Source: Candidatus Gastranaerophilales bacterium
Lineage (GTDB): Bacteria; Cyanobacteriota; Vampirovibrionia; Gastranaerophilales; Gastranaerophilaceae
Assembly: GCA_905235155.1 (NCBI GenBank)
Contig: CAJOKJ010000014.1
Coordinates: 247-64,246 of the forward strand
DNA: 64,000 bases
Direction of reading: 5' to 3'
Shown here: positions 1-64,000 of the stretch, piece by piece
How positions within the stretch are numbered: the stretch's first letter is position 1
How the letters are laid out: each line of letters starts with the position of its first letter
Program-made: the position numbers and the translations under genes
Notes under the pieces: model-generated
Seen by the model: the letters and a program-made list of their open reading frames with translations, nothing else
What the model was told of the DNA's origin: nothing
Databases searched by the model: none

Positions 1-801
1 AGTGTAAAAGACAGAATTGCAAAAGCAATGCTTGATGATGCAGAAAAAAGAGGTTTAATAAAAGAGGGTGCGACTATAATTGAGCCAACAAGCGGTAATA
101 CAGGTATTGGTTTAGCAGCAATTGCCGCATCAAGAGGGTACAAAATTATTTTGACTATGCCGGATACAATGAGTATTGAAAGAAGAAACTTATTAAAGGC
201 TTATGGTGCTGAACTTGTACTGACAGAAGGTGCAAAAGGGATGAAAGGAGCTATTGAAAAAGCGGAAGAATTACATAAAGAAATTGAGAATAGTATTATT
301 CCGGGTCAATTTGTAAATCCTGCAAATCCAAAAATGCACTATGAAACTACGGGCCCTGAAATTTGGAATGATACAAAAGGTAATGTGGATATATTTGTTG
401 CAGGTGTTGGAACAGGCGGAACCGTAAGCGGTGTAGGAAAATTTTTAAAAGAAAAAAATCCTGAAATAAAGGTTGTTGCAGTTGAGCCTGCAAGTTCACC
501 TGTTTTATCGGAGGGTAAATCGGGTTCGCATAAAATTCAAGGTATAGGGGCAGGTTTTGTGCCTGATACTTTGGATACAAAAATTTATGATGAAATTATT
601 ACTGTTGAAAATGAAGATGCATTTGAAACAGGAAGATTTTTGGCAAGAAAAGAGGCTTTATTAGTTGGAATTTCGGCAGGTGCAGCGGCTTGGGCAGGTA
701 TTCAACTGGCAAAAAGACCTGAAAACAAAGACAAAAATATAGTAGTATTATTACCTGATACAGGTGAAAGATATCTTTCTTCGCCTATGTTTGCAGATTA
801 A
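1..801 (+). CDS. cysK: Cysteine synthase A / O-acetylserine sulfhydrylase, 5'-truncated by window edge
   Basis: Frame is open from nt 1 ([10 protein letters not shown]...), so the PLP-lysine motif SVKDR sits at the window edge. GNTGIGLA and [10 protein letters not shown] loops and the [11 protein letters not shown] tail are typical of the CysK/CysM fold-II PLP family. Confidence 0.9.
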
Positions 802-814
802 TAAAGGATTTATT

Positions 815-895
815 ATGATTTACATTAAAAGACCAAATTACAAAAATTCATGTTGCTGTTACAAGAAAATTTATTGTTGTAACGGTAGTTTATGA
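815..895 (+). CDS. Candidate Cys-rich leader peptide, 26 aa (MIYIKRPNYKNSCCCYKKIYCCNGSL)
   Basis: ATG at 815 is preceded by AAGGA (804-808). Five of 26 codons are Cys (851-859 and 875-880). The ORF lies in the 170-nt spacer between cysK and a cysteine-salvage operon, directly upstream of a strong terminator. Confidence 0.35.
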   Translation: MIYIKRPNYKNSCCCYKKIYCCNGSL

Positions 896-921
896 TTTTA
901 TAGATGTAATGTAAATTATTA

Positions 922-959
922 CTCCTGTTATGGCAAATGTTATAACAGGAGTTTTTTTT
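922..959 (+). terminator. Intrinsic terminator / candidate attenuator hairpin
   Basis: Perfect 10-bp stem CTCCTGTTAT / ATAACAGGAG (922-931 / 942-951), extendable by G:U and C:G pairs, followed by T8 (952-959). The SD GGAGG of the next gene starts at 960. Confidence 0.8.
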
Positions 960-972
960 GGAGGATTAAAAA

Positions 973-1869
973 ATGATAGAAACACAAGAAAGTACAACTG
1001 CCAAAATATGTTCATTTGTAAGGGCATATCATGCTAATTTTATTAAAAATAAAATATTTGATGATTATTATGCATTTGAAATAATGGGTAAAGATGAATA
1101 TGAAGAAACGAAAAATTCACTTGTAAAAAAGTTTTTGCCCTGCTATAAATACAAAACTTTAGAAGAAATAAATAATTTATTTTATCCTTTGATAAATAAT
1201 TATTTTGCTCCAATTTTGCTTTCAAGAATTGCATTTGCAGAAAAAGAATTTAAAATATTTTCTTCTATTCATAAAACTTGCCAATATGTAATTTGTGGTG
1301 CAGGTTTAGATACATTTTCGTTGAGAAATGACAATTCAAATGTAAGAATTTTTGAACTTGACCATCCAAGTACTCAAAAATATAAACTAAAACGTATTTA
1401 TGAATTATTATGCAATATTCCGAAAAATACAACTTTTGTTTCTATTGATTTTGAAAAAGAAAAAATGGTCGATGTTTTAATAAAATCAGGATTTAACCCT
1501 GAAATTCCGACATTCTTTTCTATTTTAGGTGTAACTTATTATTTAAGTCTATATACATTTGAACAATCAATAAAAGATATATCTTCTCTTGCGGCAAATG
1601 GAAGCGAAGTTATATATGATTATCCTGATGAAACAACTTTTTCAAAAAAAGCAGCCGGCAGAGTTCAATTTTTAACAAAATTTACTGAAAATTGCGGTGA
1701 AAAAATGAAACATGGGTTTTCTTTTAAAGAAAATTTAAATATTCTTGAAAAATATAATTTTAATGTAATAAAACATCTTTCACCAAATGAAATACAAAAA
1801 CATTTTTTTGAAAATACAGAACAACAGGCTTATGAAAATGTTCATTTTGTAGGTGCTATAAAATATTAA
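973..1869 (+). CDS. Class I SAM-dependent methyltransferase (leucine carboxyl / O-methyltransferase-like family)
   Basis: VICGAGLDTFSLR ... RIFELDHPSTQKYK ... FFSILGVTYYLS pattern matches the LCM/TIGR00027-type SAM-MTases. GGAGG SD lies upstream. Confidence 0.7.
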   Translation: MIETQESTTAKICSFVRAYHANFIKNKIFDDYYAFEIMGKDEYEETKNSLVKKFLPCYKYKTLEEINNLFYPLINNYFAPILLSRIAFAEKEFKIFSSIHKTCQYVICGAGLDTFSLRNDNSNVRIFELDHPSTQKYKLKRIYELLCNIPKNTTFVSIDFEKEKMVDVLIKSGFNPEIPTFFSILGVTYYLSLYTFEQSIKDISSLAANGSEVIYDYPDETTFSKKAAGRVQFLTKFTENCGEKMKHGFSFKENLNILEKYNFNVIKHLSPNEIQKHFFENTEQQAYENVHFVGAIKY

Positions 1870-1888
1870 AAATAATAAAGGAGAAATT

Positions 1889-3034
1889 ATGAAAAATTAC
1901 AAAAATTTTGATTCAGCAGTAATACATGGCGGAATTTTCGGTGATGAAAAAACGGGTGCAGTAAATGTACCAATTTATCAAACATCAACTTACGAACAAG
2001 AAAAATTAGGAAAACACAAAGGATGGGAATATTCCAGAACAGGAAATCCTACAAGGGCAGCTTTGGAAAGTTTAATTGCAGAACTTGAACAAGGTGTTGC
2101 AGGTTTTGCTTTTGCTTCCGGCATGGCTGCTATTACCGCAGTTTTAAGTCTTTTTAAAAGTGGTGACAAAATTATTATTTCAGATAATATTTATGGAGGA
2201 ACTTTTAGAGTTTTAGACAAAGTATTTAACCATTTTAATATTACATACCAAATTGTCGATACAACAAATCTTGAGGCTGTGGAAAATGCTATTACAGATG
2301 ATGTTAAAGCTATTTTTATTGAAACTCCGACAAATCCGCTTTTGCGTGTTACTGATATTAAGGCTATTTCGGATATAGCTAAAAAACATAATATTTTATC
2401 AATAGCCGATAATACATTTATGACACCATATTTGCAACGTCCAATTGAACTTGGCAGCGATATTGTAATCCATAGTGCTACAAAATATCTTGGTGGACAT
2501 AGTGATATTATTGCCGGTCTTGTTGTCGTAAATTCGGAAGAACTTGCAGAAAAAATTGCATTTATCCAAAACTCAACAGGCGGAATTTTACAGCCGTTTG
2601 ATTCTTTTCTATTGATAAGAGGAATTAAAACTCTTGCCGTCAGAATGGACAGACACGTTGAAAATGCTCAAAAAACAGTTGAATATTTAAAAAATAAAGT
2701 CGGGGTTAAAAATATATATTATCCGATTAATAATGAAATAAATAAAAAACAGGCTAAAAATGGCGGTGTTATGCTGTCTTTTGAATTAAATGAGAATTAC
2801 AATGTGGAAAAATTCTTTAATTCTTTAAAATTTATAACTCTTGCGGAAAGTCTTGGCGGTGTGGAATCTCTAGTATGCCACCCCGCATCAATGACACATG
2901 CGTCTATTCCTGCCGACATAAGAAAAAAAGTTGGAATTACAGATAATTTAATACGTCTTTCTGTTGGAATTGAAAATATAAATGATATTCTTGAAGATTT
3001 AGAACAAGCAATTAATGAAAGCGAGGTAAAATAA
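1889..3034 (+). CDS. PLP-dependent trans-sulfuration enzyme (cystathionine gamma-lyase/gamma-synthase/beta-lyase family, MetB/MetC/MccB type)
   Basis: Cys/Met-metabolism PLP family signatures: YSRTGNPT, and HSATKYLGGHSD containing the PLP lysine. Length is 381 aa. Confidence 0.85.
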   Translation: MKNYKNFDSAVIHGGIFGDEKTGAVNVPIYQTSTYEQEKLGKHKGWEYSRTGNPTRAALESLIAELEQGVAGFAFASGMAAITAVLSLFKSGDKIIISDNIYGGTFRVLDKVFNHFNITYQIVDTTNLEAVENAITDDVKAIFIETPTNPLLRVTDIKAISDIAKKHNILSIADNTFMTPYLQRPIELGSDIVIHSATKYLGGHSDIIAGLVVVNSEELAEKIAFIQNSTGGILQPFDSFLLIRGIKTLAVRMDRHVENAQKTVEYLKNKVGVKNIYYPINNEINKKQAKNGGVMLSFELNENYNVEKFFNSLKFITLAESLGGVESLVCHPASMTHASIPADIRKKVGITDNLIRLSVGIENINDILEDLEQAINESEVK

Positions 3035-3945
3035 TGCATTATTACAATTCAATGCAAGATTTAATAGGAAACACACCACTTGTAAAATTAAATTATCTTG
3101 ATTTACCTAAAGAAATAAATTTATTTGCAAAATTAGAATTATATAATCCGTCAGGCAGCGTAAAAGACAGAACAGGTAAATATATGATTGAAAATGCCGA
3201 GAAAAAAGGTATTTTAAAAAAAGGCGGAACAATAATTGAAGCAACAGCAGGAAATACAGGTTTGGGAATTGCTTTTGCCGCTCTAAACAAAGGTTATAAA
3301 ATAATTTTTGTTGTACCCGAAAAATTTTCTCAGGAAAAACAAACTTTAATGCGTGCATTAGGTGCTGAAATTATAAACACCCCGAGAGAAGGCGGAATGT
3401 TAGGTGCTGCTCAAAAAACTCAGGAGCTGATTAAAGAAATACCAAATTCAATTTCACTTGAACAATTTAAAAATCAAAGTAATCCTCTTGCACATTATGA
3501 AACAACAGGCAAAGAAATTTATAATGACCTTGACGGTGATATAGATTATTTAGTAGCAGGTGCAGGAAGCGGTGGAACTTTTAGCGGTGTTGTAAAATAT
3601 TTAAAAGAAAAAAATCCAAACATAAAAGGTGTTCTTGCCGACCCTATCGGCTCTACAATGGGTGGTGGAAAACATGCAGATTATAATATTGAAGGTATTG
3701 GAAATGATTTTATTGCTGATACAATGGATATGTCACTTGTAGACAAAGTTATAAAAATAAGTGATAATGAAGCATTTGAATGGGCTAACAAATTAGCTTT
3801 AAAAGAAGGTATTTTTGCAGGTTCATCATCAGGTGCTGCAATAGCTGCCGCAAAAAAATTAACAGATACAGGCGTAAAAGGCAATATTGTTGTTATTTTA
3901 CCGGATAGAGGCGATAGATATTTTAGTAAACATTTGTATAATTAA
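3034..3945 (+). CDS. Cysteine synthase / cystathionine beta-synthase family PLP enzyme (CysK/CysM/MccA type)
   Basis: NPSGSVKDR PLP-lysine motif, GNTGLGIA, GAGSGGTFSG. Start overlaps the stop of the upstream gene (ATAATG), suggesting translational coupling. Confidence 0.85.
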   Translation: MHYYNSMQDLIGNTPLVKLNYLDLPKEINLFAKLELYNPSGSVKDRTGKYMIENAEKKGILKKGGTIIEATAGNTGLGIAFAALNKGYKIIFVVPEKFSQEKQTLMRALGAEIINTPREGGMLGAAQKTQELIKEIPNSISLEQFKNQSNPLAHYETTGKEIYNDLDGDIDYLVAGAGSGGTFSGVVKYLKEKNPNIKGVLADPIGSTMGGGKHADYNIEGIGNDFIADTMDMSLVDKVIKISDNEAFEWANKLALKEGIFAGSSSGAAIAAAKKLTDTGVKGNIVVILPDRGDRYFSKHLYN

Positions 3946-3957
3946 AAGGATTTTATT

Positions 3958-5277
3958 ATGAACAATTTAGACCATAAAGAACTAAAACCGTGGAGAGATG
4001 AGAGTTTTAAGGCTCTTATTCCGTTTATTGCTTTTGTAATCTTCTATTTTGGTTTTTCTATTATTACTCAAGATTTTTCTAAAGTTCCTATGACGGTTGC
4101 TTTTATTTTTTCTTCTGCAATTGCTCTAATTTTAAATCATAAGGAAAAATTAAATAAAAAAATTGAAATATTTGCTCTTGGTATGGGTAAAAAAGACATT
4201 ATGATTATGTGTCTTATTTTTGTTCTTGCAGGTGCGTTTACTGCAACTGCACAAGCTGTTGGGGCGGTTGATGCTGCTGTTGCAATCGCACAGCATTTTG
4301 TTCCTGCAAAATTTATTGTGTCAGGAATTTTTGTTGTTTCTGCATTAATTTCTCTGGCGGTTGGAACTTCTTGCGGTACAATTGCAGCAGTTGTGCCTAT
4401 TGCAGTTACATTGGCTCAATCTTTAGGTTTAAATCCTGCTTTTTTAGTTGGTGCAACTGTTGGTGGTGCTATGTTTGGTGATAATTTGTCTTTAATCTCA
4501 GATACTACAATAGCCTCAACTCGTACTCAAAATGTTGAAATGCGTGATAAAATGATTTATAACTTGAGAATAGTTACTATTCCTGCAATATTGTGCATTT
4601 TACTTTACATGTTGCCGTTTTTTTCAAACTCAAATGTTGATGTTACAAATATTACTATAAATATTGATGCTTATATAAAAATTTTACCTTATATCTTATT
4701 ACTAATTTTTGGCTTAATGAATATCAATGTAATGTTTTTATTATTAATCGGAATTATTTTAAATACAGTTATAGGTATTAGTTTTGGTGATTTTGATATT
4801 TGGACTGCATTCAGTAAAATGGGTGACGGAACTGTTAGTATGGCAAATACTCTCATAGTTGCAATGCTTGCAGGAGGTTTGTTGCAAATGGTACGTTGGA
4901 ATGGTGGTATAAGTTATATTATTAATAAGACAGAGTACCTTATACATAACAGAAAACATTGTGAATTTGGAATTTGTTTTTTGGTTGGTGTAATTAACTT
5001 ATTTACCGCAAATAACACTGTTGCAATTATTACAGCAGGGCCTATTGCAAAAGAAATTAGTGAAAAATACGGAGTTGACCCAAGAAGAACTGCAAGTTTA
5101 TTAGATACAACATCTTGTTTTGTACAAGGAATTATACCTTATGGGGCTCAAATTCTTATTGCAACAAGCCTTGCAGCATCAGTATCTTTAAGTTCTTTTT
5201 CAATTATAAAATGCTTACTATATCCTGCATTAATAGGTTTAGGACTATTTGTGTCACTAACTTTTGCTAAAAAATAA
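3958..5277 (+). CDS. NhaC-family Na+/H+ antiporter-type transporter (possible amino-acid/methionine transporter)
   Basis: 439 aa, about 11-12 hydrophobic segments, NhaC-like overall pattern. It follows the trans-sulfuration genes by 12 nt. Confidence 0.7.
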   Translation: MNNLDHKELKPWRDESFKALIPFIAFVIFYFGFSIITQDFSKVPMTVAFIFSSAIALILNHKEKLNKKIEIFALGMGKKDIMIMCLIFVLAGAFTATAQAVGAVDAAVAIAQHFVPAKFIVSGIFVVSALISLAVGTSCGTIAAVVPIAVTLAQSLGLNPAFLVGATVGGAMFGDNLSLISDTTIASTRTQNVEMRDKMIYNLRIVTIPAILCILLYMLPFFSNSNVDVTNITINIDAYIKILPYILLLIFGLMNINVMFLLLIGIILNTVIGISFGDFDIWTAFSKMGDGTVSMANTLIVAMLAGGLLQMVRWNGGISYIINKTEYLIHNRKHCEFGICFLVGVINLFTANNTVAIITAGPIAKEISEKYGVDPRRTASLLDTTSCFVQGIIPYGAQILIATSLAASVSLSSFSIIKCLLYPALIGLGLFVSLTFAKK

Positions 5278-5490
5278 GATAATTATTTTTTAGGTTCAAT
5301 CCATATTAAAGTAAATTGTTTATTTTGCTTAAACGGATTTGTACTATATTCTTTTTGTTTGTTTTCTTTCTTTATTTTTAATAATTTTTTTGTAAAATTT
5401 AAAAATTCCATAAAAAAATTATTACTCGTTTTTGATTGGTTTTATCCCTAAAAAGTACTAATTAAAAGGTATTTATGATAAAATTAAAAT

Positions 5491-6417
5491 ATGAAAGAAC
5501 TCGAAATTATAAGTATAATTCAAAAAAAATTATTTTCTGAATACATAGGTGATGATTGTGCTTATTTGAAAGATTTGGGAATAGTTGTAACTCAAGACAG
5601 TTTGGTTGAAGATGTACATTTTTCACGCAAATTTTCAACACCTTTTCAATTAGGTTATAAATCTGTTGCCGTAAATTTAAGCGATATATATGCATCAGGT
5701 GCTGAAGCAAAATATTTAACCATATCTTTATCTTTGCCTGACAAGATTGAAGATAATTTTGTTGAAAACTTTTATGAAGGTGCTAAACTTGCACTAAACG
5801 GTGCAAAAATTGTCGGTGGTGATATTACAGGTTCGGATAAAATTTTTGTATCCGTAGCTGCAATAGGTTCAACAAAAAATAGAAAAATATCTTCAAGAAA
5901 AAACGCACGCAGTGATTATAAAATTATAACAAATGGTTTTCATGGCTCAAGTGCGGCAGGATTATTCGCTTTGCAAAATAACCTTAACGGATATGAAACA
6001 CTTAAAAAAGAACATTTAATGCCGAATGTTTCTTCAAAATTATCAGAAATAATTGCGAAAACTGCAAAAAATGATTATGCTATGATGGATTCTTCAGACG
6101 GTTTAATGGATGCTTTATATAAAATTGCTCAAAACAGTAATTTAAAAGCAAGAGTGGATTTTAATAAAATTCCTTATGACAAAACTATTGAAAATTTTGA
6201 TTATAAAAATATGATTTTTTTTGGCGGAGAAGATTATAAACTCGTTTGTGCAATTTCAAAAGAAGATTTGGATAATATAAATAAGGATTTATATTACGAA
6301 ATAGGTGAAATTGTTGAAAAAACAGATAATAATATTGTAGAAGTTAATTTTGGTAATGAAATAAAACAATTTACAAAAAATGATATCGAAAAAAAACTGT
6401 TTAAACATTTTAATTGA
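5491..6417 (+). CDS. thiL: Thiamine-monophosphate kinase
   Basis: AIR-synthase-related fold signature IGDDCAYL ... VVTQDSLVEDVHF ... GGDIT ... MMDSSDGL. Confidence 0.85.
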   Translation: MKELEIISIIQKKLFSEYIGDDCAYLKDLGIVVTQDSLVEDVHFSRKFSTPFQLGYKSVAVNLSDIYASGAEAKYLTISLSLPDKIEDNFVENFYEGAKLALNGAKIVGGDITGSDKIFVSVAAIGSTKNRKISSRKNARSDYKIITNGFHGSSAAGLFALQNNLNGYETLKKEHLMPNVSSKLSEIIAKTAKNDYAMMDSSDGLMDALYKIAQNSNLKARVDFNKIPYDKTIENFDYKNMIFFGGEDYKLVCAISKEDLDNINKDLYYEIGEIVEKTDNNIVEVNFGNEIKQFTKNDIEKKLFKHFN

Positions 6418-6462
6418 CAATAAAATTTAAAACTGATACTATTTTCAAAAAGAGGTTATTAT

Positions 6463-7269
6463 ATGAAAAATTTATTTAAGCTATTTAGTAATACAACAAT
6501 TCAATGTTTAAAAGCCTTTACACTTGCAGAAGTTGTTTTGGTTATGGGTATAATAGGCATTGTCGGAATTTTGGCGGTTACGAATGCCAGAAAAGATGTT
6601 GATGATGCAGAAAAAATTGCTCAATTAAGAAAAACTTATGAAATTCTTGGTGCTGCATTTGCAACAGCAGTTGCAGAAAACGGAACAACAGATGGTTGGG
6701 GTACGGATAACAATTTTTGGAATACAATTAAACCTTATCTAAAATTATCACAGAATTGTGGTAGTGCTAAAGGTTGTTGGAGACCCGGTAACACTGTTAA
6801 TTTAACTTCAGTAAACGGTTTTGATATTAATGGCTCAGCACCATTTTATAAGGGTATTTTAACAAATGGTGCTTCAATTTCTGTTTCTACATGTGGTTCT
6901 GCTTGTACAGATCGACTAAAAAATACAGATAATAATAATGAAAATTATCAATATGCACAGGTATATGTCGATGTAAACGGGCCTAAAAAAGGATTACATA
7001 AATTAGGTGATGATATTTTTGCCTTTCGTGTTACAAAAAATGGTGACGTAAGACCTTATGTACCAACAGGTGATAACCAAAAAAATGACAATGTAAATAA
7101 TACTACAATTGCAAAATGCAGAGAAAACGGGATTTATTGTACTGCTTGGGCAATAAAATTTGGTAATATAGATTACTTAAATACAAATGCAAGTGGTGTA
7201 TGCAATAATAATTCATCAATTACATTAAACTGGAATGGGGCTCATTCTTGCACAAAATCACGTCAATAA
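6463..7269 (+). CDS. Type IV pilin-like / pseudopilin protein with prepilin-type N-terminal methylation-domain motif
   Basis: N-terminus ...CLKA/FTLAEVVLVMGIIGIVGILAV (FTLAE plus hydrophobic helix). The Cys-containing C-terminal domain shares motifs with the ORF at 51449-52117. Confidence 0.75.
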   Translation: MKNLFKLFSNTTIQCLKAFTLAEVVLVMGIIGIVGILAVTNARKDVDDAEKIAQLRKTYEILGAAFATAVAENGTTDGWGTDNNFWNTIKPYLKLSQNCGSAKGCWRPGNTVNLTSVNGFDINGSAPFYKGILTNGASISVSTCGSACTDRLKNTDNNNENYQYAQVYVDVNGPKKGLHKLGDDIFAFRVTKNGDVRPYVPTGDNQKNDNVNNTTIAKCRENGIYCTAWAIKFGNIDYLNTNASGVCNNNSSITLNWNGAHSCTKSRQ

Positions 7270-7285
7270 ACATAAATAATAAATA

Positions 7286-7320
7286 AAAAATCGAAGGTTA
7301 ATATTTAACCTTCGATTTTT
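7286..7320. terminator. Bidirectional intrinsic terminator between convergent genes
   Basis: AAAAA-TCGAAGGTTAA-tat-TTAACCTTCGA-TTTTT: an 11-bp perfect stem flanked by an A-run and a T-run. Confidence 0.85.
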
Positions 7321-7337
7321 GTTATTAAATATAATTT

Positions 7338-8147
7338 TTACTGTTGTAAAGATGATTTAATAACTTCTATTTCATCAATTGATGCATATACTGTACGACA
7401 TCCGCAATCAACATAAAGAATTTCGCCTGTTGTTCCGCTTGAAAGTGGTGATGCTAAATACATACCTGCTTTACCAACATCTTCGAGAGATGTATTACGT
7501 TTTAGAGGTGATTTTAAGGCAGCAGCCTTTAACATGTGGTCAAAACCGGAAATTCCTCTTGCAGCAAGTGTTTTTATAGGGCCTGCGGATAAACAATTTA
7601 CTCTAATACCATTTTTACCCATATCCATTGCGAGATATCTCATTGATGCTTCTAATGCTGCTTTTGCAACACCCATTATGTTATAATTAGCAACACAGAA
7701 TTCTGAACCTAAATATGTTAATGCAAGAACTGAACCGCCTTCATTCATTACAGGTCTTGCTTCACGACAAATTGAAATTAAAGAATAAGAGCTTACTCCT
7801 AATGCCAAATCCCAACCTGCTTTTGAAGTGTTTATAAATTCTCCTTGTAAATCTTCTTTGTTTGCAAATGCTACTGCGTGAACTACAAAATCTAATTTAC
7901 CGTATATCTTTTCACATTCTTCAAATACATGCTTAACTTCATCTTCTTTTGTAACATCACAAGATATTATTAATTTTGAATTCATCTCTTGTGCAAGAGG
8001 TGTTACACGTTTTTCCATAACTTCACCTGCATAAGTGAATGCTATGTCTGCACCTTCGTCAAATAGTTGTTTTGCTATTGCGTAAGCAATACCGTGATTA
8101 TTTGACACTCCAAATATTACCCCTTTTTTTCCTTGCATTATTCCCAT
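7338..8147 (-). CDS. fabI: Enoyl-[acyl-carrier-protein] reductase (NADH), FabI type
   Basis: SDR fold GKKGVIFGVSNNHGIAYAIAK, with the Y..M...K region (SYSLIS ... YNIMGVAKAALE) typical of FabI. Confidence 0.9.
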   Translation of the reverse strand: MGIMQGKKGVIFGVSNNHGIAYAIAKQLFDEGADIAFTYAGEVMEKRVTPLAQEMNSKLIISCDVTKEDEVKHVFEECEKIYGKLDFVVHAVAFANKEDLQGEFINTSKAGWDLALGVSSYSLISICREARPVMNEGGSVLALTYLGSEFCVANYNIMGVAKAALEASMRYLAMDMGKNGIRVNCLSAGPIKTLAARGISGFDHMLKAAALKSPLKRNTSLEDVGKAGMYLASPLSSGTTGEILYVDCGCRTVYASIDEIEVIKSSLQQ

Positions 8148-8167
8148 AAAATTAACCTCCTTATAGT

Positions 8168-9218
<1,051 letters not shown>

Positions 9219-9226
<8 letters not shown>

Positions 9227-10376
9227 TTCTTGTTTGCATTGCCTTTTCTGTCGGTATAATAACATTGTATGTTGTACCTTGCATTGCTTCGGTATCAACC
9301 CACATATTACCTTTTAACATCTTTATCAAATTTTTTATTACTGCAAATGATATTGAACGAATTATATTTTTTTTGTTTTGATTATCTAATTGGGCATAAG
9401 GTTCAAATAAATTATCTAAATCTGCTTCACTTATTCCAAGTCCCATATCTTTTACTGTTATCATTAAAAATGATTTTTCATTTGCATCTTCAAACGGTAC
9501 AAATCCTTTATCATTAACTAATTCTAATTCAGGATGTTTTACATCAACACTTATTTCACCAACATCTGTTGATTTTACTGCTATTTCGATTATATTTTGT
9601 AAAATTATTTTTAAAAGTTGTTCGTCGGAATATACTGTTCTTTTTATATCTGAAGATATTTCGACGTTAATTTTTAAATCTTTTTCTTCTGCTTCTTTAC
9701 TATTGTATTTTATTGCTTCATCCAATATATTTACTGCATCAAAATAGCTGAACTTGTGTTCAAATAGGTTTGATTCTGATTTTGACAAGTCTATAATTCT
9801 GTTAAATAACGATAAAACTTCTTCTGAATTTTTATTTATAATTTTTAAATATTTTTCTTGTTTTTCGTTAATTTCTCCGCCAAGACCGTCTAAAACTGCC
9901 TGAGAAAAACCTATGACAGATTGTAGAGGTGTTTTTATTTCATTAGATAATTTTACTAAAAAATTGTTTTTATCCCGATTAATTTTTTTAGAACTTTCAT
10001 GTTCTACAAGAATACTTGTAAGTGTTTTGTAACTTTGAGTATTATTTCTCATTATTACAAGATAACCTTCTTCCGTTTTACTTGCAGAAATTTCGTAAAA
10101 GAAATCTTTTTCCAGTGCTGATTTTGTTCTTACAATAGAAGTTTTTTCTTTATCTGCAATTTTGACGATTAAATCCATTGCGTTTTCAAAAATGTCGTCA
10201 ATATATCCTTCAGCAAAATTTTCTTTTATAGCAGACAAACTTTTTTGTGCCAAATCATTATGCCATAAAAAACTGCCTTGATTATTTAAAAGTACTACAC
10301 TGTCAGGAAGCTTTGTTAATAAATCTTCCTCGTCATCTTTTACAAATAAATTTTTAATAAAATCAATCATAAACAC
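9219..10376 (-). CDS. Cytoplasmic histidine-kinase homolog with degenerate catalytic motifs (pseudo-HK)
   Basis: HisKA-like [19 protein letters not shown] carries Asn where the phospho-acceptor His should be. HATPase_c-like [20 protein letters not shown] and [10 protein letters not shown] are present, but the second N-box Asn and the G2 glycine box are missing. GTG start. Stop overlaps the ATPase start by 8 nt (ATGAGTGA). Confidence 0.7.
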
Positions 10377-10559
10377 CTACTTTTTAAGTATATCATAGTC
10401 GTATATTTTCGCAAGTTTTATGCCATACAGACTTGTATATCACATAAAACGATTTAAAATATAAAGTTTTGTAAAGTGTAAAAATATTAACTAGCAAAAA
10501 TTTTTTTGTGTGGGTTTAAAGCATGTGCGTACGTCTACGTTTAATTTAAGGAGAAAAAT

Positions 10560-26823: not shown

Positions 26824-27456
26824 ATGAGCAAAACAACTAATTATACTACCCCTTATGCTAACGGAAGTTACAGCTTAAATGGTGAAAAAAAAGCCTCAAC
26901 CAAAAAAAGAGGCAGTACTGTTTATGGTGAATATGAAATGAATGAGTATGAAAAAGCATTGTATGATTATGCCCAAAAAACTCTTGCAGAAGTAGTGCCA
27001 AATGTTAATACATTTTCAACAGATACATTAAATAACATTCAGGCACAACTTGACGCATATCAAAATCAAGGTATGCAATCCATAAATAATCTTTATACTC
27101 CTTTATTGAATAATTTAAAAACGGATATTGCTTCAAGATTTGGTAATTTAGATAATTCAATGTTTTTAAATAATTTAAACAGCATTGAAAATGTAAGAAG
27201 TAATGCAATGGCTCAGCTGGCAGAAAATTTGCTTGTAAAGCAAAATGAATTAGTTAATAATGAACTTGCTAACAGATACAATTTTATCAATTTATTAAAT
27301 AATCTTCAAAATCAAGGTAATTCAAATGCTTTAAATACTTTATCCGCTGCATTAAATCTTGCAAACAGTGTAAAAGGAATGACAACAAACGCTTCTTCAC
27401 AAAGTTCTGCATTAAATTTGCAATCGATGCTTGGTTTAATGAGTTCGTTTTTATAA
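26824..27456 (+). CDS. Asn/Leu/Gln/Ser-rich low-complexity protein, function unknown
   Basis: Start trimmed to MSKTTNY (GAAAGGAAA SD), since the track ORF begins at TTG 26737. Predicted coiled/helical N-L-Q-rich sequence. A terminator follows. Confidence 0.55.
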   Translation: MSKTTNYTTPYANGSYSLNGEKKASTKKRGSTVYGEYEMNEYEKALYDYAQKTLAEVVPNVNTFSTDTLNNIQAQLDAYQNQGMQSINNLYTPLLNNLKTDIASRFGNLDNSMFLNNLNSIENVRSNAMAQLAENLLVKQNELVNNELANRYNFINLLNNLQNQGNSNALNTLSAALNLANSVKGMTTNASSQSSALNLQSMLGLMSSFL

Positions 27457-27462
27457 AATGCA

Positions 27463-27491
27463 GGGCGGTATTTAACCGCCCGTTTGTTTTT
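27463..27491 (+). terminator. Intrinsic terminator
   Basis: GGGCGGT-attta-ACCGCCC followed by GTTTGTTTTT. Confidence 0.8.
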
Positions 27492-27505
27492 GATATATTA
27501 AAGTT

Positions 27506-28837
27506 ATGAATATTATACAAGAATTTGATACAATTACGGCAATATCTACACCGCTTGGGACAGGCGGAGTTGGAGTTATTAGAATATCAGGTGAAAAAAG
27601 TTTTAATATAACAGAAAAAATTTTTACCGGTAATATAATTCCGAGAATGATTTGTCATGGTTGGATTACCGACAATGGCAAAAAAATAGATGAGGTTGTT
27701 GTTTTACCTTTTAAAAATCCTAATAGTTATACAGGTGAAGATGTTATTGAAATTCAATGTCATGGCGGAGTTAATGTTGTAAAAAATATTCTTGAAATTG
27801 TCCTAAAAAATGGGGCAAGAATGGCTGAAAGAGGAGAATTTACAAAAAGAGCCTTTTTAAATAAAAAACTTGACCTTTCACAAGCCGAAGCAGTGGCTGA
27901 TTTAATTCATTCAAAAACACAAAATTTTGCAATTCAATCTGCAAAAAATTTATCAGGTTTTCTTTCTGAAAAAGTTAATGAGATAAAAAAAGAAATTTTT
28001 GAAACATTGTCAAAAATTGTTGCAGGAATAGATTTTCCGGAAGATGTAAAAGAACCTGAATATGAAGATTTAATGAAAGATTTTGAGCATCAAATAAATA
28101 GTATTGATGAAATTTTAGACAATGCAAAATCAAGTAATATTATGCGTCAAGGGATAAAAATTGCGATTGTAGGAAAACCAAATGTTGGCAAATCTTCATT
28201 GTTTAATACACTTTTAAGTCTTGATAGAGCAATAGTAACTGAAATTGCAGGCACTACAAGAGATGTTTTAACGGAAACTCTTGATTTGGGTATACCTGTA
28301 ACATTAATTGATACTGCCGGTATAAGAGAAGATGAAAATATTGATAAAGTTGAAGAAATAGGTATTGAATACTCAAAACAAGCAGCTAAAGAAGCGGATT
28401 TAGTGTTATTTTTATATGATTTATCTCAAGATTTGAATGATGCCGATAAAATTATTTTAGAATTTATAAAAGATAAAAAACATCTAATTATTGCAAATAA
28501 ATGTGATTTATCAGATAAAAAGCCTGAAAATACAGTTTTAATTTCGGCTAAAGAAAATTTGGGTATAAGCGAATTAAAACAAAAAATTAAAGAGATTATT
28601 TTGGAATTTTCTCCTGAAGATACAGAGTTTGTAACTAATAACCGTCAGCAAGACTGCCTTGAAAAAGCAAGAGAAAGTCTTACACAAGCTTATATGGCTG
28701 CAACGATTCATGAATTGCAGGATTTAATTTCAATAGATGTAAAACAGGCTCTTTTATGTTTGGATGAAATAACAGGAGAAGTCATCACCGATGACATTTT
28801 GAATAATATTTTTGATAATTTTTGCATTGGTAAATAG
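27506..28837 (+). CDS. mnmE: tRNA modification GTPase MnmE
   Basis: TIAAISTPLGTGGVGVIRISG, G-domain GKPNVGKSSLFN ... DTAGIR ... NKCD, and a C-terminal CIGK motif. Confidence 0.92.
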   Translation: MNIIQEFDTITAISTPLGTGGVGVIRISGEKSFNITEKIFTGNIIPRMICHGWITDNGKKIDEVVVLPFKNPNSYTGEDVIEIQCHGGVNVVKNILEIVLKNGARMAERGEFTKRAFLNKKLDLSQAEAVADLIHSKTQNFAIQSAKNLSGFLSEKVNEIKKEIFETLSKIVAGIDFPEDVKEPEYEDLMKDFEHQINSIDEILDNAKSSNIMRQGIKIAIVGKPNVGKSSLFNTLLSLDRAIVTEIAGTTRDVLTETLDLGIPVTLIDTAGIREDENIDKVEEIGIEYSKQAAKEADLVLFLYDLSQDLNDADKIILEFIKDKKHLIIANKCDLSDKKPENTVLISAKENLGISELKQKIKEIILEFSPEDTEFVTNNRQQDCLEKARESLTQAYMAATIHELQDLISIDVKQALLCLDEITGEVITDDILNNIFDNFCIGK

Positions 28838-28855
28838 TTGTGGTAGAATAATGAT

Positions 28856-29497
28856 ATGTTTACAGGAATTATAGAAGAAGTCGGAATTGTAAAAAGTTTT
28901 AAATTTATTTCTGAAAATGCAGAAATTTCTGTTAATTGCTCAAAAGTTCTTGAAGATACAAAAATAGGTGATTCAATTGCAATTAATGGTGTTTGTCAGA
29001 CTGTTACAGATATCACTGAAACGGGGTTTAGAGCGGAAGTATCAAAAGAAACTTTAAGAGTTACAAATTTTTCTGATTTACAATCAAGTGATAAAGTTAA
29101 CCTTGAAAGAGCATTAACCCTAAATGAACGTATTGGTGGTCATATTGTTTCAGGACATGTCGACAATGTTGCAAAATTTGTATCAGCAGAAAAAAGTAAC
29201 GATTTTTATAATTTAAAATTTGATGTTGATGAAGAGACGGCAAGATATATTGTTAAAAAAGGCTCTATAACTTTGAATGGTATAAGTCTTACGGTGGCAG
29301 ATATGAGCGGTAAAATATTAAAAGTTGCTGTTATTCCTCACACTTACGAAAATACAAACTTGTCAAAATTAAAACAAGGTCAAAATGTTAATGTAGAAAC
29401 AGATGTTTTTGCAAAATACATTGAAAAATTTTTATTTAACGAACACACAACATCAATGATTACACAAGATTTTTTAAAAGAAAACGGATTTATGTAA
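28856..29497 (+). CDS. ribE: Riboflavin synthase (alpha chain)
   Basis: MFTGIIEEVG ... SIAINGVCQTV ... duplicated lumazine-binding repeat (ITLNGISLTV). Confidence 0.92.
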   Translation: MFTGIIEEVGIVKSFKFISENAEISVNCSKVLEDTKIGDSIAINGVCQTVTDITETGFRAEVSKETLRVTNFSDLQSSDKVNLERALTLNERIGGHIVSGHVDNVAKFVSAEKSNDFYNLKFDVDEETARYIVKKGSITLNGISLTVADMSGKILKVAVIPHTYENTNLSKLKQGQNVNVETDVFAKYIEKFLFNEHTTSMITQDFLKENGFM

Positions 29498-30703
29498 TGG
29501 ATAAATTTCAATTTGATAAAATAGAAGATGCGATAAAAGATTTTAAAAATGGAAAGCCTATAATTGTGGCAGATGATGGACAGAGAAAACGAAGGTGATT
29601 TACTTTGTTCTGCTGAATGTATAACTCCTGAAATAATTAATTTTATGGCAAGGGAATGCAGAGGTTTAATTTGTCTTGCTATTTCAAATGAAATAGCTCA
29701 AAATCTTGATTTGCCACAAATGGTTGAAAATAATACCGAGAAAATGCGAACAGCTTTTACTTTAAGTGTTGATGCGGCAGAAAGATTTGGTGTAACAACC
29801 GGAATATCTGCTTTTGACAGAGCAAAAACAGTAGAAGTCGCTATTGCAAAAAACGCACAACCTCATGATTTAAGAAGACCGGGTCATGTATTTCCTTGTG
29901 TTGCAAGAAAAGGTGGTGTTTTAACAAGAATAGGACATACAGAAGCATGTGTAGATATGGCAATACTTTCAGGACATAGACCTGCCGGTGTAATGTGTGA
30001 AATAATGAATGAAGACGGTACTATGGCTCGCAGGGATGATTTAAGAGCTTTCGCTGATAAGCATGGTTTTAAATTTATCTCTGTTTCAGAACTTGTTGCA
30101 TACAGGTTACAATATGAAAAATTAATTGTTCGTGAAGCTGAGGCATTTTTACCTACAAAATTTGGTGATTTTAGAATTTACGGCTATGTTAATAAAATCA
30201 ACGGGCATGAACACGTTGCACTTGTAAAAGATGACGGTAGTAACAAAATTCCTTTGATAAGAGTACATTCGGAATGTTTAACTGGAGATGTTTTTCACAG
30301 TTTAAAATGTGATTGTAATTCTCAATTACATAGTGCATTAAAAATGATTGAAGAATATGGCAAAGGTGCTGTTGTATATATGCATGACCACGAAGGCAGA
30401 GGTATTGGACTTGTTAATAAAATAAAGGCTTACGCATTGCAAGAAAAGGGTCAAGATACAATTGAAGCAAATATTTCTTTAGGATTTAAAGAAGATTTAC
30501 GAGATTATGGTGTAGGTGCTCAAATTATACGTGATATAGGTTTTACAACTTTTAATTTAATTACAAACAATCCTAAAAAAATCATAGGTTTGGAAGGTTA
30601 TGGATTAAAAATACACGATATAGTGCATATAAAATCTGAAATTACGGAATATAATAAAAAATATCTGGATACTAAAAAAGAAAAAATGCATCATACTTTA
30701 TAA
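29497..30703 (+). CDS. ribBA: Bifunctional DHBP synthase / GTP cyclohydrolase II, with an apparent frameshift near codon 27
   Basis: ATG 29497 (overlapping the ribE stop, TAATG) reads MDKFQFDKIEDAIKDFKNGKPIIVADD, then hits a stop at 29596. The DRENEGDL... remainder is in the next frame (track ORF 29564-30703). The junction is GAT GAT G GAC at 29572-29581. Confidence 0.85.
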
Positions 30704-30713
30704 AGGAAGTTTT

Positions 30714-31703
30714 ATGGAAAATACAAATTACGAAGCAGTAGTACTAAACAGCAACTTGTATAAAATTTTTGCAGGTGTATACAATGATTTTCGTTCAGTT
30801 GCTTCGAATGATTATATGTTTGAATTGCCACCTCTTGAATATCAAGATTTTATAGATGCAGTTGATAAAGATTTTGTAAAATGTATTGTTTTATTAGAAA
30901 ATCATATTCCAACAGCTTTTCTTGTATATACAACTGCCATTTCAGAATCAATAGAATTAAATGTAATACACTGTTTGGGCAGTGAAGATTTGCTTACAAA
31001 AAGAAAATTATTAATAGAAAAATTCTTAAAAGAAACAGAAAAAGAACGTACTGAAAAAGTTGTATGCTATCCTCTTCTGGGTGTTCAATCAGGATTTACA
31101 AGTGATATTTCTCATTACGGATTTAAATTTGTAGGACTTGCTGTTTTAAGATTTATAATGGATAACAAAAATTCCGAAGAAATCTTAAATAGTATTGCAC
31201 AAGAACCTCAAGATGAAAGTTATAAAATTACAACTTGGGAAAATATGTATTATGATAAAGCGGTAGAAGTTATACATGAAGGTTTTAAAACTGCTTCGGA
31301 TGCTTTATTTGATACAAGATATCTGACAAAAGAAGGAACTGATGATATTTTAGATAAAATTGTAAACGGTGTTTATGGTGAATTTTTACCTGAAACAACA
31401 AGTGTTTTAATGCATAACGGAAGACCTTGCGGTTTTTGTTTCACTAATATAACAGGCGGAAAAATTGCAAATATTCCTTTGGTTTCAATTTCCGGTGAAC
31501 ATCAAGGAAAGGGACTTGCAAAGCATTTGATAAAAAAATCTGTTTTGAATTTATTAAATATGGTGCATTCAGGCAAAAGGGAATTTACGGAAGTAAATGT
31601 TTCTGCCGAAACAAATAATATTCCTGCTTTGAAAATGTACCGTCATATAGGTTTTAAAGAGGATTACAGTTATCCTCAAGCATACTTGCCCTTAAAAAAG
31701 TAA
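30714..31703 (+). CDS. GNAT-family acetyltransferase-domain protein (329 aa)
   Basis: C-terminal GEHQGKGLAKHLIKKSV ... NIPALKMYRHIGFKE is GNAT motif A/B. The N-terminal 200 aa are unassigned. Confidence 0.65.
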   Translation: MENTNYEAVVLNSNLYKIFAGVYNDFRSVASNDYMFELPPLEYQDFIDAVDKDFVKCIVLLENHIPTAFLVYTTAISESIELNVIHCLGSEDLLTKRKLLIEKFLKETEKERTEKVVCYPLLGVQSGFTSDISHYGFKFVGLAVLRFIMDNKNSEEILNSIAQEPQDESYKITTWENMYYDKAVEVIHEGFKTASDALFDTRYLTKEGTDDILDKIVNGVYGEFLPETTSVLMHNGRPCGFCFTNITGGKIANIPLVSISGEHQGKGLAKHLIKKSVLNLLNMVHSGKREFTEVNVSAETNNIPALKMYRHIGFKEDYSYPQAYLPLKK

Positions 31704-31740
31704 CTGTTAAAAAACAGTTAAATTTTGGCATATATTAAAT

Positions 31741-33850
31741 ATGGAAAATGTTAATTGGCTAAAATTAAAATTGAATGAAAAAATGATGAATTTGCAAAGT
31801 TCGAAAGCGAACGTAAATGCAGATTTGTCATCTAATAATGCTGCTACAAAAAATTTAATTCAACAAACACAAAATAACATTATTAATCAGGTTCAAAATC
31901 AAATAGTAAATCCCCAACAACTTCGTATGAACAATCTTGCAAGTATTGATAGGGCAGTTTATGTTAAAAATCTTTTAAATCTTCCAAAAAATATGGTTGA
32001 ATTATTAGTAATGGTACAAAATGAGGGTAAAAATCAAACTCAACAGGCACAAAATCAACAGCAACCAACAAATCCTCAAAATCCGCAAAATGTGTTAAAT
32101 CAAGCACAAAATCAACCTCAAACTGCTCAAAATTTGCAGCAAAATGGACTAAATCAAATTCCTAACCGTCAACAAAATACTCAAAATAATCAAAATATAG
32201 TGCAACAGCCAAATCTTCCTGTTCAAAATCAGAATACAAATACAAATTTGCAAAAATTACCTGTTATACCAACAAATCCGCAAGTTCAACCACCTGAACA
32301 ACAACAAATTCAAAATCAAACTCAACAGGTAAAAGAACAAAAACCTAATTATCAACAACAAAATCAAAATTCACATACTCCTGAAAAAACTGATGAAAAT
32401 GTACCACAAAAACAAATTCAGGCTAATAAAGAAGCTTTTACTCAACAAATGAATAATGCTAAGCAAGAAGCTTCAACTCAAATTAATAAACAAGTTCAGA
32501 CAAACCAACCTCAAGTAGCACAAAATCAGCCACAAGTACAACAACAAAATTTGAACAGACCACAGGTTCAACAGCCGCAAATTCAGCAACCTGTTGCCCA
32601 GCAGCCGACTATGCAACAACCGCAACAACAACCTGTATTAAATCAACCTGTTCAACAACAGCCGCAAACAGCCGCAAATTCAGCAACCTGTTGCCCAGCA
32701 GCCGACTATGCAACAACCGCAACAACAACCTGTATTAAATCAACCTGTTCAACAGCATAATAATTTACCAATTAATAACGGTCAAAAACCAATTCATGTT
32801 AATCAAAATTCACTAAATGAAATAAATAGAACAATACAAAATGAACATTTTAATAATGTTGAAAGTAAATCAAATCAACATAATAATTTGGTTCGTAATG
32901 ATAATTTGCGACAAGACTCATTGCAGAATGACCGTATGCCAATTTTAGATAAAGGTGAAAAATTTATTCAGAATACAAAACAAAATATTCAACAAAATGC
33001 TTTGTTTGGCCCGCATAATCAATTGCATAACAATATAAGAAACAGTATAAGACAGCCAATAATTCTTCATCAGCCGCCTCAACCGCCACCTGATATAGAA
33101 AGCCTTGAACAAATGCAAGCAAATAACTTACAAAAAACACAAGGTATGACAGCCGAAGAATTAGCACAATTTAAACAAAGAATGGCTGCCCAACTAAATG
33201 AGAATGTAAATCTTACCAGCGTATCTGCTCTTTTACAAAAGAACAGTAAATTAGCGATGAATAAAATGGTTTCGATGATGACTCTTGCAACAGCACAGGG
33301 CATGACAGATATAAAACCGCTTCAGGATACGGTAAATATTATTAATGCAAGTGTCGCTGCAACTTCACAAAATGATGCAACGCAAACTCTTAAAAATTTG
33401 ATGTTATTGTATTTGCCTTGGCTTCCTTTGCAAGAAGGTGTCGGTTTTGATTTGGAAATTGAACAAGATGAAGATTTACCGGAATCTGATACATTTATAA
33501 AAATAATGATTACAACAATAAATTTTGGTAATCTGAATGCAACAGTAAGCCTTATTACAGGTAATTCTGTTGATATTGCTATAACTTGCTCGGAAAAATT
33601 CCCGAAAAAAGAATTATTTAAAAGACTTTCAAAAGACGGTTTTCAACACTCTATGCAGACTGCAATTGATATTAAAGAACAAAAACCACAAGAACAAATT
33701 GAAACTCAAAATGCAAAAGCAAAAGTTAATCTTGCAAATGTAAATCAAGTAAATCCATATTTATTATTAATGGCACATGCAATTATTCGTCATACAATAG
33801 AACTTGATGCAACAATATCAATAGGCAAACAACCGATAGAAGATAATTAA
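31741..33850 (+). pseudogene. Gln/Pro/Asn-rich protein with a FliK-like C-terminal domain, interrupted by a 97-bp tandem duplication
   Basis: Track ORFs 31741-32760 and 32708-33850 share the duplicated text MQQPQQQPVLNQPVQQ. Removing one 97-bp unit restores one frame of about 670 aa. The C-terminal segment IMITTINFGNLNATVSLITGNSVDIAITCSEKFPKKELFKRLSKDGF resembles the FliK/Flg_hook pattern. Confidence 0.6.
32572..32754 (+). repeat. Tandem direct repeat: 86 identical bp at 97-bp period
   Basis: CAGCCGCAAATTCAGCAACCTGTTGCCCAGCAGCCGACTATGCAACAACCGCAACAACAACCTGTATTAAATCAACCTGTTCAACA occurs at 32572-32657 and 32669-32754. The period is not a multiple of 3. Confidence 0.9.
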
Positions 33851-34746
33851 GGTTCCAGCGTGTATACGTCTATTGTTTCGTTGTTTAAACTGTATTCACC
33901 CATGCCATTAATTTTGTAAGGCTGTTCTTTTAATGTAGCATATTTGTTTTTGAAATCGCCAAGAGCCATAATTTTATTTGTTTGTGCAATATTCAATAAT
34001 TTTTTTAACTTTGGAACAAAACTTTCTTTTGAATCATTTTTATTTGCAACACATACGGCAGTTTTGAGCTTGAATTTAACATTTAATGGTTTTAAAGTTT
34101 GTTGAGCTAATTTAGAAAATTCATAAATTTTATTGAAAACCTCATTACAATCATTTATATTTTCAAAAAACAGTAATGTACCATTTGTAAGTTGTTGGCT
34201 GACTACTTTAAAATTTTGGGTCATTGTTGTTCTGAATAATGAACGATACTCTACAACTTTTATATCAGTATCAATAGGTTTGTTTTCATAAGCATATTTG
34301 TCATAAATTTTTTCAATTTCAACATCATACAAAAGTGCAAATTGTTTATTTAATGCTTCAATTTTTACGGCATTTTTTTCAAGTTGTTTGTTGAATTTTT
34401 GTTCAAATCTTCTGTTACTATCCTTTTGAACTTTGTCCAGTACTTGTTCAAATTCGATAACAAAATTATGTACGTATACTATTAAACCTGCTAGAATAAG
34501 CATTTCAATTGCTGCAACAACAAACGTAAAATCAACCGGAATTATTGATAAATTAGGTTTATATATAAGGTTTTGTATAGCATATATGTAATCAAAAACA
34601 ATTTTTATATAAGATGGTAATTCTATCGTCATAAGTGTTAAAATAAAATAAATCATCGTTAATAATGCCATTAACATAAGACAAAATTGAGTAAATCTTA
34701 ATGATGTAATAATAGAACTGATAGCAAATTTTACTAATTTATACAC
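33847..34746 (-). CDS. Membrane protein (3 TM) with a possible degenerate nucleotide-cyclase-homology domain
   Basis: N-terminal hydrophobic segments. The C-terminal 170 aa follow class III cyclase secondary-structure spacing (FALLYDVEIE ... NGTLLFFEN ... KLKTAVCVANK ... YKINGMGEYSL..IDVYTLE) but lack the catalytic Asp/Asn/Arg residues. Confidence 0.4.
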   Translation of the reverse strand: MYKLVKFAISSIITSLRFTQFCLMLMALLTMIYFILTLMTIELPSYIKIVFDYIYAIQNLIYKPNLSIIPVDFTFVVAAIEMLILAGLIVYVHNFVIEFEQVLDKVQKDSNRRFEQKFNKQLEKNAVKIEALNKQFALLYDVEIEKIYDKYAYENKPIDTDIKVVEYRSLFRTTMTQNFKVVSQQLTNGTLLFFENINDCNEVFNKIYEFSKLAQQTLKPLNVKFKLKTAVCVANKNDSKESFVPKLKKLLNIAQTNKIMALGDFKNKYATLKEQPYKINGMGEYSLNNETIDVYTLEP

Positions 34747-34761
34747 AAATTATACCTCTTA

Positions 34762-36075
34762 TTATTTCTTTTTATTATTTCTTTGCGATTTTCTAAACCA
34801 ATAATAAACAGCTCTTGCAACTCTGTATGAACTGTGTCTTACAAGTCCGTCTTTATTTTCTTCAATCAATTTCTTTTCTACAATATCAACATGAATATTT
34901 TGCTTATCTAAAACGACAGGTATCTGACCGCATTGAGCATATTTTTCAGACATATTTCCGGGTAAGCTGTTGTTTACAAGCACTGCATCAATAAGTTTAT
35001 TACTTTCTGCATGTTTGTATAATGCGTTAATGTGGTCTGAAACTGTATAGTCATCTGATTCACCCGGTTGTGTCATTATATTGCAAACATATATTTTCTT
35101 AGCATTGGATTTAATGATTTCTTCTGAAATTTCTTTTACGAGCAAATTAGGAATTACACTTGTGTAAAGACTTCCCGGCCCTAATATAATTAAATCAGCA
35201 TCTTTAATTGCTTCAATAACAGTACTTAAGGCTTTACAATCAGAAGGTTCTATAAATAATCTTTTAATTTTTTTGTGTGCTTCCGGAATATCTGATTCGC
35301 CTCTTACAATTGAACCATCTTCATATTCTGCACCTAAACGCATATCGTCTAATGTGGAAGGCAGTACTCGTCCTCTGATAGAAAGTACATTTGAAGAAGC
35401 TTTAATAGCACTTACCATATTACCTGTGATTGAGCAAAGTGCAGTTAAAAATAAGTTTCCGAAACTATGACCTTCTAACCCTTCACCCGATTTAAATCTA
35501 TATTGAAATAATTTTGTAACTAAATCTTCGTCATCTGCCAACGCTGCAATACAGTTTCTGATGTCACCCGGAGGTAATACACCAAGTTCTTCTCTTAATC
35601 GTCCTGAACTTCCTCCGTCATCACCAACGGTTACAACGGCTGTAATATTATTGGTAATTTTTTTAATACCTTTTAAAAGCATTGATAATCCTGTACCACC
35701 GCCAACAGCAACAATTTTTGGGCCTCTGTTTAATTTTCTTCTTGTATATAATGTTTCTAAAAGTGTACTTTCTTCTTTACCGTTATGCAAATCTAATATT
35801 GAAAGATTTGTTTTTTTCCAGCCTTTGAAAAATAAAAATGCACCAATAAGTGTTATTACAACTGATAAAATATCCGTTGGAACTGTCATTGCTATTTTTC
35901 TTATAAATTCCATTATGAAATATACAGGGCGTAGGTTAAATAATATCATTAAGCCTATTGTTATTAGCAAAGAACCCAAAAATATTAATGCAAACCATCT
36001 TTTAACTTCCAATCCGGGTAAAAGCCAGCCTGCTTCTTTTATTTTATCTCTAAATGTATCTCTTATCTTATTCAT
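34762..36075 (-). CDS. YvcK/CofD-like (UPF0052, gluconeogenesis-factor family) protein with an N-terminal two-TM extension
   Basis: IVAVGGGTGLSMLLKGIK ... VVTVGDDGGSSGRLREELGVLPPGDIRNCIAAL. Residues 25-85 form two hydrophobic helices. Confidence 0.85.
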   Translation of the reverse strand: MNKIRDTFRDKIKEAGWLLPGLEVKRWFALIFLGSLLITIGLMILFNLRPVYFIMEFIRKIAMTVPTDILSVVITLIGAFLFFKGWKKTNLSILDLHNGKEESTLLETLYTRRKLNRGPKIVAVGGGTGLSMLLKGIKKITNNITAVVTVGDDGGSSGRLREELGVLPPGDIRNCIAALADDEDLVTKLFQYRFKSGEGLEGHSFGNLFLTALCSITGNMVSAIKASSNVLSIRGRVLPSTLDDMRLGAEYEDGSIVRGESDIPEAHKKIKRLFIEPSDCKALSTVIEAIKDADLIILGPGSLYTSVIPNLLVKEISEEIIKSNAKKIYVCNIMTQPGESDDYTVSDHINALYKHAESNKLIDAVLVNNSLPGNMSEKYAQCGQIPVVLDKQNIHVDIVEKKLIEENKDGLVRHSSYRVARAVYYWFRKSQRNNKKK

Positions 36076-36106
36076 CTTCCGTTACCTTTAAATTTATTTT
36101 TTAAAT

Positions 36107-36898
36107 TTATACCCAACCTGAATTTTTTGCTTTTATATAATTTACAGGCTCGGGAGTAATGATTTCTCTTGCTGTTTTTATTATTTCAAGCGAATTTTCA
36201 TATTTGTTTGTAAAGTGAATTGTATCAGCATTTACAATGGTTTTTCCGCCTAAATTATTATCAATTTCGCTTGTTGAAAGTAGATGTTTTAATCTGTTAA
36301 TATTGAAATCAAAATTGGAGTTATCTTTTGCTGAAAAATCTATTATACCTTCTGCTGTATAAGTTTTGTCAAGAAAAATCTCTTGTGCAACTTTAATATC
36401 CGCATATTCTCCGACCTTTTGAGTAACATCACCTGAGGCACCATAATAAACCAGCCAAGCAGAGCATTTTTTTATTGCTTTTGCAATGGCACTTGCAAAT
36501 GTAAAATCGGTAGCCGCTTGCTTATACATTGCCCCGTGCGGTCTTACGTGTTCTATTTCAAGACCGAATGTTTTTGCAAAAGATATTATTGCACCAACTT
36601 GATAAATAACTAATGCTTCGATTTCTTCTTCTGAAAGTTGTGTTTCACGGTATCCAAAGCCTTGAATGTCATCAAATCCGATATGAGCACCTATCACAAT
36701 ATTTTTTTCTTTTGCTTCCATTAATGCTTTTTTTATAATAAGTGGGTCGCCTGCATGAAAACCGCATGAAATATTTACAGAACTAACGTAATCAAGCAAT
36801 TTATATTCGGCATTATTCTTGTATATCCCAAAACTTTGTGCTAAGTCGCAGTTAAAATCAATACTTTTTATTTGTTTTCTTTCTATTATTTCTTGCAT
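36107..36898 (-). CDS. pxpA: LamB/YcsF family protein (5-oxoprolinase subunit A type)
   Basis: DFNCDLAQSFGIY ... SSVNISCGFHAGDP ... IGAHIGFDDIQGFGYRE. No pxpB/pxpC is adjacent. Confidence 0.8.
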   Translation of the reverse strand: MQEIIERKQIKSIDFNCDLAQSFGIYKNNAEYKLLDYVSSVNISCGFHAGDPLIIKKALMEAKEKNIVIGAHIGFDDIQGFGYRETQLSEEEIEALVIYQVGAIISFAKTFGLEIEHVRPHGAMYKQAATDFTFASAIAKAIKKCSAWLVYYGASGDVTQKVGEYADIKVAQEIFLDKTYTAEGIIDFSAKDNSNFDFNINRLKHLLSTSEIDNNLGGKTIVNADTIHFTNKYENSLEIIKTAREIITPEPVNYIKAKNSGWV

Positions 36899-36970
36899 GT
36901 TAAAAATTCCTCTAAATTATAGAATAATTATACATAATAAAGATTTTAATGCCATATCTTTACAAATAAT

Positions 36971-38125
36971 TTATATATTTAAATCTTTCATAACTTCACT
37001 TATCATATAAAGTGAACCGCATATTACTGTAATTCCGTTAAAATCAGGTAATTTGCCATTAAATTCTTTTGACGGATATTTGCATGCAGAAGATAATTCT
37101 TCATAAGTTGCAGAGTTTTGATGATTAAAATGATTAAAATATATTTCATCATCTTCTTTAAAAAGAAGGTTTATCATTTCGGGATAATTTTTGTTTCTTA
37201 AACAGCCAAAAATAAACCTTTTATTAATATTTTTAAAATAAATATCAAGATTTTCTCTTAACACCTTTATACCGTTTGGGTTATGTCCTCCATCAATTAA
37301 TATTTTTTTATCTTCAAAATATTCAAATCGACCGTGATGAACAACGTGTTTTAATGCTTTTTGGATAATATTTCTATCTAAATTAGGCAATAATGTATCA
37401 ACCACAGTCAATGCAAGATTAAGATTTTCTTTCTGATAATTTCCTTTTAAGCTAACATCTGTATAATTAAAATTTTTTGCCAAATACAATTGCTCACTAT
37501 TTGTATGCGACTTAATAACTTCAAAACCTTTATTGTTTTTATCAACAACAACCGGACAATAAGGTTTTATAATACCGCTTTTTTCTTCTGCAATTTTTTC
37601 TATCGTATCGCCTAAACGTTCTGTATGGTCAAGATCAATAGTTGTTATAACAGAACATATAGGATTTTTAATAACATTAGTGGAATCGTATTTTCCGCCC
37701 AAACCAACTTCTATAACAGCATAATCAACATTGTTTTCAGCAAAATATTCATACATAACAGCAGTTAATATTTCAAATTCTGTCAAATGAAGGTTATTTT
37801 TTTCTGATAAATCTTGTATTTTGAATATTTTTTCTGCAAAAATATCTGTTGGAATTTCTTTTTCGTTAATTTTTATACGTTCTGTATATCTAAAAAGATG
37901 AGGACTTGTAAAAAGTCCTGTTTTAAATCCTGCTTCTGTCAATATCGTACTTATAAATGCACAAACAGAACCTTTGCCGTTAGTTCCTGCAACATGAATA
38001 CATTTTAATCTGTCTTGCGGATTGTTTATTATTTTTAAAATAGCAAAAATTCTTTCCAGACCTAAATTTATATAAAATTTATCTTGAGAAGTTAATAATT
38101 TTACTGCTTTTTCATAATTATTCAT
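36971..38125 (-). CDS. folC: Folylpolyglutamate synthase / dihydrofolate synthase
   Basis: Mur-ligase fold P-loop HVAGTNGKGSV, with DYAVIEVGLGGKYDSTN. Confidence 0.85.
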   Translation of the reverse strand: MNNYEKAVKLLTSQDKFYINLGLERIFAILKIINNPQDRLKCIHVAGTNGKGSVCAFISTILTEAGFKTGLFTSPHLFRYTERIKINEKEIPTDIFAEKIFKIQDLSEKNNLHLTEFEILTAVMYEYFAENNVDYAVIEVGLGGKYDSTNVIKNPICSVITTIDLDHTERLGDTIEKIAEEKSGIIKPYCPVVVDKNNKGFEVIKSHTNSEQLYLAKNFNYTDVSLKGNYQKENLNLALTVVDTLLPNLDRNIIQKALKHVVHHGRFEYFEDKKILIDGGHNPNGIKVLRENLDIYFKNINKRFIFGCLRNKNYPEMINLLFKEDDEIYFNHFNHQNSATYEELSSACKYPSKEFNGKLPDFNGITVICGSLYMISEVMKDLNI

Positions 38126-39251
38126 GTGAAGCCACTTTTTTTAATTGTTCTACTATTTTTTCAGTTGCATTTAATTTTGCCAAACTTCTTGTATTTTGTT
38201 GGATTGTTAATAGATTTTCCGGATTAGAAAGTAATTCTTCTATTTTTGCAAATAAATTTTCAGCATTTGTTTCTTCATCTTCCAAGTATAAACAAGCGTT
38301 TTTATTTAAAAGTGATTTTGCATTTTTTCTTTGGTGATCTGCCGCAGCGTACGGATATGGAATTAAAATCGGTGCGATACCGCAGGCACAAATTTCGGAT
38401 AAGCTTAATGAACCTGCTCTTGAAACTGCTATATCAGATGCTTTTAAAACCTCTGTCATATTATCAAAATACGGTTTTACTGTTAAATTCATATTTTGTT
38501 CGTATTCAGGGTAATGTTCTTTTAACATTGAAACTGTATATTCATAATGTTTAGCTCCTGTTTGAAAGATAATTTGAACGTTATATTTTTCAAAGATTTG
38601 TTTTAAACATCCGACTGTTGCTTCATCAATTGATTTTGCACCTTGAGAACCGCCCATTATACAAATTGTTGTTTTATTTTCGAGATTTAGAGATGCTCTG
38701 GCACTTTCTTTTGTTAAGGTTGCAAATTCTTCCCTAATAGGATTGCCATTTACGTTTATATTATCATTTTTAATATTTTTAACAGAATCTTCAAATGCAA
38801 CTGATACTGTTTTTGCCATTGGTGCTACAAATCTTGAAACAATACCGGGTTGTGCATCGCAATCGTGTATCATATATGGAGTTTTCTTTATATTTGAAGC
38901 AAATAATGCCGGAGCAGAAACATAACCTCCTGTACCCAGTATTGCATCAGGTTTGTATCTCCACAAATAATACAATGCTTTCCAATTTGCAAGTTCAAGT
39001 TGAATACCCCATTTAATGAATGAAAATCCTATTTTTCTCGGCATTCCTGTAACCTTAATAGGTAAAAATTTAAAACGAGCTTTTTTTACTATTTGATATT
39101 CCATGTTATCAGGATTTCCAATGTAGTATATTTCTTTTGTTGTTTCATCTTTTCTAAGTGCTTCGGCAACTGCTATTGCAGGATAAATATGACCGCCGGT
39201 GCCTCCGCCTGTTATAAAATAAGTATATTTTTTATTACAAGAATCTGACAT
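38118..39251 (-). CDS. murG: UDP-N-acetylglucosamine--N-acetylmuramyl-(pentapeptide) pyrophosphoryl-undecaprenol GlcNAc transferase
   Basis: ITGGGTGGHIYPAIAVA, GGSQGA, and position in the dcw cluster. Confidence 0.92.
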   Translation of the reverse strand: MSDSCNKKYTYFITGGGTGGHIYPAIAVAEALRKDETTKEIYYIGNPDNMEYQIVKKARFKFLPIKVTGMPRKIGFSFIKWGIQLELANWKALYYLWRYKPDAILGTGGYVSAPALFASNIKKTPYMIHDCDAQPGIVSRFVAPMAKTVSVAFEDSVKNIKNDNINVNGNPIREEFATLTKESARASLNLENKTTICIMGGSQGAKSIDEATVGCLKQIFEKYNVQIIFQTGAKHYEYTVSMLKEHYPEYEQNMNLTVKPYFDNMTEVLKASDIAVSRAGSLSLSEICACGIAPILIPYPYAAADHQRKNAKSLLNKNACLYLEDEETNAENLFAKIEELLSNPENLLTIQQNTRSLAKLNATEKIVEQLKKVASHE

Positions 39252-40440
39252 TTGATTTAACCCTTATTTTTTTTACACGTTTTTTTGATATATTTAATAA
39301 AACACCTATCATCCAAAGTGATACCATTAATGATGAACCGCCATAACTTATGAAAGGAAGCGGAACACCTGTTGCCGGTAAAAATGAAGTTGCAACCGAA
39401 ATATTTAAAAAGGCTTGAAAACCTATTGAAAAAGTTATTCCGACAGCAAGTAATTTACCGTACATATCGGGACAACGAGAAGCTATTATTAATCCTCTGT
39501 GAATTAATGTCCAAAATAATCCTATAACAAGAATACAACCAACCCAGCCTAATTCTTCACCAATAACTGCATAAATAAAGTCTGTATGTGATTCAGGAAG
39601 CCAATATAATTTTTGTTTTGAATTTCCAAATCCTACACCCCAGAAATTTCCTGTCGCAAATGCTGTTAATGCTTGTATAATTTGGTAGCCTGATGTTAAA
39701 GCGTATTGTTCGGGATTTAACCATGTTGTTATACGAGTTAGCTGATATGGTTTAATTATAAAAGATAACCCGTTAAGTGCCGTTGTAATCATTGTTACAC
39801 CAAAAGCAAAACCTGCTGTACCAAGTGTTATTACTAATTTTAAAGGTCCGCCTGCACTTAACCACATGATTAAAGAGGTCATTCCCAGCAAAATAACCAT
39901 ACTTAAGTTAGGTTGTTTGAAAATTAATCCAAGCATTATAAAGACGGGTAAAAAATATACAGACCACTTGCTTGCATCTCTTATTTTTGCATTTTTGTAA
40001 AATGCACTTGACATTAAAAGTACGACCGCAAATTTTGCAAATTCGGAAGGCTGTAAATTTGTAAATCCTATATTTAACCACCGTCTTGATTCATTTACTG
40101 TTACTCCGAGAGGTGTAAATGCAACCAGCAATAAACCTACAATAACTGCAATTGTTATTGGCATTGTCCATAGTACAAGATTTTTATAATCGTAATTTAT
40201 AAAAAATTTCATGCCTATAATGCCGATTACAAGAAAAAATAATTGAAATAGTGCAAAGCGTGCAGGATTTTGACCTAATTCCATACATTTAGGGGCACTT
40301 GCAGAAAATATTGAAATTATGCCTATTGTAATCAAAAACGCAACAACCACCATCACTGTCCTATCCGGCGGTGTTAAAATAATACTTTGTCTTGGTGTAT
40401 ATGGAATATTTTTTTCAGGATTATACTTTTGATAAGACAT
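39235..40440 (-). CDS. ftsW: SEDS-family peptidoglycan glycosyltransferase FtsW/RodA/SpoVE
   Basis: 10-TM SEDS pattern, ...PESHTDFIYAVIGEELG..., ...PLPFISYGGSS.... Start trimmed to MSYQKYN (40440), overlapping the murD stop by 20 nt. Confidence 0.88.
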   Translation of the reverse strand: MSYQKYNPEKNIPYTPRQSIILTPPDRTVMVVVAFLITIGIISIFSASAPKCMELGQNPARFALFQLFFLVIGIIGMKFFINYDYKNLVLWTMPITIAVIVGLLLVAFTPLGVTVNESRRWLNIGFTNLQPSEFAKFAVVLLMSSAFYKNAKIRDASKWSVYFLPVFIMLGLIFKQPNLSMVILLGMTSLIMWLSAGGPLKLVITLGTAGFAFGVTMITTALNGLSFIIKPYQLTRITTWLNPEQYALTSGYQIIQALTAFATGNFWGVGFGNSKQKLYWLPESHTDFIYAVIGEELGWVGCILVIGLFWTLIHRGLIIASRCPDMYGKLLAVGITFSIGFQAFLNISVATSFLPATGVPLPFISYGGSSLMVSLWMIGVLLNISKKRVKKIRVKSNVRFL

Positions 40441-41773
40441 ATTCTTTAAATATTTTTCCTCGTTCTTCGTAACCGCTGAACATATCAAAACTTGCACAAG
40501 CAGGTGAAAGTAGTACTACATCAGGATTTAAAGATAGACCCTTATCAATTGCACTTTGCAATGTTTCTTCAAAAATTATATGTTCAAATCCGTTTTGTTT
40601 TAAATTTTCTTCAAAACGTTTTCCTGCTTCACCAATTAGGACAACTGTCTTGACGTGATTTTTAACAGCTTCGCAAAATTCTTTTAAATCAGTATTTTTA
40701 TCTCTGCCACCTGCAATTAATACAACATTTTTGTCGTTAAACGAATTAATTGCAACTATTGCAGATTCAGGATTTGTTGCTTTTGAATCATTATAAAATT
40801 CGGTATTACCGACTTTAGTAACATATTCAAGTCTGTGTTCAGGAACTTTAAAAGACATTATTGCTTTTCTAATATTTTCATTAGAAACACCTTCTATTTT
40901 GGCAACAATTATCGAACACATTACATTTTGGTAATTATGATGACCAATTAAAGGACATTCTTCAAGCGTTATTATTTCCTCTGTTTTACCTTTTCTTGTA
41001 AAATAAATTTTTCCGTCTTCTATGTAGCAGCAATTGTCTTCAACTTTTTTGTCAAATAAAAATACATTTGAAACACAAGTTTTTGAAAATTCTAATAATT
41101 TTTCATCATTACCATTAAATACAGCAAAAGCAGGTAATTGAGGAAATTTAAATATTTTTGCTTTTGCATTAAAATAATTTTCTAAACCTTCATGCCAGTC
41201 AATATGGTCAGGAGTAAAGTTTGTCCAACAAGCAATTTGAGGTTGGAAAGAATTACTTGTTTCAAGTTGAAATGAACTTACCTCGCAAACAAAATAATCT
41301 AATTCGTTATCACTTAACAATTCACAAGGTGGAACTCCGTAATTTCCGCAAGGTTCTGCTTTATATTCCTCATTTAAAATATGTGCAGTAAGAGCAACCG
41401 TTGTTGTTTTACCGTTAGTACCGGTTATTGCAATAAATGGTTTTCTGCTTTCTGAATATGCAAGTTCAATTTCTGATATAACAGGAACATTTGCTTCTTT
41501 TAATCGTTTAAATATTTCATTTTTCGGTGGAATACCCGGACTTGTAACTGCAAGATAACTGTCATTTATAAATTCGTCAGAATGACCGCCCATTTCTACT
41601 TTTATATCAAAACTTTTTAATTCTTCAATTAAATCTTTATCTTCAGACTTTTCTTCTCGGCTTTCTGTTATATAAACATTAGCACATTTACTGCTTAAAT
41701 ACTTTGCAGCTGCAATACCGCTTTTTGATAATCCCAATATCAAAACTTTTTTATCATACCAATTTTTCTTCAT
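40421..41773 (-). CDS. murD: UDP-N-acetylmuramoylalanine--D-glutamate ligase
   Basis: VLILGLSKSGIAAAKYL Rossmann start, ITGTNGKTTT P-loop, dcw context. Confidence 0.92.
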   Translation of the reverse strand: MKKNWYDKKVLILGLSKSGIAAAKYLSSKCANVYITESREEKSEDKDLIEELKSFDIKVEMGGHSDEFINDSYLAVTSPGIPPKNEIFKRLKEANVPVISEIELAYSESRKPFIAITGTNGKTTTVALTAHILNEEYKAEPCGNYGVPPCELLSDNELDYFVCEVSSFQLETSNSFQPQIACWTNFTPDHIDWHEGLENYFNAKAKIFKFPQLPAFAVFNGNDEKLLEFSKTCVSNVFLFDKKVEDNCCYIEDGKIYFTRKGKTEEIITLEECPLIGHHNYQNVMCSIIVAKIEGVSNENIRKAIMSFKVPEHRLEYVTKVGNTEFYNDSKATNPESAIVAINSFNDKNVVLIAGGRDKNTDLKEFCEAVKNHVKTVVLIGEAGKRFEENLKQNGFEHIIFEETLQSAIDKGLSLNPDVVLLSPACASFDMFSGYEERGKIFKEYVLSKV

Positions 41774-42753
41774 TAGATTAATCCTTTAAAATATAAACAA
41801 AATAATACGACAGAAATTATTGAAAATAAAGTTGAAACGAGTGCAAAAGTTATTACAATTTTATTTTCACTCCAGCCTAAAAGTTCAAAATGATGGTGAA
41901 TTGGAGCCATTTTAAAGACTCTTTTTCCGGTTAATTTAAAACTTGTAACCTGAATAATAACAGATAATGTTTCACAGATGAATACCATTGCAATTAAAAC
42001 AAGTAATAATTCAAATTTGCCCATAATTGCAACTGTTCCAAGTAAGCCGCCCAAAGCAAGAGAACCTGTATCACCCATAAATACTTGTGCTTTTGATTTA
42101 TTATATTTTAGAAAGCCTACCAATGCTCCTGCGGTTGCTGCTGAAATTATTGAAACAGATGTATAACCGCTTAATCCTGCAACTACTGCACAAGCCAAAA
42201 ATGAAGGAATACCGCAACTTGATGCTAAACCGTCAAGTCCGTCTGTCAAATTGAAAGCATTTGATGCTCCGATTATTATAAAAACGGCAAATACAGGATA
42301 AAACCACATTAAATCAATGTAATGATATGCAAAAGATATTCTTGTAAACTGTTCTCCGCATAAAACTATAAATATAGCCGGTAATAATGCAATAACGATT
42401 TGTCTTATTAATTTTCCTCTTGGTGTTAAACCTTGATTTTCATGACCTTTCAATTTTAAATAGTCATCTTGAAAACCTGCTAAAGTATAGAAAAATAATG
42501 TTATTAGCGTTATAAATCCAAATGAATTAAGTTGTTGTGCCAGTGCCAGTACAATAATTGAAGCTAAAATTATTGCTGCAATTATAAAAACACCACCTGT
42601 TGTTGGAGTACCCTGTTTTTGTTTGTGTGCTTCCGGTGCTAAATCAAGAACATATTGTCCGATAGTTTTTTTCTTTAAAAAATCTATATACGGAACACCA
42701 AACAACAAGCATAAAATTAATCCCAAAATAAATGCTATTGTTGTCATTATCAT
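41773..42753 (-). CDS. mraY: Phospho-N-acetylmuramoyl-pentapeptide transferase
   Basis: GFQDDYLK, NAFNLTDGLDGLA, FMGDTGSLALGG, APIHHHFE motifs. Confidence 0.95.
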   Translation of the reverse strand: MIMTTIAFILGLILCLLFGVPYIDFLKKKTIGQYVLDLAPEAHKQKQGTPTTGGVFIIAAIILASIIVLALAQQLNSFGFITLITLFFYTLAGFQDDYLKLKGHENQGLTPRGKLIRQIVIALLPAIFIVLCGEQFTRISFAYHYIDLMWFYPVFAVFIIIGASNAFNLTDGLDGLASSCGIPSFLACAVVAGLSGYTSVSIISAATAGALVGFLKYNKSKAQVFMGDTGSLALGGLLGTVAIMGKFELLLVLIAMVFICETLSVIIQVTSFKLTGKRVFKMAPIHHHFELLGWSENKIVITFALVSTLFSIISVVLFCLYFKGLI

Positions 42754-44096
42754 AAGTTTTCTCCTTTCAGCCCGTTGAAAATTTCTTCAAATTTCATTGA
42801 ACGAGATGCCTTTAGAAATATTGTTTTATCTTTTTCAATATTATTTTTTATATATTCAACCGCTTGAGAATTTTCTTCAAAGGAAACTGCAAACATTCCT
42901 TTTTCTTTAACTGTTTCAGCAATTTCTTTTGCAAGATTTCCAACAGTAATTATTTTAACATGATTATTTTCATCAAGTTTATCTAAGATAAAATCACCAA
43001 TTTGCTTGTGATAAAAAATTTCATCCTGTCCTAATTCGCCCATATTACCTAAAACAAGCACAGAATTAGGATATAATTCCAAAACTGTTGATAATGCGGC
43101 TTTCATAGAATCAGGATTTGCGTTATAAGCATCATTTATAACTTTATAACCGCTAACATCTTCTATTTGCCAGCGTTTTTCAATAGGCATATAAATTTTT
43201 AAACCATCATTTATTTTTTCAGGTGTAATACCAAGTTTCAAACCTGCTTCAATTACAGCAAGTGAATTTTCCACATTATAATCACCTTCTATATTAAGTT
43301 GATAATTTTCATCTTTATAAGAAAATTTTGTTTTACCTATTTGCTTTTCTTGAAAGTCAACATCTTTTATAGAAAAATATATCTTTTCTCCGTTAAATTC
43401 AACTGTTTTTTTTATTAAATCGCTATCGTGGGCGATAAATGTACCATTAGGTTTTTGATATTTACAAATTTCGCATTTCGCTTTTGCAATATTTTCTCTG
43501 CTTCCCAAACGTCCGATATGAGAAGTTCCGACATTTGTAATAATTGTTATATCAGGATTTGAATACTTTGAGAGTAATTCAATTTCGCCTAAACCTCTCA
43601 TACCCATTTCAAGAATTAGAACTTGAGTATCTTTCGGCATTGAAAGTATTGTCTGGCATGTTCCGACTTCGTTATTGTGATTTAGAGGGGTTGAGAATGT
43701 TCTGAATTGTTGTTTACAAACACATGTCAGCATTTCTTTTGTAGTAGTTTTGCCTGAACTTCCTGTCAGAGCAATAACTTTTGGTGAAATTTTATTTAAA
43801 CATAATTTTGCGAGTTGCAAATATGCAATTATTGGATTTTCAATTTGTAAAACCAAATCTGCACCGTCTAAAACTGTGCCTTGAGTTGTAAAATATGCTT
43901 TTGCACCTGCTTCTATTGCCTTTGGTATAAATTTTTCACCGTCAAAATTTTCTCCCTTCAAGCCGATATAAACATTTTCGTAATTAATTGTTCTGGTATC
44001 GGTTGAAATAGAGAATTTTTTACCTTGAGCGTTATTTTTTAAAATCTTTGCATTTGTTGCAAATATCAGTTCTTCTGTCGTGAAATTCATATTCAA
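42750..44096 (-). CDS. murF: UDP-N-acetylmuramoyl-tripeptide--D-alanyl-D-alanine ligase
   Basis: LTGSSGKTTTKEM P-loop, DAYNANPDSM, dcw context. Confidence 0.9.
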   Translation of the reverse strand: MNMNFTTEELIFATNAKILKNNAQGKKFSISTDTRTINYENVYIGLKGENFDGEKFIPKAIEAGAKAYFTTQGTVLDGADLVLQIENPIIAYLQLAKLCLNKISPKVIALTGSSGKTTTKEMLTCVCKQQFRTFSTPLNHNNEVGTCQTILSMPKDTQVLILEMGMRGLGEIELLSKYSNPDITIITNVGTSHIGRLGSRENIAKAKCEICKYQKPNGTFIAHDSDLIKKTVEFNGEKIYFSIKDVDFQEKQIGKTKFSYKDENYQLNIEGDYNVENSLAVIEAGLKLGITPEKINDGLKIYMPIEKRWQIEDVSGYKVINDAYNANPDSMKAALSTVLELYPNSVLVLGNMGELGQDEIFYHKQIGDFILDKLDENNHVKIITVGNLAKEIAETVKEKGMFAVSFEENSQAVEYIKNNIEKDKTIFLKASRSMKFEEIFNGLKGENL

Positions 44097-44099
44097 ACC

Positions 44100-44942
44100 T
44101 TATGCTTGAGTTAAATCATCTAAGAATGTCGGAAGTGCAAATCTTGCCATGTGATAATCTTTGTTATAGATTTTGCATTGTTTTGTAATTTCTTCGCAAC
44201 GTTTTTCATCAATATATGACAACGGTTCAACCGTTTCGGAACAAAATGCCCAAGCCCAGTATCCACCGGGGTATGTTGGTATTGGTGATGTATAACTGCT
44301 TACTATTGGGAATACTTTTTTAAGTAAACTGTACATGTGTTTAATTTCATCTTCGTTTGCAACAGGACTTTCTGATTGTGCAACCATTATGCCGCCTTTT
44401 TTCAAAGATTCTTTTACATTTGTATAAAATTCTTCGGTAAATAATCCGACACCGGGTCCCATAGGGTCTGTTGAGTCAATTAAAATTATATCAAACATAT
44501 CTTTTTTATCTTTGATATATTCAATTGCGTCTTCAACTTTTATTTCAACTTTTGGATTATCAAGTTCACAAGCTATTGTTGGCAAATATTTTTTTGAAAC
44601 TTCTATAACCATATCGCAAAGAACAACTTTTTCAACAGTTTTGTGTTTCAAAACTTCTCTAACCGTACCGCCGTCACCGCCACCAATTACAAGAACTGTT
44701 TTAGGGCAAGGGTGGTTCATCATTGGAATATGAGCAATCATTTCGTGATAAAAATATTCATCGCCTTCCGTTGCCATCATTAAATCATCAAGTGTTAAGA
44801 TTTTACCTAATTTTGAATCTGATTGTAAAATTTCAACTTTTTGATATTTTGAATATTCCGAAAATAAAACTTCTTTTAGCTTGATAGCAATACCAAAACC
44901 TGAAGGTGTTATTTCTTTATAATATAATTCTTCTTCTGCCAC
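44100..44942 (-). CDS. Spermidine-synthase-family (aminopropyltransferase-fold) protein, paralog 1
   Basis: GGGDGGTVRE and IDSTDPMGPG are canonical, but the dcSAM-ribose-binding loop is 3 aa short (VVLCDM---VIEVSKKYLP versus the usual C-E-I-D-x-x-V). Stop lies 3 nt before the murF start. Confidence 0.8.
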   Translation of the reverse strand: MAEEELYYKEITPSGFGIAIKLKEVLFSEYSKYQKVEILQSDSKLGKILTLDDLMMATEGDEYFYHEMIAHIPMMNHPCPKTVLVIGGGDGGTVREVLKHKTVEKVVLCDMVIEVSKKYLPTIACELDNPKVEIKVEDAIEYIKDKKDMFDIILIDSTDPMGPGVGLFTEEFYTNVKESLKKGGIMVAQSESPVANEDEIKHMYSLLKKVFPIVSSYTSPIPTYPGGYWAWAFCSETVEPLSYIDEKRCEEITKQCKIYNKDYHMARFALPTFLDDLTQA

Positions 44943-44959
44943 TTTTTATTTTCCTTTCT

Positions 44960-45805
44960 TTATATTAAATCGTCTAATAGTGTTTCTTGTTCTAATCTTT
45001 GTTCTGCGTATTTTTTTGTAAATAATTTACAGTTTTTAACTACATCTTCATATCTTTGTTCATCATAATTATCAAGCGGATTTACGTTATCCGAGCAAAA
45101 TACCCAAGCCCAACAGCTTCCGGGATATGTTGGTACGGGTGAAGTATATGTTTTTACTATTTCAAAATTTTTCAATAAACTTTCATATAAAGTTTTGCTT
45201 TTTTGTTCATTAGCAACAGGACTTTCCGATTGCATTACAATAATACCGTCTTCATTCAAAAGTCTTTTTAAATTTTGATAAACTTCGCTTGTATATTCGC
45301 CAACCCCAGGACCTAAAGGGTCTGGAGAAGTTATAAGAATAACATCAAATTTTTTGTCTGTTTGTTTTATATAATCAAAAGCATCCGTTATTTCAACTTT
45401 AACTCTTTGGTCATTTAGGCAACCTGCAATGTTAGGTAAGTATTCTTTGCAAGTATTTACAACAACTTCATCAATATCAACGACTACAACATGTTCTACC
45501 GATTTATGTTTTAGAATTTCCTTTGTTGCTGCTCCTGTTCCGCCACCGATAATTAGGATGTTTCGGGGGTTTTTGTGGCTTAGTAAAGGTAAGTGCGTAA
45601 TCATTTCGTTGTAGTGATAAGCATCACCTTCTGTTACAAACATCAAATCATTAAGAGTTAATATTCTACCCAAAGAAGAGTCTGTTTCAAGCACTTCTAC
45701 CTTCTGGTATTTTGACTGTGTGGAAAATAAAATCTTTTTAATTTTAATGGCAATACCAAAACCTGAAGGTGTTATTTCTCTGTAATAATTTTGTTCATCT
45801 ACCAT
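44960..45805 (-). CDS. Spermidine-synthase-family protein, paralog 2 (catalytic Asp residues substituted)
   Basis: Same fold and length as paralog 1, but GGGDGG is GGGTGA and D-S-x-D-P is T-S-P-D-P. The VDIDEVV loop is intact. Confidence 0.75.
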   Translation of the reverse strand: MVDEQNYYREITPSGFGIAIKIKKILFSTQSKYQKVEVLETDSSLGRILTLNDLMFVTEGDAYHYNEMITHLPLLSHKNPRNILIIGGGTGAATKEILKHKSVEHVVVVDIDEVVVNTCKEYLPNIAGCLNDQRVKVEITDAFDYIKQTDKKFDVILITSPDPLGPGVGEYTSEVYQNLKRLLNEDGIIVMQSESPVANEQKSKTLYESLLKNFEIVKTYTSPVPTYPGSCWAWVFCSDNVNPLDNYDEQRYEDVVKNCKLFTKKYAEQRLEQETLLDDLI

Positions 45806-45811
45806 AATTAA

Positions 45812-46141
45812 TTATCCTAATTTTTCGGTTAATTTACCCGATAAAATATGTACGTGTAAATGGAAAACAGTTTGACCTGCACCTGTACCTGTGTTCATAA
45901 TCGTTCTGTAATCAGTTAAACCAAGCTTATTTGCGGTTGCTTTTACACCTTTTAGCAATTTTACCATAAGTTCTTCATCTTCCAATTCTGCAAGTGATGC
46001 AACATGAGTTTTTGGAATTACAAGAACGTGAGTATCTGCTTGAGGATGAAGGTCATTAATTGCAATTACGGCATCGTCCTCATATACAAATTTACTTGGT
46101 ATTTCTTTATTAATTATTTTACAAAAAATGCAATCACTCAT
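45812..46141 (-). CDS. HIT-family (histidine triad) nucleotide hydrolase
   Basis: CIFCKII ... HLHVHIL triad. Start overlaps the proS stop (TAATG). Confidence 0.9.
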   Translation of the reverse strand: MSDCIFCKIINKEIPSKFVYEDDAVIAINDLHPQADTHVLVIPKTHVASLAELEDEELMVKLLKGVKATANKLGLTDYRTIMNTGTGAGQTVFHLHVHILSGKLTEKLG

Positions 46142-47877
46142 TACATTGCTTCCTTTATCATTTTAATAACTTTTTCTACGGCCTCGTCGGGTTTAATTGT
46201 TTCAATTTCACCTGTTGCACGTGTTTTTAATTCAACATTACCGTCTACAATAGTTTTACCTACTGTAATTCTGTATGGAAAACCAATTAAATCAGCATCT
46301 TTGAATTTTACACCCGGTCTTTCATCTCTGTCATCAATAACAACTTCAATGCCTGCATTTAAAAGTTTGATATAGATATCCTTCGCAGTATTCATTTGAA
46401 GTTCGTCTTTATTATTCAAAGGTACTATTGTAACGTGATATGGTGCAATTTGTACAGGCCACATAATACCGTTGTCATCATGATATCTTTCAACTGCTGC
46501 GGCTGCGGTTCTTGAAATACCTATGCCGTAACATCCCATTACGTAAGGCTGAGCCTTGCCGTTTTGGTCTAAATATACTGCATTCATTGGTTTTGAATAT
46601 TTTGTACCTAATTTGAAAATATTACCAACCTCAATACCTCTTGTAACTTTTAGTGGTTTTCCGCATTGAGGACATAATTCATCTTTTTGAACAAGACGAA
46701 TATCATAATATTCTTCTATTGCAGGTATATCAGATAAATTTGCACCAACCATGTGTTTGTCTTCTTGATTTACACCAACTACAAAGTTTTTTAAATCTTT
46801 TACCGTATTATCAGCAATGATTGTAATACCTTCCATTCCTTTTGGTCCGATAAATCCTTTTGCGGCATTGAAACCTTTTTGAACCATTAATTCTTCAATT
46901 TCTGCGGCTGATGCAATTCTAATATCAATTCCGCCAACTGCATTCATTAATTTTGTTTCTTCTACTTCTTTATCTGCTCTGATTAAGGCTAATACAGGCT
47001 TTTTATCAACAATATAAACCAAACATTTTAAAATAACTGTTGAAGGTATTTTCAAAAATTCACAAAGTTCTTCTATTGAATGTGTTTGAGGAGTGTCAAT
47101 TACCTTTGTTTCATTAAAACCAAATTTGCTTCCGTCAGTATCTGCTTCAGGAAGATTTGAAATTGCGTGATTTGAATTTGCACTGTAATCACAATCATCA
47201 CAATAGAAAACGTCATTTTCGCCTGCATCTGTTGTTGTAATTACCATAAATTCGTGGCTTACACTTCCACCGATTGCACCTGAATCAGATTGAACCATTT
47301 TTGTTTCAAGTCCGCATCTTTTGAAAATATTTGTGTATGCTTTAGCCATGTCTTGATATGATTTTTCAAGACCTTCTTCGTTTAAATCAAAGCTATAAGC
47401 GTCTTTCATAATAAATTCACGACCTCTTAAAAGTCCGTATCTCGGACGAACTTCATCTCTAAACTTGTCTTGAATTTGATATAAATTACAAGGTAATTGT
47501 TTATATGATTTTAAACCGTCACGTGCAATTGAAGTTATTACTTCTTCTGCTGTTGGCCCTAAGCACATTTCTCTATCATGTCTGTCACGTAAACGCATTA
47601 ATTCTTTGCCGTAAACTTCCCAACGACCTGATTCTTCCCAAAGTTCTTTTGGTTGAACAAACGGAGTTAAAAGCTCTTGAGCTCCTGCTTCATCCATTTC
47701 TTCACGTACAATGTTTTCAATTTTCTTTAAAACACGCCACATCAAAGGTAAGTAATTATAACATCCGCTTGTTAATTTTCTGATGTAACCTGCTCTTGCT
47801 AAAAATTTATGTGAAACAACATCTGCATCAGCAGGAAATTCACGTAATGTTTGTACAAACAATTTTGACATTTTCAT
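46141..47877 (-). CDS. proS: Proline--tRNA ligase (bacterial type with INS editing domain)
   Basis: Class II aaRS motifs (FRDEVRPRYGLLRGREF, GCYGIGISR). 578 aa. Confidence 0.93.
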   Translation of the reverse strand: MKMSKLFVQTLREFPADADVVSHKFLARAGYIRKLTSGCYNYLPLMWRVLKKIENIVREEMDEAGAQELLTPFVQPKELWEESGRWEVYGKELMRLRDRHDREMCLGPTAEEVITSIARDGLKSYKQLPCNLYQIQDKFRDEVRPRYGLLRGREFIMKDAYSFDLNEEGLEKSYQDMAKAYTNIFKRCGLETKMVQSDSGAIGGSVSHEFMVITTTDAGENDVFYCDDCDYSANSNHAISNLPEADTDGSKFGFNETKVIDTPQTHSIEELCEFLKIPSTVILKCLVYIVDKKPVLALIRADKEVEETKLMNAVGGIDIRIASAAEIEELMVQKGFNAAKGFIGPKGMEGITIIADNTVKDLKNFVVGVNQEDKHMVGANLSDIPAIEEYYDIRLVQKDELCPQCGKPLKVTRGIEVGNIFKLGTKYSKPMNAVYLDQNGKAQPYVMGCYGIGISRTAAAAVERYHDDNGIMWPVQIAPYHVTIVPLNNKDELQMNTAKDIYIKLLNAGIEVVIDDRDERPGVKFKDADLIGFPYRITVGKTIVDGNVELKTRATGEIETIKPDEAVEKVIKMIKEAM

Positions 47878-47937
47878 AATTCATCTTCCTCACTTTTAAA
47901 AAAATTTTATCACAAAAAAGTAAGAAATACACTTATT

Positions 47938-48882
47938 TTAAATATTTTTTGGTAAAGTATTTTGTAATTCAATGCTGACTTCTTTCGGAGTCATTGAAAG
48001 TGTTTCGTGATTTTGCATTGCTTGTTCCATGCATTGTTTATATTCTGCCCAAATTTGCAAATGTTTTAGCACTTGTGCCATTACGTAATACAAATCTCCG
48101 TTATCGGAAATTTCTTGTAATGCCGTTTGCATTACGTGTAGTGCTTCTTCGTAACGTTCGGATTTACACAATATTTGAGCAACTATTTTATATGCTTCAA
48201 TATCTCTGGGATTATATTGAAGTGTTTGTTTTAAATATTCTAAAGCACTATTAAAATCGCCTTGAGAGTACGCTATTGAACCTAAATTAAAATATGCCCA
48301 ACTATAATTTGGTGATTGTTCGATAACTTTTTTATATTCTGCAATTGCTTCAGGTATTTTACCTTCATTTCTGTATATATATCCAAGATGAAAATGTGCA
48401 AAAATGTCATTACTGTTAAGCTGTACTGCTTTCAAAAAACAAACTTTTGCAATTTCAGGTTGTTCTTTTTTTACATAGCATAAACCTAAATTAAAATAAC
48501 TGTTTGAATCATCAACATCTGTTTCAAGTACTATTTTAAATTGCTCAATAGCCTTGTCAAATTCACGCATGTCAATATATACAAGACCTAAGTTATAATA
48601 AAAATCGGTTTCGTTAGGAGATAATTCAATTGCTTTTAAATATGATTCTTCTGCGTGAGGAAGATCACGCATTTTTTCATATACAATACCTTTGTTATAA
48701 TACAGACTTGCATCCTGTGGAAAAATGCTTATTAAAAATTGAAATTGCTTTAAAGATTCTTCATTAAAACCTTTATCAAGCAATACAACCGCCAAACGAC
48801 GTCTTGCCTGAAAGTTTGATGAATCTTCACGCAATATAGCCTGTAATTCTTCTATTTCTTGTATATCTTGGTCATCTGCCAT
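47938..48882 (-). CDS. TPR-repeat protein
   Basis: At least seven consecutive 34-aa TPR units (YYNLGLVY.., A...F..A..L.P). Confidence 0.75.
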   Translation of the reverse strand: MADDQDIQEIEELQAILREDSSNFQARRRLAVVLLDKGFNEESLKQFQFLISIFPQDASLYYNKGIVYEKMRDLPHAEESYLKAIELSPNETDFYYNLGLVYIDMREFDKAIEQFKIVLETDVDDSNSYFNLGLCYVKKEQPEIAKVCFLKAVQLNSNDIFAHFHLGYIYRNEGKIPEAIAEYKKVIEQSPNYSWAYFNLGSIAYSQGDFNSALEYLKQTLQYNPRDIEAYKIVAQILCKSERYEEALHVMQTALQEISDNGDLYYVMAQVLKHLQIWAEYKQCMEQAMQNHETLSMTPKEVSIELQNTLPKNI

Positions 48883-48932
48883 ATTAACATTATAAACGTA
48901 AATCTATTTAGTGCAAAGTTGTAAAATTATTG

Positions 48933-50306
48933 TTATTTTTTCTTCTTTTTATCAAATGTTTTACCTGTACGTTTATAAAAATCTTCCAAGAAACTTGTGT
49001 TGAATTTTCCGCTTACAAAAACTTCGTCTTCAATTATTTCTTGGTGGAATGGAATGGTTGTCGGAACGCCAATAACTACATACTCTTTTAATGCTTGATA
49101 AATTCTTCTTCTTGCTTGATTTCTGTTTTCACCCCAGCAAATTAATTTACCAATCATAGAATCGTAATAAGGTGGAATTGAATATCCCGGATAAACATGA
49201 GAATCCACTCTTACACCAAATCCACCCGGTTGAACATAGCCTTCAATGGTTCCGGGACAAGGCATAAAGTCTTTGTCAGGATTTTCTGCATTGATACGGC
49301 ATTCAATTGCATGTCCGTGTAATTTTATATCTCTTTGTTTATAACCTAATTTTTCACCTGCTGCAACTCTTATTTGTTCTCTGACGATATCAATTCTTGA
49401 AACCATTTCTGTAACACAGTGTTCTACCTGAACACGTGTATTCATTTCCATAAAGTACCATTTGCCGTCTTTATCAAGTAAAAATTCGCATGTTCCAACA
49501 CCTTCGTATTTAACGGCTTTTGCTGCTCTGATTGCTGCTTCACCCATTTTTTTACGAGTTCTTTCATCAATTGCCGGAGAAGGTGCTTCTTCTAACAGTT
49601 TTTGATGACGTCTTTGTACAGAACAATCACGTTCGCCCAAATGGATATAATTTCCATATTGGTCGCCAATAATTTGAACTTCTATATGGCGAGGATTTTC
49701 CAAATATTTTTCACAATATACATCAGGATTTCCAAAAGCTTTACCCGCTTCTGTACGGCAAAGTGTGAAATTAGTATCAATTTCATCGTCATTTCTAACG
49801 ACTCTCATACCTTTACCGCCACCGCCGGCAGTTGCTTTCAAAATTATAGGATATCCAACCTTTTTGGCGAATTTTTTAATTTCTTTTACATCATGTACTA
49901 TTTCAGTGCCCGGAATTACAGGTACATCGTTGTCAATCATTGTTTTACGGGCATTTGCTTTATCACCCATTTTTTTCATAGATATTGAAGACGGACCTAT
50001 AAACTTTATACCGTGTTGTTCACAAATTTCTGCAAAATCAGCACGTTCCGATAAAAATCCATAACCGGGATGAATTGCGTCTGCACCTGAAATTTCTGCA
50101 ACAGACATTATCGCAGGTATACTTAAATAACTTTTTGTACTATCGGCAGGCCCGATACAATAAGCATCAGTTGCCAATCTTACGTGTAAAGAATTTGCAT
50201 CTGCTTCTGAATAAACAGCAACAGTAGGTATGCCTAATTCTCGGCATGCCCTTATAATTCTAACCGAAATTTCGCCACGATTTGCGACAAGAACTTTCCT
50301 AAACAT
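48933..50306 (-). CDS. accC: Acetyl-CoA carboxylase, biotin carboxylase subunit
   Basis: MFRKVLVANRGEISVRIIRAC, ATP-grasp GGGGKGMRVV, EMNTRVQVEH. Confidence 0.95.
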   Translation of the reverse strand: MFRKVLVANRGEISVRIIRACRELGIPTVAVYSEADANSLHVRLATDAYCIGPADSTKSYLSIPAIMSVAEISGADAIHPGYGFLSERADFAEICEQHGIKFIGPSSISMKKMGDKANARKTMIDNDVPVIPGTEIVHDVKEIKKFAKKVGYPIILKATAGGGGKGMRVVRNDDEIDTNFTLCRTEAGKAFGNPDVYCEKYLENPRHIEVQIIGDQYGNYIHLGERDCSVQRRHQKLLEEAPSPAIDERTRKKMGEAAIRAAKAVKYEGVGTCEFLLDKDGKWYFMEMNTRVQVEHCVTEMVSRIDIVREQIRVAAGEKLGYKQRDIKLHGHAIECRINAENPDKDFMPCPGTIEGYVQPGGFGVRVDSHVYPGYSIPPYYDSMIGKLICWGENRNQARRRIYQALKEYVVIGVPTTIPFHQEIIEDEVFVSGKFNTSFLEDFYKRTGKTFDKKKKK

Positions 50307-50320
50307 ATCTTTTTTCCCGA

Positions 50321-50785
50321 TTATTCAATATACATAAGAACTTGACCATACTCAACAGGTTGACCGTCATCAACACAAATTTCAACAACTTTACCTGAAA
50401 AGTCTGATTCGATTTCGTTCATTAATTTCATTGCTTCAATAATACAAACAACTTCACCTTGTGCTACAAGCGAACCTACTTCTACAAATGCGGGAGCATC
50501 AGGAGATGCTGCCTTATAGAATGTGCCAACCATTGGCGATTTTATTGCTTTGCTTGTTTTTGGTTCTTCAGATTTTTGTTCTGTTGATTTTTCTTCTGTA
50601 ACAGAAGGTTGTTCTTGTGTTATTACTTGTGTTTGTGCAACAGGCAACACTTGTTGTGCAGTAACTGTTTCTTTTTCTCTTTTTAACACAATTGACTGTT
50701 CTTGATCTTCTAACTGCATTTCTGTAAGTTCTGATTCTTGCATCAATTTAGCCAATTTTTCAAGATATTTTAAATCAAATTTCAT
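50321..50785 (-). CDS. accB: Acetyl-CoA carboxylase, biotin carboxyl carrier protein
   Basis: Biotinyl-lysine motif [13 protein letters not shown], with a Pro/Glu/Gln-rich linker. Confidence 0.92.
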
Positions 50786-50815
50786 ATATTTTTCCTCTAT
50801 TTTAAAGACACTTTA

Positions 50816-51376
50816 TTAGCATCTGTCAAGGTATTCATTAGTTCTGGTATCAATTCTGATTCTGTCACCGTTTACAACGAAGAATGGTACATTTACAACA
50901 GCCCCTGTTTCTGTTTCAGCAGGTTTTGTACCACCTTGTGAAGTATTGCCCTTTTCAGCTGGCGGTGTATTTACAACTTCTAATTCTACGTGTGCAGGTA
51001 AATCTACACCGATTACAGAACCTTCGTGAGTTAATACTGATACATTCATATTTTCTTTTAAATATTTTAAACCATCGCCAATCATATCAGCAGATACTGT
51101 AATTTGTTCGTAAGTTTCCAAATCCATCATTACGTATCCGTTACCTTCTTTATATAAGTATTGCATATCACGACGATCTAACATTGCTTTTGCAACTTTT
51201 TCACCGGCTCTGAATGTTCTTTCAACTACTTGACCTGTTTCAACATTTTTAAGTTTTGTTCTTACAAATGCAGCACCTTTACCCGGTTTTACGTGTAAAA
51301 ATTCAACTACCGACCATAGTGAGCCGCTGTCTAATTGTAGTGTTAAGCCTGTTTTTAAATCGTTTACAGAAATCAT
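50816..51376 (-). CDS. efp: Translation elongation factor P
   Basis: [17 protein letters not shown] loop with the conserved Lys. 186 aa. Confidence 0.95.
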
Positions 51377-51448
51377 AAATTCTCCTTTTTTTATCTATGT
51401 GAAAATAATAACATAAACATTTTTTTTTTCAAAAATGTAAATATATTT

Positions 51449-52117
51449 TTATTCGCAACTTGTTTTAGTTTCCCAATTAATTACTTTAGGACATTTTTTG
51501 TAATCCATATTTTTATTAACTAAAATCCATGCCGTACATGCAAACCCACCTTCATTTAAACAATTATCAAATGGAACAATTCTATCTTGAGGACCACCCA
51601 TTGGTATTAAGCCTTTTTGTGTTGTGTAAAATCCAAATTGGTCAATGCCCGGTTTATTAGAGCCGTTTATTCCGTCTATATCAATATACGTTGCACCTGT
51701 TATGCGATTGTTTCTGTCAACGGAATCAACTTCACCTCTAAAATCATCATTTACAAGTATTCCTGCTCCACTTATTAATCTTAATTTATAACCTTTCAAT
51801 TCGTTTGTTTCAAAACAACCTTCTTCATTTAAGTTACAGTCTTTAATTGTTTTTAATGTTGAATTTAACAATTTATAAAATTGTTCTGCATTCATTGATT
51901 TATCAACAGATGCATATTCTAAACCACCTACATCTAAGCCCAAAATTTTAGTTATAATAAGTGTGTTTTCTATTTTTTGATATGTTTTTTCAAGCATTTC
52001 CGAATATGCCCTATCACGATTAGTTGTAACGACAGTCGGAATCGTAAGCATGGCAAGCACGGCAACAATAGTCATTACAACCAACATTTCCGCTAAAGTA
52101 AAACTTTTTAACTTCAT
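51449..52117 (-). CDS. Type IV pilin-like / pseudopilin protein (paralog of 6463-7269)
   Basis: MKLKS/FTLAEMLVVMTIVAVLAMLTIP. The C-terminal IDIDGINGSNKPGIDQFGF and ACTAWILVNKNMDY motifs parallel VDVNGPKKGLHKLGDDIFAF and YCTAWAIKFGNIDY in the other copy. Confidence 0.75.
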   Translation of the reverse strand: MKLKSFTLAEMLVVMTIVAVLAMLTIPTVVTTNRDRAYSEMLEKTYQKIENTLIITKILGLDVGGLEYASVDKSMNAEQFYKLLNSTLKTIKDCNLNEEGCFETNELKGYKLRLISGAGILVNDDFRGEVDSVDRNNRITGATYIDIDGINGSNKPGIDQFGFYTTQKGLIPMGGPQDRIVPFDNCLNEGGFACTAWILVNKNMDYKKCPKVINWETKTSCE

Positions 52118-52127
52118 AATTTTAACC

Positions 52128-52598
52128 TTATAAAAGAACTATATAATGGAAGTAAAATGCAAATAAAACACCTAAAATAGCACCGCAAAATACTTCTATC
52201 GGTGTATGTCCCAACAGTTCTTTTAATTTTGTACCTGCTGCATTGATGTCATGTTTATAAAAATCATCCATCATTTTATTTAAACAAACTGCCATTTTTC
52301 CGGAAGCACGTCTTATACCTGCTGCATCGTACATTACAACAAACGAAAAACCCATTGCAACTGCAAATATTTGCGACATAAAACCTGATTGAATACCTAT
52401 TGCGGTTGATAAGGCTACAACTCCCGCAGAATGTGAACTGGGCATTCCACCTGTCGTTGTAAATACTCTAAAATCGATTTTTCTTTTTATTATTGTGTAA
52501 AAAACAAATTTTAAAATTTGAGCAACTATTGCGGCTAAACATCCTGCTATAAGTGCTTCCATACCTGTATTAACCAAAAGTGCAGATAATTTTTCCAT
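52128..52598 (-). CDS. Divergent PAP2-family membrane protein (DUF212, acid phosphatase/vanadium-haloperoxidase-related)
   Basis: GGMPSSHSA ... VMYDAAGIRR motifs, four TM segments. Confidence 0.8.
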   Translation of the reverse strand: MEKLSALLVNTGMEALIAGCLAAIVAQILKFVFYTIIKRKIDFRVFTTTGGMPSSHSAGVVALSTAIGIQSGFMSQIFAVAMGFSFVVMYDAAGIRRASGKMAVCLNKMMDDFYKHDINAAGTKLKELLGHTPIEVFCGAILGVLFAFYFHYIVLL

Positions 52599-52602
52599 AC
52601 AT

Positions 52603-53460
52603 CTATTTTACCTTTTCTCTTATTGAATTTATAATAGAATCAAATATTTTTGAACTGATTTTTTGTTTCTCAAGTATATCACAAGCTTCATCCAAAAGGC
52701 AATTAACTTTACATTTTGCTTTTTCTATACCAAAAAGAGCAGTATATGTGAGCTTTCCTGATTTTTTATCTTTACCTAATGTTTTTCCCATTTCTGCAAA
52801 TGTTGATATTTCGTCTAAAATATCATCACAAATTTGAAATGCAAAGCCAAGCTTTTGTCCAAAATCATCCATTGATTTTAATTGTTCTTGATTTGCGTTT
52901 GCAATTATTGCACCTGCCTTTAAAACTGCTTTAAATAAATCGGCAGTTTTATGTGTGTGTATGTATTCTAAAATTTTTTCGTCGTAAGGTTTGCCTTCCA
53001 TTGCTATATCAACAACTTGACCTGCAATAATTCCGTAAACACCTGCCACAATTGCGTGTTCTTTTAAAATTTTTATAATTGTTTCAGCAGGAAGTTCTGA
53101 TTTTTCAATGATTAATTGAGTTCCATAACTTATTAATGCATCACCTGCAAGAACTGCTGTTGCTTCTGAAAATTTTTTATGATTAGTTAGTTTACCACGT
53201 CTGTATGTATCATTATCCATACAAGGCAAGTCATCGTGAATAAGGCTTTGCGTATGCAGCATTTCAAATGCACATGCTGTTGGCATTGCTTTCTCTATAT
53301 CACCACCAAAAATTTTACATGCTTCCAGACACATTATCGGTCGAAGTCTTTTTCCGCTTGCAAGAACGCTGTATCTCATTGATTCAAAAATTTTTTCAGG
53401 ATAACTTATAGGTAAATATTCGTCCAAATGTTTTTCAATTTTTTCTATTAATTCTTTCAT
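52603..53460 (-). CDS. Polyprenyl (farnesyl/geranylgeranyl) diphosphate synthase
   Basis: First Asp-rich motif LIHDDLPCMDNDTYRRG and second motif FQICDDILD. Confidence 0.9.
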   Translation of the reverse strand: MKELIEKIEKHLDEYLPISYPEKIFESMRYSVLASGKRLRPIMCLEACKIFGGDIEKAMPTACAFEMLHTQSLIHDDLPCMDNDTYRRGKLTNHKKFSEATAVLAGDALISYGTQLIIEKSELPAETIIKILKEHAIVAGVYGIIAGQVVDIAMEGKPYDEKILEYIHTHKTADLFKAVLKAGAIIANANQEQLKSMDDFGQKLGFAFQICDDILDEISTFAEMGKTLGKDKKSGKLTYTALFGIEKAKCKVNCLLDEACDILEKQKISSKIFDSIINSIREKVK

Positions 53461-53462
53461 TT

Positions 53463-54464
53463 TTATTCCTCATTAAATTTTTTATGAATATTTTGTTTTG
53501 TTGTATTTCTTGCACTTTCACGTTTCTTTGAACTTATTTTAACAGAAATTTTGTCGTTTGTGTGTTTAAAATTTGATTCTCGTTCTCGCTTTGTACCTGA
53601 ATATTTAATACGTTCCTTGTATTCTTTTGCTTCTTCAACAAAAGCTAAATAACTTTCGTATCTGCTTATATCAATTTCATCTATATTTTCAAGAACAGCA
53701 CAACCTATTTCCGTACTATGTAAACAATCAGCAAATTTGCAATTACCCTTATATTTTACAATTTCGTCAAATAAATCTCCAACTTCAGCAGGCATTAAAA
53801 AATCAAATTTTAAGTTACTAAATCCCGGTGTATCAACGATTTTTGTATTTTCTGTAAGTTTTACAATCTCGCAGTGTCTTGTTGTATGTGTTCCACGCTC
53901 AGTTTTTTCGCTTACTGATTTTGTCCTTAAATTAAACTTAGGATTTATTGCATTGATAAGACTGGATTTACCTACTCCTGAATTTCCGCATAAAACAGAG
54001 ATTTTATTTTCTAATATTTCTTTAAATTCTTCTATACCGTCATTTTCTTTCGCAGACGTAAATACTATGTCATATCCGAGAGGTTCATATATTTGAAAAA
54101 CTTTTTCAATTGTTGTGTCATCAAGAGATAAATCACTTTTATTAAAACATAATTTTGTAGGAATATTATAATATTTTGCAAAACAAATGTAGCGATTAAG
54201 TTGTTTAAAATCAAGTTCAGGTTCTTTTACTGCGGAAACTACTACAATTTGGTCTATATTTGCAACATTCGGACGAGGAATATAATTATCTTTTGGCAAA
54301 ACTTTTTCTATTGCACCATTTTCAAATTCTACGTAATCTCCGACAACAATTTTTTGTTTTTGCTTTTTTAAAACCTCACGTAATTTGCATTCGAAATGAT
54401 TACCTTTAGAGTTTACATAGTAAAAATCAGAATGTATTTTATAAATTTGCCCTTTATCCGTCAT
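53463..54464 (-). CDS. rsgA: Ribosome small-subunit-dependent GTPase A, with a Lys/Arg-rich C-terminal extension
   Basis: Circularly permuted GTPase: NKSDL ... GNSGVGKSSLINA ... DTPGF, zinc knuckle CKFADCLHSTEIGCAV. Confidence 0.9.
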   Translation of the reverse strand: MTDKGQIYKIHSDFYYVNSKGNHFECKLREVLKKQKQKIVVGDYVEFENGAIEKVLPKDNYIPRPNVANIDQIVVVSAVKEPELDFKQLNRYICFAKYYNIPTKLCFNKSDLSLDDTTIEKVFQIYEPLGYDIVFTSAKENDGIEEFKEILENKISVLCGNSGVGKSSLINAINPKFNLRTKSVSEKTERGTHTTRHCEIVKLTENTKIVDTPGFSNLKFDFLMPAEVGDLFDEIVKYKGNCKFADCLHSTEIGCAVLENIDEIDISRYESYLAFVEEAKEYKERIKYSGTKRERESNFKHTNDKISVKISSKKRESARNTTKQNIHKKFNEE

Positions 54465-54465
54465 A

Positions 54466-55113
54466 TTATGCTCTTAAAGATTCTATTGCTTTTTTTACAT
54501 CTTTATTTTTATATATGTAACTTCCTGCAACAAGTGAATTTGCACCCAAAGATACACAAACTTTTGAAGTTACATCATTTATTCCGCCGTCAACTTGAAT
54601 AATTAAATCTTCTTTTCCATTTTGTCTTATTGTCGGAATTTTTTGTGCACAGTAGTGCATAAATTCCTGTCCGCCAAATCCCGGTTCTACTGTCATTACA
54701 AGTACCATATCAACAAACTGCAAATATGGAAGTAATACATTTTGATTTGTTTTTGGTTTTATTGAAATACCTGCTTTACAGCCAAGTGATTTAATTTTTT
54801 TGCAAATTTCTTCAATATTTTCTTCTTTTACTGCTTCATAGTGAAATGTAATTATGTCAGCACCCGCATTTGCAAAGTCTTCAATATATTTTTCAGGATT
54901 TTCAATCATTAAATGAACATCAAGAAGCTTTTTGGCAAATCTTTTTAAAGATTTAACAACAGGAATACCTATCGTAATGTTTGGTACAAAATGACCGTCC
55001 ATTACGTCAACGTGAATCCAGTCTGCTCCGTTATCTTCTACAAGTTTGATATCTCTTTCCAAATTAGCAAAATCTGCTGATAATATTGAAGGTGAAACGA
55101 TAATGTTATTCAT
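54466..55113 (-). CDS. rpe: Ribulose-phosphate 3-epimerase
   Basis: SPSILSADFANL ... HVDVMDGHFVPN ... VDGGIN. Confidence 0.95.
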   Translation of the reverse strand: MNNIIVSPSILSADFANLERDIKLVEDNGADWIHVDVMDGHFVPNITIGIPVVKSLKRFAKKLLDVHLMIENPEKYIEDFANAGADIITFHYEAVKEENIEEICKKIKSLGCKAGISIKPKTNQNVLLPYLQFVDMVLVMTVEPGFGGQEFMHYCAQKIPTIRQNGKEDLIIQVDGGINDVTSKVCVSLGANSLVAGSYIYKNKDVKKAIESLRA

Positions 55114-55798
55114 TTATTACTCCTAATTTTATACATGCTTCGTATGCACATTTTTGTTCTGCATCTTTTTTACTTTTACCTGTTGCTGTTGCCAAAATTC
55201 TGTTTTGATACATCACCTGCACTCTAAATGTTGGCGAATGTTTCGGACCTAATTCTTCAAGCAAAGTATATTTTGGAAGCTCTTTTGTTTTACCTTGAGT
55301 GTATTCTTGTAAAATTTCTTTTGCATTATATTTTGCAAGATTATTTTTCACTTCATCTATATAAGGTTCAAGAATTTCCGATAAAAAGGTAAATATTTCT
55401 TCTTTTTTGTTGTCTAAGTAAAAAGCACCCAATAATGCCTCAAAAACACACGCTCTGATTGAAGTACAATTTCTTTCTCCTGTTTTTTCAGCGTGCTCGC
55501 CTATTATGATTAAATCAACAAGTCCTATTTGTTCTGTTACCTTTGCCAAAGTAGCATCGGAAACAACTATTGAACGGATTTTTGACAAATCACCTTCACT
55601 TGATTGAGGATATTTTTTTATTAAACTTTCAGAAACTGCAAGTTTTAATACTGAATCACCAAAAAATTCTAAACGTTCATAATTTTCCAGTGAAGATATA
55701 TTATTTTCTTTAGTGTAAGAAGGATGTGTTAATGCTTTTTTATACAGAGTTTCGTCTGTTATATCTATTTTAAATATATTTTCCAATTCTTTTTGCAC
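55106..55798 (-). CDS. rnc: Ribonuclease III
   Basis: Signature ERLEFFGDSVL, with a C-terminal dsRBD (GPKHSPTFRVQV ... GKSKKDAEQ). Confidence 0.93.
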   Translation of the reverse strand: MQKELENIFKIDITDETLYKKALTHPSYTKENNISSLENYERLEFFGDSVLKLAVSESLIKKYPQSSEGDLSKIRSIVVSDATLAKVTEQIGLVDLIIIGEHAEKTGERNCTSIRACVFEALLGAFYLDNKKEEIFTFLSEILEPYIDEVKNNLAKYNAKEILQEYTQGKTKELPKYTLLEELGPKHSPTFRVQVMYQNRILATATGKSKKDAEQKCAYEACIKLGVINE

Positions 55799-56697
55799 TA
55801 AAACAATCCTTTAACGAAATTAATAACTGTTTCAACCAGATTACCTTGTACAAAAAATGCAAAATAATAATATATTACAGGAATTGTAATGATGTAACTG
55901 TCAGTTCTATCTAAAAATCCGCCATGACCGGGAAGTAAATCGCCTGAATCCTTTACACCCGCATCACGCTTAATTAAAGATTCACATAAATCTCCAATCT
56001 GTGCACAAACAGTAACCAATAATCCTGCAAATAATGCGTGATACCAAGATAATTTAATTATATAAGCAATAACAAAACCGCCAAGAACAGCACATAATGC
56101 CCCACCTAAAGAACCTTCAATTGTTTTATTCGGACTTATAACAGGTGCAAGTTTATGTTTGCCTAAATTGCTTCCAAAATAATAACAGCCAACATCAGTT
56201 AAAATTACAAGGAAAAACATAAATAACACGTATCCAAGACCGTCATTGAATACATTGTCCGTTTTTAATAATAACTGCATAAATGATTGATTAGAAGCTC
56301 CAATATCTCTTAAGAATAATAAATGTAACGGAAACCAGCCGCTATATACAAAGCCTAAAATTGTTGTTGCTGCATTTGCAATATATGGTTGTCTGCCTCT
56401 GAACAAAACCCACATAAAAGCACTAATAGTGCCTATTGTAAATGCAACAGGCACTAAGTTAAATTTATTAAAGTATGCTATTATTGCAAAAACTGCATCT
56501 GCAAATAATATTACTTTCATGCTAGGATAAAATCCTTTGTGTTTTAATATGTCAACATATTCTTTTGAGCACAAATATACAATTATTAATATTAAAAACA
56601 ACAAAGGTAAACCGCCAAAAATCATACAGCCAAGAGCTATAAGACCAATTATGGTTCCTGTAATTATTCTTAGTGTTGATTTTGGGCAATTACTCAT
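55798..56697 (-). CDS. cdsA: Phosphatidate cytidylyltransferase
   Basis: C-terminal signature SLIKRDAGVKDSGDLLPGHGGFLDRTDS. Polytopic. Confidence 0.9.
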   Translation of the reverse strand: MSNCPKSTLRIITGTIIGLIALGCMIFGGLPLLFLILIIVYLCSKEYVDILKHKGFYPSMKVILFADAVFAIIAYFNKFNLVPVAFTIGTISAFMWVLFRGRQPYIANAATTILGFVYSGWFPLHLLFLRDIGASNQSFMQLLLKTDNVFNDGLGYVLFMFFLVILTDVGCYYFGSNLGKHKLAPVISPNKTIEGSLGGALCAVLGGFVIAYIIKLSWYHALFAGLLVTVCAQIGDLCESLIKRDAGVKDSGDLLPGHGGFLDRTDSYIITIPVIYYYFAFFVQGNLVETVINFVKGLF

Positions 56698-57263
56698 TAT
56701 ACAGTCATAACCTCTTTTTCTTTTTCGGAAACTTCTTTATCTACAATGCCTGTATATTTGTCAGTTAATTTTTGTATTTTATCTTGATTGTCTTTTACAA
56801 CATCTTCAGGTAAGTTTTCAGATTTTTCAATTTTTTTCAATTCATCTGTCATATCACGTCTAACGTTTCTCACTGCAACTTTTGCATCTTCACCGTATTT
56901 TTTAACATCTTTTGTAATTTCTTTTCTTTTTTCTTCTGTTAGAGGTGGGAAGTTTAGTCTTATAGTTGTTCCGTCATTGTTAGGTGAAACACCAAGTTCT
57001 GCTTTAATTAACGCTTTTTCAATTTCTTTTAAAACAGTTTTATCAAATGGTGCAATAGCAAGAGTAGTACCTTCTTGAACGGTAATTTGAGCCATTTGTT
57101 TTAATTGAGTTGGTGCTCCGTAGTAATCAACCATAACTTTATCAAGCATAACAGGGTTTGCACGACCTGTTCTTACAGTAGAAAACTCTCTGTGTAGTTG
57201 ACTGATTGCTTTTTCCATTTTGTCTGTACCGTTTTTAAACATTGCATCTAAAGCTTCTGACAT
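56697..57263 (-). CDS. frr: Ribosome recycling factor
   Basis: 188 aa, ...FSTVRTGRANPVMLD..., typical frr-pyrH linkage. Confidence 0.95.
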   Translation of the reverse strand: MSEALDAMFKNGTDKMEKAISQLHREFSTVRTGRANPVMLDKVMVDYYGAPTQLKQMAQITVQEGTTLAIAPFDKTVLKEIEKALIKAELGVSPNNDGTTIRLNFPPLTEEKRKEITKDVKKYGEDAKVAVRNVRRDMTDELKKIEKSENLPEDVVKDNQDKIQKLTDKYTGIVDKEVSEKEKEVMTV

Positions 57264-57286
57264 TTTTAACCTCTTTCTTAAATTGC

Positions 57287-58012
57287 TTATTGTCTGCCTA
57301 CGTATGTTCCGATTTTTTCTCCCAAAATAATTTTTTTGATAGCGTCTTTTGCTTTGAAATCAAAAACTATTATAGGAATATTATTTTGCTGACACAAATC
57401 ACAAGCGGATCTGTCCATAACTTTCAAATCGTGTTTTATAATCTCGTCATAATCTATATTTTCAAGTTTTTTTGCATCCTTGTTTACATTAGGGTCGTCT
57501 GTGTAAACACCGTCAACACCGTTTTTTGCCATAAGCATAATTTGTGCATCAATTTCAGATGCTCTTAATGCACTTGCCGTATCAGTTGTAAAAAATGGAT
57601 TTCCTGTTCCTGCGGCAAAAATAACAACCCTGCTTTTTTCAAGATGTCTTATTGCTTTAAATCTTATGTAAGGTTCTGCTATTTGGTTCATATCAATTGC
57701 GGTTTGAACTCTGCAAGATACTTTGATTTTTTTTAATGCAGATTGAAGTGCTATTGCATTCATTACGGTTGCCAGCATTCCCATATAATCTCCGGAAGCT
57801 CTGTCCATGCCTAATCTCGCACTGTTTTTCATGCCTCTGAAAATATTTCCGCCACCAACTACTACGGCAACTTCCACACCCATATCGTGAATTTGTTTTA
57901 TTTCTTGTGCTATAAATTCGACCGGTTTATAATCAATACCGAATTGTTGCTCTCCTAACAATGCTTCACCGCTTATTTTCAGCAAAATTCTTTTATATTT
58001 TAGTTCTTTCAT
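57287..58012 (-). CDS. pyrH: UMP kinase
   Basis: [13 protein letters not shown] ... [10 protein letters not shown] ... amino-acid-kinase fold. Confidence 0.95.
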
Positions 58013-58101
58013 ACAGACTCCTTAAATAAATCGTACATTAAATATAAACTCATGTAAAGCACGATTTTACAAATTCAGACATTTTATGTTATATCAGGAG
58101 T

Positions 58102-58938
58102 ATGTTATACTTAATAATTGCAACAATTTGTTTTTCTTTGTCGTTTGGGCTTATAAAAGAACAATTAAGCATTTTACCCAGCGAATTTGTGGTATTTTGC
58201 AGACTTTTAATTGCATTTTTAATTTTTCTGCCTTTTACAAAAATGTTACAAGTAAAAAAGCATTTAGTAGCGTTTTTTATAGGAATGATACAATTTGGTT
58301 TAATGTATTTGCTGTTTATTAAAGCTTTTAAGTTTTTGCAAGGTAATGAAATTGCGATTTTAACAACTACAACTCCTGTCTTTGTTGCTGTTTGGTCAAG
58401 TGTTTTCGGAGAAAAATTTAAACCTGTTTATATATTTTGTATTCTTATGTCAGTAATAGGTGCAGGAATTATAGTTTGGAATAATATGACTTTTAATATG
58501 ATTGTAAAGGGCGTTTTGTTAATGGAAAGTTGCAATTGCAGTTTTGCACTTGGTCAAGTTTTGTGGAAAAAATTTGTTGGTGATAATGATGTGAACTTAA
58601 TGTCAAGTGCATATTTAGGTGCTTTTTTGTTTGTTTTGCCGTTTAGTTTACTTGCAGTTGATTTTACAAATATTGTTTTAACAAAAGGACAAATTTTTTC
58701 AATATTATATTTGGCTATAATTCCGACAGGTATTGGTTTTTGGTTATGGAATAAAGGTGCGGAAAAAGTTAAATATTCAACACTTGCCATTATGAACAAT
58801 TTAAAAATACCGTTAGGAGTAATTTTCGCAATATTTATCTTTCACGAAAAAATTAATATGCTGAATTTTATTTTAGGTTCAGCAGTAATTTTGTTCGCAA
58901 TATTAATACTTCAATTTGTTTTGAAACGTGAAAATTAA
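58102..58938 (+). CDS. EamA/DMT-superfamily transporter
   Basis: 10 hydrophobic segments arranged as two EamA-like halves. 278 aa. Confidence 0.7.
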   Translation: MLYLIIATICFSLSFGLIKEQLSILPSEFVVFCRLLIAFLIFLPFTKMLQVKKHLVAFFIGMIQFGLMYLLFIKAFKFLQGNEIAILTTTTPVFVAVWSSVFGEKFKPVYIFCILMSVIGAGIIVWNNMTFNMIVKGVLLMESCNCSFALGQVLWKKFVGDNDVNLMSSAYLGAFLFVLPFSLLAVDFTNIVLTKGQIFSILYLAIIPTGIGFWLWNKGAEKVKYSTLAIMNNLKIPLGVIFAIFIFHEKINMLNFILGSAVILFAILILQFVLKREN

Positions 58939-58941
58939 ACT

Positions 58942-59079
58942 TTATTTTTTAGATTTGTTTTCTCCATTTGCTTGTTGGTCGATATGTTCTTGCAATAAAT
59001 CAACAATTATTGCTTCAAAAGCTTTTGGATTTGCCATTGAAATTGCTTTCATGGAACTGTATAGTTCAGGGTTTTTCAT
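58942..59079 (-). CDS. Possible small ORF, 45 aa (MKNPELYSSMKAISMANPKAFEAIIVDLLQEHIDQQANGENKSKK)
   Basis: Below the track length cut-off and found by eye. No convincing SD, no known motif. Confidence 0.2.
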   Translation of the reverse strand: MKNPELYSSMKAISMANPKAFEAIIVDLLQEHIDQQANGENKSKK

Positions 59080-59294
59080 GTATTATTTTTAATATTTTCA
59101 AGAATTTTTGAATTTAAAGCATTTATTATCATATTGACCTTATAATTAAGCAACGTAAAGTATTTGTTTTTATTATATAAACTTTTTTTTAACATTAATT
59201 AATAAAACTTGTTATTTTTGTTTTTTTTTTATACACTTTATCATATAAAGCTGTAAGTATAAAAAGATTTTATATTAAAAAAAAGGAGAAAAAA

Positions 59295-60695
59295 ATGAAA
59301 GTACTTAAAACAGTAGTTGCAACAGCAGCAACATTAATGGTTGCTTCAAGTGCATTTGCAGCAGACGTTACAAAAGTTCAAGCGTATGCTCACCCAACAA
59401 TGTTTGGTTCATCAGTTCAATCTCAACAAGGTGAAGGATACTACCTTATTGGTGACAAAATGTTAAAAGCAGCAAATGCTTTGACAGTAAAAGAAAAAGC
59501 AAATGTTCTTATCGAATCATCTGCTCAAGATATTTTATCTGTATTAAAAGCAAATGCAAAAGATTTATTTAACCCACATACACCTGTTCTTCGTTCAGAA
59601 ATGGCAGTTGCTTTGGTTGAAGGTTTAGGAATCCCTTATTCAACTCCTAAATACCAATACAAAGATATGAATAAATCTCACTGGGCTTACAAATGGATTG
59701 AAGAAGCTTTAGGTGCAAACGTTATGATTGGTTACAAAGAAGACCAAACATTCCGTCCTGACCAAAAAATTACAAAAGCAGAAGTATTTGCAGTATTGGC
59801 ACAATTAATGGACGCTCCTGTTAATGCCGGTGAAATTCCTGCATTTAAAGGTAAAACAATGCAAGAAATCCCTAACTGGGCTACAAATCCTGCAAAAGAA
59901 GTTGTTAATTCAGGTATCTTAGATTCAGTTCCAGACCCTGAAAAAGTTGCTTCTGAAAAATATTTAACAACTGAACAAGTTGCATACTTAGTATCAGCAT
60001 TAAGTGTTAATAAATACTACAATGTAAAATATGTTGCTAAAGCTTGTGCTTGCGGTTCTGTAAAAGTTAAAATGACAGAAAGAGTTGATGCAAGACACGC
60101 TAACATTGGTGATACATTCTATGCAGTAACAACAGAAGATGCAACAGTTGCAGGTACAGCATTTGCAGCAGGTTCAAAATTAAAAGGTGAAGTTGTACAA
60201 GTTAGCAGACCAGGTGTTAAAAATCCGGGTTATATCAAAATCAGATTTGTTCAAATCAAAAATGGTGATTGTGTTGTTGACTTCCCTGTAAATGTTGCAA
60301 ACGCTAGTGTAACAGAAGAAAAAACAACAAATGTTGTAGCAAGATTCTTTGCTGCTCCTTTCTCAGCAGCAGGCAGAGTTGGTGCAGTTGCAGGCAGATC
60401 AGCAGCAGCAGCAGCAGTAGAAACAGCAAATGATTATGAAAGACTTGCTGATAACTACTCTAACGTTTTTGCTAACACATTGTCATTACAACCAATGGCC
60501 GGTTTAAGAAGTTTTGGTAAATCATTCTTAACAGTTGGTTACTATGTATACGATATTGCTAAATTAGCAGTAAGCGGAACATTTGGTGTTCTTTATGAAT
60601 TTGGTGACGAAGTTAGATACTTAATTTTACCAAGTTCAACTCAAGATTCAGCATTGAATCCTGGCGATGAAATGACAGTTGTTTACAACAAATAA
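59295..60695 (+). CDS. Secreted SLH-domain envelope protein
   Basis: Sec signal MKVLKTVVATAATLMVASSAFA/AD. SLH-like segment HWAYKWIEEALGANVMIGYKEDQTFRPDQKITKAEVFAVLAQL. Codon usage and the AAGGAG SD suggest high expression. A terminator follows. Confidence 0.75.
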   Translation: MKVLKTVVATAATLMVASSAFAADVTKVQAYAHPTMFGSSVQSQQGEGYYLIGDKMLKAANALTVKEKANVLIESSAQDILSVLKANAKDLFNPHTPVLRSEMAVALVEGLGIPYSTPKYQYKDMNKSHWAYKWIEEALGANVMIGYKEDQTFRPDQKITKAEVFAVLAQLMDAPVNAGEIPAFKGKTMQEIPNWATNPAKEVVNSGILDSVPDPEKVASEKYLTTEQVAYLVSALSVNKYYNVKYVAKACACGSVKVKMTERVDARHANIGDTFYAVTTEDATVAGTAFAAGSKLKGEVVQVSRPGVKNPGYIKIRFVQIKNGDCVVDFPVNVANASVTEEKTTNVVARFFAAPFSAAGRVGAVAGRSAAAAAVETANDYERLADNYSNVFANTLSLQPMAGLRSFGKSFLTVGYYVYDIAKLAVSGTFGVLYEFGDEVRYLILPSSTQDSALNPGDEMTVVYNK

Positions 60696-60712
60696 TTAAT
60701 CATTTTATAGAT

Positions 60713-60746
60713 AAAAAGACCTCGATTTAATCGGGGTCTTTTTTTG
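60713..60746 (+). terminator. Intrinsic terminator
   Basis: AAAGACCTCGAT-tta-ATCGGGGTCTTT followed by a T-run. Confidence 0.85.
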
Positions 60747-60837
60747 TTACATTTGATTTACAAATACAAAAATTATGACAACATTTTTGTTTTATAAGTC
60801 TTTATCTAATTAGATTAGTGTAAAACAAGGGAATGCT

Positions 60838-62511
60838 GTGATTAATTTAATAGGTTTAAATAATGTAATTAAACCTGCTAAAACAACTCAAAACAATATC
60901 AGCGGTTTTAGATATGCTATGACATCTCTTAAAGCCGATACTTTTGAGCGTTCAAATCATGCAGAAAACAAATCAAATGTTACTTGTCCTATTAGTTTTG
61001 CAGGAAAATCAAACAGGTTAAAAGAGTATAAAAAGGTCACAGAAACACTAAATCAAACGGCACAAAACGCTCAAACAGCATTAAACGGACAACTTGCATC
61101 TGACGGTTGGGCAGGTAAAGTTGCTGATGGTATAAGCGTTTTATGGAATTCAAAAAACAGAGCAACTCTTGTTCAGGCTGATATTGACAGTTATAAAGAA
61201 CAGGTAAATTCGCTTGAAAATTCGATTAAAGATGATAAATTTACAGATAAATTTAAAGAAATGTTTGATGTTGAATTTAATCATGCGAATGTTGTTCGTT
61301 ACAAGAAAAAATCTGAACAACTTACGTCGGCTGTATCTGCGGATGCAACTGCAAAAATTATTGAAAGTAAATTATCAAATAATATAAAAACATATAACAA
61401 ATTGTCGGGTAACTTATCAGATATTACAGAAAGAAAATATATACCAACAGTAATGACAGGTTGTGTTCCATATTATGACCAAGTAACAACAAAAGAAGAA
61501 ATTTTTGAAAATATGGAAAATTCGCTGGCAGATATTTTAGGTGATAAAAAAGTATTAAATTCCGTACTTTCAGCAGGCGGAACGGATGTTGAAAAAGCAA
61601 GTAATGAAGAAAAATATAAAGCTTACGGATTTATTGCAAATTTCCTTGTTGAGTCTTCAAAAGAAACCGCAAAGGAATGTGCAAAGGGTCAAGCTTTAGA
61701 ACAGATTAAAACAGATTATGACAAGGCTTATGAAAAGGCTTATGGAACAAAAAATAATATTCAAAAACGTGTAGATAAATATTGTCGTTCGCAAGAAATT
61801 GGTGCAGCAGCAGTCAGAGGTGTTACACGTTCTGCACTTGCAATAGTTACAACTTTATTAAATCCTCCAACAGGTATGGCAAAAGTTACGTTTAATTCTG
61901 CAATGACATTTGGAATAAAAGTTGCTGTTGACGGTTCTGACAAATTAACAAATGACATTGATAATTCGGTTGATTTTAATTCAAAGGCAGTAAAAAAACT
62001 TGTAAGAAGTGCTGCTATTAGTGCTGCGGAAAAATTTGCAACGGGTAGTGCAGGTATGTTTATACCAAAATTTGATACAGGAAATGAAACTTTAGATTTT
62101 GCATTAAATCAGGGTAGAAATATTATTATTGATACAACTTGCGGTATGACATCAGAAAAATTAAAACAAGGTAAATGGGCTAAAAATCAGATTTTACCAC
62201 GTATGATTATTTCTGCTGTATTTAAAAATTTAAAATCAGACAGTGATATTGTAAATGATTTATTGTCAATGACAAAAGGTGGCATAAACCAAGTAATGAA
62301 AAAATCAACAAGAAGTTATGAATACGTAAAAACATTTGTAGCCGGAACTCGCCAAGTTTTAGAAGAAAATTATAAACAGGATAGTCAAACATTTGCAGAT
62401 TTGAAAAAATTAGCGGATGAAAATCCAGAAAAATATGAAAAATTAATGATAGAAATGTTACAATTAGAAATTGATGAACGTGCAGAAGAAGGAAAAAAGG
62501 AAGTAAAATAA
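60838..62511 (+). CDS. Hypothetical 557-aa protein sharing an N-terminal module with the HExxH protein
   Basis: GTG start preceded by AAGGGA. N-terminus MINLIGLNNVIKPAKTT...ADTFERS parallels MDNMQVNNVGSVKAPQTAKTT...PDTFEKS of 24765-26576. The rest is helical and Lys/Ala-rich. Confidence 0.6.
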   Translation: MINLIGLNNVIKPAKTTQNNISGFRYAMTSLKADTFERSNHAENKSNVTCPISFAGKSNRLKEYKKVTETLNQTAQNAQTALNGQLASDGWAGKVADGISVLWNSKNRATLVQADIDSYKEQVNSLENSIKDDKFTDKFKEMFDVEFNHANVVRYKKKSEQLTSAVSADATAKIIESKLSNNIKTYNKLSGNLSDITERKYIPTVMTGCVPYYDQVTTKEEIFENMENSLADILGDKKVLNSVLSAGGTDVEKASNEEKYKAYGFIANFLVESSKETAKECAKGQALEQIKTDYDKAYEKAYGTKNNIQKRVDKYCRSQEIGAAAVRGVTRSALAIVTTLLNPPTGMAKVTFNSAMTFGIKVAVDGSDKLTNDIDNSVDFNSKAVKKLVRSAAISAAEKFATGSAGMFIPKFDTGNETLDFALNQGRNIIIDTTCGMTSEKLKQGKWAKNQILPRMIISAVFKNLKSDSDIVNDLLSMTKGGINQVMKKSTRSYEYVKTFVAGTRQVLEENYKQDSQTFADLKKLADENPEKYEKLMIEMLQLEIDERAEEGKKEVK

Positions 62512-62512
62512 A

Positions 62513-63016
62513 ATGTCATCCAATATGACAATAGGATTAAGACCACATCATTTTTTATGCCTTCCGGGTTATAAAGGGTATAATTATAATCAAGACCAAG
62601 TAAGCAGTTGGGATAAAATTTCAAAACAATTAAAAGAAAATCCTAATACAGATATTTTAATTTTAAGCGGCAAAGATGATTTATGTAAAAAATGTCCTAA
62701 CGACGGCAAAGGTACAGCTGTATGCAGAGATAATTCTGTTAACGAACTTGATAAAAAAGTTCAATTTTTAATTGGTGTTGAAACAGGTAAAAAATATAAA
62801 TTTAGCGAAATAATGCGTAGAATGCAATGGGTTATGACACCTGAAGTGCATGAAAGTTTATGTTCAAGTTGTTCTTGGTGGCAAAAAGGCTTGTGCCATG
62901 ACACATTTAACCCTGAAAATAAAACTCCGTTCTTGTCGTTGACTTCAAATGGAAAAATAGGTAAAATTGACCCGTCAGCATTAACTTATGTTCCGCCAAC
63001 TAAAAAAGCAGCATAA
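62513..63016 (+). CDS. DUF1284-like Cys-rich protein
   Basis: RPHHFLCLPGYKGYNY opening plus CKKCPNDGKGTAVC and CSSCSWWQKGLC clusters. ATG lies 1 nt after the upstream stop. Confidence 0.6.
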   Translation: MSSNMTIGLRPHHFLCLPGYKGYNYNQDQVSSWDKISKQLKENPNTDILILSGKDDLCKKCPNDGKGTAVCRDNSVNELDKKVQFLIGVETGKKYKFSEIMRRMQWVMTPEVHESLCSSCSWWQKGLCHDTFNPENKTPFLSLTSNGKIGKIDPSALTYVPPTKKAA

Positions 63017-63042
63017 TATTTAATAGAATATAACATTTTACA

Positions 63043-63070
63043 AAAACTGATATTTAAAGATATCAGTTTT
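63043..63070 (+). terminator. Intrinsic terminator
   Basis: AAAACTGATAT-ttaaag-ATATCAGTTTT: an 11-bp stem whose 3' arm ends in TTTT. Confidence 0.75.
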
Positions 63071-63126
63071 GATAGTGCTTTTGGCTTTTTTATTATTGAT
63101 AAAATATTTAGCAAAAGGCAAATATA

Positions 63127-63155
63127 TAGACAAATTGTTTTAAATTTTATATAAT
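63127..63155 (+). promoter_or_regulatory. Sigma70-type promoter for the small-peptide transcript
   Basis: TAGACA (63127-63132), 17 nt, TATAAT (63150-63155). Confidence 0.55.
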
Positions 63156-63227
63156 TGCTCTGGGTAGTACGTGCCTGCTTCTGATACACGAGCACTAAGT
63201 TAATTGGTCAGAAAGGGGGTAAAAACT

Positions 63228-63302
63228 ATGGTTGACAAAATAATAATGCTACTAATCGTAGCGACGCTATTCATAGTAGCATTAAAATTATTCAACTTAT
63301 AG
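63228..63302 (+). CDS. 24-aa hydrophobic peptide MVDKIIMLLIVATLFIVALKLFNL (type I toxin-like)
   Basis: Strong SD AAAGGGGG lies 8 nt upstream of the ATG. Single TM-length hydrophobic core. Flanked by a 5' UTR hairpin (63165-63197) and a 13-bp 3' hairpin. Confidence 0.45.
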   Translation: MVDKIIMLLIVATLFIVALKLFNL

Positions 63303-63313
63303 GGTACTAAGTC

Positions 63314-63346
63314 AAGCCTTAAAGAAGTAGCATTTCTTTAGGGCTT
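63314..63346. other. 13-bp stem-loop immediately downstream of the peptide ORF (transcript end and/or antisense RNA structure)
   Basis: AAGCCTTAAAGAA-gtagcat-TTCTTTAGGGCTT (one G:U pair). No canonical U-tract on either strand. Confidence 0.5.
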
Positions 63347-63572
63347 GCCCCTATGCTTACATTATTTACGATTTCACCCTATTTGTCAACCCTAAGTGAT
63401 AATTTACGACTAAATTTCTTTGTCAACAAAATTTTTAATATTATCAATAAAATCTGCAAAATCTTTTTCATAAATATTCCTTTTATGATAAGATTAACAA
63501 TTTTTATTATAAAAAAGTATTGAAAAGGTCTATTTACATATAATTGAATACATTTATAAAAAGTATTTATTC

Positions 63573-64000
63573 TTATAATATAACATCGCCTTGTCTGAAT
63601 ATTGTTATACCTTTTGGTGAAATTCCTGCAACGGTTGAAGCTCTGCCTTGTGCTTTTTCGCCGTAATCTTCTACTACCAAATCAACTTTATCACCTATGT
63701 ATTTAACAGCTTCCTCATAAGTTAAGGCGGCAGGCTCGTTTGAAAGGTTTGCACTTGTTGTTGCAAGTACATGCCCGTCTATTAAATTACAAATTTGTGC
63801 AAAAGTCTTATTATTTGGAACTCTTATGCCAACAGTTTCCAATCCGCTTGTAATATAATCAGGTGTATTATCCGATTTATTTACAACAAGTGTTAATGCA
63901 CCGGGAAAATGTTTATGTATAAGTTCGTTTGCAAGTATTGATAACGGTTTTACATATTTTCGTAAATGTTTATCGCTATCAGACATTAAGATTAAGGGTT
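63573..64000 (-). CDS. tsaC: L-threonylcarbamoyladenylate synthase, YrdC-domain (TsaC type), 5'-truncated by window edge
   Basis: Frame stays open upstream of the track Met to the window end (..PLILMSDSD..). FPGALTLVV ... GIRVPNN ... LATTSANLSNEP are YrdC/Sua5 motifs. No Sua5 C-terminal domain. Confidence 0.8.
   Translation of the reverse strand, partial: PLILMSDSDKHLRKYVKPLSILANELIHKHFPGALTLVVNKSDNTPDYITSGLETVGIRVPNNKTFAQICNLIDGHVLATTSANLSNEPAALTYEEAVKYIGDKVDLVVEDYGEKAQGRASTVAGISPKGITIFRQGDVIL

Follow-up and report, generated by a model that had tools for sequence, protein, structure and literature searches.

The spacer downstream of cysK in the stretch of DNA analysed here (64,000 nucleotides, hereafter the window) is very probably a trp-type, ribosome-mediated transcription attenuator, located within an operon, by which the availability of charged tRNA-Cys is sensed. 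The genes of a Met-to-Cys route that follow it are most likely switched on only when charged tRNA-Cys is short. The case for an attenuator is built from sequence features, folding energies, geometry, conservation of the leader ORF and of three helices, and synteny; from these we infer translation of the leader, ribosome stalling at its Cys codons, kinetic competition between helices, and a response to cysteine. The spacer contains a short ORF led by a Shine-Dalgarno (SD) sequence, a run of cognate codons, a terminator before the first structural gene, and an antiterminator that excludes that terminator (Table 1).

In the proposed mechanism, transcription would begin at the cysK promoter, and the cysK mRNA would be the transcript that carries the leader; in L093, a locus from the same genome as the window, cysK has a promoter of its own (TTGACA-17-TATATT). 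Because the leader ATG lies 13 nt beyond the cysK stop, the leader would be translated on the cysK mRNA. With no ribosome on the leader, segments 1 and 2 would pair and segment 3 would stay free. With ample Cys-tRNA, the ribosome would reach the TGA and cover segment 2, and segment 3 would again be free. Once segment 3 is free, the 3:4 hairpin and its U8 tract would form, the transcript would stop at about position 959, and cysK alone would be expressed. When Cys-tRNA is scarce, the ribosome would stall on TGT TGC TGT (851-859) and cover segment 1, leaving segment 2 to pair with the emerging segment 3; the terminator would then be blocked, and RNA polymerase would read into the Met-to-Cys genes. 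In Bacillus subtilis, transcription and translation have been reported to be largely uncoupled, and the proposed attenuator would require a pause mechanism if such uncoupling extends to this lineage.

Table 1. Features of the putative attenuator and its flanking genes (positions are those of the window)
Feature	Position	Strand	Basis or remark
cysK 3′ part (O-acetylserine sulfhydrylase)	28..801	+	NCBIfam TIGR01139, 401 bits, above cut-off; Pfam PALP
Leader Shine-Dalgarno AAGGA	804-808	+	6 nt 5′ of ATG, 2 nt 3′ of cysK stop
Leader ORF, 26 codons, MIYIKRPNYKNSCCCYKKIYCCNGSL	815-895	+	ATG at 815, stop TGA 893-895
Outer helix, 5′ arm	815..827	+	MFE and centroid structures; includes leader start codon, pairs with 907-919
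Segment 1, 5′ arm of 1:2 hairpin	848..864	+	Predicted fold; holds putative sensor codons 851-859
Segment 2, partner of segment 1 or of terminator 5′ arm (antiterminator)	876..889	+	Predicted folds; holds Cys pair 875-880
Outer helix, 3′ arm	907..919	+	Predicted fold; ends 1 nt before terminator
Segment 3, terminator 5′ arm	921..934	+	Predicted folds
Segment 4, terminator 3′ arm	939..952	+	14-bp stem, -19.1 kcal/mol
U8 tract of intrinsic terminator	952..959	+	Read from sequence
GGAGG SD of first controlled gene	960-964	+	ATG of this gene at 973
SAM-dependent methyltransferase (LCM / TIGR00027 family), first controlled gene	973..1869	+	Pfam PF04072; NCBIfam TIGR00027, 124 bits, above cut-off
MccB-type cystathionine gamma-lyase / homocysteine desulfhydrase	1889..3034	+	Pfam Cys_Met_Meta_PP; NCBIfam PRK07671, 578 bits, just below the cut-off of 594
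MccA-type PLP enzyme (cysteine synthase / cystathionine beta-synthase family)	3034..3945	+	Pfam PALP; ~340 bits with the cysKM and cystathionine beta-synthase models of NCBIfam, not exceeding their cut-offs
NhaC-superfamily transporter	3958..5277	+	Pfam Na_H_antiporter

The Leader ORF in Its Genomic Context

The coordinates that the first-pass annotation had assigned to the SD, the ORF, the Cys codons, the hairpin and the GGAGG motif all match the sequence. Its description of a spacer separating cysK from the next operon does not hold, as the element sits within an operon that starts at cysK. The cysK stop is TAA (799-801), and the leader SD, which is kept in close relatives, forms a duplex of -5.5 kcal/mol with the anti-SD. 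Five Cys codons are present in the leader, as TGT TGC TGT (851-859) and TGT TGT (875-880). All five had been noted; the run of three stands as the probable sensor, to which the second pair, lying in segment 2, does not belong. In L006 and L007 the leader stop precedes this pair, which is untranslated there.

The window comes from a low-GC (30%) bacterium. Its sequence has 60 long ORFs, which amount to 18,926 aa and cover ~89% of the window's length; Cys makes up 1.5% of their residues, in agreement with the earlier remark that this residue is rare in the window's proteins, and none of them contains a CCC tripeptide. Three of the 60 end in TGA, and on the strength of this count and coverage genetic code 4, under which TGA would read as Trp and the leader ORF would be longer, was rejected. 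Among the CCC-containing ORFs of the window, the leader is the only one located mainly outside long ORFs. As a bare 9-mer, however, TGYTGYTGY is present in 37 copies when both strands are counted, mostly out of frame within genes, and the window alone is therefore not compelling evidence. Judging from the comparative data described below, the leader ORF is raised above chance.

Predicted Structures and the Proposed Regulatory Switch

The spacer folds with an MFE of -44.9 kcal/mol (z = -5.9), and 0 of 200 shuffled sequences were as stable. The 1:2 / 2:3 / 3:4 topology originally read from complementary stretches is supported by energies of -16.0 kcal/mol for the 1:2 hairpin, -13.5 kcal/mol for 2:3 as a hairpin (-10.6 as a duplex) and -19.1 kcal/mol for 3:4, with conservation of all three helices. 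Several G.U pairs in the 1:2 hairpin make it specific to RNA of the + strand. In the terminator, the 10 perfectly matched base pairs first noted (922-931/942-951) are part of a 14-bp stem (921-934/939-952) that ends beside the SD of the next gene. This hairpin is the most stable of the strong terminator-like hairpins in the 64-kb window and starts 119-120 nt past the cysK stop, compared with 20-59 nt past a stop codon for the others, so that its unusual distance from the upstream gene, on which the first-pass annotation had remarked, is upheld.

Folding under constraints that mimic a bound ribosome, with a footprint assumed to be ~30 nt, is consistent with a switch. When positions 839-868 are masked (ribosome on the Cys run) and the RNA ends at 938, the MFE structure is 2:3; masking 878-907 instead, as for a ribosome that has reached the stop codon, leaves segment 3 free. 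The 2:3 pairing is not negligible beside 3:4; a negligible 2:3 had been named in advance as damaging to the proposal. Equilibrium folds of the full transcript give the terminator a probability of 1.0 under every ribosome mask; such full-length folds do not discriminate between the states, and only the truncated, co-transcriptional ones are informative. Because the terminator wins at equilibrium once segment 4 is present, the switch would have to be kinetic, as in other attenuators. The spacing fits these states: segment 2 begins 25 nt past the first Cys codon, with the stop codon 4 nt beyond that segment, so that a ribosome stalled on the Cys codons is predicted to free segment 2 and one at the stop codon to cover it.

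An outer helix joins the region of the leader start codon to the spacer just before the terminator (815-827/907-919). Read topologically, it should be unable to coexist with 2:3, and it could pre-empt 2:3 if no second ribosome covers the start region. This helix, which a simple attenuator model does not need, and the strongly non-random fold are what might be expected of a riboswitch or a protein-binding leader that responds, for instance, to a sulfur metabolite or an RNA-binding regulator, with translation of the ORF being irrelevant. We regard such an element as highly improbable here, given that besides the terminator only the Cys-codon arm and its partner are conserved across the family described below, with neither a multi-helix junction nor an unpaired core conserved in the way that aptamers show, and that Rfam yielded nothing relevant in the whole window at the gathering threshold, in positions 700-1100 at E <= 10, or in 20 related loci at the gathering threshold.

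Conservation in Close Relatives

The leader ORF is kept in six distinct close relatives (L001, L003, L006, L088 and L090 among them), and across an in-frame 3-nt indel its start, frame and CCC run are preserved; L006 uses a GTG start. Within this group, 98% of cells are paired in the 1:2 helix, 95% in the 3:4 helix, where relatives show compensatory changes from U-A to C-G, and 92% in the outer helix, where two pairs are changed on both sides. The candidate antiterminator helix 2:3 is paired in 97.4% of cells over the six relatives, vs 31-74% in slid controls. Segments 2 and 3 of the window read GUAACGGUAGU and ACUCCUGUUAU, respectively, and for the leaders of this group the locus's own segment 3 pairs better than 93-100% of the segments 3 from other loci. 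A metagenome scan with the window-type leader pattern returned two matches only, the near-identical locus L088 and an unrelated repetitive coding region (L089).

A Wider Family of Cys Leaders

A Cys-rich, SD-led leader was also found between cysK and a methyltransferase-mccB-mccA operon in ~68 of 78 distant loci. Together with the six close relatives, these loci show that the ORF is conserved and not the hairpin alone, the latter being a finding that the first-pass annotation had said would count against its proposal. The distant leaders have 3-7 Cys in 20-53 codons and lie upstream of the orthologous methyltransferase. They come from genomes of Ruminococcus-type organisms, Lachnospiraceae, Anaerotignum, Ruminiclostridium, Treponema and others, with cultured carriers including Anaerotignum propionicum, Ruminiclostridium sufflavum and Bianquea renquensis. 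In 51 loci only 12-49 nt separate the leader ATG from the cysK stop, which points to an intra-operon attenuator. An intrinsic terminator ending 16-45 nt before the gene was found in 59 loci by a search confined to the 75 nt that precede the gene, in which some stems are over-extended (L009, L013, L022, L026); it replaced an unrestricted search that often took the 1:2 hairpin and a TTTT behind it. Typically, segment 3 finds its partner 17-30 nt past the first Cys codon.

The recurrence of these leaders bears on whether the spacer could be an ordinary cysK terminator region, with the Cys ORF a by-product of a U/G-rich hairpin in an AT-rich genome. The 37 copies of TGYTGYTGY in the window would suit such an origin, as would the ease with which Cys codons pair with G/A-rich arms through G.U pairs. 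The comparative data, however, already contradict it, and we consider it very improbable: an SD, a start and a stop mark the Cys frame, which survives an indel and is kept across phyla, a strict detector recovered the leader in 54 of 78 upstream regions vs 0 of 78 in each of four control region sets, and the other strong hairpins of the window do not start as far as 120 nt after a stop.

Segments 2 and 3 vary together between lineages. Lineage-specific pairs include ACAGACGG / CCGUCUGU and ACAGGCGG / CCGCCUGU, and others are UCAGGCGG / CCGCCUGA in L036, GCGGACGG / CCGUCCGU in L046 and AAAGGCGG / CCGCCUU in L066; in Anaerotignum, GGAGGG / CUCCCCUUG in L041 compares with GAAGGG / CUCCUCUUG in L030. 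Across the wider family, 2:3 is 91.8% paired vs 29-58% in slid controls, with two pairs changed on both sides, in an alignment fitted only to 1:2 and 3:4. The latter helices are 98.6% and 96.6% paired, and covariation exceeds that of all 500 shuffles. Double-sided covariation is sparse within a subgroup because most helix columns are highly conserved, and the compensatory cases in 2:3 come from between-lineage comparisons. RNAalifold detected no pair changed on both sides in the main group of 21 sequences, which is too conserved.

These observations also weigh against the possibility that the product of the ORF is a Cys-rich micropeptide active in its own right, for example in metal or redox binding or trans-acting regulation, and that the hairpin is merely the cysK terminator. 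Main-family peptides do share some residues beyond the Cys run (..SAE..(F/S)G.. and ..DTGG..), and a protein database search with a main-family leader returned five small proteins of its type from public gene sets, all in unnamed clusters. The conserved non-Cys residues nevertheless fall on RNA helices: DTGG corresponds to ACAGGCGG, a copy of the terminator 3′ arm, and SAE..FSG to the two arms of a hairpin, GCCGAA/UUCGGC. Outside the helices, length (20-53 aa) and sequence are free, the window peptide has only the Cys run in common with the main family, and seven leader peptides gave no Pfam or NCBIfam match. A micropeptide would, moreover, leave unexplained why segment 2 has stayed complementary to the 5′ arm of the terminator, and we judge it distinctly improbable.

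The relation of the window element to the main family was assessed with a covariance model, R1, built from 21 Ruminococcus-type members. R1 detects 48 elements in other lineages, Treponema included. In a search of the whole window at E <= 10, it gave no match at 842-959; with filters off and restricted to 700-1100, its top match was 848-960 at only 7.5 bits (E = 0.07 for 401 nt), a score by which the model does not support common descent of the window element with the main family. The window element nevertheless has the position and architecture of the family, whose members lie 12-49 nt after the cysK stop and before an LCM-type methyltransferase-mccB-mccA set, with Cys codons in segment 1 and a segment 2 that is a near-copy of the terminator 3′ arm. 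We see an even chance that it represents an AT-rich minimal form of a widespread, uncurated Cys-attenuator family, which in Clostridia from gut and rumen lies within cysK-methyltransferase-mccBA operons, has variant forms in Negativicutes and Treponema, and has replaced the Cys T-box that governs this operon type in Clostridium.

Comparison With Known Regulatory Systems

Leader-peptide attenuators are known for trp, his, leu, thr, pheA and ilv of Proteobacteria, and his and leu/ilv leaders have been reported in some Firmicutes. Like these, the window element has an SD-led short ORF with a run of cognate codons, four segments pairing as 1:2, 2:3 and 3:4 followed by a U tract, and a stop codon placed so that a finishing ribosome would cover segment 2. 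It differs in that the amino acid presumably sensed is cysteine, in its location between two genes of one transcription unit instead of in a 5′ leader behind a promoter, in that the regulatory codons themselves make up segment 1 through G.U pairs, and in the extra helix by which, in the window group, the start codon is linked to the part of the spacer that precedes the terminator.

Cysteine leaders are already known from two other groups of bacteria. The uORFC-8-2 motif upstream of cysS in Rhodobacterales is a predicted ribosome-mediated Cys attenuator (PMC8632094). As in the window, it has tandem Cys codons in the first stem and then an intrinsic terminator, with presumed sensing of Cys-tRNA; it differs in occurring in Alphaproteobacteria, upstream of a cysteinyl-tRNA synthetase gene, and in having two Cys codons only (PMC8632094). 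No sequence relationship between the two was found, Rfam giving no match. In Actinobacteria, there are the polycysteine leaderless sORFs of mycobacteria as well as predicted Cys leader peptides (bioRxiv 10.1101/834739; PMC1262725). These share with the window element the runs of Cys codons upstream of cysteine-metabolism operons that respond to cysteine limitation through ribosome stalling, but they are leaderless, unmask a sequestered ribosome-binding site and have no intrinsic terminator (bioRxiv 10.1101/834739; PMC1262725). The window leader, by comparison, has an SD, follows cysK by 13 nt and is joined to a canonical terminator and predicted antiterminator, with the downstream SD unpaired.

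Stalling at the Cys codons might likewise act without intrinsic termination in the window, by translational unmasking or coupling as in mycobacteria, by Rho-dependent termination, or through mRNA stability. A variant of this type seems to exist in the family, since Selenomonas-type Cys leaders are short and end 14-22 nt before the gene with no terminator between. Such a route is quite improbable for the window, where a 14-bp stem and U8, the strongest in the 64 kb, stand between leader and gene, segment 2 has a conserved partner in the 5′ arm of this terminator, and the SD at 960-964 is sequestered in none of the predicted structures.

A physiological parallel to the attenuator proposed here comes from Clostridium acetobutylicum, C. 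perfringens and C. botulinum, in which a Cys T-box precedes ubiG-mccB-mccA(-luxS) (PMC2566862, PMC2940859). The ubiG-mccBA-type operon of Clostridium is induced on cysteine depletion by way of a Cys T-box and premature termination (PMC2566862, PMC2940859), so that signal and output are physiologically established for such genes. The operon type, the signal of tRNA-Cys charging and the relief of premature termination are the same, but the predicted sensor in the window is a translating ribosome and not a tRNA-binding RNA. The T-box family (RF00230) had no match in the 64 kb at the gathering threshold, in 700-1100 at E <= 10, or in 20 related loci. For the S-box (SAM-I) riboswitch, which in C. 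acetobutylicum has an antisense arrangement, neither strand of the whole window gave a match, and none was found in the 20 related loci. From sequence comparison, the Cys leader in place of a Cys T-box looks like a non-orthologous sensor replacement.

The suggestion that a leader-peptide Cys attenuator would be new in this lineage needs one correction: as a kind it is not new (PMC1262725, bioRxiv 10.1101/834739, PMC8632094). For Clostridia and Firmicutes, no Cys leader was found in the searchable literature, which left most subscription journals outside its scope, so that absence there is not proof. The clostridial Cys-leader family has no entry in Rfam, Pfam or NCBIfam.

Leader-peptide attenuation is considered rare in Bacillota, and transcription-translation coupling in this phylum has been questioned. 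If the proposed family is real, ribosome-coupled attenuation would be a common mode of Cys-tRNA sensing in Bacillota, and cysteine would join the amino acids sensed there by trp-type attenuation. It would provide a clear case of sensor replacement, in which the same tRNA-Cys signal is read for the same operon by different means, Clostridium using a T-box and the family described here a leader peptide. It would also mean that one transcription unit is split, with cysK always made and the reverse-transsulfuration genes made only when translation reports a shortage of cysteine. For annotation, a conserved small ORF and RNA element would have been missed by gene callers and Rfam in dozens of gut and rumen genomes. 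Finally, the family would offer a natural test of whether ribosomes can match the pace of RNA polymerase in these Firmicutes.

The Putatively Controlled Genes

The first-pass annotation had assigned the downstream genes to a route from Met and homocysteine to Cys, and identification of a SAM-dependent methyltransferase, an MccB-type lyase and an MccA-type PLP enzyme agrees with this. The methyltransferase gene stands where ubiG is located in the ubiG-mccBA operon of Clostridium, and the role of its product is probably equivalent to that of UbiG (SAM to SAH). The position of the NhaC-superfamily transporter after mccA is kept in close relatives (synteny in L001, L003, L006 and L093); judging from its context, it is possibly an importer of methionine or another sulfur amino acid.

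Anatomy and Operon Context of the Leader

The spacer between cysK and a methyltransferase gene most likely holds a trp-type attenuator that would read charged tRNA-Cys from inside an operon. The first-pass annotation had described a Cys-rich leader ORF followed by a terminator; that observation is confirmed, and comparative and folding evidence supports its interpretation as an attenuator, subject to the corrections made here, functional statements about the element being predictions. The positions originally assigned to the ORF, Cys codons and hairpin are all exact in the sequence, and the terminator lies where it had been placed, although its stem runs to 14 bp rather than 10 bp.

Features of the leader element and of the genes downstream of it (window positions)
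Feature	Position	Strand	Basis
cysK stop TAA	799-801	+	sequence
Leader SD AAGGA	804-808	+	sequence
Leader start ATG	815	+	sequence
Leader ORF, product MIYIKRPNYKNSCCCYKKIYCCNGSL	815-895	+	sequence
First Cys run TGT TGC TGT	851-859	+	sequence
Second Cys pair TGT TGT	875-880	+	sequence
Leader stop TGA	893-895	+	sequence
Terminator stem, 14 bp, -19.1 kcal/mol	921-934/939-952	+	folding
U8 tract directly after terminator	952-959	+	sequence
GGAGG 3′ of U8, before next gene	960-964	+	sequence
ATG of methyltransferase gene	973	+	sequence
SAM-dependent methyltransferase, TIGR00027/LCM type	973-1869	+	profile match
MccB-type cystathionine gamma-lyase/homocysteine desulfhydrase	1889-3034	+	profile match
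MccA-type PLP enzyme	3034-3945	+	profile match
NhaC-superfamily transporter	3958-5277	+	profile match

The 171-nt spacer has a minimum free energy (MFE) of -44.9 kcal/mol (z = -5.9 vs. shuffled versions), and its predicted fold comprises an outer helix pairing the start-codon region (815-827) with 907-919, an inner hairpin with the first Cys run as its 5′ arm and 877-895 as its 3′ arm, and the terminator. The inner hairpin includes several G.U pairs whose opposite-strand counterparts would be C-A mismatches, so it is specific to the + strand RNA. Below, segments 1 (848-864), 2 (876-889), 3 (921-934), and 4 (939-952) form the hairpin over the Cys codons (1:2), the antiterminator (2:3), and the terminator (3:4).

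The upstream cysK exceeds the cut-off of NCBIfam TIGR01139, and the window genes are the same set as the ubiG-mccB-mccA operon of Clostridium, which leads from methionine to cysteine. The transporter gene, last in the operon and kept in close relatives, may import methionine by analogy with C. perfringens metT, an S-box-controlled probable methionine transporter (PMC2940859). A near-consensus cysK promoter (TTGACA-17-TATATT) is found upstream of cysK in the window's own genome (L093:150-215) and in the close relative L001 (1664-1725). The leader ATG lies 12-49 nt past the cysK stop in 51/51 loci where both were placeable, a gap too small to hold another promoter, which places the leader on the cysK transcript. 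Directly 3′ of the promoter and before the ATG, L093 and L001 conserve an inverted repeat, AAACCTA-N9-TAGGTTT, which may be an operator for a repressor, e.g., of CymR/Rrf2 type; the close relative L006 has the promoter and a different sequence downstream of it.

Signal Versus Chance in the Window

Taken alone, the window makes an only suggestive case for a non-chance feature. Cys is scarce in its proteins, as previously noted: 60 long ORFs (standard genetic code; 18,926 aa in total, three ORFs ending in TGA) have a Cys content of 1.5%, none of them contains the tripeptide CCC, and the leader is the only CCC-bearing ORF lying mainly outside long ORFs. Counting both strands, there are 37 copies of the 9-mer TGYTGYTGY. 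No other terminator-like hairpin in the 64 kb is as stable as helix 3:4, whose reported remoteness from the preceding stop holds, since it begins 119-120 nt beyond that codon vs. 20-59 nt for other strong hairpins. An unrelated, GT-rich repetitive stretch (L089:6512-6544; JGI contig Ga0080004_1131460) also matched the leader DNA pattern, indicating that Cys-codon-like strings can arise by chance in repetitive sequence.

Conservation in Close Relatives

Six distinct spacer versions were available from metagenome contigs (window, L088, L090, L003, L001, and L006), the methyltransferases of the close relatives being 80-100% identical to that of the window. The leader ORF, and not just the hairpin, is conserved, with SD, start, frame, and CCC run kept in all of them. 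L006 and L007 have a GTG start, an in-frame 3-nt insertion ahead of the Cys run, and a TAA stop upstream of the second Cys pair; hence, the first run alone is universally translated. The L090 leader has six Cys (CCC..CCC), and elsewhere the peptide substitutes freely (K/R, P/N, S/L, G/R). The share of paired cells in the window-group alignment is 98% for 1:2, 95% for 3:4 (where U-A to C-G changes are compensatory), and 92% for the outer helix (two pairs changed on both sides). For helix 2:3 it is 97.4%, vs. 31-74% in slid controls with the partner offset by 1-3 columns, and pairing is kept through one-sided changes at six positions.

Energetics and Proposed Mechanism

The 1:2 / 2:3 / 3:4 topology put forward in the first-pass annotation is borne out, all three helices being computed in the window (1:2 hairpin, -16.0; 2:3 hairpin, -13.5, or -10.6 as a duplex; 3:4, -19.1 kcal/mol) and kept in relatives. 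Although weaker than 3:4, the 2:3 antiterminator is the MFE structure when segment 1 is masked, specifically with 839-868 covered (A site on the second Cys codon) and the RNA ending at 938, where segment 4 is still unmade. Folding without a ribosome gives 1:2 plus the outer helix and leaves segment 3 unpaired; masking 878-907, to mimic a ribosome at the stop codon, makes segment 2 unavailable. After segment 4 has been made, equilibrium favors the terminator in every scenario, so the decision must be kinetic, as attenuator decisions usually are. Of the Cys codons originally proposed as the sensor, the first run stands; the second pair does not, being untranslated in L006/L007 and so placed that a ribosome stalled there would cover segment 2 and favor termination.

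In the proposed mechanism, RNA polymerase from the cysK promoter would transcribe the leader and ribosomes would initiate at 815, possibly by reinitiation after termination at the cysK stop 13 nt upstream. With plentiful Cys-tRNA, the ribosome would reach the leader stop and cover segment 2, allowing 3:4 to form and the transcript to end after cysK. With scarce Cys-tRNA, it would stall at the first Cys run, segment 2 would pair with segment 3, and polymerase would continue into the methionine-to-cysteine genes. The sequence UUUUAU (896-901) directly follows the 1:2 hairpin, and together they could be a pause site synchronizing ribosome and polymerase. The outer helix, whose 13 bp would sequester the leader start codon, and 2:3 are topologically incompatible, as a single nt lies between its end at 919 and the terminator start at 921; the outer helix might limit antitermination to transcripts with a second ribosome on the start region, or might alternatively just stabilize the terminated RNA.

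A Related Family in Distant Loci

Scanning one genome per GTDB species with the methyltransferase alignment yielded 80 loci at 45-54% identity, most with the order cysK, spacer, methyltransferase, 0-2 extra genes, mccB, mccA. Carriers are labelled Ruminococcus, Oscillospiraceae, Lachnospiraceae, Anaerotignum, Ruminiclostridium, Bianquea, Treponema, and others. In ~68/78 distant loci the spacer has an SD-led ORF, 20-53 codons long and containing 3-7 Cys, that typically encodes ...SAE..(F/S)G...CC(M/L)CC(C).DTGG... A strict detector (at least four Cys in seven residues, an ATG whose SD scores -5 kcal/mol or lower, and a stop) was positive in 54/78 upstream regions, vs. 0/78 in their reverse complements and 0/78 in each of three within-gene control regions.

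Folding and duplex searches show one predicted structural design throughout. Segment 1 consists of the Cys codons (e.g., UGC UGU CUG UGU UGU), which bind segment 2 (ACAGGCGG or ACAGACGG) via G.U pairs, which accounts for the conservation of the DTGG/DTDG residues. Segment 2 nearly duplicates the 3′ arm of the terminator and is hence complementary to the 5′ arm (CCGCCUGU or CCGUCUGU), whose best partner typically lies 17-30 nt past the first Cys codon. The terminator and U run end 16-45 nt upstream of the gene in 59 loci. Segments 2 and 3 co-vary between lineages in the duplex searches, and the window-group leaders pair better with their own segment 3 than with 93-100% of those from other loci.

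Segments 2 and 3 in distant loci (L handles) and in the window
Locus	Segment 2	Segment 3
L036	UCAGGCGG	CCGCCUGA
L046	GCGGACGG	CCGUCCGU
L066	AAAGGCGG	CCGCCUU
L050	ACGAGCGG	CCGCUUGU
Anaerotignum, one genome	GGAGGG	CUCCCCUUG
Anaerotignum, other genome	GAAGGG	CUCCUCUUG
Window	GUAACGGUAGU	ACUCCUGUUAU

A covariance model built from 21 Ruminococcus-type members, with only 1:2 and 3:4 as structure input, recovers 48 elements among the loci. Its alignment, which was fitted to and hence favors both of these helices, has 98.6% of cells paired for 1:2 and 96.6% for 3:4, and their covariation exceeds that of every one of 500 shuffles. Helix 2:3, left out of the fitting, is paired in 91.8% of cells vs. 29-58% in slid controls, and one of its column pairs (46/127) shows G.U, A-U, and G-C.

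Judged by what sequence can test, the window element is a classical attenuator on every count, and it has position and architecture in common with the clostridial family. The model of the main group gave no match in the whole window; with filters off, its best local match was exactly 848-960, at only 7.5 bits. Common descent is plausible, as the slot and its flanking genes are shared and the genome has 30% GC.

Relation to Known Systems

Leader-peptide attenuation is textbook regulation. The suggested novelty of a Cys leader attenuator stands for this lineage and operon, for which no description was found in a literature searched mostly without subscription journals, so that an earlier one is possible. 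It does not stand for the kind: Cys-rich leader peptides without terminators are described in Actinobacteria (PMC1262725), experimentally verified polycysteine leaderless sORFs unmask a ribosome-binding site in mycobacteria (bioRxiv 10.1101/834739), and uORFC-8-2 is a predicted attenuator upstream of cysS in Rhodobacterales (PMC8632094). No family in Rfam 15 covers the element, and neither T-box, S-box nor another Rfam family was found in the window or 20 related loci, nor a riboswitch of any class in the window, the sole Rfam match in the 64 kb being a tRNA gene (23284-23355, - strand). Pfam and NCBIfam hold no model for the leader peptides, and a typical main-family leader matches only five protein clusters, none named, among 5.8 billion. 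The same gene switching between T-box and leader-peptide sensors has been noted earlier (PMC2965389), and T-box vs. leader peptide at ubiG-mccBA-type operons looks like another such switch. The element matters mainly for two things: it represents a widespread cis-regulatory family that lacks annotation, and it can serve to test ribosome-polymerase coupling in Bacillota.

Variation Around the Basic Design

In L091/L092, the outgroup whose methyltransferase is closest (56% identity), the cysK-methyltransferase gap is only 39 nt (L091:2461-2501) and there is no leader, implying that the sensor was gained or lost within this neighborhood. An Rrf2-family regulator gene adjoins that operon (L091:5547-5903), suggesting a protein repressor there rather than the attenuator.

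In most main-family loci (L009:2298-2329; same place in L008 and L019), the conserved SAE..(F/S)G residues, in the N-terminal half of the long leaders, correspond to two RNA hairpin arms, GCCGAA../..UUCGGC or UCCGGC, 5′ of the Cys run; this may be a polymerase pause hairpin, and the window's short leader is without it. Ruminococcus-type members also carry a small conserved hairpin, GUUUUAU...GUAAAAC (alignment A4 columns 61-84, e.g., L020:1420-1445), between segment 2 and the terminator, at or just past the leader stop codon, which the simple four-segment model does not require. In Selenomonas (L051:2423-2486, L060, L062, L065, L069, and L072), a short Cys leader of 19-20 aa, MKC(D/I)CC..., stops 14-22 nt short of the methyltransferase ATG without an intervening terminator, and is possibly a variant of the Cys sensor that works by translational coupling. 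A second, longer Cys ORF (57 aa) lies further upstream in the related locus L055, with a strong terminator-like hairpin ~33 nt past its stop.

What the first reader, a model, noticed from the sequence alone, without database searches (positions are those of the whole stretch)
44100..45805. Tandem speE-like paralogs, each missing different canonical aminopropyltransferase residues, wired directly into the murF-mraY-murD-ftsW-murG operon
Two 280-aa spermidine-synthase-fold genes lie head-to-tail with a 17-nt gap, and the second-transcribed one stops 3 nt before murF.

Paralog 1 (44100-44942) keeps GGGDGG and IDSTDP. However, the loop that normally reads C-E-I-D-x-x-V, whose acidic residue binds the dcSAM ribose, is three residues shorter (VVLCDMVIEVSKKYLP).

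Paralog 2 (44960-45805) keeps that loop (VVVDIDEVVV). It has GGGTGA instead of GGGDGG and ITSPDP instead of (I/V)D(S/C)xDP. It therefore lacks both Asp residues (equivalents of human SpdS Asp104 and Asp173, numbering from memory) that hold the aminopropyl amine and deprotonate the acceptor. Loss of the GGGDGG Asp is what accompanies the switch from dcSAM to SAM in plant putrescine N-methyltransferases.

Paralog 2 may therefore be a methyltransferase, a pseudo-enzyme partner, or one half of a heterodimer with complementary sites. No speD/speH is in the window. The position in front of the peptidoglycan-precursor genes, in a genome that also encodes an SLH-domain envelope protein, raises another possibility. 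The pair could make or modify a polyamine destined for the cell wall, since polyamine-linked peptidoglycan anchors SLH proteins in Negativicutes.
Basis: partly seen in the sequence, partly recalled or inferred. Interest (0 to 1): 0.65.

Follow-up and report, generated by a model that had tools for sequence, protein, structure and literature searches.

The report
Spermidine synthase plus remodelled, non-aminopropyl paralog
A gut Melainabacteria genome carries an ordinary spermidine-synthase gene preceded by a conserved duplicate that has lost the residues needed for that reaction; the duplicate probably does something new (binds SAM or regulates its partner), while the link to cell-wall genes and the "defect" in the ordinary copy are local accidents.

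Summary
The two SpeE-fold genes, the spacings and the motifs are real.

1. The 3-residue gap in paralog 1 comes from a 9-nt deletion found only in this window. Contigs from three public runs that are otherwise identical or nearly so, a more divergent contig from a fourth, all related species and the 97%-identical protein all read C-E-I-D-x-M. Paralog 1 is an ordinary polyamine aminopropyltransferase.

2. The murF adjacency holds only in some close relatives. Elsewhere other genes follow. The conserved order is (proS)-HIT-par2-par1.

3. SpeE active sites lie within one subunit, so "complementary half-sites" is unlikely.

What is real and apparently undescribed is paralog 2. It belongs to a single clade (bootstrap 100) that arose by duplication inside Gastranaerophilales and is found in 26 species genomes. 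It is under purifying selection as strong as the canonical enzyme (dN/dS 0.02-0.12). Its changes are fixed: D101T, E121D, T172P, D170T/S/C (T. maritima numbering). It has a full SpeE fold (pLDDT 92) but cannot be an aminopropyltransferase.

My best guess is a SAM-binding transferase, analogous to plant PMT/SMT. A prozyme-like non-catalytic partner is nearly as likely. The function is untested.

The parts
44960..45805 (-). par2: SpeE-fold paralog with a remodelled cofactor and catalytic site (GGGTGA, VDIDE, TSPDP). Not an aminopropyltransferase.
   Evidence: Clade-wide conservation.
45530..45547 (-). GGGTGA, replacing the canonical GGGDGG. Thr90 sits at T. maritima Asp101 / human Asp104.
   Evidence: Thr is invariant in all 61 par2-type sequences.
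45317..45331 (-). TSPDP, replacing the canonical DSTDP. Thr159 sits at the catalytic base (Tm Asp170 / human Asp173). Asp162 (Tm Asp173) is kept.
44100..44942 (-). par1: canonical polyamine aminopropyltransferase (speE), apart from a private 9-nt deletion.
44613..44615 (-). Junction codon (GAT, Asp110) of the 9-nt deletion. Public contigs carry AATTGACAA between 44614 and 44613, which gives C-E-I-D-N-M.
45812..46141 (-). HIT-family (HinT-like) gene, the conserved upstream neighbour of speE/par2 in Gastranaerophilales.
46141..47877 (-). proS. It overlaps the HIT start by 1 nt and belongs to the conserved TPR-proS-HIT-par2-par1 order.
42750..44096 (-). murF (likely start at ATG 44090), first gene of murF-mraY-murD-ftsW-murG. 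The adjacency to par1 is lineage-specific.

Best explanation
The locus is a two-gene module of gut Melainabacteria (order Gastranaerophilales). The ancestral arrangement was HIT-speE. A tandem duplication produced HIT-par2-par1.

par1 stayed a canonical dcSAM-dependent polyamine aminopropyltransferase. In par2, the sub-pocket that holds the aminopropyl amine and deprotonates the acceptor was rebuilt on the stem of the clade. The changes, in T. maritima numbering, are D63N, D101T, G103A, R106K, E121D, D170T/S/C and T172P. The adenosine-binding residues, the gate-keeping loop and most diamine-pocket residues were kept.

Shown: single origin, strong purifying selection, SpeE fold, and loss of two of the three catalytic Asp (all three in one subclade). 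Hence par2 has no aminopropyltransferase chemistry.

Inferred: the acidic residues were replaced by hydroxyl or amide side chains, and the sequence drifted towards generic class-I methyltransferase motifs. This suggests par2 now binds SAM rather than dcSAM and transfers a methyl (or other SAM-derived) group, most plausibly to a polyamine made or used by par1. That would be a bacterial, independently evolved analogue of plant putrescine and spermidine N-methyltransferases.

The tight junction to murF and the 3-residue gap in par1 are accidents of this genome or assembly.

Confidence differs by layer. The evolutionary and structural part is about 0.9. The SAM-transferase function is about 0.4, and that is the figure given.
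For: - Single clade, bootstrap 100, nested in canonical Gastranaerophilales SpeE, with a long stem.
- Present in 26 GTDB species genomes, all Melainabacteria-type loci.
- dN/dS is 0.02-0.115 for par2 against 0.02-0.17 for par1.
- Thr90, Asp110 and Pro161 are invariant. Position 159 is only T, S or C.
- Asp to Thr needs two nucleotide changes, which argues for selection towards a hydroxyl rather than simple loss (direct from the genetic code).
- Every par2-type cluster carries precomputed Methyltransf_31/25/12 hits, while canonical ones essentially do not (one outgroup, P0101, does). Window par2 scores 41.8 bits on Methyltransf_31 (cut-off 27) and 30.0 on Methyltransf_25 (cut-off 27); par1 has no such hit.
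- NCBI already names one member a "methyltransferase domain-containing protein".
- AF2 gives pLDDT 91.9 and pTM 0.91, with TM about 0.9 to SpeE structures.
- Pocket positions have 0.10 bits of entropy, against 0.62 for the rest of par2.
- Nine species have HIT-par2 with no adjacent par1 and no remnant of it, and the gene is still under dN/dS 0.03-0.08.
- Precedent: D103I alone abolishes SPDS activity and creates PMT activity, and in the PMT model Thr side chains hydrogen-bond the SAM carboxylate (PMC3725402). SpeE-derived spermidine N-methyltransferases exist in coca (PMC9894180).
Against: - Plant PMT keeps the Asp equivalent to Tm Asp170. par2 has lost it, so there is no obvious general base.
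- One subclade (TPNP/TPTP) has also lost the diamine-anchoring Asp173, including members that sit in tandem with par1. That weakens a polyamine acceptor.
- No ligand-binding or activity data exist.
- My list of pocket positions was drawn from memory and partly from conserved columns, so the entropy contrast is biased upwards.
- Strict adjacency to par1 with 9-30 nt spacers fits a protein partner equally well.
- Whether the nine "solo" genomes hold a speE elsewhere could not be checked.
Confidence: 0.4

Rival explanations
1. par2 is a catalytically dead, ligand-binding partner ("prozyme-like"). It forms hetero-dimers or hetero-tetramers with par1 and tunes par1's activity or stability, as the dead paralogs of AdoMetDC and deoxyhypusine synthase do in trypanosomatids.
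For: - The order par2 then par1 is constant, with 9-30 nt spacers, in 17 GTDB species loci plus L040/L041.
- SpeE enzymes are obligate dimers or tetramers built from their N- and C-terminal regions (PMC10146546).
- The N-terminal oligomerisation domain is the most similar part of the two paralogs, 58-81% against 49-58% in the core.
- An unrelated 588-aa protein, P0212, fuses a canonical SpeE to a degenerate SpeE domain. Canonical-plus-dead SpeE pairs therefore recur.
- Precedent in the same pathway: PMC5201418 and PMC6221367.
Against: - par1 shows no acceleration or loss that would make it dependent on a partner (short branches, canonical motifs).
- Nine species keep par2 with no adjacent par1.
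- The substituted positions are fixed to hydroxyl residues and the pocket is the most conserved part, which is more than a scaffold needs.
- The high N-terminal similarity is general to the order, not specific to pairs, and there is no gene conversion.
Confidence: 0.3
2. par2 uses SAM in the dcSAM pose and transfers the 3-amino-3-carboxypropyl group, giving for example carboxyspermidine. Or it acts on a non-polyamine acceptor.
For: Removing both Asp residues that would repel the SAM carboxylate, while keeping the SpeE geometry, would favour this pose (inference). No AdoMetDC gene was seen in the window or in 660 kb of related loci.
Against: The general base is gone. A canonical dcSAM enzyme sits next door. 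No carboxyspermidine decarboxylase was seen near any locus. The 660 kb covers only speE neighbourhoods, so the absence of speH there means little.
Confidence: 0.1
3. The two paralogs have complementary defects and act as one heterodimeric enzyme, and/or they make a polyamine destined for peptidoglycan, co-ordinated with murF-mraY-murD.
For: In the window the genes are packed with 3-17 nt gaps, and there is no terminator-like site on the minus strand between proS and murD. An SLH protein is present.
Against: The par1 defect is absent from contigs of the same or near-identical sequence in public runs and from all relatives. The SpeE active site is intra-subunit. The murF linkage is not conserved. 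A CsaB-like pyruvyl transferase in a relative points to the usual SLH ligand. From memory, known polyamine-to-peptidoglycan linkage uses a different enzyme type.
Confidence: 0.04
4. par2 is a decaying duplicate with no function.
For: It has lost catalytic residues and evolves up to about 2 to 4 times faster than par1 in amino-acid terms in some pairs.
Against: It is intact in 26 species. dN/dS is 0.02-0.12 with saturated dS. It has invariant motifs and a confident fold.
Confidence: 0.02

Closest known systems
Canonical spermidine synthase / polyamine aminopropyltransferase SpeE (e.g. B. subtilis 1IY9, T. maritima 1INL/1JQ3, human 2O06)
   Same: Both paralogs share the two-domain fold, the Pfam and NCBIfam matches, the gate-keeping loop, the ribose and adenine contacts, and Tyr76/Tyr239. 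par1 also shares all three catalytic Asp.
   Different: par2 has Thr at Asp101, Thr/Ser/Cys at Asp170, Asp at Glu121 and Pro at Thr172. One subclade also has Asn/Thr at Asp173. HMM cut-offs would still mislabel par2 as SpeE.
Plant putrescine N-methyltransferase (PMT) and Erythroxylum spermidine N-methyltransferases (SMT/SPMT), SAM-dependent enzymes derived from SPDS
   Same: They descend from a duplicated spermidine synthase. They lose the GGGDGG Asp. They change the residue after the conserved Tyr (Q79T in PMT; His to Asn/Ser here), creating hydroxyl-lined space for the SAM carboxylate.
   Different: par2 has an independent, bacterial origin. PMT has Ile rather than Thr at the Asp position and keeps the second Asp (Tm Asp170), which par2 lacks. 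The V106T change is absent from par2 (Ala). No activity is known for par2.
Trypanosomatid AdoMetDC prozyme (and the DHS dead paralog)
   Same: A paralog of a polyamine-pathway enzyme that has lost catalytic residues yet is conserved. It could act through hetero-oligomerisation.
   Different: In trypanosomes the active paralog is crippled on its own, whereas par1 looks fully canonical. No complex has been shown. par2 persists without an adjacent par1 in nine species.
P0212, a fused canonical-plus-degenerate double SpeE from JGI metagenomes (L038/L039)
   Same: It pairs a canonical SpeE with a SpeE-fold module lacking the catalytic Asp, in a polyamine context (a GSP_synth-like neighbour).
   Different: It is a separate lineage. 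Its degenerate half has also lost the gate-keeping loop (GNGGGG, no DSTDP), so it looks truly dead. The domain order is canonical first.

Membership tests
Polyamine aminopropyltransferase (SpeE), applied to par2 | SpeE two-domain fold and family HMMs (PF01564, PF17284, TIGR00417/NF002010) | tested here: met
   (281.4 bits against a cut-off of 260; 268.4 against 249.55). (TM about 0.9 to 1IY9 and 1INL).
Polyamine aminopropyltransferase (SpeE), applied to par2 | The Asp of GGGDGG, which holds the aminopropyl amine of dcSAM and excludes SAM | tested here: not met
   Thr90, invariant in the clade. D103I/D101I abolishes or cripples SPDS activity (PMC3725402).
Polyamine aminopropyltransferase (SpeE), applied to par2 | The catalytic base Asp (Tm Asp170 / human Asp173) | tested here: not met
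   Thr159 in the window and T/S/C across the clade. Role of this Asp: PMC12812037 and PMC10146546.
Polyamine aminopropyltransferase (SpeE), applied to par2 | The diamine-anchoring Asp (Tm Asp173 / human Asp176) | tested here: met
   Asp162 in the window and in all SPDP-type members. It is replaced by Asn/Thr in the TPNP/TPTP subclade.
Polyamine aminopropyltransferase (SpeE), applied to par1 | All three Asp, the ribose-binding acid, and the family HMMs | tested here: met
   The window copy lacks the EID tripeptide, but the junction recreates an Asp, and the public contigs carry CEIDN. Activity was not tested.
SpeE-derived SAM-dependent N-methyltransferases (PMT/SMT type) | Loss of the GGGDGG Asp plus polar replacements lining the methionine sub-pocket | tested here: met
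   D101T, H77N/S, D170T/S, compared with D103I, Q79T, V106T.
SpeE-derived SAM-dependent N-methyltransferases (PMT/SMT type) | Retention of the second Asp (Ds D173), which binds the SAM amino group and the acceptor amine | tested here: not met
SpeE-derived SAM-dependent N-methyltransferases (PMT/SMT type) | Descent from the plant PMT/SMT clades | tested here: not met
   par2 is nested within Gastranaerophilales SpeE. Any likeness is convergent.
SpeE-derived SAM-dependent N-methyltransferases (PMT/SMT type) | SAM-dependent methyl transfer to a polyamine | not testable with these tools
   Needs an enzyme assay.
Pseudoenzyme partner (prozyme-like) | A paralog of an active enzyme that lacks catalytic residues and is kept by purifying selection | tested here: met
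Pseudoenzyme partner (prozyme-like) | A physical complex with the active paralog and an effect on its activity | not testable with these tools
   No multimer prediction or biochemistry was available. Adjacency is suggestive only.

The most novel reading that the evidence does not exclude
par2 is the first bacterial example of a spermidine synthase turned into a SAM-dependent transferase. With its neighbour par1 it would make an N-methylated (or otherwise SAM-alkylated) polyamine specific to gut Melainabacteria. This would be an independent replay of the SPDS-to-PMT/SMT transition known only from plants, using a different residue solution: Thr/Thr instead of Ile plus a retained Asp.
Probability: 0.3. 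Interest if true: 0.7.

Novelty: new variant of a known kind. Interest (0 to 1): 0.45.

Why it matters
Automated annotation would call both genes "polyamine aminopropyltransferase", because par2 passes the NCBIfam equivalog cut-offs. That call is almost certainly wrong for par2.

The clade is a clean, natural case of active-site remodelling after tandem duplication in an uncultured, host-associated phylum. If par2 is a methyltransferase, it predicts an unrecognised modified polyamine in animal and human gut ecosystems, and it offers a second, independent route from dcSAM to SAM use in this fold. If par2 is a regulatory dead paralog, it extends the "prozyme" principle of polyamine control from trypanosomes to bacteria.

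The finding does not open a link between polyamines and peptidoglycan synthesis.

Tried and rejected
- RNA evidence for co-transcription. Four RNA-seq runs suggested by the run finder gave zero reads on 40400-48900. Only the tight spacing and the lack of a terminator-like site support an operon.
- AdoMetDC search. A speH processing-site motif scan found nothing in the window or in 660 kb of related loci. Pfam annotation of about 47 window proteins found no other polyamine gene. This says nothing about the rest of the genome.
- Gene conversion between the paralogs. Rejected, because within-genome identity equals between-genome identity.
- Remnant of par1 downstream of the solo par2 genes. None was found, even at E = 10.
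- C-terminal (dimerisation-helix) changes in par2 as a sign of heteromer adaptation. Dropped after L040/L041 showed that the subclade keeping the canonical C-terminus also occurs in tandem with par1.
- Literature. No paper was found on a bacterial SpeE paralog lacking the catalytic Asp, or on Gastranaerophilales polyamine genes.
- Whether the nine "solo" genomes hold speE elsewhere.
- Hetero- versus homo-oligomer prediction. Not possible, because only single chains can be folded here.
Full report
**1. Observation**

The window has about 30% G+C. On the minus strand, the region reads proS (46141-47877), a HIT-family gene (45812-46141), paralog 2 (par2, 44960-45805), paralog 1 (par1, 44100-44942), then murF-mraY-murD-ftsW-murG.
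- The gaps are 6, 17 and 3 nt (9 nt if murF starts at the ATG at 44090). Each downstream start is preceded by an AGGA-like ribosome-binding site.
- No terminator-like site lies on this strand between proS and murD.
- The two SpeE-like proteins are 54% identical. Both match PF01564 and PF17284 and exceed the NCBIfam speE equivalog cut-offs.
- In alignments to solved structures, par2 has Thr at T. maritima Asp101 (human Asp104) and at Asp170 (human Asp173). It keeps Asp173 (human Asp176) and has Asp for the ribose-binding Glu121.
- par1 has every canonical residue but lacks three residues after strand beta-2.

**2. The par1 gap is private to this window**

- The nearest database protein (P0047, 97% identical) is 283 aa and reads CEIDD.
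- Every related locus reads TGY GAA ATH GAY xxx ATG.
- Contigs of three public runs (X1-X3) match the window exactly over the 501 bases around the site. Over 3.5 kb, X1 shows no other difference and X2 and X3 show a few substitutions.
- All three carry nine extra bases between 44613 and 44614, at depths 78x, 204x and 5.6x. These restore C-E-I-D-N-M.
- A fourth run (X4) has a more divergent contig that also carries a 9-nt insert.
- The deletion junction recreates an Asp codon.

The deletion is a rare variant or an assembly artefact. The idea that each paralog lacks a different part of the site fails for the gene family. It is also structurally unlikely, because the SpeE active site lies within one monomer, between the N-terminal and core domains (PMC12812037).

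**3. par2 is a conserved clade, not a one-off**

- A search with par2 found 38 clusters with GGGTG[AST], VDID[ED] and I[TSC][ST]P[DNT]P. Behind them came the canonical Gastranaerophilales SpeE proteins with GGGDGG, CEID and IDSTDP.
- A scan of one genome per GTDB species found par2-type genes in 26 species. All are Melainabacteria/Gastranaerophilales-type loci, although some bins are mislabelled.
- In a neighbour-joining tree, all par2-type proteins form one clade with bootstrap 100. The clade is nested within the order's canonical SpeE and sits on a long stem.
- Pairwise dN/dS is 0.02-0.115 for par2, against 0.02-0.17 for par1 in the same genome pairs.
- Against 1.84 billion cluster representatives, only one par2-type representative appears among the top 150 hits, so the clade is narrow.

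**4. Context**

- Canonical single speE genes of the order sit directly after the HIT gene.
- Seventeen of the species loci have par2 immediately followed by par1, with 9-30 nt spacers. In fifteen of them the HIT gene, usually preceded by TPR-proS, lies directly upstream; L001/L025 lack it.
- murF follows directly only in the window and in L007, the closest species (94% identical). It follows after a 70-370 nt gap in seven species.
- In L010 and L014 about 3 kb separate par1 from murF. In L010, the one inspected, they hold a glycosidase-like gene on the opposite strand.
- murF is replaced by unrelated genes elsewhere: ALGX/MBOAT in L005, and TatA-PGM-pheT in L001. In L012 the next genes are on the opposite strand (prfB and metG by my reading of the translations).
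- A subclade with TPNP/TPTP has lost the third Asp as well. It occurs both in tandem with a canonical par1 (L040, L041) and, in nine species, as HIT-par2 alone, with no remnant of par1 downstream.

The tandem pair is therefore ancestral. The HIT linkage is conserved, and the mur linkage is local.

**5. What changed in par2**

Columns at least 90% conserved in canonical SpeE, but fixed to another residue in par2, fall into three groups (T. maritima numbering).

| Group | Changes |
|---|---|
| All par2 | D63N, D101T, G103A, R106K, E121D, T172P, D170 to T/S/C |
| SPDP subclade only | E73A, L182E, F183Y, F187V, G242S and four C-terminal positions |
| TPNP subclade only | D173N/T |

Retained and invariant are Gln46, Tyr76, Glu78, the Gly loop, Ile-Asp after the ribose acid, the Ala after the adenine-contacting Asp/Asn, the whole P-x-P-L-G-P-G gate-keeping loop, Gln/Glu in QSE, and T-Y-P and the Trp.

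Active-site positions have far lower entropy than the rest of the protein (0.10 against 0.62 bits). My position list came from memory and partly from conserved columns, so this contrast is inflated.

The AF2 model is confident (pLDDT 91.9, pTM 0.91). It dips only in the gate-keeping loop, and it superposes on SpeE structures at TM about 0.9.

**6. Mechanism**

Three published roles bear on this (PMC10146546 and PMC12812037):
- Asp101 captures the aminopropyl amine.
- Asp170 deprotonates the attacking amine.
- Asp173 anchors the far end of the diamine.

D103I alone abolishes SPDS activity (PMC3725402). par2 therefore cannot be an aminopropyltransferase. This conclusion is strong.

What par2 does instead is inference. 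Several points favour a SAM-using transferase:
- The acids that bind the aminopropyl amine and repel the SAM carboxylate are replaced specifically by hydroxyl or amide residues. Asp to Thr needs two nucleotide steps, and Thr90 is invariant.
- In the PMT model, Thr side chains hydrogen-bond the SAM carboxylate.
- Every par2-type cluster, and only one canonical one, picks up generic class-I methyltransferase Pfam hits. These are above the cut-off for Methyltransf_31 and Methyltransf_25 in the window protein.
- The family has repeatedly produced SAM-dependent N-methyltransferases in plants.
- par2 persists without an adjacent par1 in nine species.

Two points count against it:
- PMT keeps the Asp170 equivalent, and par2 has no obvious base.
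- The TPNP subclade has lost the diamine anchor.

The main rival is a non-catalytic, ligand-binding partner of par1. It is supported by the invariant order and spacing, the oligomeric nature of SpeE, the trypanosomatid prozyme precedent, and an unrelated fused canonical-plus-degenerate double SpeE (P0212).

I put the transferase reading at about 0.4 and the partner reading at about 0.3.

**7. Peptidoglycan idea**

Nothing beyond the local adjacency supports it:
- The window has no other polyamine gene.
- The mur linkage is not conserved.
- A relative carries a CsaB-like pyruvyl transferase, which fits the usual SLH ligand.
- From memory, the polyamine-peptidoglycan linkage of Negativicutes is made by a different kind of enzyme.

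**8. Verdict**

par1 is an ordinary speE, with a private 9-nt deletion in this assembly. par2 is a real, conserved and apparently undescribed SpeE-derived paralog whose chemistry has changed. It is a new variant of a known kind, of moderate interest.

Noticed in passing
window 44613-44615 (minus strand): A 9-nt in-frame deletion relative to contigs of public runs X1-X3, which are otherwise identical or nearly so. The window differs from X1 by nothing else over 3.5 kb, so the window's source assembly or strain carries a private indel inside speE.
   Followed up: yes
L038 8001-9767 (also L039 6419-8185): A 588-aa protein (P0212) from JGI metagenomes fuses a canonical SpeE (GGGDGG, DSTDP) to a degenerate SpeE domain (GNGGGG, gate-keeping loop missing). 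It lies downstream of a glutathionylspermidine-synthase-like gene.
   Followed up: partly
L035 9950-10831; L033, L034: An independent SpeE-like protein in a Lentisphaeria MAG and two UMGS genomes, 29% identical to par2. It has GGGTGA, keeps the ribose Glu, and has VESAQL instead of DSTDP. A gene I read as a cation-diffusion-facilitator type follows it.
   Followed up: no
window 45812-46141; L003, L005, L036, L037, L040, L041: A HinT-like HIT gene lies immediately upstream of speE or par2 in nearly all Gastranaerophilales loci seen (not in L001/L025). The reason for the linkage is unknown.
   Followed up: partly
L003 14279-15298: A PS_pyruv_trans (CsaB-like) gene lies near the solo par2 of a relative. 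It is relevant to how SLH-domain proteins are anchored in this phylum.
   Followed up: no
window 36971-38125 (minus strand): A short (384 aa) Mur-ligase-like protein directly after murG, with only weak Mur_ligase_M/C scores and no N-terminal domain hit. It may not be a standard MurC.
   Followed up: no
window 51449-52117 (minus strand): A 222-aa protein with a prepilin-type N-terminus (KSFTLAEMLVVMTIVAVLA) and no Pfam hit.
   Followed up: no
window 28-3945 (plus strand): A cluster of PLP enzymes (PALP, Cys_Met_Meta_PP, PALP) with a leucine-carboxyl-methyltransferase-family gene (973-1869) inserted between them.
   Followed up: no
window 10984-13929 versus L005 14962-17922: A GGGtGRT protein, a 233-aa unknown and an NTP-transferase lie 30 kb from the speE pair in the window, but 3 kb downstream of it in L005. 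The genome has been rearranged around the pair.
   Followed up: no
L011, L014, L015, L022, L024, L032 (record titles): GTDB/GenBank records carrying these Gastranaerophilales-type loci are labelled Muribaculaceae, Alistipes senegalensis, Eubacteriales, Anaerovoracaceae or Methanobacteriaceae. The bins are probably mislabelled or contaminated.
   Followed up: no
L019 4650-5985: murF matches in two overlapping pieces in different frames, so that MAG has a frameshift or an assembly error.
   Followed up: no
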